From a virus, in IMG/VR virus record IMGVR_UViG_3300020724_000005: DNA of 64,000 nt; one strand, 5' to 3'. The translations under genes and the position numbers were made by a program. A model generated the notes under the pieces. That model searched no databases. It saw only the letters and a list, made by a program, of their open reading frames with translations, and was not told where the DNA came from. Of the stretch, positions 1 to 64,000 are shown piece after piece; position 1 is the stretch's first letter, and every line of letters starts with the position of its first letter.

Positions 1-172
1 AATCGAGCTGTGACCAGAGCTGTAAATTGAGCTGTGAACCGAGCTGTGAACCGAGCTGTGACCAGAGCTGTGAATTGAGCTGTGACCTGAGCTGTGACCT
101 GAGCTGTGAACCGAGCTGTGAATAGAGCTGTGAATAGAGCTGTGAATTGAGCTGTGAATCGAGCTGTGAATT
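1..172. repeat. 12-bp tandem repeat array A (GAGCTGTGAnnn), 14 full units plus a partial unit running off the window start
   Basis: Direct reading: units at 5-16, 17-28 ... 161-172. Variation is almost entirely in the last 3 nt of each unit (ACC/ATC/CCA/ATT/CCT/ATA). Confidence 0.95.
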
Positions 173-184
173 TATCTCATTCAT
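1..184 (-). CDS. possible small ORF MNEIN(SQLx)n, 3-prime end outside the window
   Basis: ATG at 184-182 directly follows the stop of ORF 186..386. The frame TCA CAG CTC nnn stays open through array A to position 1. Confidence 0.25.
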   Translation of the reverse strand, partial: MNEINSQLDSQLNSQLYSQLYSQLGSQLRSQLRSQLNSQLWSQLGSQLGSQLNLQLWSQLD

Positions 185-185
185 A

Positions 186-386
186 TTACTTACGGTTTTT
201 ATACCATGGATTCACTTGATCATTCTTCTTGACCCTGGATCCCACTTTCAAGAGATACGACCAGGTATTGAATTCGACTTGAGAATCTGGATAGTACGTT
301 CTGAATCCAGGTTGTCTATCGATGATGTTTTCTCCAGTTGCTGGAGTTCCGAAAATGATGTGTTTTATTGTGTCCATAACTTTCAT
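186..386 (-). CDS. hypothetical protein (66 aa) between repeat arrays
   Basis: ORF track. It starts with the same MKVM / TAAATGAAAGTTATG junction as the array B ORF. No recognisable motif. Confidence 0.35.
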   Translation of the reverse strand: MKVMDTIKHIIFGTPATGENIIDRQPGFRTYYPDSQVEFNTWSYLLKVGSRVKKNDQVNPWYKNRK

Positions 387-623
387 TTATGTATTTTGGA
401 GCTGTGAATCGAGCTGTGAATCGAGCTGTGACCAGAGCTGTGAACCGAGCTGTGAACCGAGCTGTGAACCGAGCTGTGAACCGAGCTGTGAATCGAGCTG
501 TGAACCGAGCTGTGAATCGAGCTGTGAATCGAGCTGTGAACCGAGCTGTGAATAGAGCTGTGAATAGAGCCGTAACCTGAGCTGTAACCTGAGCTGTGAG
601 TTTATCTGCTTCATAACTTTCAT
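387..623 (-). CDS. possible tetrapeptide-repeat ORF MKVMKQIN(SQLx)n QNT (78 aa)
   Basis: ORF track. Start and stop sit exactly at the array borders, and the variable trinucleotide of each unit is one codon in this frame. Confidence 0.3.
   Translation of the reverse strand: MKVMKQINSQLRLQLRLRLYSQLYSQLGSQLDSQLDSQLGSQLDSQLGSQLGSQLGSQLGSQLWSQLDSQLDSQLQNT
399..602. repeat. 12-bp tandem repeat array B, 17 units
   Basis: Direct reading: GAGCTGTGAnnn x17 from 399 to 602. Units 15-16 are the variants GAGCCGTAACCT and GAGCTGTAACCT. Confidence 0.95.
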
Positions 624-827
624 TTATGTATTTTGGAGCTGTGAATCGAGCTGTGAATCGAGCTGTGACCAGAGCTGTGAACCGAGCTGTGAACCGAGCT
701 GTGACCAGAGCTGTGAACCGAGCTGTGAACCGAGCTGTGACCAGAGCTGTGAATTGAGCTGTGACCAGAGCTGTGAATAGAGCCGTAACCTGAGCTGTAA
801 CCTGAGCTGTGAATTTATCTGCTTCAT
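624..827 (-). CDS. possible tetrapeptide-repeat ORF MKQIN(SQLx)n QNT (67 aa)
   Basis: ORF track. Same head (MKQINSQLRLQLRLRLYSQL) and tail (DSQLDSQLQNT) as the array B ORF. Its stop TAA abuts the ATG of the next ORF. Confidence 0.3.
   Translation of the reverse strand: MKQINSQLRLQLRLRLYSQLWSQLNSQLWSQLGSQLGSQLWSQLGSQLGSQLWSQLDSQLDSQLQNT
636..815. repeat. 12-bp tandem repeat array C, 15 units
   Basis: Direct reading: GAGCTGTGAnnn x15. The flanks (TTCATAACTTTCATTTATGTATTTTG, and GAATTTATCTGCTTCATAACTTT with one substitution) are duplicated from array B. Confidence 0.95.
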
Positions 828-943
828 AACTTTAATTTAAACAACACTTCCAGTTAGATCAATGATACGCAAATGTCTACATTGCCTTAATTATTCCGTG
901 AGACGGGCGAGTACGGAAGCTGGTTTAGTATTGTTGTGGTTTC

Positions 944-1966
944 TTAAGATCTCATGTCAAACCTATACTCATCAGCTGACAACCTGCTAAGCGAAGCTAT
1001 CGCAGCTATGGCATCTGTGTGGTGTGGCTCTACTCCCTGAAGGTACTGTGTGCCTGTGGAAGGACATACCATCTTGACCCACGCAAATGGTTGGTTGTCT
1101 ATCTCTTCGAACTTCTCTTCTGTCTTGAGCAACGTCACCTCTTCGAGATCTCCGTTGGCGTGCATTATGGTCTGCTTATCAAACTCCTTGGCGCCCAACA
1201 AGTCCATGACTCCTTTCTGACCAAGGATCTCGTACCATGCACCCTTGTAGTCTGAGTTGCGTTCTTTGACGAACTCTTCACGAGTAAGGGATTTTGCCTT
1301 GTTGAATATCTCTGTGGGAATGTGTCGACCGTTGATGTAGTAGCAGTCGTCCCAAGCTGTGCAAGGATAGGTGCTGTTCCAAGTCACTGCCTGGTAAGCT
1401 GGGTTGTGGAGAAGATTGGCCGAGTTGCGTACGATCTTGGTAGGATGCTTGCTGACGATGCAGACTTCCTCGCAGAATATGGCCGAGTATATGTTGGCCT
1501 TCCAGTTGAGAGCCTCGAGCTCGTTCAGTTCTTTGGCAGCTCCTGTGGTCTCGATCTTGAACTCGTCCTGTATGAATTTGTACCACGTGTAGTAGTAACG
1601 GGCGTAGATGCCGATGCTGAACAGAGAAGACTCTACGAACTTCATCGTGCCTTTGTTGTCCTTGATGAACTTGGCCAGGTCTTTTTCCGGGATGTTTTCG
1701 ATGCCCTGTGCTGCCCACTCTATCATGTTCTCATTCTCTACGAGGTAGTGGTACATGATCTTCGCTTCGAGAGGATTCTCTACCACGATCAGATGCTTTG
1801 GACGAGGCTTTTCTGCCGTGTCATACAGCTTATTGACAATACCAAGTGCTGCTTCCTTGTCGAAGTTCTTGTAGTTCTTACCGTCGAATACTCCGTCAAG
1901 AGCGTGGTCGATGTAATCGGGGATCTTTGCTTTGATTTCGTCCGTGAATTGTTCTAAGCTAATCAT
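944..1966 (-). CDS. hypothetical protein (340 aa)
   Basis: Longest ORF in a visibly GC-richer stretch. The overlapping ORFs in other frames are shadows. No motif I can name. Confidence 0.85.
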   Translation of the reverse strand: MISLEQFTDEIKAKIPDYIDHALDGVFDGKNYKNFDKEAALGIVNKLYDTAEKPRPKHLIVVENPLEAKIMYHYLVENENMIEWAAQGIENIPEKDLAKFIKDNKGTMKFVESSLFSIGIYARYYYTWYKFIQDEFKIETTGAAKELNELEALNWKANIYSAIFCEEVCIVSKHPTKIVRNSANLLHNPAYQAVTWNSTYPCTAWDDCYYINGRHIPTEIFNKAKSLTREEFVKERNSDYKGAWYEILGQKGVMDLLGAKEFDKQTIMHANGDLEEVTLLKTEEKFEEIDNQPFAWVKMVCPSTGTQYLQGVEPHHTDAIAAIASLSRLSADEYRFDMRS

Positions 1967-2027
1967 AAAACCTTAATTTTTGTTTGGTGTGTTATAAAAG
2001 TAATAAAAACCTTTGAGATCTTGTAAT

Positions 2028-2675
2028 TTAAGTTTTAAGTAAGATAAATTTTCCTTGTTTTTTGTATAGAGTTATAAGAGATGGTGATATTTTAAAATAT
2101 AATGCAGCTTCATTTTGAGAATTAAATATTAATCCTGTTTCCAAGTGCTGAATTTTTTTTATTTTTGCTAAACTACACTTAATTTTAGAGCTATCTTTAT
2201 GCTTTTTACCAAAAAATCCACCAATAGATCCATACATAGGATTATTTTTTCCTGATACATCATGATGATTTTGACTCACTTTTTTCTTATGATCTTCAGA
2301 TAATGGAATTCTATATTTTGGGTTTTCTTTTCCAACTGGATAGTATCTACTGGATATTTTTTCTCTTGTTTCATAAGATGGATTAAGGTTTCCATCGCCA
2401 CCATCCGTCATATTAACAAGAGATCCGGTCTTTAAGTCAACTCTTCCATAGAATCTAATCCAAAATTTCTCTTTTTCACAAGCTTCTTCCCAAGTCAACC
2501 AATCTTCTGAGATTATTTCTACTTGGTATTCTGTAAGTTTAATTAGATTATCCCAATGCTTATTTCTGTTGTCTTTAGAATAAGCCCTGCTGTATTTTCC
2601 TTTGTTATCTGACCCTATTCCTATATAAAAGATTTCATTCTTATCTAATCTTCTGTGTCTATAGACATATGCCAT
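2028..2675 (-). CDS. GIY-YIG homing endonuclease
   Basis: N-terminal YVYRH..FYIGIGS, NUMOD3-like SxxHKxK repeats, HTH-like C-terminal tail. AT-rich. Preceded by leader copy A. Confidence 0.9.
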   Translation of the reverse strand: MAYVYRHRRLDKNEIFYIGIGSDNKGKYSRAYSKDNRNKHWDNLIKLTEYQVEIISEDWLTWEEACEKEKFWIRFYGRVDLKTGSLVNMTDGGDGNLNPSYETREKISSRYYPVGKENPKYRIPLSEDHKKKVSQNHHDVSGKNNPMYGSIGGFFGKKHKDSSKIKCSLAKIKKIQHLETGLIFNSQNEAALYFKISPSLITLYKKQGKFILLKT

Positions 2676-2797
2676 AAAATAAAAGTGGCTCAGTCAAGTG
2701 AAGGAGCTAGGAACATCCAACACTCTATGAGCCAATGAGTCTATTATAGATAATTATTCCTAGTAATTTTCTATCTATAATAAATATCTGACTTTTA
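2676..2797 (-). promoter_or_regulatory. structured HE leader, copy A (P1 hairpin + P2/P2a hairpin + kissing pair)
   Basis: P1 TATTATAGATA 2742-2752 / TATCTATAATA 2772-2782. P2 TGGCTCA 2686-2692 / TGAGCCA 2728-2734. L1 TTCCTAG 2757-2763 is complementary to CTAGGAA 2707-2713. Confidence 0.6.
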
Positions 2798-3175
2798 TTA
2801 ATCTATCACTTTTTCCATAAGTCGAGTATAAGGATTATACGTTCCTTGTATCCAAACTTCATATATGCCTTCAGAGAATTGAAGTGGTTTATGATCTGCC
2901 ATAGGTAACTCCTTTGTTGAAGTCCATGCAGATTCATTGTTAAACATGCTTGACTCGTGGATATGTTGCAAAGTTGCACCATCGCCACCAACAGCTGTGA
3001 AGAATGTTCCGTCTTCTGCCATAAACAATTCAACATCCCCTGTCAAACAATGTTGGTGTCCAGAATGCTCACCATAAGCGAGCGGCTGATTCTTTACTTT
3101 CTTCAGATTCTTTGGAAGCTCTGATAGCTGGCGAAACTGTACGTCACCCTGATGACCTTTAATTAGCTTGTTCAT
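2798..3175 (-). CDS. hypothetical protein (125 aa)
   Basis: ORF track. No recognisable motif. Confidence 0.8.
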   Translation of the reverse strand: MNKLIKGHQGDVQFRQLSELPKNLKKVKNQPLAYGEHSGHQHCLTGDVELFMAEDGTFFTAVGGDGATLQHIHESSMFNNESAWTSTKELPMADHKPLQFSEGIYEVWIQGTYNPYTRLMEKVID

Positions 3176-3264
3176 GTTATTTTTTTATTTTATTGTAGTG
3201 TAAAATTAGCTAAAAGTTTTGCTTCTCCGTAATTTATCTTCTAAGTTATAAATATATTATCATC

Positions 3265-3306
3265 TAAAATAAAAGACCCACTAGATTTTTAGGCCCAGTG
3301 GGTCTT
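3265..3306 (-). terminator. intrinsic terminator-like hairpin
   Basis: Perfect 10-bp stem AAGACCCACT 3273-3282 / AGTGGGTCTT 3297-3306 with a 14-nt loop, followed on the minus strand by TTATTTTA. It lies 20 nt after the stop of ORF 3326..3604. Confidence 0.6.
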
Positions 3307-3325
3307 GGTAAATCACTGAAGAGAT

Positions 3326-3604
3326 TTAGATCATTTCAGCATTCGATTTTCTGCCCCGAGTCATGTTGAACACTCGGTTCATTACTACAGAATTTATCTC
3401 TCTTCCGGCGATCACATCGCTTACATGACCAATAGAATATCCGGTTAATTCGGATATCTTAGTAACATCTCCTTTGCGGATACGACGGTTTGCGATCACT
3501 GCCTTCTGAATGTAGGTACGGAGTGTGTAGTTTGCTGGGCGGTTTGCCAGATTTGTCATTTTCATACTTTTGAAACTTTTATTGGTTAATAATATATAAT
3601 ACAA
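3326..3604 (-). CDS. small putative DNA-binding (HTH-like) protein
   Basis: GDVTKISELTGYSIGHVSDV resembles a helix-turn-helix. The true start may be the internal MKMTNL. Confidence 0.6.
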   Translation of the reverse strand: MYYILLTNKSFKSMKMTNLANRPANYTLRTYIQKAVIANRRIRKGDVTKISELTGYSIGHVSDVIAGREINSVVMNRVFNMTRGRKSNAEMI

Positions 3605-3640
3605 ATGTAAGCTTATTTATGATCTCTATAAAATTTATCT

Positions 3641-3835
3641 TTAGAGTGGAGTATTCATTCTCCATTCTATAGGTATCATCACTTTAAACTTTATCCTATC
3701 TTCTAACTTATCGTGCAGTGATCTTTCAAGATGACTTCGTGTTAGAGATCTGACCTTAAAATTGACATCTACCATGTTGACCATAGGTGTCCAGATCAAT
3801 AGCATGAGTTTATTTGTAAAATGGATCTTTTTCAT
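3641..3835 (-). CDS. hypothetical protein (64 aa)
   Basis: ORF track. Its start overlaps the stop of the upstream gene by 4 nt. Confidence 0.45.
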   Translation of the reverse strand: MKKIHFTNKLMLLIWTPMVNMVDVNFKVRSLTRSHLERSLHDKLEDRIKFKVMIPIEWRMNTPL

Positions 3836-5163
3836 CTGTAGTCTATTAGATCTTCTAAATCTGGATGCGTCATGTCTTTTGATGTCGGCTTGGGGTGATC
3901 TTTTAATCTATCCTCCTGCGCTTTGACATTCTCAGCCATATCTTTAACTCCAAGGTGTTTAAGATGTTCCAAGTAGAATTCATCTATCTTATAAAAAGAC
4001 TCAAGTTCTTCTGTTGCATCTGGTGATTCTGGTGGTATGGCTTGGAGAATCTGTCTTTTAGACTTAGTGAAGCTGTCAAGCGACAGTAGAAAAGAGCAGT
4101 TATAACACAGCCACCTCAAGTTCTCTTCCGTCCAATCTGTTCTATCTCCATTTATGAAGTTAAGCATCAATGGGATCTTCATATCTATCGGTCTCTTTTG
4201 TGAGAACCCACATTCTTTGCAACAAAATCCGAGCCTCCCATCTTTCATCAAACGCGCTGCAAGTTCATCTATCCTCTTTGGTGTACAATGCTGTCCTTTT
4301 ATAAGCTGGTATCCTAAGATCAATGCTCTTGGGTTTGCTTGATTACGTATATTTCTGACCTTAGGAACTCCTTTGCCTCCTTTTGCTACGTGAAGATCGA
4401 ATAGAGTTCTTCCAGTTTGTTGATCAACATAGGATTTTGCGTATTTCTTCCAGGTTTTATATGACACTCTTATCCACTCTGCTGCTTCTCTGTTGCTTCT
4501 GGTGTTCTTCATCGCATTGCGGATGACTTCTTCTGACAGCTGAAGACCTTTCCATTTCCACTCCTCAGGTCTTTCGCTGTATGGGCATTCTCCTTTCTTA
4601 AACTTATTCTCTTCCCACTTGCGTTTTCTTTCTGCCAACCGCTCGAACCAACCAGATTCCTTTCTAGCCATAAACCTTTCATAGTTGACCTTTCTCCACT
4701 TCTCATGCTGAAGCTCGTACAAAGTCATCCCAGTCTCTTCATCTGTGATAGCTTTAGCGTATTTTTTATAACTCGGATAAGATACTTCTAAGACTTCAGA
4801 AGCCTCTTTATTGGAGTTTGTGATCTCCATCGCTTTGCGTATCTGCTCTTCAGTGATATCAAGCTTTGAATACTGCCCCTTTCCTTTAACTCCACGCTTC
4901 TTTGGCTTTGATCCTACCTTCTTGGATTTTTCTATCAGCAAGTTCTTTCTCTGGAGTTCTAACAGAGTAAGACCTGTCTCAGAGTCTAGGTATCTGTCTG
5001 CCCAAATCTTGAACCTATATGGGCTTACATGTATGTGCTTTGCAGCTTTGTCTATATGGTTGGAGAATTGTATTGCCTTCCTTATCTCAGATTCTGCTAT
5101 TACGTATTGCGCTGCCCAAGATTTTATGCCCTTCTTGGGATCATCAAATAATCCTGCTGCCAT
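3832..5163 (-). CDS. HNH-like nuclease-domain protein with three tandem HTH-like repeats
   Basis: Three repeats of roughly 55 aa (E.IR.AM..N..EA....VSY..YKKYAK..D..TG.TL.EL). The C-terminal CCKECG...NFINGD...ENLRWLCYNC resembles an HNH zinc-finger core with the first His not conserved. Confidence 0.8.
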   Translation of the reverse strand: MAAGLFDDPKKGIKSWAAQYVIAESEIRKAIQFSNHIDKAAKHIHVSPYRFKIWADRYLDSETGLTLLELQRKNLLIEKSKKVGSKPKKRGVKGKGQYSKLDITEEQIRKAMEITNSNKEASEVLEVSYPSYKKYAKAITDEETGMTLYELQHEKWRKVNYERFMARKESGWFERLAERKRKWEENKFKKGECPYSERPEEWKWKGLQLSEEVIRNAMKNTRSNREAAEWIRVSYKTWKKYAKSYVDQQTGRTLFDLHVAKGGKGVPKVRNIRNQANPRALILGYQLIKGQHCTPKRIDELAARLMKDGRLGFCCKECGFSQKRPIDMKIPLMLNFINGDRTDWTEENLRWLCYNCSFLLSLDSFTKSKRQILQAIPPESPDATEELESFYKIDEFYLEHLKHLGVKDMAENVKAQEDRLKDHPKPTSKDMTHPDLEDLIDYR

Positions 5164-5164
5164 C

Positions 5165-5569
5165 TTACTTAAGTTTTGGGTTGATCTTGACCATGAGATC
5201 CCATAAGTCGTACGGGCTGGTCATGTTTATCTCATTTCCTTGGGTGTCTATCAGCGACAAAGACTGTCCTGATTCGTCCATTCTTTCCCAAAGATAAAAG
5301 CTTACGAGGTCATAACATTCTGGGCCATATGTGGTTAGCAGAAGGTAGTCTATGACTGCATAGAACTTCTCTTCATACTTTGCCATGTCCATCTCTAACT
5401 CATTGTACATTATATTAGAGCGAACTATGGACTCTTCTATCATGTTTATTATCTTGACGAAAGATTCTCGCTTCTTCTCTACTCCTCCTCTCTGAGACTT
5501 CCTTTTTACAAAGGACTGTACATTCAGTATTGTATTAACTGCCCCTTGTATGTTCTTATACTCTTCCAT
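5165..5569 (-). CDS. hypothetical protein (134 aa)
   Basis: ORF track. No motif. Confidence 0.8.
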   Translation of the reverse strand: MEEYKNIQGAVNTILNVQSFVKRKSQRGGVEKKRESFVKIINMIEESIVRSNIMYNELEMDMAKYEEKFYAVIDYLLLTTYGPECYDLVSFYLWERMDESGQSLSLIDTQGNEINMTSPYDLWDLMVKINPKLK

Positions 5570-5574
5570 ACGAC

Positions 5575-5913
5575 CTATTTTTTTGCTAATCTCTTGTGCT
5601 TATCCTTTATCTCATGCATTAGAGCTGTTATCTTTCCACAAGTATCATAGTCTTCTTCTTCTACGTACATAGAAACGCATGCCTCTAGAGCATTAGGCCA
5701 GTCATTTCTATGGAGTTCTATATAGCATCCTGAATCATTGATCTCAAATAAAGTTGCAAATACGCTGTTGGATTTATGGGCTTCTGCGATCACTGCTGGC
5801 GCTTTTTCTTTTAACAACTTCTTGAAAGGTTCAGACCTTATTACGTCTTCAGACGTTAGCATATGGACTTGGTCAAATATAGCTCTTATTGGAACTTCTT
5901 TCTTTACTGCCAT
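5575..5913 (-). CDS. hypothetical protein (112 aa)
   Basis: ORF track. No motif. Confidence 0.8.
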   Translation of the reverse strand: MAVKKEVPIRAIFDQVHMLTSEDVIRSEPFKKLLKEKAPAVIAEAHKSNSVFATLFEINDSGCYIELHRNDWPNALEACVSMYVEEEDYDTCGKITALMHEIKDKHKRLAKK

Positions 5914-5946
5914 AACATTTTCTGGGTTTATTTACATATAAATAAA

Positions 5947-6264
5947 TCAATGGTGTTCTCCTTTAAGAATCTTAATTAATATATTAGCTACTGAGTTTAA
6001 AGGAACTAAAAATCCTATGACATTCTCAAATGGATTCCTGTCATCGAAGTCCACCATCACACCAGCATCACCGAATCTTTTCTGTAAAGCTGTGGATATC
6101 TTTTGAGTTAGCTCTTGTTTTATCTTAGGATCTACTTCTTCAGAATCTAATACAAACTGCATCTTGATCCCTATTTTTGTTTCGTTAGTATTTAGATCGA
6201 ACTGAAGTCCTAGTTTCTGACCATCTATTGTTACGCTAGTTCTTGGTTTTGGTATCATTGCCAT
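5947..6264 (-). CDS. hypothetical protein (105 aa)
   Basis: ORF track. TATAAATAT motif about 20 nt upstream. Confidence 0.8.
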   Translation of the reverse strand: MAMIPKPRTSVTIDGQKLGLQFDLNTNETKIGIKMQFVLDSEEVDPKIKQELTQKISTALQKRFGDAGVMVDFDDRNPFENVIGFLVPLNSVANILIKILKGEHH

Positions 6265-6302
6265 CTTTATGTCTGTTTCTTGTATATAAATATACTGTCT
6301 GG

Positions 6303-6857
6303 TTAGATGATCTCATCTATAAATCCTAGCTCTAATGCTTCATCTGGGGTTATGTACCACTCTTGGTTCTTGTCTTTGACTTCCTTTAGCTTTTTCTTAG
6401 TAGCAGTTGTACGAGACAAGATGATCTCATCATACATCTCCTGAAGTCTTTCTCCTTCTTTAGCCTCCTGCTTATGATACCTTAGCTTTTCCTGAGCTGT
6501 CTCCCAAGATATTTCGTGGTACATCAAAGTCGACCTTCCGCTCATCTTTCTCGTATGTCCAACGCAGAGTATCGGAAGAGCCATTGACATCGCGTGACCT
6601 TGAACTATAACATGAACTGGAGTCTGTGAGGACTCTATGCAGTCCACCAGACCGAAACCGTAATAGACGTGTCCTCCTGGTGAGTTGAGTATCAGCTGTA
6701 TCGGCTCTCTGCTTTCGATCGATTTCTTAGCGTCTTCTTTGTTGATCTCGTGTATAAGGCCTATGACCTCGTTCACGTTATCATCGTCTATCTCTCCTAG
6801 TGTGATTATCCTACTTAGTATTTCCTGATGTTTCTTTTGAGTACGTTTAGGTTCCAT
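6303..6857 (-). CDS. clpP: ClpP-family (S14) serine protease
   Basis: LNSPGGHVYYGFGLVD, GHAMSMALPIL and MYHEISW match the ClpP oxyanion, Ser and His core motifs. Confidence 0.8.
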   Translation of the reverse strand: MEPKRTQKKHQEILSRIITLGEIDDDNVNEVIGLIHEINKEDAKKSIESREPIQLILNSPGGHVYYGFGLVDCIESSQTPVHVIVQGHAMSMALPILCVGHTRKMSGRSTLMYHEISWETAQEKLRYHKQEAKEGERLQEMYDEIILSRTTATKKKLKEVKDKNQEWYITPDEALELGFIDEII

Positions 6858-6912
6858 GAAATGCCTTTTAAAGAATATACCGAATTAGGACGAGATTTTA
6901 AAATAGAAGTTC

Positions 6913-7698
6913 TCAGTCTATGTATTTGAGGTTACTTTCTGGATCATGTTTGATGTAAGATCCCCACTTGTATCTAGAGTACTCGTGTCCTTGTATCTCT
7001 TGCTCTCTTCTTTGGGTACCTGTTGCTATCTGCGCAAAGTGGTAGAAATGACAGTTGTAGGTTCTAGTCATCATGAGTTCCGATATGTTGCACTTGAGAA
7101 AGAAGTCCCAGTCAGCGACAACACCATTTGTGGGATAGTTCTCGTCCCAACCACCCAGTCTCAAAAAGTCTCTCTTCTCCATCATGAAAGGGAGAGTCGA
7201 TCCACAGTGTTCTTCGACTTCATCTTTTTTTATCGATGTGGAATACTGAGTAAATGTGTGAAGATCGAAATCGTCTATTGTTTTTCCTAAGTCCTTTATG
7301 TGAAACTGGTTGAATATGCTGGGGCTCTGTTCTATCTGGTTTGGGGACAACACGGATCCGGGTCTGAATGCACTCAGCAGATCTACGTCCCAGTTCATAG
7401 GAAACACGTTGTCATCATTCACTACCAAGATCAGATCATGTTTTGCGTTATAGACCCCAATATTCGTGGCTCTGCAAAGCCCATGATTCTCTTCTAAAAC
7501 GACTGTATCTATTTCGTCTTTGTACTTATCTAATACTGACTTATTTAGGTCATAAAACCCGTCTACGATAACTATTATCTGGTTGTGATTAAACTGTCCA
7601 GAAATAGCTGATTTGATGCAAAGATCAAGATATTCTGGCTCTTTATACGTTGGTATTATTACTGAGATCTTTTTACTTTTATTCATATTTTTGACCAA
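6913..7698 (-). CDS. glycosyltransferase family 2 (GT-A)
   Basis: ISVIIPTYKEPEYL, IIVIVDG and LVVNDDN (DxD-like). Confidence 0.85.
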   Translation of the reverse strand: MVKNMNKSKKISVIIPTYKEPEYLDLCIKSAISGQFNHNQIIVIVDGFYDLNKSVLDKYKDEIDTVVLEENHGLCRATNIGVYNAKHDLILVVNDDNVFPMNWDVDLLSAFRPGSVLSPNQIEQSPSIFNQFHIKDLGKTIDDFDLHTFTQYSTSIKKDEVEEHCGSTLPFMMEKRDFLRLGGWDENYPTNGVVADWDFFLKCNISELMMTRTYNCHFYHFAQIATGTQRREQEIQGHEYSRYKWGSYIKHDPESNLKYID

Positions 7699-8372
7699 TC
7701 TATTGTAGGAGATAGGAATTGATTTTCACAATGAGTTGAATATCCTGAGATACAGGAAATAAGATTGGATCCATGATTCCATAATTCTAAAAACTTAGTG
7801 TGATCATATCCATCATGAGTATATTCTGGTAAGCAGTATTTTATATGAAAATCTAACCAATGTTTTTTAAAAGTCTTCCATCGAGCTGCATATGTATTAC
7901 AAGTAGAGGGAGTTGTTCTCCAATGACATGATTGAGTATGAAGTATTTTTGATTGGAGATTATCATACATAGGTAAAAAGTATTTATCTGGGTGATCATA
8001 CAGAGTTACATAGTCTACATTAAAGGAATTAAAAGATTCCAATAGTACTCGATCCCAACCATCTTTATGTAAATAATCATCTTCTATTATGTAAACTATA
8101 TCTTCATCTTCTAAATTACAAGATTCTATATAATTAAGAGCATATAGTAAACTAGAAGCATCATTGCCCCCAATAAATTCTACTATCTTGTCTTCATAAT
8201 CAAATTTAAAATGATGATCTTCTTTTGTTCCATCTAGTAAAATAGTTAAGTCTATATCTGCTTTCTTAATAGATCTATAGCATTTTTCATAAGAAAACCA
8301 AGATGGTCTAACATCTAATTTCCGTTTATTAGCACCATTCCAATGACGAAGAAATACTTTTATTTTATTCAT
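7683..8372 (-). CDS. hypothetical protein, possible nucleotide-sugar transferase
   Basis: 229-aa ORF. IVYIIEDDYLH resembles a DxD motif. Otherwise unassigned. Confidence 0.7.
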   Translation of the reverse strand: MNKIKVFLRHWNGANKRKLDVRPSWFSYEKCYRSIKKADIDLTILLDGTKEDHHFKFDYEDKIVEFIGGNDASSLLYALNYIESCNLEDEDIVYIIEDDYLHKDGWDRVLLESFNSFNVDYVTLYDHPDKYFLPMYDNLQSKILHTQSCHWRTTPSTCNTYAARWKTFKKHWLDFHIKYCLPEYTHDGYDHTKFLELWNHGSNLISCISGYSTHCENQFLSPTIDWSKI

Positions 8373-9033
8373 GACAAATCCATTTACTAGCTATTAATGA
8401 TTTTATCGGACTTAAATCTTTATCTAAAGGTTTTCTTGGATATAAATGAAGATTTTTAGAGAGATTTAAAGATTCTATAATAAAAAATAAAGCTGTAGAA
8501 ACTGTGTAAATCTCAGTAGCTTGTTCTAATATTCCACACCAATCAAGCAAAGTATATCCATCAATATACTCTTGATAAATTATTTTTAGATTCGAATCAA
8601 TTTTTATATCAACTTTATAACTATATTCTTTAGATGCAAAATTATTATTAATGAATATAAACTTATCATTTGAATCAATATTTAATAATTTTTTAAGTTC
8701 TGATTCTTTTTTGTGATTTCTTTTAAAAGATAAAGATCTCCACATACTTAAATCAACATTAAATAATTTATATTTCGCTTCCATACAATCTTGAGATTCT
8801 GGAAATATTGAATGAGCATGTTGGAACGGGACTTCAATATAGTCTAAATATAAATTTTTGTCGAACTTAGATTGTTCAATAAAAGTTAAATTATCAATCT
8901 CTATATAATCTTTTATCCAATAATAATGATCTACTACTGGCCACACAGTATGTTCTGCATCTATTAGTTTTACTATAGGACTTATGAATAGTATGTCTCC
9001 TATTCCAAAAGGTTGATTAATTACTACTTTCAT
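8365..9033 (-). CDS. hypothetical protein in glycosylation island
   Basis: 222-aa, very AT-rich ORF. The N-terminal GIGDILFISP is only loosely glycosyltransferase-like. Confidence 0.7.
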   Translation of the reverse strand: MKVVINQPFGIGDILFISPIVKLIDAEHTVWPVVDHYYWIKDYIEIDNLTFIEQSKFDKNLYLDYIEVPFQHAHSIFPESQDCMEAKYKLFNVDLSMWRSLSFKRNHKKESELKKLLNIDSNDKFIFINNNFASKEYSYKVDIKIDSNLKIIYQEYIDGYTLLDWCGILEQATEIYTVSTALFFIIESLNLSKNLHLYPRKPLDKDLSPIKSLIASKWICHE

Positions 9034-9772
9034 AGATTTTATTTAGTCTATCTTTTACTGTATCATTAAAAAGATCAAAGTCTAGCTTTTTTGCCCCATG
9101 TCCACCAGCGTGATGTAATATTTTAATTTTTTTATTATTTAAAACTAAATCATCTCCAATAATACTAATTTGTTTCCAACTATCCCAATGAGTATTATTC
9201 CCAAATAGATTTGAAATACCGTAATATACACCTGATTCTTTTGGATCTAAAATTTTTGTTTTATAACTTAGCTGTAATTCATTTAAAACTGACTGTTCTT
9301 GGAATGGTAGATTATTTCCATAAGATATATTTCTATGAATCCATTCTTCCAATAGGGTTTTATTGGTAATAGCAACTAATCCAGCATTTAGATAATTTTG
9401 TGGATCTATATTTTGTTGAGTAATGTAGTGATCTTTTCCTGCTTTGTTATAATCATTGTTATTTCTAACTCCTATAATATCAAACTGAAGATTGCTTTCA
9501 TCTAATAATTCATCAAGCTTTCCGACAATCATAGAGTCTGCATCAAAATGAACTACAATATCGTAATCATCTATAAGTTGATATGATACTATTGGGTTTA
9601 GAGTATTCCAGTTTATATTAGGATGTATGGAAAATAGATCAGAAATTTCTTTGTCTCCAAAACAATAAAAATCTATTTCTGGATGGAAATGTTTTATAGA
9701 CTTACGTAATTTATCGGCTCCTATACTATAATACCAATTATCAGAGACATGAGTGCAAAATGCTACCTTCAT
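9017..9772 (-). CDS. GT8-like glycosyltransferase (paralog 1)
   Basis: DIVVHFDADSMIVGKLDELL (DxD) and HHAGG. Alignable by eye along its length to ORF 9772..10542. Confidence 0.7.
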   Translation of the reverse strand: MKVAFCTHVSDNWYYSIGADKLRKSIKHFHPEIDFYCFGDKEISDLFSIHPNINWNTLNPIVSYQLIDDYDIVVHFDADSMIVGKLDELLDESNLQFDIIGVRNNNDYNKAGKDHYITQQNIDPQNYLNAGLVAITNKTLLEEWIHRNISYGNNLPFQEQSVLNELQLSYKTKILDPKESGVYYGISNLFGNNTHWDSWKQISIIGDDLVLNNKKIKILHHAGGHGAKKLDFDLFNDTVKDRLNKIYESSN

Positions 9773-10542
9773 TATTTAACTATATTACTATATATGAAAT
9801 TTACAACTTCAGAAGAAAATAAACTACTAGGGTGCGCTTTATTATTTCCTCCTCCGGCAAAGTGATAAGCTTTTATAGGTTTTCCATCTAATTCTAATCT
9901 TCCATTTGACACAACTATTTGATTTTCTCTTCCTAAAGCAGAACATCCATAATAACAAGAAAAATTTGGATCTGTATACTCAAAAGCTCCCTCTAATACT
10001 TTAAATTTATAAGGAAGCATGTGACATATTATATTCAATATATCGTTTTCTTTATTTCCAAAAAGATCTGAATAATTTAATGACATATACTCATACTTAT
10101 CCCAAAAATCTTTAGATGTACTCGCTATTAAGCCACCTTGTATATATTTGTTAAATTGAATTAATTCACTACTTTTAAAAACTCCGCAAGAACTAGCAAA
10201 ACTATTTATTCCAATTCCAGAATTTAGATGTGAATTATAATTTGCAGGAGCTGATATATCATAGTCTCCTATTAATATTTCAGATAATTCCCCTAATATT
10301 AAATGATCGGCATCTATATTAACAACTAGATCATAATCATTATATAATTTTTTTGCAAAGGTTGCTTTTGAATTATAAAAATTCAATCTAGAATCTTCAG
10401 AAAAAGTATTATCTATATCTTTTTGTCCAAATATAATTAAATCTATATCTGGATGAAAATTTTTAAAAGATTTTATAAATTCATCAGTTCTGCATCCATG
10501 ATAATGACTATCGCCTATAATGATATAAAAAGCTGTTTTCAT
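9772..10542 (-). CDS. GT8-like glycosyltransferase (paralog 2)
   Basis: DLVVNIDADHLILGELSEIL and HFAGGG. Shares MK.AF, F.NFHP.ID..FG.K.I and the DAD block with the neighbour. Confidence 0.7.
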   Translation of the reverse strand: MKTAFYIIIGDSHYHGCRTDEFIKSFKNFHPDIDLIIFGQKDIDNTFSEDSRLNFYNSKATFAKKLYNDYDLVVNIDADHLILGELSEILIGDYDISAPANYNSHLNSGIGINSFASSCGVFKSSELIQFNKYIQGGLIASTSKDFWDKYEYMSLNYSDLFGNKENDILNIICHMLPYKFKVLEGAFEYTDPNFSCYYGCSALGRENQIVVSNGRLELDGKPIKAYHFAGGGNNKAHPSSLFSSEVVNFIYSNIVK

Positions 10543-10552
10543 TTTTATTTTT

Positions 10553-11245
10553 TTATAATTTTAAACAAAATAATCCATCTGGTCCGAAGTGTTTTATTTC
10601 ATATCCGTACTTAATAAAGATTTGTTCAAATATCGCTCTTTGTTCTGTATAACCAACTCCACCAACTTCGTGAAATTCAATTAAGATCTTAGAAACTATG
10701 TTACTCATAAAAGAGATTACGTCTTCATTTAAAGCTATTGTCTCTGATCCTTCAATATCCATTTTTATAAAATCGACCTTTTTTAATTTTAAAGATTGTA
10801 TAAGATCTTTTATCGAATAGCTATTAACTTCAAAACTATTTTCTCCTCTGTTAATAAGAGAATTCATTGTAGTATTTGAAAAAAAGCTATAAAAAATATC
10901 TGTTCCTGTTTTATTAGATATTGCACCTTGAATCCTATTTATATTCGAATATGATTCCGTCAATTTAGTCAATAGATTAAAATGATTAGGAGTAGGTTCA
11001 ACACAGTATATTTTTTTTGCCCATGGACTAATATGTAAAGCGAATAGACCGATATTTGCACCTAAATCTAATATAATCTTATCATTCTTATCTATAAATT
11101 TATTATAATAATCTTGATCATTAAATTGAGTTAATATCTCTTTAGTGCAATTTCTGGTATCATTAAAGTGATTTTCTAATTCTAAAGAATTTAATTCTAT
11201 AGTAATAATACTTCCATCTATTAATTTTAAATTTCTCTTATCCAT
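10553..11245 (-). CDS. FkbM-family methyltransferase
   Basis: ILDLGANIGLFAL, CVEPTP and FIKMDIEGSE. Confidence 0.85.
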   Translation of the reverse strand: MDKRNLKLIDGSIITIELNSLELENHFNDTRNCTKEILTQFNDQDYYNKFIDKNDKIILDLGANIGLFALHISPWAKKIYCVEPTPNHFNLLTKLTESYSNINRIQGAISNKTGTDIFYSFFSNTTMNSLINRGENSFEVNSYSIKDLIQSLKLKKVDFIKMDIEGSETIALNEDVISFMSNIVSKILIEFHEVGGVGYTEQRAIFEQIFIKYGYEIKHFGPDGLFCLKL

Positions 11246-11261
11246 TTTATAATTTTTTCAA

Positions 11262-11756
11262 TTAATTTTTTTGTCCCATTGCCATAAACGCATTATTCAA
11301 GTCAACTCCAGAATAAAATATATTACTATATTTTCTATCTTTCATATAATCTACTATAATCTCAGCAGTAAAGATGTTTAAGTGTTTTCTATTATTCCAT
11401 GGTCTCCAATATTCTTGAGAATAATCTGGAAGATATAAAAATAAAGTACCCCCTATTTTTAATTTAGAAGTCCAATAGTCTAGTACATCAACCCAATTTT
11501 GTAAATGTTCTAAACAATGAGATGAAAATACATAATCTAAATCTTTATGAGGAAAATTTAATGCATCATATTTGATATCAATTTCAGGATCTATAGGAAT
11601 AGCTCCAGGGAACTTCCATTCTAATCTATTACAACCTATATCTACTCCCTGTCCCTTACATACATGTTTAGCGTATGGTATTGCAAATTGTGCTGCATAT
11701 CCTTCTGATTGGAATTTTGGATATTCTTTTTCTTTATATTTTAAAGTTTCTATCAT
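11262..11756 (-). CDS. class I SAM-dependent methyltransferase
   Basis: GVDIGCN, DYVFSSHCLEHL and LKIGGTLFLYLP. Confidence 0.75.
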   Translation of the reverse strand: MIETLKYKEKEYPKFQSEGYAAQFAIPYAKHVCKGQGVDIGCNRLEWKFPGAIPIDPEIDIKYDALNFPHKDLDYVFSSHCLEHLQNWVDVLDYWTSKLKIGGTLFLYLPDYSQEYWRPWNNRKHLNIFTAEIIVDYMKDRKYSNIFYSGVDLNNAFMAMGQKN

Positions 11757-11765
11757 AAGATAATT

Positions 11766-11861
11766 TTAATAACCTTCTTTATCTCCTCCTACAATTAAAA
11801 AATAACATGACAACCCTATTAATACTAAAAATAAAAAAATTAATAGAAAAACGTATTTCAT
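11766..11861 (-). CDS. possible 31-aa hydrophobic peptide (below ORF-track cutoff)
   Basis: Hand translation: MKYVFLLIFLFLVLIGLSCYFLIVGGDKEGY then stop. It fills the 11757-11863 gap between two genes. Confidence 0.3.
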   Translation of the reverse strand: MKYVFLLIFLFLVLIGLSCYFLIVGGDKEGY

Positions 11862-11863
11862 TT

Positions 11864-12487
11864 CTATATCGTCTCGTATAATTTATTTTGTTTCTCTTGT
11901 CTTTCTATGGTTTTCGGATGCAACAAACACCAATGATCTTCTGCTGGTAAGTGAGCATACGTAGATGTTCCTATCAACCTCTCATGTACTTTACCAGTCC
12001 ACTTTATCTCAGAGACGTTTCTCATGATCCTTGATTGGTAATCTGGGAAATTCACTCTGCCTTGTTCGTCTACGTTCCATCCCCACTTGTCTATGTACTC
12101 TTGTGTCAATCCCTCTACCGTGTTTATCCTAGGTACAAGAAACATATCTACTGTTGGATTTTGCTCAAGAAGAGAGGCTATATTAGACATCAAATACTCA
12201 TTCGGCACCTCATCAGCATCTATAAAAACAATATAATCCTTTTTGCAGAAATCCTTTATGTTGTTCTTGAAAGTGGCAAAATCTTTATTCAGCGGAAATT
12301 CAATCAGAGTTTCTATGTGATTTTTAAAACCAAACACTGCCATCTTAACCTCGTCTGATGCATTGGTATCTAACTGAACCACTATCTCATCTCCTTCAGA
12401 TTTATGGTCGCATAGCTCAGTAAGTAGTCTCTTCAGCTCTTCGTGTTCATTATAGGCTGTGATAGCATATGATATTGTTGGGATCAT
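11864..12487 (-). CDS. glycosyltransferase family 2 (GT-A)
   Basis: ISYAITAYNEHEEL, IVVQLD and VFIDADE. Confidence 0.85.
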   Translation of the reverse strand: MIPTISYAITAYNEHEELKRLLTELCDHKSEGDEIVVQLDTNASDEVKMAVFGFKNHIETLIEFPLNKDFATFKNNIKDFCKKDYIVFIDADEVPNEYLMSNIASLLEQNPTVDMFLVPRINTVEGLTQEYIDKWGWNVDEQGRVNFPDYQSRIMRNVSEIKWTGKVHERLIGTSTYAHLPAEDHWCLLHPKTIERQEKQNKLYETI

Positions 12488-13008
12488 TATTTTTTTCTTT
12501 TTATATAGAGTAAATTTCTCTTTTCATCATCTTTCACTTCATACTCTGATTTGTCTATTATTTGGTTTAAAGACATTCTATACAGTCTATATCTGATCTT
12601 ATCTGTTGGGTCTAACGTAATGTAATCTATTCCAAAATGATCTTCGTAAGATTTCATTAACGGTAATATTTCTTCTATAAAGATTTTAAGATGCGTATTG
12701 AATACTCTTTCATCTGTATATGGAGGCTTATCATATTTAGGTTTACCGTCTTCTCCTACCCAAAAAAACTTTATGGTAATTTGCTTATCTTCTACTCCTG
12801 GATTATAGTTTACTTTTGTATAGTGCTTTATATCATGCTTATCAAAGAATGACCATATAGACGATCCTTCTTTTTTATAATCGTAGATATTCCCTAGATC
12901 TATATTTTCACCTATTAACGTATAAGATTCTAACAGTATCTTTTCTAGTATATTAGACAATGTAAAACTAGAATCTGATTGAAGATTATGAAGTTCTTGA
13001 GTTCTCAT
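12487..13008 (-). CDS. hypothetical protein (173 aa)
   Basis: ORF track. No motif. Confidence 0.8.
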   Translation of the reverse strand: MRTQELHNLQSDSSFTLSNILEKILLESYTLIGENIDLGNIYDYKKEGSSIWSFFDKHDIKHYTKVNYNPGVEDKQITIKFFWVGEDGKPKYDKPPYTDERVFNTHLKIFIEEILPLMKSYEDHFGIDYITLDPTDKIRYRLYRMSLNQIIDKSEYEVKDDEKRNLLYIKRKK

Positions 13009-13466
13009 GCTTCTGTGTTTTCTAGTTCGAACAATCCCAGCTCGTCACACGCATCATAGAATCCGTCTTGACCGTGATTCTGTAAACTTTTAGGATCGCT
13101 CTTATGACTCTGCCCTTTAAATCGAGGCATCTTCATCTCCTTCTTCGTGAGCGGCATTGATTTGATGCTAGCCCATTGCCAGTCGTCTTTGGAAGTTCCT
13201 GTGACGAATACCACGCCCCTCTCTGGAGTGTTGATCACATTTGGATACCACACTCTCTTCTGCTCGTCTGTGTACTTTATGTCTTTATAAAGCTCTGGCA
13301 TCGTCTCCTCAAACGCCACAAGATCGAACTCTCCTTCTATCATCATATCATTTGCAAAGAATCCGCAGTTGAAACAGTTGTACGCCTTCTTGGTCTCGTT
13401 TATGTCTTGGGTATAACATGACTCTGGAGCTTTACACTTTGGGCATGTCGTTAAGTTCTCTATCAT
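13005..13466 (-). CDS. hypothetical zinc-ribbon protein (153 aa)
   Basis: N-terminal CPKC...CFNCG. Confidence 0.8.
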   Translation of the reverse strand: MIENLTTCPKCKAPESCYTQDINETKKAYNCFNCGFFANDMMIEGEFDLVAFEETMPELYKDIKYTDEQKRVWYPNVINTPERGVVFVTGTSKDDWQWASIKSMPLTKKEMKMPRFKGQSHKSDPKSLQNHGQDGFYDACDELGLFELENTEA

Positions 13467-13467
13467 T

Positions 13468-14250
13468 TTAGTTTATTTTATTTAGTTTACAATTATCAAA
13501 GTGGTATCTTTTCATATTTTGAATACTTCCTATTTTATCGCAGTAGGGGCATTCTATCTTTTTTTTAGGAATGCCTTTTGTAGCAGAACTAACAGCATCT
13601 TTAAATTCCTGAGAATGCTTTTTTCCTGTATGAGATAATCTTATTTTTTCTTTATGATCTTCTGTTAATTTTTTACCTAAACAATAAGAATTCCCCTTAT
13701 TAATAGATCTCATTAATTCAATCCACTCTTTAGATTTTTTTTCTCCCTTTTTAGAAATTCTATTAGCAAATCCAATTTTTTTCTTAGTTTCTTCAGATAT
13801 AGGATGACCTTTATGTTTATTTTTTCCAGTAATTATTTTACAATTATCAAAATGGTATCTTCTCATTGCTATATATCCTCCGACTTTATTACAATGAGGA
13901 CATTCAATTTTTCTTGTATTTTTTTCTACCATATTTTTAATTGATTCTATTGATTGTTTCAAACCTATTCCACCCTCTCCACCATCAGTTAAATTACATA
14001 AAGTACCCTCATTCAGATCTTTACGACCATATAGCTTTATGAATTCAACTTCTTTAGCACAAGCCTCTTCCCAAGTAAGATTATCAAGTATTATTTCTAC
14101 TTCATAGCCAAATTTAGATATATTACGCCAATGTTTAGTCCTATTATGAATAGAATATGCTCTTTTATACAAACCTTCAGTATCTGATCCTATTCCAATA
14201 TAAAAAGGTTCATTTTTGTCTAATCTTATATGTCTATAGAGATATGCCAT
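13468..14250 (-). CDS. GIY-YIG homing endonuclease with two CPxC..HFDNC zinc-finger modules
   Basis: YLYRH..FYIGIGS, CPHCNKVGG..YHFDNCK and CPYCDKIGS..YHFDNCK, plus NUMOD3-like repeats. Confidence 0.9.
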   Translation of the reverse strand: MAYLYRHIRLDKNEPFYIGIGSDTEGLYKRAYSIHNRTKHWRNISKFGYEVEIILDNLTWEEACAKEVEFIKLYGRKDLNEGTLCNLTDGGEGGIGLKQSIESIKNMVEKNTRKIECPHCNKVGGYIAMRRYHFDNCKIITGKNKHKGHPISEETKKKIGFANRISKKGEKKSKEWIELMRSINKGNSYCLGKKLTEDHKEKIRLSHTGKKHSQEFKDAVSSATKGIPKKKIECPYCDKIGSIQNMKRYHFDNCKLNKIN

Positions 14251-14286
14251 ATCTTTTTATTATAAATATCAGCATTTCTTTGTAGA

Positions 14287-15600
14287 TTAAGAATCACTGA
14301 CTTTGGTTAATTTTGGAAGATTTATTTTAGTTAATTTGGGCAGCTTCAGGGCCACTGGCTTTGGAACTGCTTCGAGATACGTACCGAGCTTGGTCTTCAT
14401 CGCCTCAAATGAGAAGTTGGTCTTCACGAAGTATGACTGCCTCTTTGCCGTGTCAACGTATTTGTTGTAGTTCTCAAACATGTCCTTCATCTTGTCTGCT
14501 GCGTACTTCATGTTTGCGCTGAACCACTTGGATCCCTGTATCAGCATGTTCTGTGCTTGGGCGGATGGGTGTATGTCTGTGAGTTCTCCCTGCACTAATA
14601 CAGCATACTCTGGACTGCAGAAGTCCATGTGACCTGACCATGCAGATACCAACGCAGGCTTCTTGCTCATGTAGTACTCTGCCAGTGGTCTTCCGAATCC
14701 TTCTCCCTTTGTCAGGTATAGCATCGCTTTGACCTTGTAGTGGTTGTACAGGTTGTTCATGTCATCGTCGTCAAGGTCTCCATGGAGCAGGTAGATGTTT
14801 GGAAGCTCTTTGGCCTTCACAGTCTTGCGTATCGCATCTATCTTCTCAAGGATCTCGTCTCTGTCCATGATGCTGTTGGTCCCTTTTGCCGTCTTGAGTA
14901 TCAGTGCTGGTTTCTTGCTCTGGTCTTTGAACGTCTCTAAGAACGTCTTTATCGTGAGTCCTAAGTTCTTTCTGTCCTCTCCCAGGTCTCCTTGCAGCCA
15001 GTGTCCTACGAAAAGGAAACAGAAGCTCTCTGGTATCTCATCTAGCGTAGTTACAAGATCAGTCTCTGACATATCTTCATCATCGACATAGTGATATTTA
15101 GTAAGGTCAATTCCCTCAAAGAGCACATCAACGGGGCGCTCCAGTTTGATCGTCCTCCTGACCTGTCCAGTTCTCTGGTCCTGCTCGTTGAACACTGACT
15201 CTTGGAACACCTTCTTTGCGTGCTCTGAGGACACTAGAGTGATGTTCATCCTGTTGCATCCGTCTATCCAGCCTGGATCGCACACCGTGGTCTCTATGCC
15301 GGCAGTCAATAAAACGTTATATTTTCCAATAGGCTGAGCTTCATTGGGTACAGTCACTTGACACCAAAAATCAGGTTGTTGAGTAAGTTGTTGAACATAC
15401 AGTGGTTTCATCCATCCATACTTATGCTCATGCTGATCTATGTACCCCCAAGGCGTGTTGCCCCAGCGTTGAGGAATTATCTTGATGTCCCACTCCTCTT
15501 TCTTGAGTTCATAGAGCGCTGTGACGAAATCTCTTGATCTTGCACCGTACCCACTGAACGTGTCGATCGGGCAACTTATTACTGCTAATGGTTTTATCAT
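14287..15600 (-). CDS. GT-B fold (GT4-like) glycosyltransferase
   Basis: 437 aa. The C-terminal GEGFGRPLAEYYMSKKPALVS resembles the E-x7-E region of retaining GT-B enzymes. Confidence 0.75.
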   Translation of the reverse strand: MIKPLAVISCPIDTFSGYGARSRDFVTALYELKKEEWDIKIIPQRWGNTPWGYIDQHEHKYGWMKPLYVQQLTQQPDFWCQVTVPNEAQPIGKYNVLLTAGIETTVCDPGWIDGCNRMNITLVSSEHAKKVFQESVFNEQDQRTGQVRRTIKLERPVDVLFEGIDLTKYHYVDDEDMSETDLVTTLDEIPESFCFLFVGHWLQGDLGEDRKNLGLTIKTFLETFKDQSKKPALILKTAKGTNSIMDRDEILEKIDAIRKTVKAKELPNIYLLHGDLDDDDMNNLYNHYKVKAMLYLTKGEGFGRPLAEYYMSKKPALVSAWSGHMDFCSPEYAVLVQGELTDIHPSAQAQNMLIQGSKWFSANMKYAADKMKDMFENYNKYVDTAKRQSYFVKTNFSFEAMKTKLGTYLEAVPKPVALKLPKLTKINLPKLTKVSDS

Positions 15601-15609
15601 AATGTTTGA

Positions 15610-16548
15610 TTAATAAACAAGGGGATGAGTGATTTTTTTACGTGGTAGTTCTGTTATCTTGATCAACTCGAATTGCTTACGGGGCTTGAAAGTGTCTATC
15701 GCCTTCTGAAGAGTCTCTGCTACTCCGTCTGCCATTGCCTGAGCTGTCATCTTTGATTCTGCGGACGTGACCCATTCTCTTCCTGCCATTCCACGTGTCA
15801 TCCTCTCTTCTGCGGTCATCTCGTATACCTGCTGTATGGCTTTGGCCACGTCTCTGAAGTCACATCTGTCGTCCAGTATGTATGGAGTCGGTATAGATCC
15901 TACTATGCTGAGGTTGCTTGGGAATACTGGCACTGCCCATTTTCCATGATCTTTGAAAGTTCCATAGTGATTTGATGGGATATCCTTGCTTGGAGTAAAC
16001 CATTTACCAGTCTTGTCTGTGAACCTCATCTGGTCTTGCATGCCGCCTGTGACATTGCCTATGATCATCCTTCCACACATCATAGACTCTGTTAAGCTCA
16101 GTCCCCAACCTTCATTTGATGATATGAGAGCTGTTGCGTCTGCCATGTTGTAGAGCAAGTTCATCTGCTGCGGCGTATATCTGTCTTCTGCAAAGTAGAC
16201 TTTCTGGTACGAAGGGTCGCAGAGAAGATCTACGACTTTTGTGAGGTCTGTGCCGTGTTCGTCTGCTCTCTGGGTGTGGAGCAGCAATGCACACTTCTTA
16301 GCTTTGTCTTTGCCTATGCTGTCGGTGAAAACGTTCCATGCTGCGATGAGATCTGAAGTCGATTTGCGTCTGATGTTTCTTGCATTGTATAGGATTACAA
16401 ACTCAGGCTCAAAGCTTCCGAATATGCTCTTCTTCATGTCCTTGAGAGCAGCTGTCGCATCTGTCATGAACTCTGTTATTGGGAAGAACATCTTGTGGTC
16501 TATGCCATGTGGAACATATTTTGTTAAAATATCTCTTTTATTACTCAT
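15610..16548 (-). CDS. glycosyltransferase, C-terminal Rossmann half of a split GT4-type gene
   Basis: VPHGIDHKMFFP at the N-terminus and ISSNEGWGLSLTESMMCGRMIIGNVTGG. It lacks an N-terminal acceptor domain. Confidence 0.8.
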   Translation of the reverse strand: MSNKRDILTKYVPHGIDHKMFFPITEFMTDATAALKDMKKSIFGSFEPEFVILYNARNIRRKSTSDLIAAWNVFTDSIGKDKAKKCALLLHTQRADEHGTDLTKVVDLLCDPSYQKVYFAEDRYTPQQMNLLYNMADATALISSNEGWGLSLTESMMCGRMIIGNVTGGMQDQMRFTDKTGKWFTPSKDIPSNHYGTFKDHGKWAVPVFPSNLSIVGSIPTPYILDDRCDFRDVAKAIQQVYEMTAEERMTRGMAGREWVTSAESKMTAQAMADGVAETLQKAIDTFKPRKQFELIKITELPRKKITHPLVY

Positions 16549-16665
16549 ATTCCTTATCTTGTTTTATAATGTTTACAATTTGTTGTGTAACCCATTTTGA
16601 TATCTTTAGAGATTTTTTATCACAATATTTTTTTATAATATCATAGTCTATTATATCAATATTAA

Positions 16666-17373
16666 TTACTCTATATTCTTGTTTGACTTTAGTATGTTTT
16701 CTAACCACGGTATATATCTTAAATTTTTAATATTTCCTATTTCTTCAGCTGGGATATTATTAGTAAATCCTAAACTTATTGGGTATATATGATCTAAGTG
16801 ATATCCATCATTTTTACTATTCCCTCTTTTATCATAATCTTTTAAAGTTTTTAAAGGTTGTGATCTTGTTATAGATCTTACTTTTAGATAATAAAGTCTT
16901 TTTTCTGTAGTCATAGCGTACCAATCTTCTAAACTGATACCATAATATCTCATTGCATTTATCTCTCTTCTCTTATTTTTATATTCCCCAGAATTCATCC
17001 AATCTTTATAGACCTTAGAGTTTTTCCTACTTTCACTCATATTCTTTTTCCACTCGCCGCTAAATTCTTGTCTTTTTTTACCTAATAGAGATTTACTTTT
17101 CTTTAAAGCTACCTCTTTAGCTTTTTCTTCTCCATATAGTTCTATTTCTGTTTTTCCTTTTCTGTATCTACTTACTCCAGCTGCTCTTTTTTTTATATGA
17201 TCTTCTGACTGTTTTTTCCCTTTTAGTGGAGATATTCTTCCACTATATGCGCACGATCTACAGTGACTATTATCATTTATTGCTCTATTTAATTTACTTG
17301 AATTAAAATATTTTATTTCTTTATTACATTTTGGGCATTTTCTAATATACTCCATAGTATCTATCTTTATCAT
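16666..17373 (-). CDS. HNH homing endonuclease inserted between the two glycosyltransferase halves
   Basis: CPKC...CRSC, NUMOD3-like KKQSEDHIKK, and C-terminal GYHLDHIYPIS...N..NLRYIPWLEN. Confidence 0.85.
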   Translation of the reverse strand: MIKIDTMEYIRKCPKCNKEIKYFNSSKLNRAINDNSHCRSCAYSGRISPLKGKKQSEDHIKKRAAGVSRYRKGKTEIELYGEEKAKEVALKKSKSLLGKKRQEFSGEWKKNMSESRKNSKVYKDWMNSGEYKNKRREINAMRYYGISLEDWYAMTTEKRLYYLKVRSITRSQPLKTLKDYDKRGNSKNDGYHLDHIYPISLGFTNNIPAEEIGNIKNLRYIPWLENILKSNKNIE

Positions 17374-17407
17374 AAATATATGAAAAAGTAATAGAAAATA
17401 ATATAAT

Positions 17408-17968
17408 TTAATTATTTTTATCTAAATCTACTATATTAATATTATCTTTTAAATAACTTGATTCTAATACTAATTTAGAAACTAATTTAGATTGTTTAGA
17501 TATTCCCATCAATGCATCGCATGATTCATAAAAACTAGAGTTGTATAATGGCGCTGGAAAATTATCCCAAATTTGTAAATAGCAAATCGGAACTTTCTTT
17601 CTGATCTCTGCCTCCATGTCAAACAGCCAAACGTAGTACCTCGGGTCTGTGAAAAGCATGATAGCGTCTGGCTTCTCTATCTCGATTAGCTGTCGCACCA
17701 TGTCTGGGTTTCCGTATCCGTCAGTCGGGTATAAGATCACCGATGCGTCTGGTATCTGAAGAAGATTGTTCGTGTCTTGTGAAAGGTCCAGTCTTTTGCC
17801 TTTCTCTGGATGGCTTATGCCTCCAGCTAATTGTACCCAGTTGAATCTATGGGCTGAGTTCAAGACTATCTCTCTTGACATCGTAGCTACTCCGCTATGA
17901 GTTCGCAAATCATCGCCCAAAAATAATATCTTTTTGCGATCTTCTTTTTTTATATAACCTTCTTTCAT
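17408..17968 (-). CDS. glycosyltransferase, N-terminal Rossmann half of a split GT4-type gene
   Basis: KKILFLGDDLRTHSGVATMSREI is typical of a GT4 N-terminus. The ORF stops where the C-terminal domain would begin. Confidence 0.7.
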   Translation of the reverse strand: MKEGYIKKEDRKKILFLGDDLRTHSGVATMSREIVLNSAHRFNWVQLAGGISHPEKGKRLDLSQDTNNLLQIPDASVILYPTDGYGNPDMVRQLIEIEKPDAIMLFTDPRYYVWLFDMEAEIRKKVPICYLQIWDNFPAPLYNSSFYESCDALMGISKQSKLVSKLVLESSYLKDNINIVDLDKNN

Positions 17969-17973
17969 ATACC

Positions 17974-18204
17974 TTATCTTGTTACTGTCTGTTTAACTTG
18001 ATCGACGAATGCACTACCTGTGTAGTATGTATTGTATGTGCTGTGTATCTTATGTCTAAATTCAGAATCTGTGATGTAGAGGAATAGTGCTCTTTCAGTT
18101 AATTCTTGCAAATACATCTTATTCATTTTGGTTAGCACTCTGAAGTCCTCGTATATCCCCTTAGGTACTTTGATCGAGGTCAGTGTTCTTTCTTGTAAAT
18201 CCAT
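17974..18204 (-). CDS. hypothetical protein (76 aa), possibly ribbon-helix-helix
   Basis: IKVPKGIYEDFRVL followed by helical-looking segments. Weak call. Confidence 0.6.
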   Translation of the reverse strand: MDLQERTLTSIKVPKGIYEDFRVLTKMNKMYLQELTERALFLYITDSEFRHKIHSTYNTYYTGSAFVDQVKQTVTR

Positions 18205-18249
18205 GCCTTTTATCTATAAATATACATAAAATGTTTACGTTGTATATTT

Positions 18250-19155
18250 TTAAGATATTTTTTTATCACAAAGCTCTTTATTATCTTTGAATGGACACCA
18301 CTTGCATCCGTCTAGGTTCTTGGGATACTGCTTGTCTACATACTTCCCATCTGGGGTGAACACCTCTTTGACAAACGCCTTGAGGTCTTCGACTGCCTGT
18401 TTCATCTTGATCTTGCCTTGTGCCGGTTGGAATATCTGGATCCTCTTTATGGGGAACTCAGCGTCAGCATATATCTTGCGACGAACTATGAAGAACTCAA
18501 CGTCTACCATCTCAGGATCGATTCCCAGCTTCTTTGAGTAAAAGTGCTTGTAAAAAAGTACCTGGTTGATCTTGGTCTGATCCTTCTTGTCCTTGTCTTT
18601 CCAACCTGACGTGCTTGTCTTGATGTCGTATACCTTGTACTTTCCAGTAGTCTTGCTTCTCATGATCAGATCTATGCTTCCTATCATCAGAACGTTGGGG
18701 ATCTCGTCTACCACGGGATCTGTTATCTGGATCTCTATGCCGACCAGCTCTTCGTTCTTGAGGCTGAAGTGCTCTGACCTCTTCTTCTTGATGTATTCTA
18801 GTATAGCTATGCCGTCTTCGATGAACTCTTTGAAAACCTCAGGCTTCACAAAATGTTCTCCTTTGTTCTGCTCTAACGCCTCTTTGTAGTTCTCTATCAT
18901 GCGAGTCTTGAAGAAATCAACGAGGTCCATCGAATCGGCCGCTTTGCCTGATACAGTGTACATGATATTAATGTACTCTTGGAATGCCTCGTGTAGAGAA
19001 GTTCCAAATGTTAGATGAATTGAGTTCTCAAATTTCTTATGCTTCTTTACATACTGTAGATACCATGAATATTGACAAGATTTATATAATGAATATTGAG
19101 AATAAGATATTGATTTCTGATAAGAATAATCTACTGGATAATTTTGTTTAGGCAT
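18250..19155 (-). CDS. PD-(D/E)XK nuclease, RecB/Cas4-like with C-terminal Cys cluster
   Basis: GSIDLI...YDIKTS core, an N-terminal Cys, and C-terminal CKWCPF....LC. Confidence 0.8.
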   Translation of the reverse strand: MPKQNYPVDYSYQKSISYSQYSLYKSCQYSWYLQYVKKHKKFENSIHLTFGTSLHEAFQEYINIMYTVSGKAADSMDLVDFFKTRMIENYKEALEQNKGEHFVKPEVFKEFIEDGIAILEYIKKKRSEHFSLKNEELVGIEIQITDPVVDEIPNVLMIGSIDLIMRSKTTGKYKVYDIKTSTSGWKDKDKKDQTKINQVLFYKHFYSKKLGIDPEMVDVEFFIVRRKIYADAEFPIKRIQIFQPAQGKIKMKQAVEDLKAFVKEVFTPDGKYVDKQYPKNLDGCKWCPFKDNKELCDKKIS

Positions 19156-19158
19156 AAC

Positions 19159-19878
19159 TTAATAATATTTAAATCTTATTCCTTTTTTAATTAATAAATT
19201 CATTGTAGATTTGTGTATATGATTTATTATAGATGCAAGTTTAACAGAATCATATATTTCTCCGGTTTCTAAATTTATTACTTTTCTTCTATTATGCGCG
19301 GGTTTTCCAAAGTTATAATTTTTTTCTCCTTTTTTTAGATCACTCATTTTTTTTCTTGATTCTTCAGAATAATGTTTTCCTCTTTGAGCGTCACTTAATT
19401 TTTTCTTAGTCTCTTTAGATCGTTTTTTTCCTGTTAATGCTATACTTCTTTTTTTCTTAGTTTTTTCAGAACATGGTCCATTAGAAATTCCTTTATGAGA
19501 GATGCTAATTTTTCTTTTGTGATCTTCTGTTAATTTTTTTCCTTTATGAGTTTTACTTATAAGTCTTTTTCTTTCTTCTGTAAGTATAGACCCAAGCGCT
19601 CCATCTCCTCCATCTGTCATATTAACTAATGTCCCTTTTTTTAAATCTGCTCTGCCATAAAATATAATCCAAAATTTTTCTTTTTCACAAGATTCTTCCC
19701 AAGTTAACCATTCTTCTGAGATTATTTCTACTCTATAATCAGTAAGATTTACTATATTATGCCAGTATTTATTTCTATTCTTTTTTGTATGCGCTCTTTT
19801 ATAATTTTTATCTGATCCTATCCCGATATAGAAAACTTCATTCTTATCTAGTCTAATATGTCTATATATGTATGCCAT
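19159..19878 (-). CDS. GIY-YIG homing endonuclease
   Basis: Start moved to MAYIYRH, which sits in the CTTTTATTTTATG context shared by the six leader-bearing HE genes. YIYRH..FYIGIGS plus NUMOD3 repeats. Confidence 0.9.
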   Translation of the reverse strand: MAYIYRHIRLDKNEVFYIGIGSDKNYKRAHTKKNRNKYWHNIVNLTDYRVEIISEEWLTWEESCEKEKFWIIFYGRADLKKGTLVNMTDGGDGALGSILTEERKRLISKTHKGKKLTEDHKRKISISHKGISNGPCSEKTKKKRSIALTGKKRSKETKKKLSDAQRGKHYSEESRKKMSDLKKGEKNYNFGKPAHNRRKVINLETGEIYDSVKLASIINHIHKSTMNLLIKKGIRFKYY

Positions 19879-19997
19879 AAAATAAAAGTGGTCCAAAAAA
19901 TCTTCAGAGCTACGACCTTCTGAGATTGAATGGACCAATAAGTTTATTATAGATTACGTGTCGTAGTCGTAATATAATCTATAATAAATATCCAGCT
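19879..19997 (-). promoter_or_regulatory. structured HE leader, copy B
   Basis: P1 14 bp, 19943-19956 / 19975-19988. P2 TGGTCCA 19889-19895 / TGGACCA 19931-19937. L1 GTCGTAG 19960-19966 is complementary to CTACGAC 19910-19916. Confidence 0.6.
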
Positions 19998-20249
19998 TTA
20001 GGCATCTTTCTGAGTCTGTAGCTCTTTAGGAAGGAAATCTTGGTTCACATGTCCACACTTTGCACAAACGAAGGTGGGAATTGGAACTATGGCGTCTTGA
20101 GGTGTGCCAGTCAAGAATTTTGACGCCTTACGGATCATGATCCCTTCTGTGAAGATCTGTCCTTGGCACTCATCGCATGTGATCGCGGTCGTCTTGTCTA
20201 GAGTAACATTGAGTTGTGGAGCTTGCTGTCCACCTAGTGGTTTTTGCAT
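19998..20249 (-). CDS. hypothetical zinc-ribbon protein (83 aa)
   Basis: CDEC...CAKCG. Confidence 0.7.
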   Translation of the reverse strand: MQKPLGGQQAPQLNVTLDKTTAITCDECQGQIFTEGIMIRKASKFLTGTPQDAIVPIPTFVCAKCGHVNQDFLPKELQTQKDA

Positions 20250-20301
20250 GTTCTGTGTTTAGATGAAAGTAATGAAATAGTTTGAGAGTGTAAAGCTTAT
20301 C

Positions 20302-20559
20302 TTACGAGTATTGCTTTATTTTGTTGATCAGCATCGCCTTTGGCATTGCTCCTATCGTCTTGCCTACTTGCTGTCCGTTCTTTAGGAATATCAAAGTCGG
20401 CACCGAAGTCACTCCGTAAGAAGCGGCCATTGTAGCGTTGTCTTGGGCGTCTATGTAACTGATGTTTGCGCCTGTCTCTGAGGCCGCTTGCTGTGCCACT
20501 GGCTTGAACGTTGCACAGGGTTGACATGTCTTTGTTGAAAAGTAGAGGATGTTTATCAT
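20302..20559 (-). CDS. thioredoxin
   Basis: CQPC active site in STKTCQPCATFKP and the VTSVPTLIFLKNG loop. Start set at the internal MINILYF to avoid overlap with ORF 20574..20813. Confidence 0.8.
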   Translation of the reverse strand: MINILYFSTKTCQPCATFKPVAQQAASETGANISYIDAQDNATMAASYGVTSVPTLIFLKNGQQVGKTIGAMPKAMLINKIKQYS

Positions 20560-20573
20560 TTTGCTTTGTGTTT

Positions 20574-20813
20574 TTAAAGTCTTGATACACGTTTTTGCGT
20601 GTCTGGAGCTTCGAGTAAACTTGCCCACGATGGAGCGCCTTCTTTTTCTGGTTCTTCATTATAATTTTCTAGATCATCTATAGAATCACTTAAAGTTTTA
20701 TAAAACCACTCAGGTAGATCAGATAAGTGATTATTTCCAAATGGAGTTTCTTGTAACCAACTTTTTAATCCTCTGAGATTTATAGCAGTATTTTTTAGTA
20801 TATTATTTTTCAT
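20574..20813 (-). CDS. hypothetical protein (79 aa)
   Basis: ORF track. It ends 15 nt before the proposed thioredoxin start. Confidence 0.45.
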   Translation of the reverse strand: MKNNILKNTAINLRGLKSWLQETPFGNNHLSDLPEWFYKTLSDSIDDLENYNEEPEKEGAPSWASLLEAPDTQKRVSRL

Positions 20814-21753
20814 GACTTACTCTTCTTTTTTCCCAAGCTTTTTTATTTGAAATACTCATCTTTTCTCTAGTCTCTTTAGAATGTTTTTTCCCAATTCGAC
20901 TTAATCTCCTTTTTTCTCTTGATTCACTACTATTATTAACTTTCTTTTTTTTCCCTTTTGTAGCTTTACTTATTTTATCTCTAACATCTTGTCTTTTTGA
21001 TGGATTATTTATTTTCATTGCTAATGAAACTCCTGGTTTTTTTATTCCAATTTGACAAGTACTTAGAATTTTTAATAATTCTGCTTTAGTAATTTCTCTA
21101 TAGTTTATATTATTTTTTTCTAAATACCACTTTAATAATCCTGTTGACTTAAGAGTTTTATCTATATTTAATCTATTATCTGCACACCACTCTAAAGCTG
21201 ATTTAACTTCATTAAAAATAACTAATTTTTTAGTATGATTATAAAAATTCCCCTTTAAATAATCTTTATAATAAAGTACGTGCTTATTTTTAACTAAATC
21301 ATATAATTCCTCTAAGTTAAAAAATTTAAGTAGTTGATTTAATCTATAAGGTTCATCTCTAAAAAAAACTATTGAATTTAATGGAATTTTATTTTTTCTA
21401 CTTATAGAAGATGGATTTTTATTTCCAGTAGGCCACCCACCATTTGTACTAGATGTATAATTTTTATTTTTTTCGTCTTTTATATATTTAAGTATATAAG
21501 ACATTTCTATACTAGATGCATATTCTTGTGTAACTTGATTTAATACTCGTAAAATTTCTTTATTAAAAATCAGTGATTTTTCTTTTTGAGATAAATTTTT
21601 GATTTCTTTCCAACCCTGTTGAGATCCAAAATAAAAATCTTTTTCTATCCAATCTAAATCTAATAACAAATCTTTAATTCTAGATCTTAGTCCTATATAA
21701 TATTCATTAGTAATCTTGTGAGTAACTTTGTAAATATAATAATCATTTATCAT
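20803..21753 (-). CDS. GIY-YIG-like homing endonuclease
   Basis: YYIYKVTHKITNEYYIGLRS and C-terminal NUMOD3-like KKHSKETREKMS. AT-rich. TATAATAAATAT lies upstream. Confidence 0.8.
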   Translation of the reverse strand: MINDYYIYKVTHKITNEYYIGLRSRIKDLLLDLDWIEKDFYFGSQQGWKEIKNLSQKEKSLIFNKEILRVLNQVTQEYASSIEMSYILKYIKDEKNKNYTSSTNGGWPTGNKNPSSISRKNKIPLNSIVFFRDEPYRLNQLLKFFNLEELYDLVKNKHVLYYKDYLKGNFYNHTKKLVIFNEVKSALEWCADNRLNIDKTLKSTGLLKWYLEKNNINYREITKAELLKILSTCQIGIKKPGVSLAMKINNPSKRQDVRDKISKATKGKKKKVNNSSESREKRRLSRIGKKHSKETREKMSISNKKAWEKRRVSHEK

Positions 21754-21809
21754 AAAGTATTTTATAATAAATATGCATAGATTTTAGATTTGGTTATAGT
21801 AATCATAAA

Positions 21810-22451
21810 TTATTTTGAAAACATATTATAATGTCTTGGATATATATGGAAGTTTGTAATAAACCAATGCATTTCTCCAATTTGTAAATTTAATTCTATA
21901 CTAACTTTTTCCATTAATTTTGCAAAAATATATTGATCATTACACCAACCCCAAATACAATCAATGCTTCTTGCGAACACTGTAAGATGTAGTTTTCCAT
22001 CGATTATAGTGAAGTTAAGCACGACGTTGCAGGGAGTGTCTGAGTCATACCTCTCTAACTCGTTTATGTCGTAATGAACTACTACTGCTCTTCTTGAATT
22101 GGGGTTCCTCTTGAGCTCTAGAATTGCACGATCTAACTGTCCGTTCTTATTCCAGAAGTATCCGTAGTTCGAATTGACCTCTGTTGTACCTGGGACGATC
22201 ATATTCTTCCATATCTTGGCACGCTCGGATATCTCTGTGGCGTCTCTGTTACCGGTCAGATACCAATGCCACTCGTACTCTGCATAGTCTTGATTGAACT
22301 TTCTCTCTGGCTCTGTGATGATCATCTGCATCGGATTCTCTAAAGTGAATGATGCATTGAACATCGTCTTTGTGCCTGAGAAGTCTTTGCCTGTAGACAT
22401 GATCTGTAGGTAAAGTTGCTTGAAGGCCTCATTTGCGTTTTTAAATCTCAT
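21810..22451 (-). CDS. ThyA-family pyrimidine C5 methyl/hydroxymethyl-transferase (short form, Asp at specificity position)
   Basis: EYEWHWYLTG, NPNSRRAVVV, TPCN (catalytic Cys), ARSIDCIWGWCND and FHIY. Only 213 aa and lacks the ThyA C-terminal segment. Confidence 0.85.
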   Translation of the reverse strand: MRFKNANEAFKQLYLQIMSTGKDFSGTKTMFNASFTLENPMQMIITEPERKFNQDYAEYEWHWYLTGNRDATEISERAKIWKNMIVPGTTEVNSNYGYFWNKNGQLDRAILELKRNPNSRRAVVVHYDINELERYDSDTPCNVVLNFTIIDGKLHLTVFARSIDCIWGWCNDQYIFAKLMEKVSIELNLQIGEMHWFITNFHIYPRHYNMFSK

Positions 22452-22854
22452 CGTGTTGGGAAATTTCTATGAATTGTTTTATGAAGTCTATACCGTCTGT
22501 CTTCCTGTATTGCTCTAGGTAAAGTACGCGTTTTATACCGGACTGTAGTAGTAGTTTTGCACAGTCGACACATGGGCTGAGAGTAAGATACAATGTAGAT
22601 CCATCAACTGCATAACCAGATCTTGCCGCTTTAAGTATTGCTCCCATTTCAGCATGTACAACTTCAAGAACTGTTAATCCATTTCTTTCACAGCAGTTAT
22701 TCATTCCAGCTGGGGTGCCATTATATGACATACTAATAATATTACCATCTTTTACCAAAATAGCGCCGACTTTAGCTCTTTCGCACTTAGAAAGAGTTGA
22801 TATTTCTTTTGCTATATTAATGTATACCTGATCTAGTTGTTTTTGTGTGGGCAT
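22441..22854 (-). CDS. dCMP deaminase
   Basis: VHAEMGAI and LSPCVDCAKLL (HAE and PCxxC zinc motifs). Confidence 0.9.
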   Translation of the reverse strand: MPTQKQLDQVYINIAKEISTLSKCERAKVGAILVKDGNIISMSYNGTPAGMNNCCERNGLTVLEVVHAEMGAILKAARSGYAVDGSTLYLTLSPCVDCAKLLLQSGIKRVLYLEQYRKTDGIDFIKQFIEISQHDEI

Positions 22855-23393
22855 TTTCTACCTTTTATATAACCATCTGGAATTGGATCTCCATCTTTTA
22901 TTAATATACTACTATTTTCATTATAATACCACTGTTTTTTGGTATATTTTCTTGGTAATTTTGAAATTCTTTGAAGGTGTCCAGATTCAGCATTTTTTTT
23001 ACCTTGAACATGTCCTCCTTTTTTTCTAACTTCTTTTAATATTTCTGGATCAAAGAATGAATTAATCTTATTTTTTCTGCAAAATTCAGCTGATTTTTTG
23101 CCGGTTTCTTTTGGATTCATCAACAATCTAATTTTTAACATCCATCCAGATTGAGCGTTTTTCTCACCTTGCTTTTTGCCATTAATGGAACGAATTTTAT
23201 TTATTGCCTCTTCTACTGGTATTTGTCCGCATAAACACTTCCACGCAATATAATCATATTGATTTTTATTTTTTTCCCACAATAATCTATGTTCTTCAGC
23301 GTGCTCTGACAATGTAACTAATTTTATATTGCTTAGATCATCTGTACTTCCAGAGTGTCTTGGGACGATATGGTGTTTATATAATTTTTCCAT
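22833..23393 (-). CDS. HNH homing endonuclease
   Basis: HHIVPRHSG..DDLSNIKLVTLSEHAEEH. Preceded by leader copy C. Confidence 0.85.
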   Translation of the reverse strand: MEKLYKHHIVPRHSGSTDDLSNIKLVTLSEHAEEHRLLWEKNKNQYDYIAWKCLCGQIPVEEAINKIRSINGKKQGEKNAQSGWMLKIRLLMNPKETGKKSAEFCRKNKINSFFDPEILKEVRKKGGHVQGKKNAESGHLQRISKLPRKYTKKQWYYNENSSILIKDGDPIPDGYIKGRKCPHKNN

Positions 23394-23509
23394 AAAATAA
23401 AAAGACCTAAAAAACTAAAGGATATCCGACATCACAATAGATTAATAGGTCAATAAGTTTATTATAGATAGTCGAGTCGGATTCGATTATTATCTATAAT
23501 AAATATAAT
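23394..23509 (-). promoter_or_regulatory. structured HE leader, copy C
   Basis: P1 23458-23470 / 23491-23503. P2 GACCTA 23404-23409 / TAGGTC 23446-23451. L1 GTCGGAT 23476-23482 is complementary to ATCCGAC 23424-23430. Confidence 0.6.
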
Positions 23510-23737
23510 CTACTGGTGTTTTATCGTGTCTCCTACGTTGTACTTTTCGCAGCTGTCTATGAAGGAGCTCTGTCCTCTGTTCCAGTAGTACGCGCATCCA
23601 CCTGGCTCTATCTCGACCTTATCTACTACAGTCCATATACAGAACTTGTAATCCTTTGTCTTGATCTTATTGAACTTCTGTGTTGCACAAGATGATAGCA
23701 GAGACACGCTCAATGCTAAGAGTAGTATTCTTTTCAT
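23510..23737 (-). CDS. putative lipoprotein (75 aa)
   Basis: Start moved to the internal Met after the dUTPase stop. MKRILLLALSVSLLSSC is a lipobox-like signal. Confidence 0.6.
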   Translation of the reverse strand: MKRILLLALSVSLLSSCATQKFNKIKTKDYKFCIWTVVDKVEIEPGGCAYYWNRGQSSFIDSCEKYNVGDTIKHQ

Positions 23738-23747
23738 GACTTTTATT

Positions 23748-24179
23748 TTAGTGAGTTCCTGTTGATCCGAATCCTCCAGCTCCACGCTCTGTCTCTTTCT
23801 CATCGAGCTGATCTACCACTTCTACGTCTTCATAGCTAACCGGTACGAGGATGAATTGGATCAGCTTCTTGCCTGGTTCTAGTATGGTGTTTATCTTTCC
23901 AACGTTGATGACATGGATGTGTATCTCTCCTGTGTAGTCTTCGTCCACTATCTCAGCACCTTTGATGAGTTTGTTCTTTGTCGCTACTCCGCTCTTGTTC
24001 CCAGCCATGAGCATGTACCCAGCCGGAACGTTTGCTTTGATTCCAGAAGGTATCAAGACGTCTTCTCCAGGACTAAGTATAGTGTACTTGAAGTCTTCTG
24101 GGATGAAGAAATCTATGCCTGCGCTTTTTCCTGTGCCTCGAGCTGGCGTTTTGACATTACGAATTTTTGTGATCTTCAT
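23748..24179 (-). CDS. dut: dUTPase (trimeric type)
   Basis: AGIDFF, GNKSGVA, DYTGEIHIH and RGAGGFGSTG. Confidence 0.9.
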   Translation of the reverse strand: MKITKIRNVKTPARGTGKSAGIDFFIPEDFKYTILSPGEDVLIPSGIKANVPAGYMLMAGNKSGVATKNKLIKGAEIVDEDYTGEIHIHVINVGKINTILEPGKKLIQFILVPVSYEDVEVVDQLDEKETERGAGGFGSTGTH

Positions 24180-24438
24180 TTTTCTGTGATTTGTTTTTTT
24201 CTCTGAGTACTGTTACATATGTTCCTAAGAAACTGCCTATGATCGCAGCGATGAGCAGGGTTCTGTCTCCTACATAATTTATAGTTGTGAAAGCTCCAAA
24301 GAGCATGATCATAGACCCCCGTGTCGCTGACTTAATAGGATCATGCTTTCCTACGTATATGAAGTACTTTGCCCAACATACATCTACTAAGAACATAGAG
24401 ATGATGACTCCTAAAAATTTTAACGCGTAAATTACCAT
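24157..24438 (-). CDS. small membrane protein (93 aa)
   Basis: Three hydrophobic segments. No other motif. Confidence 0.7.
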   Translation of the reverse strand: MVIYALKFLGVIISMFLVDVCWAKYFIYVGKHDPIKSATRGSMIMLFGAFTTINYVGDRTLLIAAIIGSFLGTYVTVLREKNKSQKNEDHKNS

Positions 24439-24441
24439 GAC

Positions 24442-24720
24442 CTATTTTGTTTTATCGTAATCCTCTTTGTAGTGTTCTACCATCGCCGTGAGGTATGCTA
24501 TGGCGTCTAAAATATTATCGTATTTCTTTGAATAGGATTCCCTTGAAAGTTTAAGAGCTACCATGTAGAGGTACATGTCCTTTGCTGATATGTCTTTGCC
24601 TGTCATGTTAGATGCCAATGATGCGGCTATCTCCATGCTCTCTTTCATCGGACCATACTTACGAGATGTCTCTTCGCCTCTTCTGTATACGATGTCCTGT
24701 GCATGTTCAAGTATGTTCAT
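24442..24720 (-). CDS. hypothetical protein (92 aa)
   Basis: ORF track. No confident motif. Confidence 0.75.
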   Translation of the reverse strand: MNILEHAQDIVYRRGEETSRKYGPMKESMEIAASLASNMTGKDISAKDMYLYMVALKLSRESYSKKYDNILDAIAYLTAMVEHYKEDYDKTK

Positions 24721-24768
24721 GTTAGAGTATAACGATGTTCTGTGAATTAAGAAAGTGTATCTTTTTGG

Positions 24769-25770
24769 TTATTTATTCTTTAATACCCAAAGACAATTTC
24801 TCGCCTGCTCAGGGAAGAATGGAGCCATTATATTTGCAACAAGATTAGAATCATAGTATTCTCTAAGAGCATCGAACATCTTTTGCTGCCAGTCATTTAA
24901 CAAGGGCTTATAGTGCGTCTGAGATGCAAATGTTCCATACTTCTTTTCTATGGTAAAGTACTTCTCGATGTGCGCTTGGAGTTCTTTATGCTCAAATTCA
25001 TGGACAGCTATTCCACGACCATCGCCTGAGTCGTATGTGTGATTTCCTGCAGCTCCTACTTTCTCATCGTAGTTAGGAGTAGAAAGGTAGTAGGTCGCGT
25101 TATCATTTCCACATGCTTTAAAGTGTTGGAGGTACACGTCTATGTTTTGCTTTCCCACATGCTCAGCAACCTCAAAGCTGATGACTTTGTCTGCTTGGAT
25201 CTGATCATATGGAAATGGATCAAGTATGAGATCTACTGCATGAAACTCTGCCCACGGCACCATGTTGTACTTTTCTTTTGCTTCTTCTATTGTCTTCTTC
25301 CTGATGTCCATCCCTACATACTTCTTGCACTTAAACTTGTTTCGGTAAAACACCTCAAGCAGGCTTCCTTTACCACAACCGAAGTCAGCTATAGTCTCAC
25401 CTATTGTTGCTTGGTTTAGAACGTGAGTCCAACGAAGGTAGTGAGCAAACTGGTCTCTATGGTACACATGCCTCTCAAAGGTGTGTTCAGGATCCAAGTC
25501 TGTTGTGTTGTACTTGCTTTTTTTCTTTGAGACTACTTCTGCATTTTCTGTTGTAACTTCCATGTTTGGTTTTTTTAGTTTTGATAATTCTTCTACCACT
25601 GCTTTATTGAAAGATCGAACAAAGTCTCTCTCAAGGTGTAGTAGCAATGCTTGTTCAGCGTCTAATCCTTCACCTTCTGATGCCAATTGTTCGATCTCTT
25701 CGTCTGTTATGTTTTGGAATTTAGTGAGATGCTTTAAGAGTTCAGCATCAAATTTTATCTGTATATTCAT
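24769..25770 (-). CDS. class I SAM-dependent methyltransferase with acidic N-terminal extension
   Basis: IADFGCGKGSLL, YVGMDI and DKVISFEVAEHV. Confidence 0.8.
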   Translation of the reverse strand: MNIQIKFDAELLKHLTKFQNITDEEIEQLASEGEGLDAEQALLLHLERDFVRSFNKAVVEELSKLKKPNMEVTTENAEVVSKKKSKYNTTDLDPEHTFERHVYHRDQFAHYLRWTHVLNQATIGETIADFGCGKGSLLEVFYRNKFKCKKYVGMDIRKKTIEEAKEKYNMVPWAEFHAVDLILDPFPYDQIQADKVISFEVAEHVGKQNIDVYLQHFKACGNDNATYYLSTPNYDEKVGAAGNHTYDSGDGRGIAVHEFEHKELQAHIEKYFTIEKKYGTFASQTHYKPLLNDWQQKMFDALREYYDSNLVANIMAPFFPEQARNCLWVLKNK

Positions 25771-25780
25771 ATGTATAAAC

Positions 25781-26650
25781 TTACATCATTCCTCCCATAC
25801 CTTGAAGTCCATCTCCTGAGTTCTCTTCTTTTTTTGTATATTTCCAAATATATCCATAACAACTTTTTCTCTTATTAGAACAGACTGACGATATATGACT
25901 ATTATTTATTTTATAATATCTACGAATATCAGCAATACTATCCCAATTTTTAATAAACTCTCCATTTAATTTATATTGAGAAATTGGCCTTGATCTAGCT
26001 GATAATTTCCCTATTCTCCCAAACATAGGATTATTCTCTGCTATTCTTTTAGATGATGGATGATCTGCTCCTCTTTTACCAAACATGCCGTTTTTTTCCC
26101 CACTCTGCCCCTTTCCAAAATTTCCATGTTTACCATCCTTTATTAACTTAGCCATTTTATCTTTTCTCTCTTGTGTCCAAGAATCTTTAATTTTCTGTTT
26201 ACCTACATCAGACATCTTAGAGCCTTTAATAATTTTACTAACGTGATCTTTTCTTTCTTGAGTCCATGATAATTTTAAAATCTCTCTATTTTTTATAGAT
26301 TTATTTGGATGATTATCACCAGAAAACATCTTAATAAAAAGATCTCTTCTTTCTTGAGTCCATGGACTCCCTCCTCCATCACCACTCTCTAATTTAAGAT
26401 TAGCCCACTCTTTAGATTCTACAATATTAAATAATATAGAATAATATTCTCCTATCTTTTTAAGATCTTCTTTATCTTCAGTTTTGTGTAATATCCAAGT
26501 CTCAATATCTTTATTTGTAAAATTATGAAATTTAATATGATTTAACCACCTACTACCTGACCCTTTATATTTATATGGATCTTTTATAGTTTTTCCTAAA
26601 TATAGTAAACCAAGGGGGCTTCTTTTAACATAAATGTATATTAGTTTCAT
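25781..26650 (-). CDS. GIY-YIG-like homing endonuclease
   Basis: Start moved to MKLIYIYV (conserved ATG context). IYIYVKRSPLGLLYLGKT, three WTQER.D repeats, and an HTH-like C-terminus. Confidence 0.85.
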   Translation of the reverse strand: MKLIYIYVKRSPLGLLYLGKTIKDPYKYKGSGSRWLNHIKFHNFTNKDIETWILHKTEDKEDLKKIGEYYSILFNIVESKEWANLKLESGDGGGSPWTQERRDLFIKMFSGDNHPNKSIKNREILKLSWTQERKDHVSKIIKGSKMSDVGKQKIKDSWTQERKDKMAKLIKDGKHGNFGKGQSGEKNGMFGKRGADHPSSKRIAENNPMFGRIGKLSARSRPISQYKLNGEFIKNWDSIADIRRYYKINNSHISSVCSNKRKSCYGYIWKYTKKEENSGDGLQGMGGMM

Positions 26651-26770
26651 AAAATAAAAAGGTCCTATAAAAATACCAGCTCCGTAATAGCTAATAATTC
26701 TATGGACCAATAAGTTTTATTATAGATAAATGATTACGGCACTTTTCTATCTATAATAAATATCTATATT
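26651..26770 (-). promoter_or_regulatory. structured HE leader, copy D
   Basis: P1 26716-26728 / 26748-26760. P2 GGTCC 26661-26665 / GGACC 26704-26708. P2a AGCT/AGCT. L1 ATTACGG 26733-26739 is complementary to CCGTAAT 26692-26698. Confidence 0.6.
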
Positions 26771-28432
26771 TTACATTCCTAAATTCATTCCACCCAAAGA
26801 ATTTTCTGAGTCTTCTTGTTCCTTTTTAGATTTAATAGATAAAACCACCGATTCAACAGTCAAAACTGTACCGGCGACTCCGCTAGCATTCTTGATCGAA
26901 GACGTTACCACCTTTGTAGGATCCAAAAGCCCTGCTGCTATGCCATTGACTATGCACTTGTTCTTCGCATCATACGCAGTGAACTGGTCGTCTTTCTGGT
27001 TTATGCTGTGCAAGATCTCATACCAGTTGTCCATGCCTGCGTTTGAGAGTATCCTCTTGAAAGGCTCATGGCACGCCTCTTTGACTATCTTGAACCCGAT
27101 CTTCTCGTTCTCTTTCCAGTCCAGAGTCTTGCTGTTCATCGCTATGATCGCCTTGATCAAAGCCACACCGCCACCAGGAAGTATGCCATCTGCCAGTGCC
27201 GCCTTTGTTGCAAGCAATGCGTCTTCTACCCTGTCTTTCTTCTCCCTCATTTCGATCTCAGAGTTGCCTCCTACGTTGATGATGGCCACTCCGCCTATGA
27301 GCTTTCCAAGTCGTTCTTGCAGCTTCTCCTTCTCGAAGAAAGACTGAGCTTTGTCTATCTGATCTTTGATCTCCAGAGACCTTGCTTGTATCGTCTCTGC
27401 GTCTCCTTTGCCATCTACCATCGTCGTGTCTTCCTTGCTTATTGTAGCCAACCTTGATTTTCCTAAGAACTTATCCATGTCTTGGGGCGTTATCTTTTCA
27501 AGTTTGTGCCCTTTGCTCTTTGACATTACCGTTCCGCCAGTCAGTATCGCCATGTCCTCAAGAAGCAGCGTACGGCGATCACCGAAGTCTGGGGCTTTCA
27601 CCGCACACACCTTTACTACGCCTCTCATCTTGTTGACGATCATCAACGCAAGCGCCTCGTCTCCGTAGTCTTCTGCTATGATCAGTATGGACTTGTTCTC
27701 TGAGTTTGCTTTTTGCAAGAACGGTATGATCTCTGCTGCTGAATTTATCCTGCCGTCGAACAGCATGATGTAGCAGTCTTCGAGGATAGCGGTCATAGTA
27801 GTGTTGTTTGTCACGAAGTACGGGCTCTTGTATCCCCTGTCGAACTGCATGCCTTCTACCACTTCTAGCGTAGTCTCTCCTGTCTTTGATTCTTCTATCG
27901 TGATCAGACCTTCGCGACCTACTTTGTCTATTGCTGCAGAGATCAGCTCTCCTACCTCAGTGTCATTGTTGCCTGATATGGTCGCAACCTGCTTGATCTG
28001 CTCTTCTGTGCTCACGTCTACCGAGAACTTCTTCAGCTCTTCGATGACCATTGCTACTGCCTTGTCTATGCCAGCCTTGACCTCTACCGCATTGGTGCCT
28101 TGGCGGATCTCTCTCATTCCCTCTTGGATCATCTTTGTCGCGAGAAGAGTCGAAGTTGTTGTGCCGTCTCCAGCTTCGTTCGCTGATTTAATTGATACCT
28201 GCTTTACTAATTGAGCGCCGATATTCTCAATTTCATCTTCTAATTTATGGAAATTTTTTGCGACGGAAACTCCATCTTTAGAAATTTTAATTTCTCCAGT
28301 AGTAGAATCTACCAGTATTACATTTCTTCCGCCGGGTCCTAATGTTGAAGATACAGTCATATTTAGTTTTTCAATACCAACAAGAAGTTTTTCTTTTAGT
28401 TCTTGACCTGAAAGACTTTGTGTTTTACTCAT
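26771..28432 (-). CDS. groL: GroEL-type chaperonin (Cpn60)
   Basis: 553 aa. GPGGRNV, AGDGTTTSTLLA, GGGVALI and a C-terminal GGMNLGM tail. Confidence 0.95.
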   Translation of the reverse strand: MSKTQSLSGQELKEKLLVGIEKLNMTVSSTLGPGGRNVILVDSTTGEIKISKDGVSVAKNFHKLEDEIENIGAQLVKQVSIKSANEAGDGTTTSTLLATKMIQEGMREIRQGTNAVEVKAGIDKAVAMVIEELKKFSVDVSTEEQIKQVATISGNNDTEVGELISAAIDKVGREGLITIEESKTGETTLEVVEGMQFDRGYKSPYFVTNNTTMTAILEDCYIMLFDGRINSAAEIIPFLQKANSENKSILIIAEDYGDEALALMIVNKMRGVVKVCAVKAPDFGDRRTLLLEDMAILTGGTVMSKSKGHKLEKITPQDMDKFLGKSRLATISKEDTTMVDGKGDAETIQARSLEIKDQIDKAQSFFEKEKLQERLGKLIGGVAIINVGGNSEIEMREKKDRVEDALLATKAALADGILPGGGVALIKAIIAMNSKTLDWKENEKIGFKIVKEACHEPFKRILSNAGMDNWYEILHSINQKDDQFTAYDAKNKCIVNGIAAGLLDPTKVVTSSIKNASGVAGTVLTVESVVLSIKSKKEQEDSENSLGGMNLGM

Positions 28433-28440
28433 AATTTATT

Positions 28441-28585
28441 TTAGTTTAAAATTTTAAATTTACTTTCTTTAATCCACTTAGTTATTGTACTTGGCGATAC
28501 TTTAAAGTATTCTGCAGCCTTTCCAGCATAATCGAAAACTAATCCACTTTCTATGTGCTACTTTTGCAATGTCTTGTTTAGTCAT
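28441..28585 (-). pseudogene. frameshifted small HTH ORF, likely remnant of an HE DNA-binding tail
   Basis: Hand translation: MTKQDIAKVAH.. in one frame, then ESGLVFDYAGKAAEYFKVSPSTITKWIKESKFKILN in the next. The span is 145 nt, not a multiple of 3. Confidence 0.4.
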
Positions 28586-28586
28586 A

Positions 28587-28796
28587 TTATTGTGTAATGT
28601 GTGATTTTAAAAAATTATCTATATCTTGACCTGATACTGATGATCCAAGATGACTAAAGTTTTCAATATACAAATCCTTAAGATGTTCTGGAATGTATTT
28701 ATGTTTAAGCTGCATATCTACTACTTCTACGTCATTCTCATCTTTAGAAGATTTTGTTTCTGTATAAAATGCCATGTAATGTGTTGGATTGCTCAT
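28587..28796 (-). CDS. hypothetical protein (69 aa)
   Basis: ORF track. Sits between groES and groEL. Confidence 0.6.
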   Translation of the reverse strand: MSNPTHYMAFYTETKSSKDENDVEVVDMQLKHKYIPEHLKDLYIENFSHLGSSVSGQDIDNFLKSHITQ

Positions 28797-28797
28797 A

Positions 28798-29088
28798 TTA
28801 TCCTAATATTGCTAAGACTTCTGTCTCTTTTGTAATGAAATAATCCTCTCCTGCAAGGCTGATCTTTGTTGTGCCCATCTTTGGTATAAGAACTACATCT
28901 CCTACTTTTAGGTTTGATGGGATCGTAGTGTCAGAGTTGTAGTTGTACGTACCCGAAGTCTCGATGACCTCTCCTGTCTCTGGGCGTTCTTTTCCCATGT
29001 CTGGTAGTATGATGTTGCCGACCATCTCCTCTGATGTCTCTACCGGCTTGAGTACTAAGTACCCATTTAGTGGTGTGATTTTGCTCAT
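28798..29088 (-). CDS. groS: GroES-type co-chaperonin (Cpn10)
   Basis: 96 aa. Shows the pattern ITPLNGYLVLKP..(loop)..IILPD....RPETGEVIE..G......VGDVVL. Confidence 0.85.
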   Translation of the reverse strand: MSKITPLNGYLVLKPVETSEEMVGNIILPDMGKERPETGEVIETSGTYNYNSDTTIPSNLKVGDVVLIPKMGTTKISLAGEDYFITKETEVLAILG

Positions 29089-29171
29089 GATATAATATAA
29101 TCTTTATTTTCGTAAACTTGTAATCTTTCTTTTCAGTAGGTTAAAGAAACACCCATAACCTATTTAAGATC

Positions 29172-29972
29172 CTATAACTTTTCTCCGCAGTTTGGGCAGA
29201 ACTTCCAGTTTGATTTCTTGATCCTTACTCCACACTCTCCGCAGTAGTTCCTGATCTCGTTTGCCTCTATGGCTCTCAGTGACTCTGGAAGCAAGTGCAT
29301 CTCGTAGCGGTAGTATGGTGTTGTGTAGAAGTCTCCTGTCGTGCTTGTGAACTTCTGGCTTGACTTCTCTCCTTGAGCTACTCGGCCCGTCTCTACTGAA
29401 TCTGGCTTTGCTTCGTTGAGCTGCTGCTTTCCTAGCCCAGTGGTTCTGATGTTTGGCCCAGCAAATGTGTTAGAAGAGTTTGCAAATGATGTTGATGAGT
29501 AGTAGCTTGTAGAGCTGTATCCTACGATGTTTCCGCTTGGGCTAGTATATACTTGGCTGTCATAGAATACAGGAGGCGTGATCGTTGTGAGCGTGCCAGT
29601 ATTGAATTTGAAGACCTCTGGATAGAACTCGACCTTGACCAGTCCGTTCTTCTCTCTAGCCTCGACTGTCTCTTCTACGTTGTCGACCTCGAAAGTCTTG
29701 AATAGGAACTTTGCGTTCTCATCGATGAACCTCTCGATGTATACTCGTTGTCCTGCTGGGATTACGATGCCAGACGTGGAAACCAACTTGCCGTTGATCC
29801 AGATCTTTGCCATGTATCTTGTCGATGTGGGGTTGTGTAATTCTATCTCGAAATTTGTTCCGTCTTTGAGGTAGATGTTCTTGCTGTCGTAGACTTTGAG
29901 CCTAGACTTCTTTGATGTGATGTGTGCTTCTGGCTTTGCAAATGTGCCATAGCCTAAGTCTGTGATGTACAT
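29172..29972 (-). CDS. hypothetical protein with C-terminal double zinc ribbon
   Basis: CGECG...CPNCG at the C-terminus. One of the few genes with a clear AAGGAG about 8 nt upstream of the ATG. Confidence 0.85.
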   Translation of the reverse strand: MYITDLGYGTFAKPEAHITSKKSRLKVYDSKNIYLKDGTNFEIELHNPTSTRYMAKIWINGKLVSTSGIVIPAGQRVYIERFIDENAKFLFKTFEVDNVEETVEAREKNGLVKVEFYPEVFKFNTGTLTTITPPVFYDSQVYTSPSGNIVGYSSTSYYSSTSFANSSNTFAGPNIRTTGLGKQQLNEAKPDSVETGRVAQGEKSSQKFTSTTGDFYTTPYYRYEMHLLPESLRAIEANEIRNYCGECGVRIKKSNWKFCPNCGEKL

Positions 29973-30111
29973 TTTGATTCTCCTTTTTTATGTGTTAACA
30001 ATGTTGCCGGTCTTATCGTGGCCTGTGACCACTCGAGGGATATCGCTTCCCAAGATCGACAAAGTTATGGGTGTTTCATCTATAAATATATGCGTTTTAT
30101 ATTTCGTTCGG

Positions 30112-30357
30112 CTAGTTATACCAAGTTATTTTATAGAGTAGAGTTTCATTTGGCTGCTTATATAATCCGTATCCCAAAGATTCTAATAGGGTTTTGTGTT
30201 CTGAAAATCCTATAATGCAATCTACTCCATGATCCCCTCTCTGTATAGCTTTGGAGATTTTTTTCTCTATGTTTGCTATGTCTGAGTCTCTGAGCTCTTT
30301 TTCTAAGCTAGATCTAACTTGGTTTGATTCTTCACTTGCTTGTTTTGCGCTTGTCAT
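30112..30357 (-). CDS. hypothetical protein (81 aa)
   Basis: ORF track. 4-nt overlap with the upstream gene. Confidence 0.6.
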   Translation of the reverse strand: MTSAKQASEESNQVRSSLEKELRDSDIANIEKKISKAIQRGDHGVDCIIGFSEHKTLLESLGYGLYKQPNETLLYKITWYN

Positions 30358-30581
30358 TTTAGCATGTTTTTTACTTCTTTTATCGTATCTGGATCTACTA
30401 TCTCTACTGCATCATGTGGATCATCACAGTCCCATTCCCAACGAAATGTTTGAGCACACTCGTCTATTGCCTGTTCTGCGTATAGTATTAATGCCTCTAT
30501 CATCGCCTGTTTGGAGTTCTCTGGCGTGTTTAACGTCCACTTTGCTTTGCATTCTTCTAAAAACTGTTCTGCTGTTTTCAT
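30354..30581 (-). CDS. hypothetical protein (75 aa)
   Basis: ORF track. Overlapping start/stop chain with its neighbours. Confidence 0.6.
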   Translation of the reverse strand: MKTAEQFLEECKAKWTLNTPENSKQAMIEALILYAEQAIDECAQTFRWEWDCDDPHDAVEIVDPDTIKEVKNMLK

Positions 30582-30811
30582 ATTCTTGTTATTAATTCAT
30601 GTCTATCAACTTTTTCATTGTATCGTAGAGTTGGCCATAAGCTGCTCATCATTTCATCATCACACATTATCTCCGAAGCAACTTCTCTGTCTATCCAAAT
30701 TCTATCGATAGCATATCCACAAGTATTACTGAGAACTAAACTTATACCATATTTTCTCCAGTAAGATTCTGTTATGATGAGTATTGTATATTTTCCTATT
30801 TTCTTAATCAT
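30578..30811 (-). CDS. hypothetical protein (77 aa)
   Basis: ORF track. Overlapping start/stop chain with its neighbours. Confidence 0.55.
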   Translation of the reverse strand: MIKKIGKYTILIITESYWRKYGISLVLSNTCGYAIDRIWIDREVASEIMCDDEMMSSLWPTLRYNEKVDRHELITRI

Positions 30812-31782
30812 TGTGGTTTGTGTTTATAGTTATTGTATTTCCATGTATATCCGCCAGCTTTTTTTCTTTTACCAATACAACATTTTTGAATATTGGTAGA
30901 ACATATATTTAGACTTTTTGCGGCTGTTGCCATGCATGTCCAAAGTTTTATATAATTTCCTTCTAAGTCAGATTGAATTATCTTAATCGCATTATGATTA
31001 TTATCACCAGTAGATCTTAATCGTAATTTTTCACGTTTTTCTGGGCTCTTATTCGGATTTTTATCTCCTATAAAATTTAGTCTACTTTTAAAAGTATTAT
31101 CTTCTTTTTTTATATATGATTCTTGATCGAAGTATTTCCATCTATAATTTCCAGAAATAGATCCATTCTTGATAGCAGCACATATATTAGAATTTTTAAG
31201 ATTTACAAATAAAGCAGCTTGTTTTAAAGAATCAAAATTTCTTATTTCATCTAAAGTGCTTTTATCTAGCATTATCACTTTTCTAGTATAATACTTTTTA
31301 TTTTTATTAGTCTCCTTTATTTTATCTAAACCCTCTTTTGTAATTATATGCTTTTTTCTCATCTTTAATTTCTGCTCTTCAGTTCTTTTTTTGCCTCTTA
31401 AGGCTAATCCAACTTTTGCAGAATGCTCTAGTGATTTTTTTACGCCACTTAAAGCTTTAGATATTGCTTTAGAGTGAGCTAATCTCGCTTCTTCATAACA
31501 TCTAGAAGATATTACTATCCAATGACACTTAGGAGTAGATCCTCTTCCTCTACACATTCTCCAAAAAGAAAATGCTCTAGCTGGTATTGATGGATTAATT
31601 CTATAAAGTAACCAATGAGCGATAAAATGTTCTCTGGCTGTTAGTTTAACTAAATTAGAATTATCATCTAATCCACCTTCTGATTTAGGTATAATATGAT
31701 GTTGTTCATAATATGGTAATATTTTACTATCTCTATTCTTTCCTTTTTCTATTAATAAATTATAATGTTTTTGATAATTCAT
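30808..31782 (-). CDS. HNH homing endonuclease
   Basis: EQHHIIPKSEGGLDDNSNLVKLTAREHFIAHW, NUMOD3-like repeats, and an HTH-like C-terminus. Confidence 0.85.
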   Translation of the reverse strand: MNYQKHYNLLIEKGKNRDSKILPYYEQHHIIPKSEGGLDDNSNLVKLTAREHFIAHWLLYRINPSIPARAFSFWRMCRGRGSTPKCHWIVISSRCYEEARLAHSKAISKALSGVKKSLEHSAKVGLALRGKKRTEEQKLKMRKKHIITKEGLDKIKETNKNKKYYTRKVIMLDKSTLDEIRNFDSLKQAALFVNLKNSNICAAIKNGSISGNYRWKYFDQESYIKKEDNTFKSRLNFIGDKNPNKSPEKREKLRLRSTGDNNHNAIKIIQSDLEGNYIKLWTCMATAAKSLNICSTNIQKCCIGKRKKAGGYTWKYNNYKHKPQ

Positions 31783-31839
31783 AAGTATTTTATTATAAAT
31801 ATACTTAGTTGGATATTTTATACATTATTATTCCCATTA

Positions 31840-34182
31840 CTAATGCCCCTCTTTCCAATTTTTACATAATGTTGGAGGAGCTTTTAAGTCTATGCTTATC
31901 TTTGTAGTATTTTCCATACAATCTTTTACTATTTGCATTGCCTCTTGAGCTCTGGAAGACTCTACTTCAGTAATCGTCTGGTCATGAATTTGAGCTATAA
32001 CTAATCCATCAATCCCAACAGATTTTAGTCGTCTATTTATTTGTATAGCTGCTCTATTTACTATTGAGGCAGCTAATGACTGTATACAATAATTGCGAGA
32101 GTTATTGATGCCATTGACGTAGTCCCTGTATATCTTGGTGACTTTCTCCTTACCATATTGTTTAGATAGCATGTTTCTGATTTGCCAATCTGTGATGCCG
32201 TCTCCGAGAGAATCGTATATCTTCTTGACTTTGTCCAAGTGTCTGATGCGACCTACTTGGGTCTTGACGTATCCTAAGGTCTGGGCTTGAAGTTTTGAGT
32301 CTGCCATCCACTGCTTCAATGCTGGAAAGCCGTTGAGGTATCCATCGACCAAGACTTGTGCCTTCTTCTGTGGTATGTCAAGGTTCATTCCTAGCGCGTA
32401 AGCTCCCATGCCGTAAGGGATGCCTAGCGCGTATGCTTTGGCTTTGTTCCTGAGCTGCGGTGCATGCTTTCTGAGGAAGTTCTCTGCCTTTTTATCTGGG
32501 GAATATTGGCTGAGATGCTCTGTCTTTATCGCGATCGTAGAATAAAAATCCCAGTTATTTCTGAAGATATCCTTGAGTCCTTCGTCGCCTGAGACATGGG
32601 CGAACACGTGAGGCTCCAAAGACTCATAATCGCAATCCACAAAGTCATTGCCCGTGTCGGATATAAAGAACGCTCTCACCAGGTTCGTGTACTCTACTAC
32701 TATCGGATCGTCTTCTCCTTCCTCTTTCGGCCTTGGAAGCTGTTGCGCGTCTGAACCATATCTGCCTGATACAGTCCCGTGCTGTTTATAATAAAAGAAA
32801 TATCTGCCGTCCTCTTGTGCATCCAAAAAGCGATCCATGTATGTAGACTTGATCTTTAGCAGCTTGCCATATATCCTGAGCTTAGACGCCCAAGAGTGTT
32901 TGTCAGCGATGCTCTGGATCAGATCATCATCGAATTGGGGTTTGCCCTTCTTGGTCTGAGACAGGGGTTTTATCCCAAGCGCATTGAATGCTATGTCACC
33001 CATCTGGTCTTTGGACTGTATGTTGAAGAACGTGCCATCGTTGTCTTTCTTCCACAACTTCATGCTTATCTTCTGCAGGTCTATATCGTCTAAAAGAAAG
33101 TCGTGTCCTTCTGACAGAAATCTTTTAACTTGTGAATCTGGCAGTTTGGAGACAGTGGATTTAGTGATGCTGTATTTCCCTGAAGCCTCTGACTTTGGCA
33201 GGTCTAGTTTAAAGTGCTCTACAGCGGCCTGAGCAAATGATCCCTTGTTGCTCGGAGGATATGCCTCTATCGCCTTGCATACTATCCAGTCTTTGATTTC
33301 CTGTCTGCCCACGAGGTCCTCTACCACAAGATCGTAGTACCGTTTCATGTCAAGATCTATCCTCTCTCTCGATGACTTGATGGTATCGATGTCCAGCTTC
33401 ACGCCTTTGTCTTCCATTGGTATGGTGACTTCTCTGTAAAGGGGCATGACCTCGTCCACAAAGAAGAAGCCCTCTAGCCCCTCGTCCTTTATCTTCTGCA
33501 GGTAGTATTTGTATATCCTTAGAGCAAGATCGGTGTCTGCACATGCGTATTTAGAGAGGATGTCTATGTCCGCCTTCCATATCTCGTAGTTCTCCTTCGA
33601 TGTAGATCCGCCGTTTGCGTGTATCGACTCCTTGAGCTCTATCTGCTCCTTGTTCGCCTCAGTCTCGATATCAATACCGATCTCTGTCTGTATGCTCTTG
33701 GCGATCTCCTTCAACGCAAAGGTACCTGCTCCGTACTCAGCGTTTGCACCTTCCTCTTGGACTGTGTGTACCATGAGTATCGTGTCTGCATGTATCGAGT
33801 CTATGAGATCTACGCCGTAGAAGTTCTTGACAAATCTGGTGTCGAAAGAGAGGTTGTGTCCGATGAGCTTTTTTCCTACAAGCAGTGCAATGGCACGTTT
33901 GGCTATGTCATGGCATAAAATACCATCAATAGACGCATTCTGGAGCTCATCGTTGACAAATAACATCGTCGGCATATAGAAACCTAGACCAACTTCTCCT
34001 GAGACAGAGAAGCCTATTATCTTGCCTTTTCTGGGGTTTAGCGAGTTTGTCTCTGTGTCAAAGGATATGAGATCATGGCTCTGTATGTGAGCTATCATTT
34101 CCTTGACTTTCTGAGAAGTATCTACTTTCAAATATGTCCTTTGTGTCATAAACTTTATTCTTCTTGTATGGGAATAGCTCAT
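31840..34182 (-). CDS. polA: family A DNA polymerase with 3-prime-5-prime exonuclease domain
   Basis: Exo motifs FDTETNSL, HNLSFD, YACADTD. Pol motifs A DYESLEPHV, B RNKAKAYALGIPYG, C AQIHDQ. The start may instead be the internal MTQRTYL. Confidence 0.95.
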   Translation of the reverse strand: MSYSHTRRIKFMTQRTYLKVDTSQKVKEMIAHIQSHDLISFDTETNSLNPRKGKIIGFSVSGEVGLGFYMPTMLFVNDELQNASIDGILCHDIAKRAIALLVGKKLIGHNLSFDTRFVKNFYGVDLIDSIHADTILMVHTVQEEGANAEYGAGTFALKEIAKSIQTEIGIDIETEANKEQIELKESIHANGGSTSKENYEIWKADIDILSKYACADTDLALRIYKYYLQKIKDEGLEGFFFVDEVMPLYREVTIPMEDKGVKLDIDTIKSSRERIDLDMKRYYDLVVEDLVGRQEIKDWIVCKAIEAYPPSNKGSFAQAAVEHFKLDLPKSEASGKYSITKSTVSKLPDSQVKRFLSEGHDFLLDDIDLQKISMKLWKKDNDGTFFNIQSKDQMGDIAFNALGIKPLSQTKKGKPQFDDDLIQSIADKHSWASKLRIYGKLLKIKSTYMDRFLDAQEDGRYFFYYKQHGTVSGRYGSDAQQLPRPKEEGEDDPIVVEYTNLVRAFFISDTGNDFVDCDYESLEPHVFAHVSGDEGLKDIFRNNWDFYSTIAIKTEHLSQYSPDKKAENFLRKHAPQLRNKAKAYALGIPYGMGAYALGMNLDIPQKKAQVLVDGYLNGFPALKQWMADSKLQAQTLGYVKTQVGRIRHLDKVKKIYDSLGDGITDWQIRNMLSKQYGKEKVTKIYRDYVNGINNSRNYCIQSLAASIVNRAAIQINRRLKSVGIDGLVIAQIHDQTITEVESSRAQEAMQIVKDCMENTTKISIDLKAPPTLCKNWKEGH

Positions 34183-34330
34183 TGAGTCTGCTCTGACGCC
34201 TTTCGCATCCGCAGTCTTCTTTTCCTAAGACTTTGGTAGCAAACCACATAGACAAACGATCCAGTCCAAAGAAATGGGTGAATCGTGCTATCGTGTCTCC
34301 AAGACCTCTACTCCTTATCTTGTTTGCCAT
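34073..34330 (-). CDS. hypothetical small protein (85 aa)
   Basis: GLGDTIARFTHFFG...CGCERRQSRLNELFP. Its 3-prime end overlaps the polA ORF in another frame. Confidence 0.5.
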   Translation of the reverse strand: MANKIRSRGLGDTIARFTHFFGLDRLSMWFATKVLGKEDCGCERRQSRLNELFPYKKNKVYDTKDIFESRYFSESQGNDSSHTEP

Positions 34331-34514
34331 CTATCTTCTTTTCTATTTGGGTTATTGCCCCGGCGACGTTGAGTATCACGTTTTGAACTTGGAGCCAAAG
34401 AGCGTTGTGGTCCTGTCTGAGCTTATATATTAATCGGAACTGGTATACTTGTAATACCATGAGTACAAATATCACAATGAGGTAAAACGTCTGTGTAGTA
34501 ACTGTGAATGTCAT
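34308..34514 (-). CDS. small membrane protein (68 aa)
   Basis: N-terminal hydrophobic helix FYLIVIFVLMVLQVY. Confidence 0.55.
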   Translation of the reverse strand: MTFTVTTQTFYLIVIFVLMVLQVYQFRLIYKLRQDHNALWLQVQNVILNVAGAITQIEKKIDGKQDKE

Positions 34515-34565
34515 AAGTCAAATGTATGACATCTTTTAGAACTTTTGCAGTGTAAGTTCTAAGTG

Positions 34566-35381
34566 CTAAAGCTCTGTGCTCAGCCTTCTGAGGAACCTCC
34601 TGTATAGCCCCTCGTCAGTTGACCATGCTTTGATCTTGACCAGCTCAGAGTAAAAACTGTCTCTTGCAGACTCAAGCCTGTCTTTTATCCAAGGTCCTCT
34701 TAGAAAGAGGAAAGGAACTGCCGTGTTCTTGTACTCGTTGTATACCTCATCGTAGCTCTTGGTCTTTATGTCAGAGAGTGCCCTAAACAGCTGGCTTTTG
34801 ACCGCAGCCATAAGCTTCTTGTCCTTGTCTTTCTTTGCAAGCCCAGAGGCTATTGTGTTTATCAGCGTAGAGGTGTGTGCATCGAACTCAGCTGGTGAAT
34901 TTAGATGTGATATGAGGTCCTTTTCGTACTGCTCTATGTCTTCTGGGCTTGCATTCTTGCCTGGCGCTTTCGGTGCTCCAACTCCCAGCTTTGCATCTAG
35001 ATCTGGATCGAACGCTTTAGGATCTATTGCATGTATGAGCTCATGCTCTATGTTCACCGTAAAATCATGCTCGTCTGTAAGCTTTGCAAGGTTTGCCATG
35101 ACAGCCATGTTCTGCTGGTCCATCCTAGCGTATGCTCCATCCTTTGGATCGTTATACAGACCTAAGCTGATCGATGTCAGGTTGCCTCTGCGGTCTTTCA
35201 TGTTGAACATGTTCTTGAAGCTCATAGGAACATATGGATCTTGCTTGTAGCTTTTAGGCGACTTCTTCTTGAGAGAGTCTAGGTTGTTCTCTATGTAGGA
35301 GAACGCAGAACTAGCCTTTGACAGCTGGTCCTGCGGTATCTTTACTATCTTCTCTGTAAGCAGATCTATGAGCTTTATCAT
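34566..35381 (-). CDS. hypothetical protein with HExxH metallopeptidase-like motif
   Basis: TVNIEHELIHAIDP. Confidence 0.8.
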   Translation of the reverse strand: MIKLIDLLTEKIVKIPQDQLSKASSAFSYIENNLDSLKKKSPKSYKQDPYVPMSFKNMFNMKDRRGNLTSISLGLYNDPKDGAYARMDQQNMAVMANLAKLTDEHDFTVNIEHELIHAIDPKAFDPDLDAKLGVGAPKAPGKNASPEDIEQYEKDLISHLNSPAEFDAHTSTLINTIASGLAKKDKDKKLMAAVKSQLFRALSDIKTKSYDEVYNEYKNTAVPFLFLRGPWIKDRLESARDSFYSELVKIKAWSTDEGLYRRFLRRLSTEL

Positions 35382-35396
35382 ATGTTATAAATATCA

Positions 35397-36143
35397 TTAA
35401 ACCTTGCTTATTATTATTTTAAAACCTTCATAATTTGACTTTTCTATTTTAGAAGATGTCAATATTATCTCTCTTATTCCAGATCTGATTTTATTCATAT
35501 CTCCAAAATTAATCTTTAACTCTTTCTTTGCTGTTGTTATTTTATCAAATTTCTTTATTAGATCTCCATCTTGATTATATAAATATGCAAATCCTAACCA
35601 TTTATAATTCTTATCTCCTTTTTTACATTCACTCCATTTTTTCCTATATTCTGGATTACTAAGTATATCTTTCATTTTATCTGAGAATTTTTTTAGATTC
35701 TCTTCATTTTTCCAATATGCATCCACTCCATTTTTTACGCTAGTTCTATACTCATCGTCTTTCCATAAATTTTTAGAAATATCAACAAATTTATGTCGTA
35801 AAATATCTTTATTAGTATTTGATGCATTTCGTAATTTTTCTCTATGCTCTTCTTTATTTGGATGATTTGTAAAATTATCTCCACCATCCCCTCCTGTAGA
35901 AATATTATAACCAATTTCTGGATTTGTAGAATTATAATAGCTGATCCAATATTGCTCTTTTATATTTAATTCCTCAATAGAAGAGCTATGATCTAATACG
36001 CCCTTTTTGAACTTATCTCGACCATAGCTCTTTATAGCATCTTTTATTTTTACTCCAGATCCAAGATAGCTTGGATCATTTTTTGTGTCTTTACCTATAT
36101 AAATTTTTCCTGATTCTAAATTTGTAGTCTTATAAATTATCAT
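35397..36143 (-). CDS. GIY-YIG homing endonuclease
   Basis: IIYKTTNLESGKIYIGKD. AT-rich. Lies directly downstream of the RNR C-terminal fragment. Confidence 0.85.
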   Translation of the reverse strand: MIIYKTTNLESGKIYIGKDTKNDPSYLGSGVKIKDAIKSYGRDKFKKGVLDHSSSIEELNIKEQYWISYYNSTNPEIGYNISTGGDGGDNFTNHPNKEEHREKLRNASNTNKDILRHKFVDISKNLWKDDEYRTSVKNGVDAYWKNEENLKKFSDKMKDILSNPEYRKKWSECKKGDKNYKWLGFAYLYNQDGDLIKKFDKITTAKKELKINFGDMNKIRSGIREIILTSSKIEKSNYEGFKIIISKV

Positions 36144-36172
36144 AAGGTCTTTATAATAAATATGCGGACCTT
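36144..36172 (-). promoter_or_regulatory. hairpin enclosing the ATATTTAT motif and abutting the start codon
   Basis: Stem AAGGTC 36144-36149 / GACCTT 36167-36172. The loop contains TTTATAATAAATATG. The ATG at 36143 follows immediately. Confidence 0.45.
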
Positions 36173-36188
36173 GTGTAATTCAGTTAAT

Positions 36189-36872
36189 TTATATATTAAT
36201 TTCACAACTATTTCCAGCACACGCAACTTGGTCCTTAAGGTCTGTGTTGTCTTCTGCCTCTACCACCAAGCTCAGATCTATGTTAGAAAGCGACTCCATC
36301 ATTTTTTCGTAAGTCTCTTTATCGCAGTCTTGGAAAGGTGCCTGAACGTAGGTGTGGTCTGAGAATGGCAGCACTGAAAGCCCGTTGTAGCAAGTCCTGT
36401 TCTCCCACATCCACTCTCCTACAGTGTCCCACTCTCCGTCCTTTATAGAGATCGTGGCCGAGATGTTGTGTGTGTTCTGTCCTGTCTTGTGTCCTGGTTT
36501 GATCCAGTTGTTGTAGAAGTATTTTACCCTCTCGAGCAGATCTATCGCTGACTCTGTCCTCAGTATCGAACCCTCTGGCGCTTTCTGTGGGACCGAGATG
36601 ACTGCCGTGCTGTGGGGCTTGAAGTACTCGTCCTGTATCAGCTCTGGGTGGTATATGCTCAGGTACGTGTATATGGCCTCGTTCTTGCCAACTCTTATGT
36701 TTCTGATGTAGTACTCGCTGTGCCACGCATGTATGCCAGAAGATGTGCCCAGGACTAGAGAGGAGGTATTATGAACCACAGATTTATTTTTTAGTTGATA
36801 TGAATGAGTATTATCTACTTCTATGTCAACAGTAAATTTATTTCCAGACTTTGTTATTTTTTTAATTTTCAT
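36189..36872 (-). CDS. nrdJ: class II ribonucleotide reductase, C-terminal fragment fused to a C-intein
   Basis: The first 35 aa (MKIKKITKSGNKFTVDIEVDNTHSYQLKNKSVVHN) look like intein blocks F and G. The extein resumes at TSSLVLGTSSG. Confidence 0.9.
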   Translation of the reverse strand: MKIKKITKSGNKFTVDIEVDNTHSYQLKNKSVVHNTSSLVLGTSSGIHAWHSEYYIRNIRVGKNEAIYTYLSIYHPELIQDEYFKPHSTAVISVPQKAPEGSILRTESAIDLLERVKYFYNNWIKPGHKTGQNTHNISATISIKDGEWDTVGEWMWENRTCYNGLSVLPFSDHTYVQAPFQDCDKETYEKMMESLSNIDLSLVVEAEDNTDLKDQVACAGNSCEINI

Positions 36873-38007
36873 AATATTTAATTAATTCTATTATATTTTC
36901 TAATACTAATTGCTTATTTTTTAAATAATTTGATTCTTTAACTCTAATTAAATTTAATCCCATATTAGCATATATCTTATCCTTTAATCTATCTCTCTCT
37001 ATATTATTAGGTAAAGAATGCCAATAATCTCCATCAAATTCAATTACAGTATTTCCTATTTTAATGTCTGGTACTATACACTTTATTTGATAATCATTCT
37101 GGTTTAGATTTATAAAATAGGGTTTTGTTATTGGGTAACCAAAAAATACCTCTTTTTGTTTATTGTTTAATAAATCATATAGTGATAAATTAAAATCTTT
37201 TTCTATATTTGAACTAAAATCTGGAAAATAACTAATTTTCTTTTTTATCATATCAGAATATAAATTCCGACCCTCTACTTCTCCAAATTTATCTATATAA
37301 TATTCTAATCTTCCAGATTTTCCTTTACTATAACATAATTCTTTATATCTATTTAAGCCTTCAATTTTTCCAAATTTAGAGATATAATAGTCTTTAGTCT
37401 GTGAATATGCTATTTTTTTATTAGCCTCATCATATTTTTCCTTTCCTATATTATCACCATACTTTTTTATATAATAATCTAACCCTCTTGATTGATTCTT
37501 ATTAACAAACTGTTTAGCTTCTAATTCACTTACTCCATAATATTTCATTACAGATTTATAATCTCTACAAGAATACCCACTGTCTATTTTCTTTTTATAT
37601 CTTAATCTACCCTCTTTTTCTCCATATTTTTTTATCATGCTTTCCAAGTCAGTCTTTGAATTAATAGAGTGTTTTGCTTTAATGTCTTTTATTTCATCAT
37701 CACTATATCCATTTAATTTTAAAGCATTTATACTAACTGAAAGTTTACTATTTTTTTCTAAATATTCCTCTCTACCTAACTCCTCCCCGTATCTTTTAAT
37801 GAATCCATTTAGGGTATTTTTAAACTTATCATTTTCTATTTTTTGTTTATATTTAAATAAGCCTAACTCTTTTCCGTATTTAAACTGTAATACTTTTAAA
37901 GAAGACCCTCGCATTAAATTTGCACATCTCTTGTTGCCCCCCTCTTCTCCAAGTAGATGAATCAGTAGTCGTCTCAGTCTATTAATCTTTTTTATATCTT
38001 TTTTCAC
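36862..38007 (-). CDS. free-standing homing endonuclease, Vsr/DUF559-like PD-(D/E)XK domain
   Basis: Six K(Y/F)G.E.G...Y repeats. C-terminal VIEFDGDYWH...RD..KD. GTG start at 38007. AT-rich. Confidence 0.8.
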   Translation of the reverse strand: MKKDIKKINRLRRLLIHLLGEEGGNKRCANLMRGSSLKVLQFKYGKELGLFKYKQKIENDKFKNTLNGFIKRYGEELGREEYLEKNSKLSVSINALKLNGYSDDEIKDIKAKHSINSKTDLESMIKKYGEKEGRLRYKKKIDSGYSCRDYKSVMKYYGVSELEAKQFVNKNQSRGLDYYIKKYGDNIGKEKYDEANKKIAYSQTKDYYISKFGKIEGLNRYKELCYSKGKSGRLEYYIDKFGEVEGRNLYSDMIKKKISYFPDFSSNIEKDFNLSLYDLLNNKQKEVFFGYPITKPYFINLNQNDYQIKCIVPDIKIGNTVIEFDGDYWHSLPNNIERDRLKDKIYANMGLNLIRVKESNYLKNKQLVLENIIELIKYYEN

Positions 38008-38008
38008 A

Positions 38009-38058
38009 ATTAAGCCTTTTATTATAAATATCTGATTAATTACAATAATAGGCTTAAT
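38009..38058 (-). promoter_or_regulatory. hairpin enclosing the ATATTTAT motif just upstream of the GTG start
   Basis: Stem ATTAAGCC 38009-38016 / GGCTTAAT 38051-38058. The loop contains TTTTATTATAAATATCTG. Confidence 0.45.
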
Positions 38059-38071
38059 AGTAAAAATTAAT

Positions 38072-39682
38072 CTAATAATTTATAATATCATCATCATCCT
38101 TCAATTCGTCTGCTCTAACCCACCCCCTATTTTTAGTTAAAAACCTATGATTTGCTGTAACTGTAACTACCAAACCATCTTCAAACTCCACATCAAACGT
38201 TTCTTCTACTCCATTAATGTATAATTTATTAATTTGTTGCCATTCATCATTTAAATCTTTGACTTTTATATCCTCTGTTACTTCTAAAAATAGCTTTTCG
38301 TTATTTTTAAAATCAGATAAGTCATATCCATTGATTTTAAAAATATCCTCTAATGAGAGAATACCTTTATTTGTTATTATTTCAGTTTCTGGTATCATGC
38401 ACCCACTCGGTTTTATTGTAGTGCAACGGGCTGCTGCGTTTATCCCTACCGCTTTCGCTACTGCTGCGTTCGTCTCTTTCACTATGAGAGCGGCCTTTTT
38501 AAGATCCAGCTTCTGAGCAACTCCTGACCCTATTCCAGTCATTCCTACTCCTATTAGTGCTTCTTTCTCTGTAGTCTTCTGCCATATTGGTCTGAGATAG
38601 TGAAAGTTAGTGTATCCTGCTTGTAAAGTCCCTATTATCGCTGCTGCATTTACTCTGTCATTAAGATCTTCTTGGTCTACTACGTCTGAAACATTTACCT
38701 CGCAAAGGTTGCAAAATTGATATGGTCTTAGTGCAATTTCCATACAAGGATTACTTCCTAAATCTTTATCATTACTAAGAAATATACCCGGTTCTCCTGA
38801 TCCCGAGTTCTCAATCTTCTTCCAGAGATCCATAAAGAATTCCTTTGTAAGTCTATTCCTTAAAAGTACAGCCGAGTTATTCGCTCTACCCCTTTGCGGA
38901 TTTAATTCCCACCATTGACCAGTCTTACAAGAGATCATATCCTCATCGTCAGCTGAGAATAGTGATACTAATGCCGCTCTCCTTATACCCCCAGCAAGTA
39001 CTGCATCAGCTATGTGGCAGACCATGTCGTGAACCTCTATCGAGCTGAGTTTATCTCCATCCTCTTTCTGGCTGAGTATTCCATCTAACATTAGTAAGCA
39101 CTCTTTCAGTGGTTGAGGACCTGGAGCTTTACCGCCAGAAGTAACTAGCATTGCTCCTTTTGGACGTATGTCAGAGAAGTCAAAGTTAATCGATGATCCA
39201 CCTCTGAAATAGGACTTGATCAGGGCTTTGACTGCGTCTGCCCAACCCTCTATCGAGTCTCCTATCAGGAACCTTGTGTGCTTCTTTGGGTTCGGTTTCC
39301 TTATCTCTGGCAGCTTCTCAACGTGGTGCTTCTGTACAGAGAAACCTACTCCCGTGCCACCAAGCAGCAGGAACATCGTCTCAGAGAAAGCGTGTATGTC
39401 GTCTATAGGAAGGTACGCGCAGTTATACACTCTGTTAGGAGATATCTCTATCGACTTTCCACCGAACTGCAGGCTCCTCATAGAAGGAAGCACCTTTTTA
39501 TCATATACGAATTCATAAGCCCAGTCTATCTCAGCTTGCATATTGGGATATTTCTTGAGATGCATTGCCTTGTTTCTGTCTACCAATTCTTCCCAAGACT
39601 CTCTCTTCTGTAGTTCTGGGAGGTATTTGGAATATTTTAAGTGTACTGTAATATCTGATAATATTTCCTGTGAGATATTCAT
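38072..39682 (-). CDS. nrdJ: class II ribonucleotide reductase, N-terminal fragment fused to an N-intein
   Basis: GGTGVGFS, GGIRRAA, SNPCMEI and TTIKPSG, followed by the 109-aa intein N-half (Cys1, TxxH block B) and a stop. Confidence 0.9.
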   Translation of the reverse strand: MNISQEILSDITVHLKYSKYLPELQKRESWEELVDRNKAMHLKKYPNMQAEIDWAYEFVYDKKVLPSMRSLQFGGKSIEISPNRVYNCAYLPIDDIHAFSETMFLLLGGTGVGFSVQKHHVEKLPEIRKPNPKKHTRFLIGDSIEGWADAVKALIKSYFRGGSSINFDFSDIRPKGAMLVTSGGKAPGPQPLKECLLMLDGILSQKEDGDKLSSIEVHDMVCHIADAVLAGGIRRAALVSLFSADDEDMISCKTGQWWELNPQRGRANNSAVLLRNRLTKEFFMDLWKKIENSGSGEPGIFLSNDKDLGSNPCMEIALRPYQFCNLCEVNVSDVVDQEDLNDRVNAAAIIGTLQAGYTNFHYLRPIWQKTTEKEALIGVGMTGIGSGVAQKLDLKKAALIVKETNAAVAKAVGINAAARCTTIKPSGCMIPETEIITNKGILSLEDIFKINGYDLSDFKNNEKLFLEVTEDIKVKDLNDEWQQINKLYINGVEETFDVEFEDGLVVTVTANHRFLTKNRGWVRADELKDDDDIINY

Positions 39683-39761
39683 TTCTGTTAAAGTTTTGAG
39701 AATAGTTTATAACTTGGGCCCTGAGATGGGTCCATCAGTTTGATCTTAGTGGTGTGTGATG

Positions 39762-39962
39762 TTACTTACCTGGGATGGTAGTGTTGCCTGAAGCAGCTGG
39801 AGTTGTACTCTGCATGCTCTTCAGCTTTATTGTGTTTGTTCCCTTTTGGTTAGTAGAGTTGAGAGCTGCGATGCTATCGTTGTACTTGTCAAGAGATTGA
39901 GTGGTTCTGTAACCGTCTCCCTTTATCGCTTTATTGAACAAGTCTATTAGAAAGTTTGCCAT
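39762..39962 (-). CDS. hypothetical protein (66 aa)
   Basis: ORF track. AATAAATAT motif upstream. Confidence 0.55.
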   Translation of the reverse strand: MANFLIDLFNKAIKGDGYRTTQSLDKYNDSIAALNSTNQKGTNTIKLKSMQSTTPAASGNTTIPGK

Positions 39963-40014
39963 GTGTATTGTTATGTTTTCTTCGTATCAATAAATATCTG
40001 AGTCGAGAGAGAAA

Positions 40015-41400
40015 TTACTTGGAAAGTTCAAAGAATTTCTTACTCAGTATGGATTTCTCTTCAAAAGTCAGACTAGAGCTGTTAGAGGTTTTGAAAGCGT
40101 TGTTCGTAGCTGCCTGCATTGCGTGTATCTCTTCTTCTGTTAGCTCTGTCTCATCTATCTTTATCGTACCGTTGTCCGTGTCGATCATCGCATTGTACGT
40201 CATACCGTCTTGTCCATATCGATTTTTCATGATGTGCACTCTACCTGTCTTGTTGAGTTTGTCTGCTCTCTTTCTGGACAGAGACAGTATGAAGTCTGCG
40301 ATCATGATCTTGTTGTACGATCCTGCTGCCTTGTCACCTTCTACGATGTCATCCTTTGCCCCAGCCCTGTTCACCTGAGACACAGACCATACGGGAATGT
40401 TCAGCTCTCTTGCCATGCCTTTCACCGCGGTGTACACGTCATCTATCTCGTCCTTTACTTCTCCTCCGACCCTTTTTGACTTCAATAGGTCTATGTAGTC
40501 GATGATGATCAGATCAGGTTTGTGTCCCATGTCGGTGCACTTCCTTATGTGAGACTCTATCTTGTTGACTGTGGTCTTGCCCATTGGGAACTCAGCTATC
40601 GTCAGTCTGCCTGGTAAGTTTGCTACTGTCTCTTCTACCTTGCTACGATGCAGGTGGACTTCCTTGAAACCTATGCCGGTGAACACAGAATCGTACCTCT
40701 TGCCTGTGTAGATGTCTGAGAGCTCTAGCGTGTAGTGGTTGACAGTGAGCGCCTGCTTGACTGCCTCAGCTCCTATGTTGACCAGAAACCAAGACTTGCC
40801 TGAGCCTGGTCCTCCGAATATTATGCCAAGGTCTCCTCTTCCAAGTCCTCCCATGAGATGATCGCTTATCTTTGGCCATGGAGTAGGCACTGCCCTTCTG
40901 TCGTCTTCTCTGTACCTCTGCTCTATGTCTTGCAAATACTCGTGTCCTACGTTCTTGTCTGCACCGGCTTTTAACGCAGAATCTATCATGATCCTTATGT
41001 CTTCAAACTGGCCTTTGGAAAGCAGATCTACGGAATTGAGTAGCGCCTTCTTTAATTGCTGGTTCTTGCAGAAGCTTGAGAACTCCAGTTCTATGTACTC
41101 CTTGTCTTCGTTCGCCGTCTTTAACGCCTCTTTCAACTGCTCTGCTACCGAGACCCTGAGGACCTCGTTGTCTATCTTTTTGACTTCTATCTGAAGATAT
41201 TCTAGTGACGGTGTGGTATGATATTTGTAATAATACTTTAGAATGTCTTTGACTATCCACTGTGACGCCGGCGAATCGAACATCTCTGGCTCTACAACGT
41301 CGTGTATCGTCTGTAGGAACTCTTTATGACGTAAAAGTGAAGCAAGAACTTTTATTTGAAATCCACTTCCATACGCGTTGAGCGTGTTTAATTGTGCCAT
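40015..41400 (-). CDS. dnaB: DnaB-family replicative helicase
   Basis: GGPGSGKSWFLVN (Walker A), DLIIIDYIDLL (Walker B) and SQVNRAG. Start set at MAQLN (41400), just after the upstream HE stop. The track ORF extends to 41442. Confidence 0.9.
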   Translation of the reverse strand: MAQLNTLNAYGSGFQIKVLASLLRHKEFLQTIHDVVEPEMFDSPASQWIVKDILKYYYKYHTTPSLEYLQIEVKKIDNEVLRVSVAEQLKEALKTANEDKEYIELEFSSFCKNQQLKKALLNSVDLLSKGQFEDIRIMIDSALKAGADKNVGHEYLQDIEQRYREDDRRAVPTPWPKISDHLMGGLGRGDLGIIFGGPGSGKSWFLVNIGAEAVKQALTVNHYTLELSDIYTGKRYDSVFTGIGFKEVHLHRSKVEETVANLPGRLTIAEFPMGKTTVNKIESHIRKCTDMGHKPDLIIIDYIDLLKSKRVGGEVKDEIDDVYTAVKGMARELNIPVWSVSQVNRAGAKDDIVEGDKAAGSYNKIMIADFILSLSRKRADKLNKTGRVHIMKNRYGQDGMTYNAMIDTDNGTIKIDETELTEEEIHAMQAATNNAFKTSNSSSLTFEEKSILSKKFFELSK

Positions 41401-41407
41401 AACTTTA

Positions 41408-42127
41408 TTATATATTTGGTTTTTTATATTTGCACTTATCAAAATGCCACTGAGTCATTCCGTTATTTCCTCCAATTTTATTACAATGCGGACATTGTAT
41501 TTTTGGATTTTTTATTCCTAATCTATTAGTATTTCCTATTTTAGATATGCTCAATTTTCTTTTATGTTCTTCTGATTTAGATTTTCCCTTAAGAGCTCTG
41601 CTAATATTTGCCTTCTCTAATTCTGATTTTACTCTATTTTTTTGACCTTTAGAAATTGATTCTCTATGTTGTAAAGATAAACATATCCCTAATTTAGATT
41701 TTCTTATATTTAATTTAGTTTCTTCTGATCTTACTTTTCCCGTATTCGATTCTTTCATCTTTTTTTTAGTATCATCAGAAACTAAATGGCCTTTTCTGGA
41801 TAATCTATATAATCGTTTTGTTTCTTCAGAATGTTTAAAACCAAATTGACCTTGTCCACCATCTGTCATATTAACTAAAGGTCCCAATTTAAGATCTGCT
41901 CTTCCATAGAATATAATCCAAAATTTTTCTTTTTCACAGGCTTCTTCCCAAGTTAACCATTCTTCTGACATAATTTCTACTTTATATTCTGTAAGATTAA
42001 TCACATTATTCCAATGAATATTTCTGTTCTTTTTTGAATAAGATCTTTTATAGTTTTTATCTGATCCTATTCCTATATAAAAAACCTCATTCTTGTCTAG
42101 TCTTATATGACGATACACATATGCCAT
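41408..42127 (-). CDS. GIY-YIG homing endonuclease with CPHC..HFDKC zinc-finger tail
   Basis: Start moved to MAYVYRH. FYIGIGS, NUMOD3 repeats, and C-terminal CPHCNKIGG..WHFDKCK. Confidence 0.9.
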   Translation of the reverse strand: MAYVYRHIRLDKNEVFYIGIGSDKNYKRSYSKKNRNIHWNNVINLTEYKVEIMSEEWLTWEEACEKEKFWIIFYGRADLKLGPLVNMTDGGQGQFGFKHSEETKRLYRLSRKGHLVSDDTKKKMKESNTGKVRSEETKLNIRKSKLGICLSLQHRESISKGQKNRVKSELEKANISRALKGKSKSEEHKRKLSISKIGNTNRLGIKNPKIQCPHCNKIGGNNGMTQWHFDKCKYKKPNI

Positions 42128-42236
42128 AAAATAAAAATGGTCCAAAGTGACAAAGAGCCTGCATGCTCTCTATCTCAAAGGACCAATAAGTTCTATTATA
42201 GATAACTCATGCAGGAGCTTCTATCTATAATAAATA
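42128..42236 (-). promoter_or_regulatory. structured HE leader, copy E
   Basis: P1 42194-42204 / 42222-42232. P2 TGGTCC 42138-42143 / GGACCA 42180-42185. P2a AGAG/CTCT. L1 CATGCAGG 42208-42215 is complementary to CCTGCATG 42158-42165. Confidence 0.6.
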
Positions 42237-43133
42237 TCAGGAAATACTTGCTAAATACTTAAAGTTTGTGTATAGCCACGAAGGTAGGTTTGTGATGCTC
42301 TGTCCCAGTTGATCTTCGTTATACATCTCTGTAAACTCTGTTGGATAGTAGTCCTTCTTTGGGTTGCCCATCATCTGGTCTATCTCCTCTTGTGCCTCTG
42401 CTGGTATGTTAGGCTCGTCTAGGTCCATGAGCTTCTTGTTGATCTCTAGCTGGCTTCTGAAGTCGTAGATCTTTTTGAGCATTGCAACATCGCCGTCCTT
42501 GCACTTCTCTATGACATGCTCTAGACTGATAGTAGCACTTTTTCCTAACTCTGGAAAGTGTTTAAGCAAAGTCTTGATGCCTAATCCCTTTACCCCAGGA
42601 ACGTTGTCTCCTTTGTCGCCAAGCAGCACCTTCTGGGTTAGAAAGTTGTGAGACGTCACTTCGTACTCGCTCAAGACGTCTTTTGGAGAATAGAACTTCT
42701 TCTTTGTAGGTGAGTATATGCTGATCCTGTCCGATGCAAGCTGAAGGTAATCTCGGTCCGAAGACATGATGGTCACCTCTTTTCCTATGCGCTTTGCTAT
42801 GTATCCTATGACATCGTCTGCCTCTATCTTGTCTATCGATAGCAGATCTATGGGAAGACATTTGAGGTAGTCCACGAGCCTCAGAAGCTGGTTCTTGATG
42901 GCATCAGACTCCTCTTCTTGGGAATCGAACATGTCCCAGTTTGTGATTCTCTTTATACCCCTATTTGCTTTGTACTCAGGATAGAGGTAACGCTTATTTG
43001 TTGAGCTACCGCGGCCATCAAATACTACTATGACACGTGTTGGTCTTATCAGTCTCATCCCATATGCCATCGACTTGAGAAACCCAGTTAGAGCTCCTAT
43101 GTGCTGTCCAGCTGGGTTCACGTGCTGGATCAT
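42237..43133 (-). CDS. 5-prime-3-prime exonuclease / flap endonuclease (T4 RNase H-like)
   Basis: YPEYKANR, ADDVIGYIA, SSDRDYLQL and LGDKGDNVPGVKGLGIKT. Confidence 0.9.
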   Translation of the reverse strand: MIQHVNPAGQHIGALTGFLKSMAYGMRLIRPTRVIVVFDGRGSSTNKRYLYPEYKANRGIKRITNWDMFDSQEEESDAIKNQLLRLVDYLKCLPIDLLSIDKIEADDVIGYIAKRIGKEVTIMSSDRDYLQLASDRISIYSPTKKKFYSPKDVLSEYEVTSHNFLTQKVLLGDKGDNVPGVKGLGIKTLLKHFPELGKSATISLEHVIEKCKDGDVAMLKKIYDFRSQLEINKKLMDLDEPNIPAEAQEEIDQMMGNPKKDYYPTEFTEMYNEDQLGQSITNLPSWLYTNFKYLASIS

Positions 43134-43164
43134 CGCGAAGGATCGGAGAAAGTTGTTGAGTTAA

Positions 43165-43213
43165 AGACCGTCGACTATGAAAACCTTTGAATTCAGGCTT
43201 AAGTCGACGGTCT
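43165..43213 (-). other. perfect 12-bp inverted repeat (hairpin) between the HNH gene and the FEN gene
   Basis: AGACCGTCGACT 43165-43176 / AGTCGACGGTCT 43202-43213 with a 25-nt loop. There is no clear U-tract on the transcribed strand. Confidence 0.4.
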
Positions 43214-43279
43214 GTGTATTATTTTGTGAAAGATCATTTATCATTTCTGCATATCTACTATTCATATTCTACTATAGAT

Positions 43280-43843
43280 TTAATTTTTATATTTACAATT
43301 ATCAAAATGCCACTGGATCATATTACTCTTATTTGCTATTTTTTTACAATGCGGACATTGGGCCAAAGGCCTATTTTTAGCAGATTCACTTTGTGCAATT
43401 TTAGTTTTTTCTGATGTTTTTAATTCTTTATTCCACGTATTCATTCCAATGAAAAATGATCCTGAATTTACTTTATGTGGAAATTTTTTATCTTTATTCC
43501 ATGGAATTCTATTTTTAATACTTTCAATATAGCATTGTTTAGCTTCTACTGATATTCTTATACTATGTCTACCTGTATTTTTATCTTTAATGCACATTAA
43601 ATGAAAAGCATATGTTAATTTTTTATTTTCAGGAAAACTTCTATGTAATAACCAGTGCGCTAATATATGCTCTCTAATAGTTAATAAAACTATATTTTTA
43701 TTGTTTGTATTTCTTCTATCACCAATTCCTCCCAAACATATTGGCACTATGTGATGAGACTCGTAATAAACCTCTTTATTTTTTGTTCTTTTCTCCAATT
43801 TACATTTGCAGACTAATCTATTATATATTTTTAAGTAATCCAT
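43280..43843 (-). CDS. HNH homing endonuclease with CPHC..HFDNC zinc-finger tail
   Basis: Start moved to MDYLKIY. ESHHIVPICLGG....N..NIVLLTIREHILAHW. C-terminal CPHCKKIAN..WHFDNCK. Confidence 0.85.
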   Translation of the reverse strand: MDYLKIYNRLVCKCKLEKRTKNKEVYYESHHIVPICLGGIGDRRNTNNKNIVLLTIREHILAHWLLHRSFPENKKLTYAFHLMCIKDKNTGRHSIRISVEAKQCYIESIKNRIPWNKDKKFPHKVNSGSFFIGMNTWNKELKTSEKTKIAQSESAKNRPLAQCPHCKKIANKSNMIQWHFDNCKYKN

Positions 43844-43963
43844 AAAATAAAATGGACTCATTGAAGTCAAAGGTCGGGCAATGACCAATGATTCTAGAGT
43901 CCAATAAGTTTATTATAGATAGTTAATTGCCCTAACTTTCTATCTATAATAAATACTTGATTT
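43844..43963 (-). promoter_or_regulatory. structured HE leader, copy F
   Basis: P1 14 bp, 43909-43922 / 43940-43953. P2 TGGACTC 43853-43859 / GAGTCCA 43897-43903. P2a GGTC/GACC. L1 ATTGCCC 43926-43932 is complementary to GGGCAAT 43876-43882. Confidence 0.6.
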
Positions 43964-45046
43964 TTAAGAATCTTCAATATCAAATATATCATTTTTTGAT
44001 GGATCCTCTTCTTCTACAATATCAAATATCTCAGAACCTAGCGCCTTTATCCACTCATGCGAATATTCATTTTTATATTTACTTATCGCTGATGGAGAAT
44101 CATCAATAAAACCATGCACTGTCATTATAACTTTGCCTACAGCTGTAACTCCAGTTATGTGATTTTTATCGCATGAAATTCTAGTTCTCTTAGCAAATTC
44201 CACGTCTTTTCCATTTTTTGTAGCTTTTATTTTATTAGTCCCCGCCTTTGAAATATTCCCGAAAGTGATTACAAGAGTAGAGTCAAACCACATAGTATTA
44301 CCTCCTTTATTTTGTAAAGTTGGTTGTCCCATTGGATTATCTGGTTTTGCTACCCAAACTTTATTTATTGCTACAAGTGTATTGGTGTAGGGTTGGCTCT
44401 CCTTTCTCGACATAATGATACGTTGATTGATGAAGTTGCCAAATTGAGTCGACATAGCACCTGCAGCCCACTCATTATTATTAGTGGATTTTTCTATGCT
44501 CAGACGACAAGGTATAGACCCCACCGAGTCCCACAGAAAGCATATGTCATACGGTAGATTGCCTTTCTTCTGCTCGTCTAAGATGTCTGCCATAAATCCC
44601 GCCACGTCCTCTACGCACTGCATCTTTTCCCTGTCTACGTATATGAAGAAGCCACTGTAATCTACCACTTCTCCTGTTGACTTATCGACGACCTCATCAA
44701 ATTGTAAACCCATTGACCTTGCGTGCTCCCAAGACCATTTCATCTCGGTAACTATAAACACTGGGAGTATGCCCATCTTTTGAGCTTGCACTGCTGCTTC
44801 TAATAGCGCAGTAGTCTTGCCAGTATCTGAGTGTCCTCGTAGTAGAGTGATGTGTCCTATCGGTATGCCAGGGATCTGAAGTGTATCACTGAAAGCCTTG
44901 GAGAGAGGTATCCACCTCGTCTCCTTGAACTTTACAGATGTGCTTGATAGGTTCTTGGACTTCTTGAATTTGTCCAGATTGAATTCGCCTTTGATGGCTG
45001 TAGAGAGAGCCCCATTGAGGCTCTCTTTCTTTTCTGATTTTGCCAT
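43964..45046 (-). CDS. RecA-superfamily recombinase-like ATPase (UvsX/RecA-like)
   Basis: GHSDTGKTTALLEAA (Walker A) and ICFLWDSVGS (Walker B-like). Lies next to the SSB gene. Confidence 0.65.
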   Translation of the reverse strand: MAKSEKKESLNGALSTAIKGEFNLDKFKKSKNLSSTSVKFKETRWIPLSKAFSDTLQIPGIPIGHITLLRGHSDTGKTTALLEAAVQAQKMGILPVFIVTEMKWSWEHARSMGLQFDEVVDKSTGEVVDYSGFFIYVDREKMQCVEDVAGFMADILDEQKKGNLPYDICFLWDSVGSIPCRLSIEKSTNNNEWAAGAMSTQFGNFINQRIIMSRKESQPYTNTLVAINKVWVAKPDNPMGQPTLQNKGGNTMWFDSTLVITFGNISKAGTNKIKATKNGKDVEFAKRTRISCDKNHITGVTAVGKVIMTVHGFIDDSPSAISKYKNEYSHEWIKALGSEIFDIVEEEDPSKNDIFDIEDS

Positions 45047-45064
45047 GTAACCTTTTTAATTGGA

Positions 45065-45922
45065 TTAGATATTGAAGAGATCATCAATTTTTGCATCGAT
45101 ATCACTCTTCTTTGTGCTCAGTGAAAACGACTTGGTCTCTGCCTTAGTCTCTTTCTTCTTAGGCTTTTCTTCCTGCGTTTCCCAAGAAAGATCTCCGCCT
45201 GGGATCTCTGGAGCGTTGTCTGGTGCGATGACTACCTCTGGCTTGTCTGTCTCCTCTTCTGGGTTCAGGTGTGCTTGTAGCGCTGCCTTCATCTCATCGT
45301 AAGAGTAATGCTTGTACGTATCCAGTGGATTTGGCTGTTCTGTGAGCCACTTCTTGATCTCTGATTCCTTCTCAGACAGAGGAGTCACCTTGCCTCTCAC
45401 CCTTACTTTTGACTGGTTGAAGTTTGTGCCGTTCTGCTCTGGAGATGTCGTCTCGATCGTGATATCGCGTCCAGAGATGGGATCTGTGTAGTCGCCAACG
45501 TCTTCGTCTTCCATGATCGCCAAAAGCTCCATGAAAACCTGCTTGCCGAATTCCCAAAGCATGACGCCTTTGTCTTCTTCGCCACGCACTATCACTGGCA
45601 CCATGACCCTCATCTTTGGTTCCATCTTCCTGGCCAGCTGCCAATCCTCCTTGTTAGAAGACTTACGTAGCTTCTGAGTGAACTCTGCGATCGGATCTTT
45701 CTCTCCATGACACGCTGGAGACATCATCGTCTTGTTGTTGATCCCGTAGTAGATGTAGATCTCCTTGAACGGGTTTGTCTTGTCGAAAACAGACGGGAGT
45801 ATTCTCACCGAGTGTTTGCCTACTGCTGATCTCCATAGAGTCTTGGGTTGATCAGATTTGGAACCCTTTGGGTTCTGAAGTGACGCTAGTCTACTTCTCA
45901 ATGCTGCAACGTCTATTGCCAT
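45065..45922 (-). CDS. single-stranded DNA-binding protein, gp32-like
   Basis: VRILPS...NPFKEIYIYYG, ...SPACHGEKDPI, and an acidic C-terminal tail DIDAKIDDLFNI. Called by pattern and position only. Confidence 0.55.
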   Translation of the reverse strand: MAIDVAALRSRLASLQNPKGSKSDQPKTLWRSAVGKHSVRILPSVFDKTNPFKEIYIYYGINNKTMMSPACHGEKDPIAEFTQKLRKSSNKEDWQLARKMEPKMRVMVPVIVRGEEDKGVMLWEFGKQVFMELLAIMEDEDVGDYTDPISGRDITIETTSPEQNGTNFNQSKVRVRGKVTPLSEKESEIKKWLTEQPNPLDTYKHYSYDEMKAALQAHLNPEEETDKPEVVIAPDNAPEIPGGDLSWETQEEKPKKKETKAETKSFSLSTKKSDIDAKIDDLFNI

Positions 45923-45982
45923 ATTTGAAACTATTTGTTTATAAAAGAATGTAATGATTAATATCGATCCAGAAAAATAGAT

Positions 45983-46405
45983 CTATGAAGTCGCCACTAT
46001 CTTGTGTACGAGGGTGTTTAATTTTCGAAATGCGCTGCCTTGCGTCAGGAGCATTGAGTTTCTGTACTCTTGCCAGTTTATAGGGAACTTGTTGTCCATC
46101 ATGCCGTTGTTCAGGCTCATGATCAAGGTATTCAGCGCGTTTATCGTGTAGAGCGTGTTGCTCTCTTTCTTTCTGTGTAGAAGGATCGTGTTGTTCAGCA
46201 TCCGTGTCTCATGTCCTTCGACCTCGATGTTGTATGTGCACATGTACTCGTCAGACTCTGGAGACGTCAACACGAAGATCTTGCTGTATAGGATCTTGTA
46301 TTGGCCGTTTATCTCTGCCAATCTTTCTTCGAGTCTTTCTTTGGGTGTGAAGCTGCAAAAGAGCCTATTCATTAATGAGTCTTGCGTTAACGTGATCGTT
46401 GTCAT
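45983..46405 (-). CDS. hypothetical protein (140 aa)
   Basis: ORF track. TATAAATAT motif upstream. Confidence 0.8.
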   Translation of the reverse strand: MTTITLTQDSLMNRLFCSFTPKERLEERLAEINGQYKILYSKIFVLTSPESDEYMCTYNIEVEGHETRMLNNTILLHRKKESNTLYTINALNTLIMSLNNGMMDNKFPINWQEYRNSMLLTQGSAFRKLNTLVHKIVATS

Positions 46406-46434
46406 AACCTGATTGTTTTTATAAATATCGGGTT

Positions 46435-47739
46435 TTAGTCGAAAAAATAGTCTTTTGAGTGCTTGTGTTTTACCCTGAATCCGTCTTCTTCGAGTATCTG
46501 CTTGACTCTGATGAGGAACTCCTTGCCTTCCTGTACCGAGTAGTCAAACAGGAAGGCGTCGTAGGTTATCAGCACCAGCTGGCTTGTCTTTCCTGACATG
46601 TACTCCCTAAGCCTCTCTATCTTCTGTACATTGTTTTTGGTCTCTAGATTCTGCACCCAATAGTTAAATAGCTTGAGCTTGTTCATCTCTGGATTCTTTC
46701 TGAGCAATGTCCCTGTTGGAAGTATCAATGAACCGTCTCTCTTGTACCTCTTCCAGATCTCGTCTATGAAGTCTCCAAGCTTTGAGAAGAAGGGGAACTC
46801 CTTGTACTGGTCATCTATCCCTCCGTACAACTGCTTAAATGTGATCTCCTTTGATTTATGATACTCCTCTTCTGTCAGCTCTTCCTTGCCAAAGTATATC
46901 TTGCCTAGCTGCATGTGTATCGACTGGTCTTGATCTTCAAACTCGTGTCCTATCTGCCGTGCTATGAGTCTCAAATGATACGAGTCAAAATCGAACTCAA
47001 CCAAATAATCATGTCTTGGAACGAAACACCGTCTGAACTCTCTGGTCTTTGGTACTGCTACGAAGTTTATGCCGTTGAAAGAGTTGGTAGGTCTGCCTGT
47101 GGTGTTGTACATGTTGTAGTACGAGTATACCAGCCCACCTTTTACGAAGCTCCTTTTTGACTGCACTGCGTACGTGTCGTCTAGTGCCTCTTCATCTATG
47201 GCGACGCCCTGCCTCTCTACCCATCCGTATGCCTCACAGGCTCTGTCTAATATACTGTGATCATTCTCAAGGTCAAACAGGGACTGGACTTTGTTATAGA
47301 GACACTGGCACCTCTCGTAGTGCTTCGTTATCGGCAGGATCTCGTTTAGGTTTGGAAGAGCGCCCATCCTCATGTAGAAGTCGCTGTGTATCATCGTATC
47401 GCACTCTAGCTTTGATCCGTCTATACCCTGGTCCATCCTCGTGAAGTTCAGATCTACTGCGTTATCGATCTGGAGAAAGTACGAGTGGAACTTCCTATCG
47501 AGCAAGTAGACTTTCTTGTGCGAGTTTATGAAAGATTGAATCTGGGCTATTTCTAGGCTGAATCCTTCGCTATGGTTTACGGGGAATATGTAACCTTTGG
47601 CTCCATCATTATAGTAGACCAGTGAGCATCTGGATAGCCTAGGATGATACCTGTCTGAAGATGATACTACTTGAATGAAGCACGATTCGCTTGGAGAGAG
47701 CTTTGAGAGCTGCTCTGATGTTTCTATGATAAAGTACAT
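46435..47739 (-). CDS. divergent family-A DNA polymerase-like protein (compact, 434 aa)
   Basis: TTGRPTNSF..NFVAVPK, FDFDSYHLRLIA (motif A-like), KSKEITFKQLYGG (motif B-like), NYWVQNLE and LITYDAFLF (motif C-like). The N-terminal exonuclease motifs are degenerate. Confidence 0.7.
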   Translation of the reverse strand: MYFIIETSEQLSKLSPSESCFIQVVSSSDRYHPRLSRCSLVYYNDGAKGYIFPVNHSEGFSLEIAQIQSFINSHKKVYLLDRKFHSYFLQIDNAVDLNFTRMDQGIDGSKLECDTMIHSDFYMRMGALPNLNEILPITKHYERCQCLYNKVQSLFDLENDHSILDRACEAYGWVERQGVAIDEEALDDTYAVQSKRSFVKGGLVYSYYNMYNTTGRPTNSFNGINFVAVPKTREFRRCFVPRHDYLVEFDFDSYHLRLIARQIGHEFEDQDQSIHMQLGKIYFGKEELTEEEYHKSKEITFKQLYGGIDDQYKEFPFFSKLGDFIDEIWKRYKRDGSLILPTGTLLRKNPEMNKLKLFNYWVQNLETKNNVQKIERLREYMSGKTSQLVLITYDAFLFDYSVQEGKEFLIRVKQILEEDGFRVKHKHSKDYFFD

Positions 47740-47799
47740 TTGTCAAAACCTGATTAGTAGGAATGTAAGTTATCTTTTGGAACTTTTGTAGTCTATGTT

Positions 47800-48471
47800 T
47801 TAAGTCGTAGGTCTTGCCCATTTGCTGTATTGTCCTCCTATGAAGTCTGTCATCCCTATCATAGTCTTGTTGAGCTCTTCAGTCAGCCGTTTGTTGGTGT
47901 CGATTATTCCAGCTCGAGTATCGTATTGGGATATCCTCACGGCGTTTAGTGAACCTGTCAACTTCCACATCATCTGCCCTGTCATATACATAGATATGTC
48001 ATACGGAGCAGTTCCGTTCTGTATGTTCGTGTATTCTTCTGGAGATATCTCTATCACGTACCCTCTGTCGTTCGTCTTCTTTGCAAAGTATCTTATCAGG
48101 TATCCTCTGCCGTAGTCGTCTGATATAGGAGACGGGTAGTAGGGCACAGGTCCTCCTCCCAAGTTGATGGGACTGTTTTGCTGCTGAGTTGATTTCTTTG
48201 AAGACACAGAACTCCTGTCTAGAGTTGCTGCTATCAACGCCTGTTGCAGAGATTGTGGAAGCGCTGGGTTAGAAAGCACAGAAGATGCCTTGGTGTCTAG
48301 AACGGGTTTCAACGGCTCACTTGGACCTTGTAGCGGATCTGGTCCTGTGAAAGCAGTGCCATCATACGCCACATAGTACTTTCCTACATAAGGAGCGCCA
48401 TTCAGCGTGAAGTCTCCTCCAGCTGTGTTCTGGTTTGTCTGTATCCTAGAAGATGGGTAGTATCTCAGCAT
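47800..48471 (-). CDS. hypothetical protein, last gene of the tail/baseplate block
   Basis: ORF track. Starts 4 nt after the 1434-aa gene. Confidence 0.75.
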   Translation of the reverse strand: MLRYYPSSRIQTNQNTAGGDFTLNGAPYVGKYYVAYDGTAFTGPDPLQGPSEPLKPVLDTKASSVLSNPALPQSLQQALIAATLDRSSVSSKKSTQQQNSPINLGGGPVPYYPSPISDDYGRGYLIRYFAKKTNDRGYVIEISPEEYTNIQNGTAPYDISMYMTGQMMWKLTGSLNAVRISQYDTRAGIIDTNKRLTEELNKTMIGMTDFIGGQYSKWARPTT

Positions 48472-48474
48472 GGG

Positions 48475-51400
48475 TTAAAATTTTCCGAATTCTCCTTTAT
48501 CTATCCTGTTCAAAATGTCTTTAGAGTATGCAAGCCTTATTTCTGGATCTTGTACAGACGAGTTTTGAAATTCATAGAATCCCATGGCATTGATAGCTGT
48601 CATGAGGTCAGTTGTAGTCTTTAGAATTTTACACTCTTCTACAAATGGAGTATTAGACATCTCAATGTCTATGAACGCAAGTTGCACATCAATACTGTTG
48701 TAGTCATGCTTAGTTTTTAGCTGAGCTAATCTTGATCCAAGCCATTGGGCTATCCCATATGCGCCACTGCCCCGTTTGTTCGATACAGTGGTGATCAACC
48801 CAGACTCTTGGAGAAGATTGCCTACTACCACAGCGGTGCCTACTTTTCCATAGCCTCTGCCTTTAAAGAAAGTTATAGCTTTTTGTATCTTTGCCTTATC
48901 AAAGCCAGTAGTGTCTCCATTGACCGGGCCTGGGTTAGCTGTAGCATTCAAAGTCTTTACAGCGGGTGGTGGTGCGTTGAATACACTTTGATCTTCGTAG
49001 TCTTCTTGGTTCTTAAGCAGAGTCATGAACCCGTCTACTGCAGTCGTCCACTGGTTGTTCTCGAAGCTATGCACCAGCTTGGATATGGAGAATGCTACTT
49101 TGCGGTCATTGAGATTCTTCTGGTTGTACCTGTACGGAAGCACTTGTTCTGAAAGAGTGTAGAGCTGGAACGGGTACAGGCTCGATATGCCATCCATGGT
49201 CACGCTTGACTTCAGAGGTATTATAGCAGAATGCACTGATCCTTTGCTGATGTTTCTGACGTAAGACATCCTTTCTATGTAGTAGTTTATCGCCCTGTTG
49301 ATGCTGTCTTCGCTCAAAGCTTCAATTTTAGGTGTCACCTCTCCACTGTAGTATCCGTTTATCCTCTGCATGACAGAATCAAAGTTAGCAGCTATGCTGA
49401 ACATGGAGTTGTTGTCAGCAGCTATAAATTTGTCTTTTCCAGTGCCAGAGTTGTCTACAGTATACGGCTTGTATCTGTCTATGAAGTTGTAGTTGTATAT
49501 CCCAAAGTCAGAGTTGTCTCTGCTCATCCCCACTTGGTTTTGAGTTCCTCCAGGGTTTGCAGATATCGCAAGCATGCTAGACACCCTGCTGCTTATGTCA
49601 GTTCTTATGTCAAAAGCTCTCGCTACTGACCCTTTACCGAACACTGGTATCTCACACGATGTTCCTATAGTACTGCTTTTGGCTGTGTTAGGATCTGCTG
49701 GTATCAGTTGGTCATCGACTATGGAGTAGCAGTTTGCATTATCGTTGTAGGCGACCCTCAATGCGTTGTATCCACCCATGCACTTGTTGATGTCTTGGAC
49801 TATAGTCTTCATGATCCCTTGAAAGTACGTCTCGTAGGTGTCACTCTGCCTTGACAGGTCCTTTATAATCTTTAGGAGATACTGCACATTCACCATGATC
49901 TCCATAGTTCTTCCGATGTATGGATTAGACTTTCCTTGTACGTCTGCATGTGGGTTTGGAAGCAGGCTTGATAGACCGTTCTTCTCTCCGTCTTCTGGGT
50001 TCCAAAGAGAGCTAGAGACTGCAGTGCTTTTGTTGTGTACAGGGTTTGTTGAGCTTCCTTTGTCTGCAGGCGCTTGGTACTGGAGGTAGTCTCCTTTTAT
50101 CAAGCTGGAATCGAACAGCTTTTTGTAGTCTGTCTTCCTTCCTTTGTAAGCGACCAAGAATTTGTTAGGATCAAGAGATATCTGGTTCACACTGCTCTGG
50201 TAGAAGTTGGTAGACTGGTTGAAGTCTATGTATGCCATTGGAGACAGCGTTGCATTCGGATTGTCTGCGCTCGGGTTGTCTTGTGAGTTGTACAGTATAG
50301 CAGTGTGGTTGAGCATCATCATGAACAGACCAAGCGGTATGTAGACGAACTCTTTCACTGCGATCTGGTGTGAGCTGTCTTCTATCACCGTCATGCTATT
50401 TCCAAAACTGAATGTACGAGGAGTGAACAGCTTTTCAAAGTCAACTTGCGGGATCTTTGAAGACTGAAATATGTTATCATCTCCAAGGTTCTCTCCAGAC
50501 ATGATGTAGGAGTTGTTACCGTATCTCAAGTTTATCTCTAGCCTTTTTGCAGCGTCCAAAGATCCGTCATAGTAGCTTTTGTAGTATCCGCTGAGATCTA
50601 CAGGCTTTAAAGACTGGTCAAGTATGTTTGCCAGCGCTTTGCTGTATGCTCCGTCTTGAAACAGGTTCTTGAAAAAATCTATGCTTACGTTCGGGTTTAC
50701 TCTTCCAAGAGCTGCAGTGTGATTATCTGCGTATATTATCATAGACTTCAGCATCATCTCCAACGCAGACTCTGAATCCAATGAGGCTTTGAACTGGTCG
50801 AAGTCGTAAGTTTGTGATGCGTTGTTTATAGCATTGTTATATTGATCTTTCGCCTGTTGTACTTGCGCATTGTACTCTACTGTGAGCTTGTCCTTCGTCA
50901 GGTTTTTTTCATCTGGGACTAGGGGTGGCTTTGTGCTATTCACATCTATGCTTGTTATCAGAGACAGATCTGGGAGGTAATACCTACCTTCGTAATCAAG
51001 ACCTGCTGCTGCTTTATCTGAACCTCCGTTCCCCACGTCAGAATCTTCACCTGGTGCCAGTCCAAGCTCTATATAGATCTTATCATTTGACTTTGTAGTA
51101 GAACTCAGCTTCACATAGACTCCATAGCGAGAATCTTTAACAGGGTCTACTTGTAAAATCTCAACTTTATATTTTGTAGCTGGATCTTCAAAAGCGCTTA
51201 TTGCTTCTGAAGTTGCGCTTTTTTTAGAAGCATCTACTAGAAACGTTGTTCTGACTGAAAAATACGCTTCTTCTACAACACCAGCGCTTCCTGAGATCAG
51301 ATCAGTTACAGAGCTGTTCTTTGATCCGTAGGTGATGAATTTACCTGGGTTGTCAACTTGCGTAGTAAAAAAATAATCGCTGACGCTCTTCTTTGCTGTA

Positions 51401-52779
51401 GGATCGTTCGGTAATTTTCCAAACTTGTCGTAAAAATCATTCTCAAGCTTTGCAAAGTTTAAAGTCACAAGCATGTCCTGACCGTGGTTTATGTACTCTT
51501 TTACGTTATCGAACCACAGTACACCGTTTGCATATCCTGTAACAGGCGCAGTAGTGGTAAAAGATGCATTGTAGAACTTGTCGTTACTTTGCATAGTAGA
51601 TCCAGTCTCTACGTACTGCATGTACGATATGTCAGCTTTAGTGTCTTTGTAGTTTGATGCTGCCTGCATCAGCTTTTCTTTCGCGCCTATCGTGTCTCCA
51701 ACAGCTTGGTTAATTGGATCTATGCTTATGTTACCTGTGTTGTAAAGCAGAGTAGTGAACGGATCATCTATCTTCAATTTAGAAAAGAAGGCAGAAGAGT
51801 CTTTCTTGTCAAGTTCTGCTTGAGCTTGTGCGTCTGCAGCTCCCAAAGTCTTTAACGCCACATCTTGCAGCTCTTTATATTTCCTGTTAAAGTAAACTTT
51901 AAGCTCCTGCTCATACGCTCTTGCCATCTTTGTGGGGTGGTTGAGCTTGAGGTCTCCCATCACAGCTCCCATGGCAAGCGCTTTCACTGTGCAGTCGAAC
52001 CCTCCGTCTTGCGTCATCGTAAAGTTGAACTGAGTTATCAATCCAAGCATCCCTCCGTAGTTTCCATGAGACTTTTGAGCGCCAGAGTTTATCCTGATAG
52101 CTATCTCTTCTTTGGTCATCTTCTTCGTAAAAGGATCTATCATGAACTGCTCTGACGATTCTAGATTTCCGCTGTTCGTGTAATACTTTGTGTGTCCCCA
52201 CTCAAGCAAGATAGAGTATCCTGGTCTGAAGTACAAAGCGTCTATTATATCAAGCTGCTGTTTGTTCCAGACCTTAAAGTTTATCGTAGCCTGTCGAAGA
52301 GATCCCATCTTTCCGGTAGTCTCTACTGTAGCTGACGTTATACCGGGCATTGGCTTATACCCATACGTGTGAACCTCTGACGATCCTAGCATGCCGTAAG
52401 CTCCATTTGGGTCTATGCCTGACCTGAGCCCTCCGCCTGGCTGAGCATATGCAGAAACTCCACCAAAGAGTATGTAGTTCTTTGCAAGGTCACTCATGCT
52501 CTTTATCATCACGTTCTCTGGTGTTATCTGCTGGAAGTCTCTTATTATCTGAGACGGTTGCGCGTATAACACTCCTTTAGAAGAGTCCAAAGGAAAAAGG
52601 TCTATAGACGAAACTGCTCTGAACCAAGATCCACGGTTTGCGAGGTAGAGCAAGTCGCTGTCGCTTCTTGACTCGTTCTGCAATATCTCACTTCTCTTTT
52701 GTATCTGAGCCGCTGTCCATCGATACATGGGGTAACCGGCAATGTTACATATCTTGTCGAATTCGTTGTTCGTGAGCAT
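48475..52779 (-). CDS. large baseplate/tail-associated protein with C-terminal tail-lysozyme-like domain (1434 aa)
   Basis: C-terminal GNLLQESGL....GAYGIAQWLGSRLAQL resembles the phage tail lysozyme domain. Position follows the tape measure and LysM-like genes. Confidence 0.85.
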   Translation of the reverse strand: MLTNNEFDKICNIAGYPMYRWTAAQIQKRSEILQNESRSDSDLLYLANRGSWFRAVSSIDLFPLDSSKGVLYAQPSQIIRDFQQITPENVMIKSMSDLAKNYILFGGVSAYAQPGGGLRSGIDPNGAYGMLGSSEVHTYGYKPMPGITSATVETTGKMGSLRQATINFKVWNKQQLDIIDALYFRPGYSILLEWGHTKYYTNSGNLESSEQFMIDPFTKKMTKEEIAIRINSGAQKSHGNYGGMLGLITQFNFTMTQDGGFDCTVKALAMGAVMGDLKLNHPTKMARAYEQELKVYFNRKYKELQDVALKTLGAADAQAQAELDKKDSSAFFSKLKIDDPFTTLLYNTGNISIDPINQAVGDTIGAKEKLMQAASNYKDTKADISYMQYVETGSTMQSNDKFYNASFTTTAPVTGYANGVLWFDNVKEYINHGQDMLVTLNFAKLENDFYDKFGKLPNDPTAKKSVSDYFFTTQVDNPGKFITYGSKNSSVTDLISGSAGVVEEAYFSVRTTFLVDASKKSATSEAISAFEDPATKYKVEILQVDPVKDSRYGVYVKLSSTTKSNDKIYIELGLAPGEDSDVGNGGSDKAAAGLDYEGRYYLPDLSLITSIDVNSTKPPLVPDEKNLTKDKLTVEYNAQVQQAKDQYNNAINNASQTYDFDQFKASLDSESALEMMLKSMIIYADNHTAALGRVNPNVSIDFFKNLFQDGAYSKALANILDQSLKPVDLSGYYKSYYDGSLDAAKRLEINLRYGNNSYIMSGENLGDDNIFQSSKIPQVDFEKLFTPRTFSFGNSMTVIEDSSHQIAVKEFVYIPLGLFMMMLNHTAILYNSQDNPSADNPNATLSPMAYIDFNQSTNFYQSSVNQISLDPNKFLVAYKGRKTDYKKLFDSSLIKGDYLQYQAPADKGSSTNPVHNKSTAVSSSLWNPEDGEKNGLSSLLPNPHADVQGKSNPYIGRTMEIMVNVQYLLKIIKDLSRQSDTYETYFQGIMKTIVQDINKCMGGYNALRVAYNDNANCYSIVDDQLIPADPNTAKSSTIGTSCEIPVFGKGSVARAFDIRTDISSRVSSMLAISANPGGTQNQVGMSRDNSDFGIYNYNFIDRYKPYTVDNSGTGKDKFIAADNNSMFSIAANFDSVMQRINGYYSGEVTPKIEALSEDSINRAINYYIERMSYVRNISKGSVHSAIIPLKSSVTMDGISSLYPFQLYTLSEQVLPYRYNQKNLNDRKVAFSISKLVHSFENNQWTTAVDGFMTLLKNQEDYEDQSVFNAPPPAVKTLNATANPGPVNGDTTGFDKAKIQKAITFFKGRGYGKVGTAVVVGNLLQESGLITTVSNKRGSGAYGIAQWLGSRLAQLKTKHDYNSIDVQLAFIDIEMSNTPFVEECKILKTTTDLMTAINAMGFYEFQNSSVQDPEIRLAYSKDILNRIDKGEFGKF

Positions 52780-52781
52780 AA

Positions 52782-53087
52782 CTATCTTATGGTATTTATC
52801 TGGTTGTAATCATTTATGATCGACTGTATGTTAGCAGGTATCCTCAGCTGCATCCCTATAGGGGGGAATAGGCTGTCTCCTGTCAAAGAGTTTGCAGATG
52901 CTATTATCCACCAGAGGTCTACATCTCCATAGAACTTCTGCGCCATGATGTCCATCCTGTCTCCTCTTGTAGATATCAAATAGCTATCAGAGTCTGAGAG
53001 TGGTATGTCAGGATACACAGCATTCACATAGAATGGTATCCCTCTTGGAGAATTCTTTGTAGTAGGTATGTTCTGGTATCTGTTCAT
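52782..53087 (-). CDS. LysM-like tail protein (gpX-like)
   Basis: MDIMAQKFYGDVDLWWIIASAN....L..G..L.IP. Confidence 0.65.
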   Translation of the reverse strand: MNRYQNIPTTKNSPRGIPFYVNAVYPDIPLSDSDSYLISTRGDRMDIMAQKFYGDVDLWWIIASANSLTGDSLFPPIGMQLRIPANIQSIINDYNQINTIR

Positions 53088-53093
53088 CTTTGT

Positions 53094-55061
53094 TTATTTT
53101 CCTGGAACTGTTCCTGGTGCGCTCTTTGTAAAGTCTAAAGAAGTCCCTGTAATGTCTAATCCATTTCCAGGCTGATAAGGATTTGGCGACGTTGGTATTG
53201 GTGTTGCAAAAGTATTTAGCGGAGCTAGACTCAATGGGTCTACTTTTAGAGTTTTTACTGGATCTATAAATCCGCTTCTGCCTACTAAAACAGGAACGCT
53301 GCCTGATGCGGCATTGTCTTGCTTTTCCGTCTGTCTCTTTGGCAGTATAGAGTGTATCGGCTTAAATGATACTGATACCTCTACTACATGTGGAAGCTGC
53401 AATACATCTGTTCCAGGATCTCCTTCAAGATTTATCTCCCATGGAGTTGCGTTGTCTGCTGTCACATTCACGCTTTCCAAGAATCCAGGTACACGGTACA
53501 AATAGTCTCCTATGGTCACCTTCACTAATGGAGCTCTCATGATGCCTCCATCAGAATAATCTGGGTACACTTGTGATATCAGGTTGTTTAGCTTGTTGTA
53601 CAACGGCCTCAATTCGCTTCTTGAAAAAGCTGCGATCTTGAAGCTGAATCCTATCGTCCTTGAAAACCCCTGATATGTAAAGAAGTCCTCTCCACGTCCC
53701 ATGTACTTGAAGGCGGTCAGGTTTGCTGCATTGCTGTCTGTGAATCCGTTTGTTAAAAAGGCTCTGAAGAAAAGCGCAGTAGACACGTTTTGATCGTTGC
53801 TCATGCACTCAAATCCGAACTTTATGATGTCTGTGGCTTTTACTCCTCCTAACTTAGCAAGCATGTCATTATTTTCGTAAGGGTCTCCTCCTAAATTATT
53901 AAAAACCACAGGATACATGGCATTCAAAGCGTCAGTGGCGCCTGGTATTTTGACAGTGTAGTTCAGCGGTTTGTTCTGCTGACCAAAGTTGCCTGTGCCT
54001 ATCCTGTATTCTAGGCTGTTATTTGCATAGTCCCAAGCAGGTTGAACTGCTTGTGTGTTTGCTCTGAAGTCCTGTATGTTCGTAGCATTTATAGGAGCTC
54101 CCTTTATAGAAGTCTGCTTTGCGATCTCGTTGTAGTTCATCACCATAGGAGAGTAGACGTACGTGGTGTCTGTGTACCTTCCTACTATGGTGTCTCCACG
54201 GTCTCCAAGAGAGTTAGGCCCTCCTGAGTAGTTGAATATCAAATTCGGGTCTAAAGACACTCCAAGGCTCTTTGCAAAAGAAACGTCTATGGATCCGTTT
54301 ATAAACCCGTTGACCCCGTTAGAGAACATGTTGCCAAGCACTCCACCTCTCATCTTCAACCTGTTCAGAAGAAGAAGCCTGTTTGTTGACGCGTTGTTGT
54401 ACACGTTTTGCAGCCCCACTGTCTCTGCGTAGAACATGTCTGTGGTCGAGTATGCTGCGTCTCCCAGTCTGGATAGATGAGCTCCTGTGCCTTGCATTCC
54501 TGCTTGCCTCACTGTGTTATTCTTTGAGTACGCTCTCGTGTTTTCCAAGATTACTCCAGACAAGTTGCTTTTTCCTGTCTCCATCCTTGGATTCGTAAGC
54601 CCCAGCAGCTTTTGCTTTTGGACAAAGTTTACTCCTGCTGTAGTGTTCATGAAAGACAGTATCCTAGACTCATCTACTCTTCTGCGGTAGTCTCCTTCTA
54701 GTCCAGGGTTGTTTGGCGATGGGAAGAAGTCTCCCGTGTCAGAATTTGTGCTTCCGGATGCGTCAGACGTTATGAACGGTGGTTTGCCAAAAGAAAGATC
54801 TAGCATGCTGGTCTTTAGATACCCGAGCCCGCTTCCTTGCTTTCCATCGACTATCTTTACAGACTCTATCTGATCTAAGCCTTTGTTCTTAAGGTTGTTG
54901 TTATAGAACTGGTACTGGTTGGACGATGGTATCAGGTTGAATTTTGCTTGCGCTGATTCTGGCGTGTTGTTCGCAGAATAGTCAGTGTGCGGAACTCCGC
55001 CGTCTGTAGCAGGGTCCCACTTTAAAGTAGCGTATTGTGTTGTTAGGTTTACTAGTGCCAT
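53094..55061 (-). CDS. tail/baseplate structural protein (655 aa), function unassigned
   Basis: Large ORF immediately downstream of the tape measure gene. No nameable motif. Confidence 0.85.
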   Translation of the reverse strand: MALVNLTTQYATLKWDPATDGGVPHTDYSANNTPESAQAKFNLIPSSNQYQFYNNNLKNKGLDQIESVKIVDGKQGSGLGYLKTSMLDLSFGKPPFITSDASGSTNSDTGDFFPSPNNPGLEGDYRRRVDESRILSFMNTTAGVNFVQKQKLLGLTNPRMETGKSNLSGVILENTRAYSKNNTVRQAGMQGTGAHLSRLGDAAYSTTDMFYAETVGLQNVYNNASTNRLLLLNRLKMRGGVLGNMFSNGVNGFINGSIDVSFAKSLGVSLDPNLIFNYSGGPNSLGDRGDTIVGRYTDTTYVYSPMVMNYNEIAKQTSIKGAPINATNIQDFRANTQAVQPAWDYANNSLEYRIGTGNFGQQNKPLNYTVKIPGATDALNAMYPVVFNNLGGDPYENNDMLAKLGGVKATDIIKFGFECMSNDQNVSTALFFRAFLTNGFTDSNAANLTAFKYMGRGEDFFTYQGFSRTIGFSFKIAAFSRSELRPLYNKLNNLISQVYPDYSDGGIMRAPLVKVTIGDYLYRVPGFLESVNVTADNATPWEINLEGDPGTDVLQLPHVVEVSVSFKPIHSILPKRQTEKQDNAASGSVPVLVGRSGFIDPVKTLKVDPLSLAPLNTFATPIPTSPNPYQPGNGLDITGTSLDFTKSAPGTVPGK

Positions 55062-55062
55062 T

Positions 55063-57474
55063 CTATCCTGTTGTTAGTGTTCTTGAGTACCTGCTAGTGT
55101 TGATGTTGTCTGCTGACTGTTGGTCACTCAGCCCTCTTATCGTGCTTCTTGTTGTAGCTCCGTCTTCTTGCTTCTGTATTATGGTCAACTCATTCTGTAC
55201 TACTACAGGTCCTCCTGCTGAAGCTGCAGCTGATGGAGATGTTGTCATAGCTGTTGATCCTGCTGCGTTAGCTGCGCTCATCGATGATATTCCAGATGTT
55301 GGAGTAGACAGTCCTCCAAGAGAAACTCCTTTGAGCTGAGCTCCTGCTCCTTCTACCATATTTATCATCCCCTCGTCTATGTTTATCCCTGGGAAGTAGT
55401 TCAAAAACCTCATGATGCCTCCAAGTATAGCTCCTGTCACGTCAAGCACCTTAACAAAGAAGTCTTGTATTCCTCCTACTATCTTTTTGAGGCTGTCTGG
55501 CTGTGATAAGAAGTTTATCGCTTTATCTATGAAAGCTCCAACTCCTGAGCTGGATACCAAGTCTGCAAAGCTCTGCTTTATCTTGTCTATGAACGCGGCT
55601 ATCTTTTCGTTGGCTGCTCCAGAGATCACTGCGTTCGCCGCCTCATCTCCCATAGCTGCTGCCATGGCTTCTTGAGTCTTATACTTCTTTATTGCAAGGT
55701 TGTACTGCTCTCTGTAGTCGTCTGTCTGCTTTGCTCCTATGATCCTCATGTACTCCTGCTTCTTCAGCATGTCTGCCATTTGGTCTCTTGTCATGCCGAA
55801 CGCTTTGGATATAGACTCTGCCTGTATCCTGTTGAGCTTCATGAAGTCTGTAGAAGATCCGACCTGCTTGTTTATCTCTTGGGCTGCACCAGCAAGATCA
55901 TTGTTCAAAAAGAGGTTTCTTGCAGTCTCAAGGTTTAGATCTCTGCCTGTAAGAAGCTGCGCCTCAAACTGGCTAGAGATGCTAGATTCAAAATCCAAGA
56001 AAGAGTCTGCGATGCTATCCATCTCTTTGAGGCTGGTGCCTAGAGACTTTGCTGTTACAAGCGCTTTTGTGAGCTTCTCTGGGTACTTTGCAAACGAAAG
56101 CCCGAGATAGCCTCCGTACGTAGAAGCTTCTTTGAGCACTCCTTTCTGGTCAAGCTGTATTCCCTTTGCCAAGCGAAGCGCTGCGACTTGGGTGAATACG
56201 CCTTTGATTATCTCTTTCTGATTCCTGTTCTGTAGCACTGACGCCTCTACAAGCCCTGTCCTCTCTGTGAGTTCAAGCCCTGCGACGTTCTTCAGCATTA
56301 TGTCTGTTTCGAGTCTGTCATTTGAAAGACCGTTCATCACCCCAAGCTGCTTTCCGAGCTCTATCTGAGTCTCAAACATCTTTCTGCTTGTGACAAAGAC
56401 GTTGTTGCTGTTGGTTGCAAAATCAGAGTAGTACTTGTTGAGCTTTAATGCTTCATCTGCGCTCAGACCCATCTCTCTGCCCATCTTCTGGACTTGGCTT
56501 ACTGAGTTGACTACTATGTCAAGGAACATGGAGAAAGTGTCAACAAGGCCACCCAGAACTCCACCGATGAGTGGTATAGTCTTCAGAACGTTAGAGAAAC
56601 CAGACGTTAGGTCTGATATGGGGCTTCCTCCTTCTGGAGTCAGTGCTTTCATTCCATTCTTAAGCTCAGATGCTATCGCTGACCCTGTCTTCTTTACAGC
56701 AGAGAACAGCTTAGCAAGTCCGACTGCCCAAACTGCGGGGTCTCCAAAGCTCTTTAAGAACTCGCTTCCTATAGATCTAAGACCAACTAATGCTACTTTC
56801 CATTTACCAGGATTCGTGACTTCGTTTTGGTTCTTTACGAGATCACGAGACTTTTGGACCATCTTACCATAAGCTTCATCTCCGACTCCAAGCTTCTTAG
56901 CAAGTATTCCTACAAGATTTCCTGAGACACCCATCTGCTTTACGACCATGTTCTCAGTCTTCAAAAGACCTTGCAACACAGCAGCCTGCTCGTTCATATT
57001 GTCTGTAACCTTCTTAGACGCAATGTACTCTGCTTCTTGTGCAGTAACACTTCTCCTGTGAAAATCAAGCTCTGCTGTGAGGTCCGCTAATTTTTTTAAT
57101 CTTGTGGCAGTGGCATTTTTAGCAATTTGGCTTTCTTTTTTCTCTATCTTTTGCAGTAGATCATCTTCTTTCTTCAGTTTCTCATCAGCAGACTTCTGTA
57201 TAGCTTCATTTATTGTAGCAAGCCTATTTTGTGCAACAGCTCTTCTTCCCAACGCCCTCTCTATATCAGCTTCAAGCTTCTTGGAGTTTATCTGAGTATC
57301 TGATATCGCTTCATACTTTGCATTGATGTCTTCAATGAAATTGGCTACCTTCTTGAGTTCATCAATAGTCCTTTTGGTGTTAGTAGTAAGATCTCCTGAG
57401 AACTGTACTATGTCTTTGTAGAGGTCGTATGCTTCTCTGAGTTTTTTGGGATCTAAGCCTTGTGCATCTGCCAT
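55063..57474 (-). CDS. tail tape measure protein
   Basis: 803 aa. Coiled-coil-like N-terminal third and Gly/Ala-rich hydrophobic segments. Canonical position after the tube and the chaperone-slot ORFs. Confidence 0.75.
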   Translation of the reverse strand: MADAQGLDPKKLREAYDLYKDIVQFSGDLTTNTKRTIDELKKVANFIEDINAKYEAISDTQINSKKLEADIERALGRRAVAQNRLATINEAIQKSADEKLKKEDDLLQKIEKKESQIAKNATATRLKKLADLTAELDFHRRSVTAQEAEYIASKKVTDNMNEQAAVLQGLLKTENMVVKQMGVSGNLVGILAKKLGVGDEAYGKMVQKSRDLVKNQNEVTNPGKWKVALVGLRSIGSEFLKSFGDPAVWAVGLAKLFSAVKKTGSAIASELKNGMKALTPEGGSPISDLTSGFSNVLKTIPLIGGVLGGLVDTFSMFLDIVVNSVSQVQKMGREMGLSADEALKLNKYYSDFATNSNNVFVTSRKMFETQIELGKQLGVMNGLSNDRLETDIMLKNVAGLELTERTGLVEASVLQNRNQKEIIKGVFTQVAALRLAKGIQLDQKGVLKEASTYGGYLGLSFAKYPEKLTKALVTAKSLGTSLKEMDSIADSFLDFESSISSQFEAQLLTGRDLNLETARNLFLNNDLAGAAQEINKQVGSSTDFMKLNRIQAESISKAFGMTRDQMADMLKKQEYMRIIGAKQTDDYREQYNLAIKKYKTQEAMAAAMGDEAANAVISGAANEKIAAFIDKIKQSFADLVSSSGVGAFIDKAINFLSQPDSLKKIVGGIQDFFVKVLDVTGAILGGIMRFLNYFPGINIDEGMINMVEGAGAQLKGVSLGGLSTPTSGISSMSAANAAGSTAMTTSPSAAASAGGPVVVQNELTIIQKQEDGATTRSTIRGLSDQQSADNINTSRYSRTLTTG

Positions 57475-57496
57475 ATGAAATAAATATCAAGCAAAG

Positions 57497-57757
57497 TTAG
57501 TTTTTGCTCTTTGCTTTAGAAACAAAAGTAGGTCCTTTTTCCATCGCTTTTTTTACAGCATCTGGCATCTGGAACTTGCTCATGTTCGTGTTCTCAGTGA
57601 CTACCTGCTTGGATTCATTACGCTTCTCTTCTACTTTGTTCAAGAACTCCTCTATCTTCTTTAAGCTGAACTTACGATGCGGCACAGGCATGTTCCAGAC
57701 TTCTGAATACGTGAATCCTCCTCCACCGTGGTAGGTCAGTTCGAACACCTCAGTCAT
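57497..57757 (-). CDS. hypothetical protein in tail-assembly-chaperone slot (86 aa)
   Basis: Called by position only. Confidence 0.55.
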   Translation of the reverse strand: MTEVFELTYHGGGGFTYSEVWNMPVPHRKFSLKKIEEFLNKVEEKRNESKQVVTENTNMSKFQMPDAVKKAMEKGPTFVSKAKSKN

Positions 57758-57767
57758 GAAGACGACT

Positions 57768-58529
57768 CTATATTCCGCTCCCGGGAAAAAAGAAATCTCC
57801 AGTTATCGGGAGATCTAGGGTTGCCTCCTCCCCATCGCTGAAAGTGACCTTCACCTTTGTGTCTATGTCTGGCGTTATCTGGGCCATGTACTGTCTTAGG
57901 GCGTTTGCATCTTTTGCCATCAATGCTTGGTCTACAAAGTCTCTTATGGTCTTTGTTGAGTAGTCTCCATTGACAGACGTTATCTGATACTTCAGTCTAA
58001 GGCTAGCGCCTGAATCTTGCCCAAGAGCCTTCTTAAGGCCTTTAGATTCTTCGTCTACTTTCTTTTCGTCTGCAAGAGTCATCAGCTTGAAAGTCACTTT
58101 GTTCTTGGAGAATGGAAGCTCAAAGTCGAACTCGTTCTTTCCTTTGAATATGCTTTCGTCTATCTTCTTGTACTCCATAGACTGGAGGTCTACTGTAACG
58201 ACCTCTTCTTCTCCTGTCCTTGGGTGAGGATACTTGAACTGGTAGTCTTTGCCATAACCCAAGATCCTTGCAGCTATGAGAAGTCCGTTACGGTCTCCCA
58301 GTATGAGATCTTCGTACACAACGTCTGAGGCTATGAGAGCTCTCAAGGTCTTCTCTATAGCGGTGCCTGCTCTGAGATTGTTGATGTTTGTTAGGATGTC
58401 TTCATCCTTTGCTGTCATGTAACGCATCTCTATCTTCCCTTTAGAGAGTGGGCTTTCTGGTGAGTATACCAGCCCTTTGCTAGGTAGGTCTACCATTTCG
58501 GTAGGGATCGCAAACTTTTGTTCTGCCAT
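57768..58529 (-). CDS. hypothetical protein in tail-assembly-chaperone slot (253 aa)
   Basis: Called by position between the tube and tape measure genes. No nameable motif. Confidence 0.7.
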   Translation of the reverse strand: MAEQKFAIPTEMVDLPSKGLVYSPESPLSKGKIEMRYMTAKDEDILTNINNLRAGTAIEKTLRALIASDVVYEDLILGDRNGLLIAARILGYGKDYQFKYPHPRTGEEEVVTVDLQSMEYKKIDESIFKGKNEFDFELPFSKNKVTFKLMTLADEKKVDEESKGLKKALGQDSGASLRLKYQITSVNGDYSTKTIRDFVDQALMAKDANALRQYMAQITPDIDTKVKVTFSDGEEATLDLPITGDFFFPGSGI

Positions 58530-58600
58530 GTGTAACTGTGTTTATTATATATATTGAGGTTCTAAGTTTTCCCCTCTATAGAATATAATGAAATTTATCT

Positions 58601-58641
58601 AAAAAGAAAAAAGCTCCTTTTGAGTGGAGCTTCTTTTTTTA
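58601..58641 (-). terminator. intrinsic (bidirectional-type) terminator after the tail tube gene
   Basis: Stem AAGCTCC 58611-58617 / GGAGCTT 58626-58632 with an 8-nt loop. It has an A-run on one side and a T-run on the other, so the minus-strand RNA ends in a stem plus UUUUUCUUUUU. Confidence 0.7.
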
Positions 58642-58696
58642 TCTATTGTTGGTATTGCCTAATAGTTTAGAATAAAAATATTCTAATAATTAAGAA

Positions 58697-59185
58697 TCAG
58701 TAGTTGAGTATACAAAAATCACAACCGAGTGTCAATGTCAACTCTGTAGGATCAGATGTAGACCAGTCGTAGTTGCCAGCTGAGAAAGTCTTGATAAATG
58801 CGCCCTTTACGATCCATTCACTTACAATATCTCCCACTGGTCCTACTATATCCAAAGTAACATCTTTCTTATAAAAGTCAGAGTATCCATCTCTACCGGT
58901 CACTGATTCGTGGTGAAGACGAACCCACTCCATGCAAGCCTGCTGTCCTGAAGGAGATATCGGGTTGTAGAGAGATAGCTCGATGTCTTTCCACTCAGCC
59001 TTACCTTTTATCTTAAAGTAGGTGTTGATGTGGTCCAGCTTGATCTCACCCATTTCAACACTAGGAGCTGACGCCTTTTTAATCATGTATGAGGGAATAC
59101 CGTCGATGTACATGATGAACCTGTTGCTTACCGTAGGTTCAAACGCCGTATAAAAGATTTCTGCGGGATCCAAAATTCCTGCCAT
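58697..59185 (-). CDS. tail tube protein (T4 gp19-like)
   Basis: 162 aa, located after the sheath gene. The pattern FIMYIDGIPSYMIKKASAP...W.DIELSLYN is typical of contractile-tail tube proteins. Confidence 0.75.
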   Translation of the reverse strand: MAGILDPAEIFYTAFEPTVSNRFIMYIDGIPSYMIKKASAPSVEMGEIKLDHINTYFKIKGKAEWKDIELSLYNPISPSGQQACMEWVRLHHESVTGRDGYSDFYKKDVTLDIVGPVGDIVSEWIVKGAFIKTFSAGNYDWSTSDPTELTLTLGCDFCILNY

Positions 59186-59226
59186 ATTATTTTAGTTTTA
59201 TTCTTGTTGTTCGTTTATAAATATCG

Positions 59227-59709
59227 TTACTTTGCTTTTTTCTTTGCAGCCTGTCCTTTCCACATAGCCGCTGCTGCTACCTTCTGGCCTCTTTCTTTTG
59301 AGCCGTACTCTTTGGCTGCTTTCGTTGCGACCTTCTCGAATCCTTTGCCTTTCTTGCCTATGTCCTTGCCAGACTTTGCCTTTTTGACTACAGCTGATTT
59401 CTCCTTTTTGGTGAGACCTGCTGATGGTTTCTTTTTGGCTTCATCTAGATCTTCTTCTCCTTCTAGATCATCTCCAATGAACTCCTCGTAAGCATATCTC
59501 ATAGCCTCTTCAGCTTCAGACCCATTCATCGCATTACCAAGAACGTATTCTAAGATCTTGGTGTCTGATACTCCAAAATCTCTTAAAGACTCTAGTGTAT
59601 CAAAAGCTTCTGCTCTTGGGTTTTTAAATGCCTCTTTTATCACTTTGCCTTTGAGAGACTCATACAGTGCAGCTGGCACTTTTACTCGTACTATTGTGTT
59701 TTTGTTCAT
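59227..59709 (-). CDS. hypothetical protein with acidic middle and Lys-rich C-terminal half (160 aa)
   Basis: ORF track. C-terminus KKKPSAGLTKKEKSAVVKKAKSGKDIGKKGKGFEKVATKAAKEYG...AAKKKAK. Confidence 0.8.
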   Translation of the reverse strand: MNKNTIVRVKVPAALYESLKGKVIKEAFKNPRAEAFDTLESLRDFGVSDTKILEYVLGNAMNGSEAEEAMRYAYEEFIGDDLEGEEDLDEAKKKPSAGLTKKEKSAVVKKAKSGKDIGKKGKGFEKVATKAAKEYGSKERGQKVAAAAMWKGQAAKKKAK

Positions 59710-59710
59710 G

Positions 59711-61468
59711 TTATCCGAATGTTACGCCTGTAGGCAGTATGTTGAATGTTAAGTAGATGAATTCTGCTGTGCGGGTTGGCTGTAAGTATATAGAACCTAT
59801 AAGCTCGTTTCTGTCTATCACAGCCGGAGTGTTGTTCGTATCGTCCATCACAACTGAGAAGCTGTAAAGACCTTGTCTCTGCTGTACGCTTGCGAGGTAT
59901 GGGTTCACTGCGTTCAGGAACTTGTTTCTTGTCACCTGAGTGTTTGGTTCGAATACCAGGTTGTCTGCGATCTGACCTATGTAAGACTTCAGAGATATCA
60001 ACAGTCTTCTAACGTTGACTCTGTCGAGAGCTGATGATTTCTGCTGCAGCGTCTTCTGACCGTATATCACTGTACCAACTCCTGGGAATATAGATATCGG
60101 ATTGACCTTAGACGCATACAGAGTGTTTCTGTCGTCGATCGAAAGCTTTCTTTCTGGCTGTAGAACTGCGCTCATTCCACCTCTTGTGAAGCCTGCTGGA
60201 GCGAACCACTCTGCGCCGATCTTGTCGTTGTATTCGTACACTGCTGGCACCATCGTAGAAGCTGGAACGAAGTTTGTTCTTCCTGTCTCTACTGATCTTA
60301 TCTGTACCCACGGCCAGTACGTAGCTCCGTATGAGTTATCGAACGACTTAGCGAGTGTAGTTATAGTTCCTATGTTCTGAGCGTATCCACCCATATCTAC
60401 GACTGCGATGTTGTCTCCTCTATTCTGTGCAAGAGTCAAAAGAGCGTTGATCTCAGTAACAGCGTTCTGTGCTGTTATGCCTGGAGCGTATATCGAGTTG
60501 AACTGGTAAGAGTCTTTGTTTCCAAGCAGGTTTATCGCCAGATCGTAGTCTGATGCGTGTAGGCCTTGGATGTTAGTTCCAGGAGTATCGTTTACTGATG
60601 CCACTGTTGGGATTGCTTCGAACATGTTCAGCGCTTCTATTCCAAAAGAGCCGTATAGTCCTCCTGTTGCTCCGCCGAATGCTCCGTTAACAGACCCTGA
60701 TCCTACCAAAGGAAGAGAGCTTGTGTATTGATTTTGTGGCTGGCCGTATGAATTGAAGTAGTTAGGAGTAGGTAGATTCACCGATTTAACTCTAACGTAC
60801 TTGCTTATGTTGATGTAAGATCCAGTAACTTGCAAGTAGTAGTTTCCTGTGGTAGGATCTGCTATAGCATTTTGAACTTGGTCTCCTATCACGTAAGAGA
60901 TGTAGTTGTTCTGGTTCGGATCTAAAGAGAGGTTGTTCCAAGACTCAAGCACAGTTTTGCTGTTCTCGTAGTCGTCTCCTCTGCGGATCACCAAGCTGAA
61001 CAGTCCTGAGCCTGAATCAGAGCTCACTATCTCCCATCTTACGTTTGCTGAAGATCCTGAAGGAAGAGCTCCGTTAACTGCAGTACCGCCTGTGTTGTTC
61101 ATCACTGTACCTGCAGACAGAGTCTCAAGAACGAATGCTGTGACGCTGCCAGAAGCCGCTAAGCTAGCAGTCGCTGGAGTATAAGATCCAGATACTACCC
61201 TAGTGACAAGCAAAGAAGTACCGCCTTGCTGGAAGTATCCGTTTGCCGCCATGCTCGTAAGGTATTCATAAGAAGTACCTCCAGAGACAAAAGCTGCCCC
61301 AAAGACTGCCTTGTATTGTGAGTAAGAAGTTACTACCGTTGGGATGTTAACTGGTCCTAGAACTGTAGGTCCTATTAATGCTGCACCAGCTATGATCGGT
61401 CCTTGTGTTATCTGACTCTGGTCGTTCTCTATCGAAAATACGCCAGGGCTTATGAGTGTTTCAGCCAT
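59711..61468 (-). CDS. tail sheath protein
   Basis: 585 aa. The N-terminal ISPGVFSIENDQS is typical of sheath proteins. Lies directly upstream of the tube gene. Confidence 0.9.
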   Translation of the reverse strand: MAETLISPGVFSIENDQSQITQGPIIAGAALIGPTVLGPVNIPTVVTSYSQYKAVFGAAFVSGGTSYEYLTSMAANGYFQQGGTSLLVTRVVSGSYTPATASLAASGSVTAFVLETLSAGTVMNNTGGTAVNGALPSGSSANVRWEIVSSDSGSGLFSLVIRRGDDYENSKTVLESWNNLSLDPNQNNYISYVIGDQVQNAIADPTTGNYYLQVTGSYINISKYVRVKSVNLPTPNYFNSYGQPQNQYTSSLPLVGSGSVNGAFGGATGGLYGSFGIEALNMFEAIPTVASVNDTPGTNIQGLHASDYDLAINLLGNKDSYQFNSIYAPGITAQNAVTEINALLTLAQNRGDNIAVVDMGGYAQNIGTITTLAKSFDNSYGATYWPWVQIRSVETGRTNFVPASTMVPAVYEYNDKIGAEWFAPAGFTRGGMSAVLQPERKLSIDDRNTLYASKVNPISIFPGVGTVIYGQKTLQQKSSALDRVNVRRLLISLKSYIGQIADNLVFEPNTQVTRNKFLNAVNPYLASVQQRQGLYSFSVVMDDTNNTPAVIDRNELIGSIYLQPTRTAEFIYLTFNILPTGVTFG

Positions 61469-61509
61469 TTATGTTATTGTTTTTTCTACTAATAAATATC
61501 GGCCATTTC

Positions 61510-61746
61510 TTACGAAATATCTCCGGTTTCTATATTTATCGTAACGTTTCCGTACTTGGACTTTATCTCTTCAAAGATCGATTCTTCTCTCTGTTTCAAC
61601 GCTGCTATCTCCTTTCTTTGCTCATCTATCTTAAGCTCTATAGATATCTTTTGAAACTCTAATTCGCCTAGTGCTGAAGCTATGTCTAAAGCGTCTTGTC
61701 TTATGAGGTTGATCTTACTGAGTTCGTCTTCTGTCAGTCTTGCCAT
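61510..61746 (-). CDS. hypothetical coiled-coil protein (78 aa)
   Basis: ORF track. Heptad-like charged sequence. TATAAATAT motif upstream. Confidence 0.65.
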   Translation of the reverse strand: MARLTEDELSKINLIRQDALDIASALGELEFQKISIELKIDEQRKEIAALKQREESIFEEIKSKYGNVTINIETGDIS

Positions 61747-61772
61747 AACGTGATTTGATTATAAATATGTGA

Positions 61773-62006
61773 TTATTTAGACGAGATCTTCTTTATGTCT
61801 TCTAACATTTTATTAGAGTTCTCTTGCACTCTATTCACAGTCTCTTTTACTTTAGGATCTTCAGTCATCTTCTTGAAAGCGTCCTCTGCGAACTCCGCGC
61901 CTTCTTTTACTTCTTGGACAAACTCCTCTATCTTGCTGGCTTTTACAAGTAGTATGATCACCAGAGTTATTGCGATAGCTACGAGTGCTGTTATCAGTAT
62001 AGGCAT
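61773..62006 (-). CDS. small membrane-anchored protein (77 aa)
   Basis: N-terminal helix ILITALVAIAITLVIILLV. TATAAATAT motif upstream. Confidence 0.65.
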   Translation of the reverse strand: MPILITALVAIAITLVIILLVKASKIEEFVQEVKEGAEFAEDAFKKMTEDPKVKETVNRVQENSNKMLEDIKKISSK

Positions 62007-62033
62007 AGTTGATGGATTTGTTATAAATATTGT

Positions 62034-64000
62034 TTAATCTACAAAAGCATATGATATTGTTGCAGGAGCTAATAAAGAGTTCCAGTTGGTCGTTCTTGTT
62101 AAAGTAGGTTTATAGTCCCATATAGGTTGTCCTCCTGAGCTATTGATATCGGTTGCTGTCACAAAAGATACGTTTTGGGTAGCTCCTGGCTGTAGATTAA
62201 ATAATGTTGCAGTTGATGGAGTACTTGCTACTAGTGATATATTAGATGCTGCTGTTCCTCTTAAAATTAAACCACTATTTACAGTATATGTTTTATTAGA
62301 AACTAGAGAATGGGTTGCTCCTGCTGTTGTAGATATTAGATTATATGTACTAAAAGCCGCTGATCCTGTAATGTTAGTAGAAGTATTTAGAGACATTGTA
62401 CCATAACATGTTAAACTTGAAGTATTAATTGTAAATACTGAAGTAGAACCAGTTGTTGTAATACTATATAAACTTAATGAAGAAGAGTTAGCCAATGTTA
62501 AACTACCAGAAACTACTAAATTACTTGTACCATATGAGATACTACCCGTTGTATAAGTTAGTGTTCCTGTTTTAGCTATCGATCCTGATAGTGTTAATGA
62601 ACCTGTAGTATTGATTGTTAAAGCACTAGTTATATTACCTGTTCCACTCCATGTACCTGTACCGGTTAAAGACAATGGAGTAGTTCCTGCAAGAACAGCG
62701 CCTACTGTAAGATTACCTGATATAGTAGATGCAAAGTTACCATTTATGGTTAAGTTCTGAGTAGCTACCGTAAGATTAGTGAAATTGATAGCACTTGGTA
62801 TAGTTAACGTAGTTGCTGTACCTGCTCCAGTATTAGTGATAGTACCAGTGGGATTAAAGAACGTAGACCCACCAAAAGTTGTATTACCTCCTATAGCGAG
62901 GGTTAAAGTACCTGAAATATTTAAGTTTGAAGATAGAGTAAAAGTACCAGCAACAGAAATAGTTAGATTATTTAAAGTTACTGAATTGGTCAGGTTGATG
63001 GTAGATCCCCCAGAAATTATATTTACAGTAGATCCTGTGGTAACTACAGTACCAGCTGTATATGTCAAAGTTCCCGCACCCCAATAAACTGTACCAGAAA
63101 TAGTTAGTGTGCCTGACGTGTTAATGGTTGTATTCAAAAGCACCGCCCCGGTCGTAGTGTGACTCCATGTACCAGTACCGGTAAATATCAAACCAACACC
63201 ATTTGACGAATAAAGTCCAACTGTACTGTTTATAGTTAAATTTCTACCCACATTTATATTAAAACCCGCCCCATTAACAGTGGTGTAATTTGATCCGTTG
63301 GAAGTTAAATCGGTTACATTTATTGTATTAGGTATTGTCAAGATGCCTGATCCTAACACCATGTTTCCAATAGGCTTAAAATTCCCAGCGCCGTTTACCG
63401 AACAGTTATTTCCACCTTGCATAACGGTAAACGTTCCTGCGATCGTAAAAGTAGAAGAACATGTTATAGTTAAAGCACCTGCTCCTGTTTGAGAAGTAAC
63501 ATTATTCCAACTGACGGCACTGGTTGTATTCATTGTACAACTAGAATATAATTTTAAAGTTGATCCTGTTGTAATAACTGTACCAGCAGTATAAATCAAA
63601 GAAGGAGCATAACCAACTGTTCCAAATCCTACAGTACCAGATATAGTTATTGTTCCTGAAGTATTAATAGTAATATTTCCTCCGGCAAAGCCAAAATCAC
63701 CAGTCCAAGTACCGGTTCCTATTAAATTCATATTTGCTGCTAAAAAAACCACCCCTCCTATATTAAGATCACCGGTTAGATTTAAAGTACCAGTTCCACC
63801 TGTAGTTAAACTAGTAGTAGTAATAAGACTTTTTATAGTTGTATTTGCACTTAAATTGACTCCTACTCCAGCAACATTGAATGTCCAATCACCCCAACTC
63901 ATAGAAGCATTTGTAGTATTAATCGTTGATGAGGTGCCTACAAAATTTAATATAGAACCAGTTGTAACTATTGTCCCCGCAGTATAAGTTAAAGTTCTTG
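62034..64000 (-). CDS. Thr/Gly/Ser/Asn-rich repeat protein, probable tail fibre or adhesin (5-prime end outside the window)
   Basis: The frame stays open from 63902 to 64000 (..LTYTAGTIVTTGSILNF..). Recurring blocks are GTGTWS, TINTSGTLTISGT and LTYTAGTVVTTGST. Confidence 0.8.
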   Translation of the reverse strand, partial: RTLTYTAGTIVTTGSILNFVGTSSTINTTNASMSWGDWTFNVAGVGVNLSANTTIKSLITTTSLTTGGTGTLNLTGDLNIGGVVFLAANMNLIGTGTWTGDFGFAGGNITINTSGTITISGTVGFGTVGYAPSLIYTAGTVITTGSTLKLYSSCTMNTTSAVSWNNVTSQTGAGALTITCSSTFTIAGTFTVMQGGNNCSVNGAGNFKPIGNMVLGSGILTIPNTINVTDLTSNGSNYTTVNGAGFNINVGRNLTINSTVGLYSSNGVGLIFTGTGTWSHTTTGAVLLNTTINTSGTLTISGTVYWGAGTLTYTAGTVVTTGSTVNIISGGSTINLTNSVTLNNLTISVAGTFTLSSNLNISGTLTLAIGGNTTFGGSTFFNPTGTITNTGAGTATTLTIPSAINFTNLTVATQNLTINGNFASTISGNLTVGAVLAGTTPLSLTGTGTWSGTGNITSALTINTTGSLTLSGSIAKTGTLTYTTGSISYGTSNLVVSGSLTLANSSSLSLYSITTTGSTSVFTINTSSLTCYGTMSLNTSTNITGSAAFSTYNLISTTAGATHSLVSNKTYTVNSGLILRGTAASNISLVASTPSTATLFNLQPGATQNVSFVTATDINSSGGQPIWDYKPTLTRTTNWNSLLAPATISYAFVD

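Follow-up and report, generated by a model that had tools for sequence, protein, structure and literature searches.

The window, by which we mean the whole 64-kb stretch of viral DNA that was analysed, carries two genes for family-A DNA polymerases: a regular PolA of 780 aa near chaperonin genes, and a much shorter and highly divergent enzyme of 434 aa belonging to the divPolA1 type. The latter lies, as the initial annotation had it, at the junction of the structural and replication modules, with tail and baseplate genes on one side and replication genes on the other. The genes that bear on its interpretation are the following.

26771..28432: GroEL, near the regular PolA
28798..29088: GroES, near the regular PolA
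31840..34182, (-) strand: regular 780-aa PolA (Pfam DNA_pol_A, E 1.2e-60, plus DNA_pol_A_exo1)
40015..41442, (-) strand: DnaB-type replicative helicase (Pfam DnaB_C, E 2e-23)
42237..43133, (-) strand: 5'-3' exonuclease / flap endonuclease, FEN (Pfam 5_3_exonuc_N, E 1.6e-28)
43964..45046, (-) strand: UvsX/RecA-like recombinase (PHROG UvsX-like, E 6e-17; Pfam RecA)
45065..45922, (-) strand: gp32-like single-strand DNA-binding protein, SSB (Pfam gp32, E 5e-14)
45983..46405, (-) strand: conserved 140-aa protein, candidate partner, directly downstream of the divPolA1 gene
46435..47739, (-) strand: divPolA1-type gene, ATG start; 434 codons and a stop, encoding a compact family-A DNA polymerase
47800..48471, (-) strand: conserved 223-aa protein, directly upstream of the divPolA1 gene

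divPolA1 is the first gene of a module that is conserved across deep phage lineages and runs divPolA1, 140-aa protein, gp32-like SSB, UvsX/RecA, FEN and DnaB. This gene order is shared by Flavobacterium phage immuto, by Mel-JY01, by the 484-kb phage LR756508, by a 169-kb contig and by 80 IMG/VR loci; the 64-kb window is collinear with immuto, and the order of SSB, RecA/UvsX, FEN and DnaB is the same in both. Between the 140-aa gene and the helicase gene of the window lie the SSB, RecA and FEN genes together with two homing endonuclease genes. The 223-aa protein encoded upstream is present in all 66 loci with sufficient upstream sequence and has a weak match in LR756508 and no family match in Pfam or PHROG. 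Inspection of the 60-nt spacer upstream of the divPolA1 gene revealed no convincing promoter.

The 140-aa protein adjoins divPolA1 in 63 of 70 IMG/VR loci, has 5065 homologues and is the conserved downstream neighbour in four deep lineages. Its homologues include gp002 of immuto (52% identity), a 129-aa protein of Mel-JY01 (44%) and a protein of LR756508 (42%), and this small neighbour is better conserved than the polymerase itself (42-52% versus 30-34%). A profile search with it against Pfam, PHROG and PDB gave no match. Its AlphaFold2 model, built on a shallow alignment of sequences 68-90% identical, is of low quality (pLDDT 53), and a Foldseek search with this model returned no significant match and no OB folds, the weak matches being ferredoxin-like. 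The three divPolA1 phage lineages of the phage collection, immuto, Mel-JY01 and LR756508, each encode a DnaG-type primase. Immuto also encodes a 7-deazaguanine pathway including the DNA transglycosylase DpdA; the syntenic part of the window has no equivalents of its Que/DpdA genes, and a link between divPolA1 and this type of DNA modification is unsupported. The window does encode a short thymidylate-synthase-like protein.

The 434-aa ORF is a member of divPolA1, a group already described, computationally and from 14 genomes, in 2024 (Yutin, Tolstoy, Mutz, Wolf, Krupovic, Koonin 2024, Virol J 21:200; PMC11348598), and is not a new kind of polymerase. Its match to gp001 of immuto, which that publication names as a divPolA1 carrier with the same features, covers 99% of the sequence at 33.6% identity (tblastn, E 9e-79; blastp, 3e-89). 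Because identity to this isolate protein is only 34%, we assign the 434-aa protein to a separate, mostly metagenomic branch of divPolA1. New here are the very large size of the family, which comprises 1381 clusters at 50% identity and was found at 467 IMG/VR loci, the 140-aa neighbour and the co-occurrence with a DnaG-type primase; the text of PMC11348598, its figures aside, makes no mention of the last two, nor of the steric-gate His and Y-D-S/A-F motif C described below. Few natural family-A polymerases are as small as divPolA1, which is abundant in environmental myoviruses. A search for prophages and hosts in the 185,579 bacterial and archaeal species genomes of GTDB found no divPolA1, and a nucleotide search of the phage collection with the 12 kb around the gene gave no match. 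Carrier genomes are reported to measure 155-190 kb (PMC11348598); the window covers 64 kb, and an identical copy of its 140-aa protein was found on a contig of 157,862 bp. The gene is under purifying selection, with dN/dS of 0.03-0.06, and at the same evolutionary depth divPolA1 retains 52-54% identity, against 60-77% for RecA, DnaB, FEN and PolA. The initial annotation had included neither the prior description of the group nor the downstream neighbour nor the near-complete loss of the thumb.

Judged by its sequence and its predicted structure, the ORF encodes a genuine, strongly conserved and miniaturised family-A DNA polymerase, in which the exonuclease domain is predicted to be dead and the thumb is nearly absent. 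The AlphaFold2 model (pLDDT 93, pTM 0.91) matches Pol I DNA polymerases over its whole length in Foldseek, the best being apicoplast Pol I, Bst, Klenow and Taq (E ~1e-18, TM 0.65-0.71); its best BFVD matches are viral PolAs. Together with a family profile that matches Klenow at E 7e-10, these results put the similarity far beyond chance and bear out the proposal of a second, compact and highly divergent family-A polymerase. Pfam DNA_pol_A (PF00476) scores the ORF at E 9.7e-7 and 28.5 bits, under its gathering score of 34.3 bits, and reaches E <= 0.01 in 21 of 48 diverse members, which means that over half of these escape Pfam annotation. Against the window's own PolA, the family profile gives E 0.019, in motif A alone; an origin as a recent duplicate of the resident PolA is ruled out, the profile being much closer to Klenow. 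The initial annotation had also seen a resemblance to single-subunit RNA polymerases, which is confined to motif C (family consensus YDSF): T7 RNA polymerase and the family profile show no similarity in hhalign (E 0.54), the top-50 Foldseek matches are all DNA polymerases with no RNA polymerase among them, and neither approach indicates an RNA-polymerase affinity.

Within the gene, the following parts are distinguished.

47266..47739, (-) strand: 3'-5' exonuclease-like domain, predicted inactive, residues 1-158
47104..47265, (-) strand: thumb remnant including the conserved E175-x2-G178 motif, residues 159-212
47077..47103, (-) strand: TGR motif TTGRPTNSF; R216 and P217 invariant in 141 sequences
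46960..47004, (-) strand: motif A, LVEFDFDSYHLRLIA; D250 in 141/141, H255 (steric-gate E710 position) in 138/141
46816..46869, (-) strand: motif B / O-helix, EEYHKSKEITFKQLYGGI; K297 in 141/141, F301 in 134/141, Y305 in 136/141
46636..46668, (-) strand: FNYWVQNLETK; N359 and Q363 aligned to Klenow, E366 invariant
46540..46578, (-) strand: motif C, LVLITYDAFLFDY; D394 in 141/141, Y393 in 138/141

Motifs were placed by aligning the protein with HMMER and hhalign to Pol I sequences of solved structure, and conservation was assessed in 140 cluster representatives, whose identity to the 434-aa protein is 27-48% (141 sequences with the protein itself). All the strings on which the initial annotation had relied are present, and the alignments to Pol I put them where it claimed: VERQGVAIDEEAL at residues 174-186, TTGRPTNSF at 213-221, FDFDSYHLRLIA at 249-260, IHMQLGKIYFG at 274-284, KSKEITFKQLYGG at 295-307, NYWVQNLE at 359-366 and LITYDAFLF at 390-398. 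The correspondence to Klenow is R216 to R668, D250 to D705, H255 to E710, Y293 to R754, K297 to K758, F301 to F762, Y305 to Y766, N359 to N845, Q363 to Q849, Y393 to H881, D394 to D882 and A395 to E883. The active-site residues are thus as had been read, with the Asp, Lys, Phe and Tyr kept; the canonical steric-gate Glu and H-D-E motif C are absent, and a His gate and Y-D-A stand instead. D250, D394, K297 and R216 are invariant in the 140 representatives, and H255, Y305, F301, Q363 and Y393 are conserved at 95-99%, the steric-gate His at 98%. The position of R754 is more variable, with Tyr in 101 and Arg in 11 of the 141 sequences, and that of E883 holds Ser in 107 and Ala in 33, giving the family motif Y-D-S/A-F. 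The alignment to Klenow also shows a shortened O1/O2 segment of the fingers. Almost all PolA DNA polymerases share the residues that are replaced (E710 by His, E883 by Ser/Ala, R754 and H881 by Tyr), so that divPolA1 may have unusual kinetics and an unusual choice of substrate.

The N-terminal third had been taken for a decayed exonuclease domain, and the replacement of three catalytic Asp agrees with this: I4, H85 and Q145 stand, by motif and secondary structure rather than by superposition, at the positions of Klenow D355, D424 and D501. A global hhalign alignment of this domain to Klenow is unreliable, so that the mapping rests on the register of motifs and secondary structure. Across the 140 representatives, the Exo I Asp position holds I, L or V and the Exo II Asp position F, L, T, I or H, while the Exo III position, Gln in the 434-aa protein, is still Glu or Asp in 62%. 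Three of the four DEDD carboxylates are therefore replaced in the 434-aa protein and two family-wide, the Exo I Glu (E6) alone being kept in the former. For divPolA1, the text of PMC11348598 reports all three catalytic Asp as replaced, in agreement with the 434-aa protein.

As for the thumb, the assignment of ERQGVAIDEEAL to it holds for its base, but the thumb proper is essentially deleted. VERQGV and TGR are 39 residues apart, where most family members have 35-43 and Klenow 125, and the thumb is ~85 aa shorter than that of Klenow. In the AlphaFold2 model, DSSP assigns a single helix, of 7 residues, to the stretch from the ExxG motif to TGR; the helix equivalent to Klenow 684-692 is ~4 residues shorter. 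A thumb-truncated Klenow is reported to be still active and less processive (Minnick 1996, cited in PMC10061031). The natural substitutions in the steric gate and motif C, together with the missing thumb, amount to a natural experiment on which elements a PolA can do without.

The 780-aa PolA is a genuine canonical enzyme, as annotated; it has an intact DEDD proofreading domain with every exonuclease and polymerase catalytic residue present, and is 53% identical to gp199 of immuto. According to the text of PMC11348598, divPolA1 is always accompanied by a regular polymerase, of family A, B or C in related phages, which sits among chaperonin and nucleotide-metabolism genes and whose family is exchanged between relatives, the replication-gene context belonging to divPolA1 and not to the regular polymerase. 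Because it holds this context, divPolA1 could be more central than the word 'auxiliary' implies, and because it persists in phages whose main polymerase varies between families A, B and C, it must do something that the replicase cannot.

Several described polymerases are instructive for comparison. With the divPolA1 proteins, as characterized in the text of PMC11348598, the 434-aa protein shares the palm catalytic residues, the truncated thumb and the three replaced exonuclease Asp, and the genomes share a regular polymerase by GroEL/GroES and conserved replication genes downstream of divPolA1. Klenow, Bst and KlenTaq have the same layout of exonuclease-like domain, palm and fingers, their TGR, A, B, 6 and C motifs align, and in Taq and Bst the exonuclease domain is likewise vestigial. 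Compared with the Pol I large fragment, however, the 434-aa protein is ~170 aa shorter, the thumb helices and O1/O2 segment being missing, and it differs at E710, E883, R754 and H881 as given above; unlike bacterial Pol I, it lacks a fused 5' nuclease, the operon having a distinct FEN gene. CCPol-MP of SCCmec and related Pol-SSB pairs (Bebel 2020, PMC7581432; Rice 2023, PMC10061031) resemble divPolA1 in the trimmed PolA with a shortened thumb, the small conserved protein encoded directly downstream, the helicase in the operon and the coexistence with other polymerases. There is no evidence of homology between them beyond the PolA fold, and divPolA1 differs in that its candidate partner is not detectably an OB fold, its helicase is DnaB-type and non-adjacent, DnaG is also encoded, E710 is not kept and its carriers are aquatic myoviruses rather than Bacillota islands. 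APEX and CHEAP (Czernecki et al. 2023, PMC10201439) are, like divPolA1, second PolAs beside a main enzyme and have a 'broken' thumb, and APEX is exonuclease-inactive, of low processivity and probably a repair enzyme; both are full-length cellular proteins with Leu at the F762 position, whereas divPolA1 is a phage protein with Phe there. divPolA2 is also a divergent extra PolA found beside a regular polymerase in phages and devoid of a normal thumb, but the traits given for it in the text of PMC11348598, namely no exonuclease domain, a novel N-terminal domain, variable contexts and structural matches to RNA polymerases, do not apply to the 434-aa protein.

We lean, with limited assurance, towards reading divPolA1 as an auxiliary DNA polymerase of the recombination and lagging-strand module that is active and distributive and does not proofread. 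A minimal family-A polymerase domain of ~275 aa, which could serve enzyme engineering, would keep a working two-metal palm and the O-helix, next to a 3'-5' exonuclease domain that would be structurally intact and catalytically dead, and the thumb is almost wholly gone. Such an enzyme would add dNTPs to a primer 3' end under the direction of the template, in short distributive patches. Its substrates may be the products of its operon neighbours, whether primers to be extended, gaps left after flap or primer removal, or recombination D-loops, and bulk, accurate synthesis would be left to the 780-aa PolA. The O1/O2 region of the Pol I fingers helps strand displacement, and its shortening in divPolA1 argues against a classic nick-translation role. 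T4-like phages are not known to use a second polymerase for maturing their Okazaki fragments, which leaves the need for divPolA1 unexplained and counts against this reading.

The initial annotation had allowed for either an active but specialised polymerase or a non-catalytic paralog. The former appears favoured, because the catalytic residues are invariant or 95-99% conserved and dN/dS is as low as 0.03-0.06. A scaffold or DNA-binding subunit without catalysis, to which the loss of E883, R754 and the thumb and the sub-threshold Pfam score would point, is very unlikely, given that both metal-binding Asp and the equivalents of K758, Y766, F762, R668 and Q849 are invariant or at least 95% conserved, a pattern unexpected for a dead enzyme. 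A miniature single-subunit DNA-dependent RNA polymerase serving transcription has a next to negligible likelihood: the consensus YDSF does resemble HDSF, the motif C of T7-type RNA polymerases, and the steric-gate Glu is absent, but both the T7 RNA polymerase comparison and the structure search speak against it, 434 aa leave no room for a promoter-recognition domain, the N-terminal domain is exonuclease-like, and the gate residue is His, whereas T7 RNA polymerase has Gly. Quite improbable, too, is a role of divPolA1 as the module's main replicase, with the exchangeable regular polymerase playing another role. The conserved replication context on the divPolA1 side and the position of the regular polymerase, swapped in family, beside GroEL/GroES would fit such an arrangement (text of PMC11348598); the predicted loss of proofreading and near-absent thumb suit a genome of ~160 kb poorly, no clamp or other processivity factor was identified, and the regular PolA is fully intact and better conserved than divPolA1.

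The pocket and the neighbour of divPolA1 invite further explanations. An altered gate and motif C might open or retune the nucleotide pocket for unusual substrates such as lesions, ribonucleotides or RNA-primer ends, or modified dNTPs, and the conserved His at E710, the Ser/Ala at E883 and the Tyr at R754 are consistent with this. [quoted passage not shown] The repair PolA APEX is built alike (PMC10201439), and the 7-deazaguanine pathway of immuto and the thymidylate-synthase-like protein of the window might be added in its favour. We nonetheless regard this explanation as unlikely: the deazaguanine genes are missing from the syntenic part of the window, the bulky His could still exclude a 2'-OH, and the context holds no damage-response gene. 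DpdA, moreover, swaps its base into DNA after replication, so that no special polymerase is needed. Equally unlikely is a two-subunit primase-polymerase, in which divPolA1 would bind the 140-aa protein and the pair would serve the nearby helicase by initiating DNA (or RNA) chains de novo on single-stranded DNA, as does staphylococcal CCPol-MP. CCPol, a PolA that is truncated and has a reduced thumb, acquires primase activity solely in complex with the small protein of the next gene downstream, beyond which lies a helicase gene (PMC7581432, PMC10061031), and a repeated origin of such pairs has been argued (Rice 2023, PMC10061031). The divPolA1 thumb is likewise shortened, the ~4-residue shortening of the helix equivalent to Klenow 684-692 is of the kind thought in the CCPol literature to admit the triphosphate of the initiating nucleotide, and the small neighbour is kept in four deep lineages and outdoes the polymerase in conservation. 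Against this stand the DnaG-type primases of immuto, Mel-JY01 and LR756508, the lack of a detectable OB fold in the 140-aa protein (on a model of pLDDT 53, without a significant Foldseek match), the separate gp32-type SSB, the helicase, which is DnaB-type and several genes off rather than of the adjacent D5/Cch type, and the E710 position, which is kept in CCPol and His in divPolA1. The idea that divPolA1 substitutes for a missing primase is likewise weakened by these three DnaG-type primases.

Rather doubtful, too, is a further proposal in which divPolA1 and its 140-aa neighbour would form a two-subunit enzyme that arose on its own and is analogous to CCPol-MP, or to the step performed by DnaE in Bacillus and by Pol alpha in eukaryotes. 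The 140-aa protein might replace the missing thumb or hold the template, and the retuned pocket, with its His gate and Y-D-S motif C, might enable the enzyme to initiate chains, or to accept the ends of RNA primers, and then pass them to the replicase of the phage, be it of family A, B or C. The task of divPolA1, once known, would show how labour is divided in a two-polymerase phage replisome.

The second, compact family A polymerase gene proposed in the initial annotation encodes a new, divergent member of divPolA1, a protein class named and computationally described by Yutin et al. 2024 (PMC11348598). It is considered here together with three other genes:

46435..47739, minus strand: divPolA1, 434 aa
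31840..34182, minus strand: regular PolA, 780 aa
45983..46405, minus strand: 140-aa neighbour, downstream of divPolA1
47800..48471, minus strand: 223-aa protein, upstream of divPolA1

As described there, divPolA1 retains the palm catalytic residues, has a truncated thumb and replacements of all three exonuclease Asp, and precedes conserved replication genes; its genomes also encode a regular polymerase, from family A, B or C, adjoining GroEL/GroES. Every one of these features that could be tested recurs here. A tblastn search of phage genomes recovered gp001 of Flavobacterium phage immuto (33.6% identity, 99% coverage, E 9e-79), the 484-kb uncultured phage LR756508 and Microcystis phage Mel-JY01. 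Immuto also carries a regular PolA, 53% identical to that of the window, with which its gene order is collinear. The term divPolA1 occurs in the literature only in PMC11348598 and its preprint, neither of which contains biochemistry, and excerpts of a 2023 reclassification of PolAs into 19 clusters (PMC10201439) describe no such short family. The initial observation is confirmed and its interpretation is largely right, but it is not new, because divPolA1 had already been described computationally. The analysis adds the family size, family-wide statistics on residue conservation (among them those for the steric-gate His and for Y-D-S/A-F in motif C), the small conserved neighbour, the finding that DnaG co-occurs and the analogy with the SCCmec primase-polymerase CCPol-MP.

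All peptide strings from which motifs had been assigned by eye were found where expected, and HMMER alignments with solved Pol I chains and hhalign against E. coli Klenow agree with the assignments. The TGR motif, T214-G215-R216, corresponds to Klenow T666-G667-R668, and D250, H255, R257, H275, Y293, K297, F301, Y305, N359, Q363, Y393, D394 and A395 correspond to Klenow D705, E710, R712, H734, R754, K758, F762, Y766, N845, Q849, H881, D882 and E883, respectively. The Pfam DNA_pol_A match (E 9.7e-7, 28.5 bits, residues 202-307) lies below the 34.3-bit cut-off.

A word-indexed search returned 2619 homologs, and an exhaustive search of 50%-identity representatives gave 1381 clusters at E <= 1e-3, of which 629 reach E <= 1e-30. 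Among those listed, nearly all full-length representatives measure 399-471 aa, and the few shorter entries look like fragments. Across 140 representatives, 27-48% identical to the window protein, the catalytic D250 and D394 are invariant, as are K297, R216, P217 and E366; Y360 and Q363 are conserved in 99%, H255, Y393 and D399 in 98%, Y305 in 96% and F301 in 95%. The R754 position holds Tyr in 72%, and Glu never follows the motif C Asp, where Ser (76%) or Ala (23%) stands instead. In the family's exonuclease domain, I, L or V invariably occupies the D355 position and F, L, T, I or H that of D424; at the D501 position the window protein has Q, and 62% of family members have E or D. The Exo I Glu is the only catalytic residue largely retained. 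From the conserved ExxG motif to TGR there are 39 residues (35-43 in most family members) vs 125 in Klenow, and in the predicted structure one helix of 7 residues takes the place of the thumb helices. Together with a dN/dS of 0.03-0.06 against homologs 82-90% identical, these results depict a gene under strong selection, whose product has kept its polymerase active site, has a proofreading site predicted to be dead and has lost nearly all of the thumb.

The AlphaFold2 model, built from an alignment of 38 homologs, is very confident (pLDDT 93, pTM 0.91). Its best 50 Foldseek matches in the PDB are all Pol I-type DNA polymerases, including Plasmodium apicoplast Pol, Bst, Klenow, M. smegmatis Pol1 and KlenTaq (E 1e-18 to 1e-16; query-normalised TM 0.60-0.71 over the whole chain), and viral PolAs head the BFVD list. 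Given these whole-chain matches, the N-terminal third is modelled as an exonuclease fold and the remainder as palm and fingers. By hhalign against Klenow, two further segments are shortened: the O1/O2 portion of the fingers, and the helix matching Klenow 684-692.

The module runs from tail sheath, tube, hub and other such genes through a 1434-aa lysozyme-domain protein, the 223-aa protein, divPolA1, the 140-aa protein, a gp32-like SSB, UvsX/RecA, a homing endonuclease, FEN, a second homing endonuclease, DnaB and class II ribonucleotide reductase (RNR) to further genes and then PolA, GroES and GroEL, an order matched in immuto, Mel-JY01, LR756508 and one 169-kb contig. Among 80 IMG/VR divPolA1 loci, counting for each gene only those with enough flanking sequence, the 223-aa protein lies upstream in 66/66 and the 140-aa neighbour is adjacent in 63/70, with SSB (46/46), RecA (34/34), FEN (20/20) and DnaB (20/20) also present. 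No divPolA1 relative was found in 185,579 bacterial and archaeal species genomes. In some relatives, LR756508 among them, an insertion of ~1.4-1.5 kb separates the divPolA1 gene from that of the 140-aa protein.

The 140-aa neighbour has 5065 homologs and, across deep lineages, is more conserved than divPolA1 (42-52% vs 30-34% identity). A nearly invariant stretch, LLHRKKE(S/T)NT(L/M)YTINALN, is kept even in the Microcystis phage. Pfam, PHROG and PDB profile searches gave no family or structure match, and its poor model, in which the N-terminal half looks beta-alpha-beta, yielded no significant fold match.

divPolA1 is best read as an active DNA polymerase that is distributive and does not proofread; it would carry out short-patch synthesis on intermediates that its operon neighbours make, whether primer ends, gaps after flap removal or D-loops. 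This role is inferred from the architecture, from the retention of divPolA1 as the main polymerase changes family (PMC11348598), from its divergence, faster than that of RecA, DnaB, FEN and PolA in the IMG/VR loci, and from the behaviour of thumb-truncated Klenow as cited in PMC10061031. Nick translation with classic strand displacement is less likely, given the shortening of O1/O2. A non-catalytic paralog, the other option initially raised, is unlikely given the conservation pattern in the 140 representatives. The suggested likeness to single-subunit RNA polymerases is confined to motif C, whose family form YDSF resembles HDSF; an RNA polymerase was rejected, as the divPolA1 profile misses T7 RNA polymerase (E 0.54) and finds Klenow (E 7e-10), and the top structural matches are all DNA polymerases. 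Nor is divPolA1 a copy of the resident PolA, which its family profile matches weakly (E 0.019).

CCPol-MP offers a precedent: a trimmed PolA with a short thumb acts as a primase when it binds a small protein, the product of the gene directly downstream, beside a helicase gene (PMC7581432, PMC10061031). Pairs of this sort are reported to have evolved several times (PMC10061031). The layout of divPolA1 and the 140-aa gene is the same and would suit a primase pair of this kind. However, we consider this improbable, because the candidate partner gave no OB-fold match, the helicase here is a non-adjacent DnaB, whereas that of CCPol-MP adjoins the pair, and DnaG is present as well. A stand-in for a missing primase was rejected, since immuto encodes a DnaG-type primase, gp091 (Toprim, DnaG_N and zinc-ribbon signals), with homologs in Mel-JY01 and LR756508.

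The regular PolA was correctly recognised, with a clear polymerase and exonuclease domain (Pfam E 1.2e-60). Since all DEDD and polymerase catalytic residues are present, it is a credible proofreading replicase on sequence grounds. It has Leu at the F762 position and H-D-Q rather than H-D-E in motif C, both shared with immuto PolA; its other catalytic residues are canonical. GroEL (553 aa) and GroES (96 aa; 26771..29088, minus strand) adjoin it, as reported for divPolA1 phages (PMC11348598).

The replication genes are interspersed with at least four inserted ORFs of homing-endonuclease type (HNH or NUMOD), two of them without a counterpart at the same place in immuto:

43280..43888, minus strand
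41408..42145, minus strand, overlapping the dnaB start by 35 nt
30808..31782, minus strand
19159..19938, minus strand

The RNR (36189..39682, minus strand) seems to be divided among three ORFs, each in its own frame:

536 aa, minus strand: N-terminal part of RNR, ending in a weak intein-splicing match
381 aa, minus strand: REase_MTES_1575-like endonuclease domain
227 aa, minus strand: match to the RNR C-terminus

In a related contig the RNR is undivided (617 aa); the split gene could contain an intein or an intron with a homing endonuclease, or be disrupted. At 15610..17968 (minus strand), 312-aa and 186-aa ORFs both match immuto gp181, a single 480-aa glycosyltransferase, and the 235-aa ORF separating them (16666..17373, minus strand; without a family match) suggests that the gene was split by insertion. 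A short thymidylate-synthase-like protein (213 aa; 21810..22451, minus strand), which blast does not match to the 423-aa ThyA of immuto, may represent a ThyA or else a pyrimidine hydroxymethylase. Inside the sugar/glycosyltransferase region, 8001..12000 forms a low-GC island (26-27% GC vs 40-46% in most of the window).
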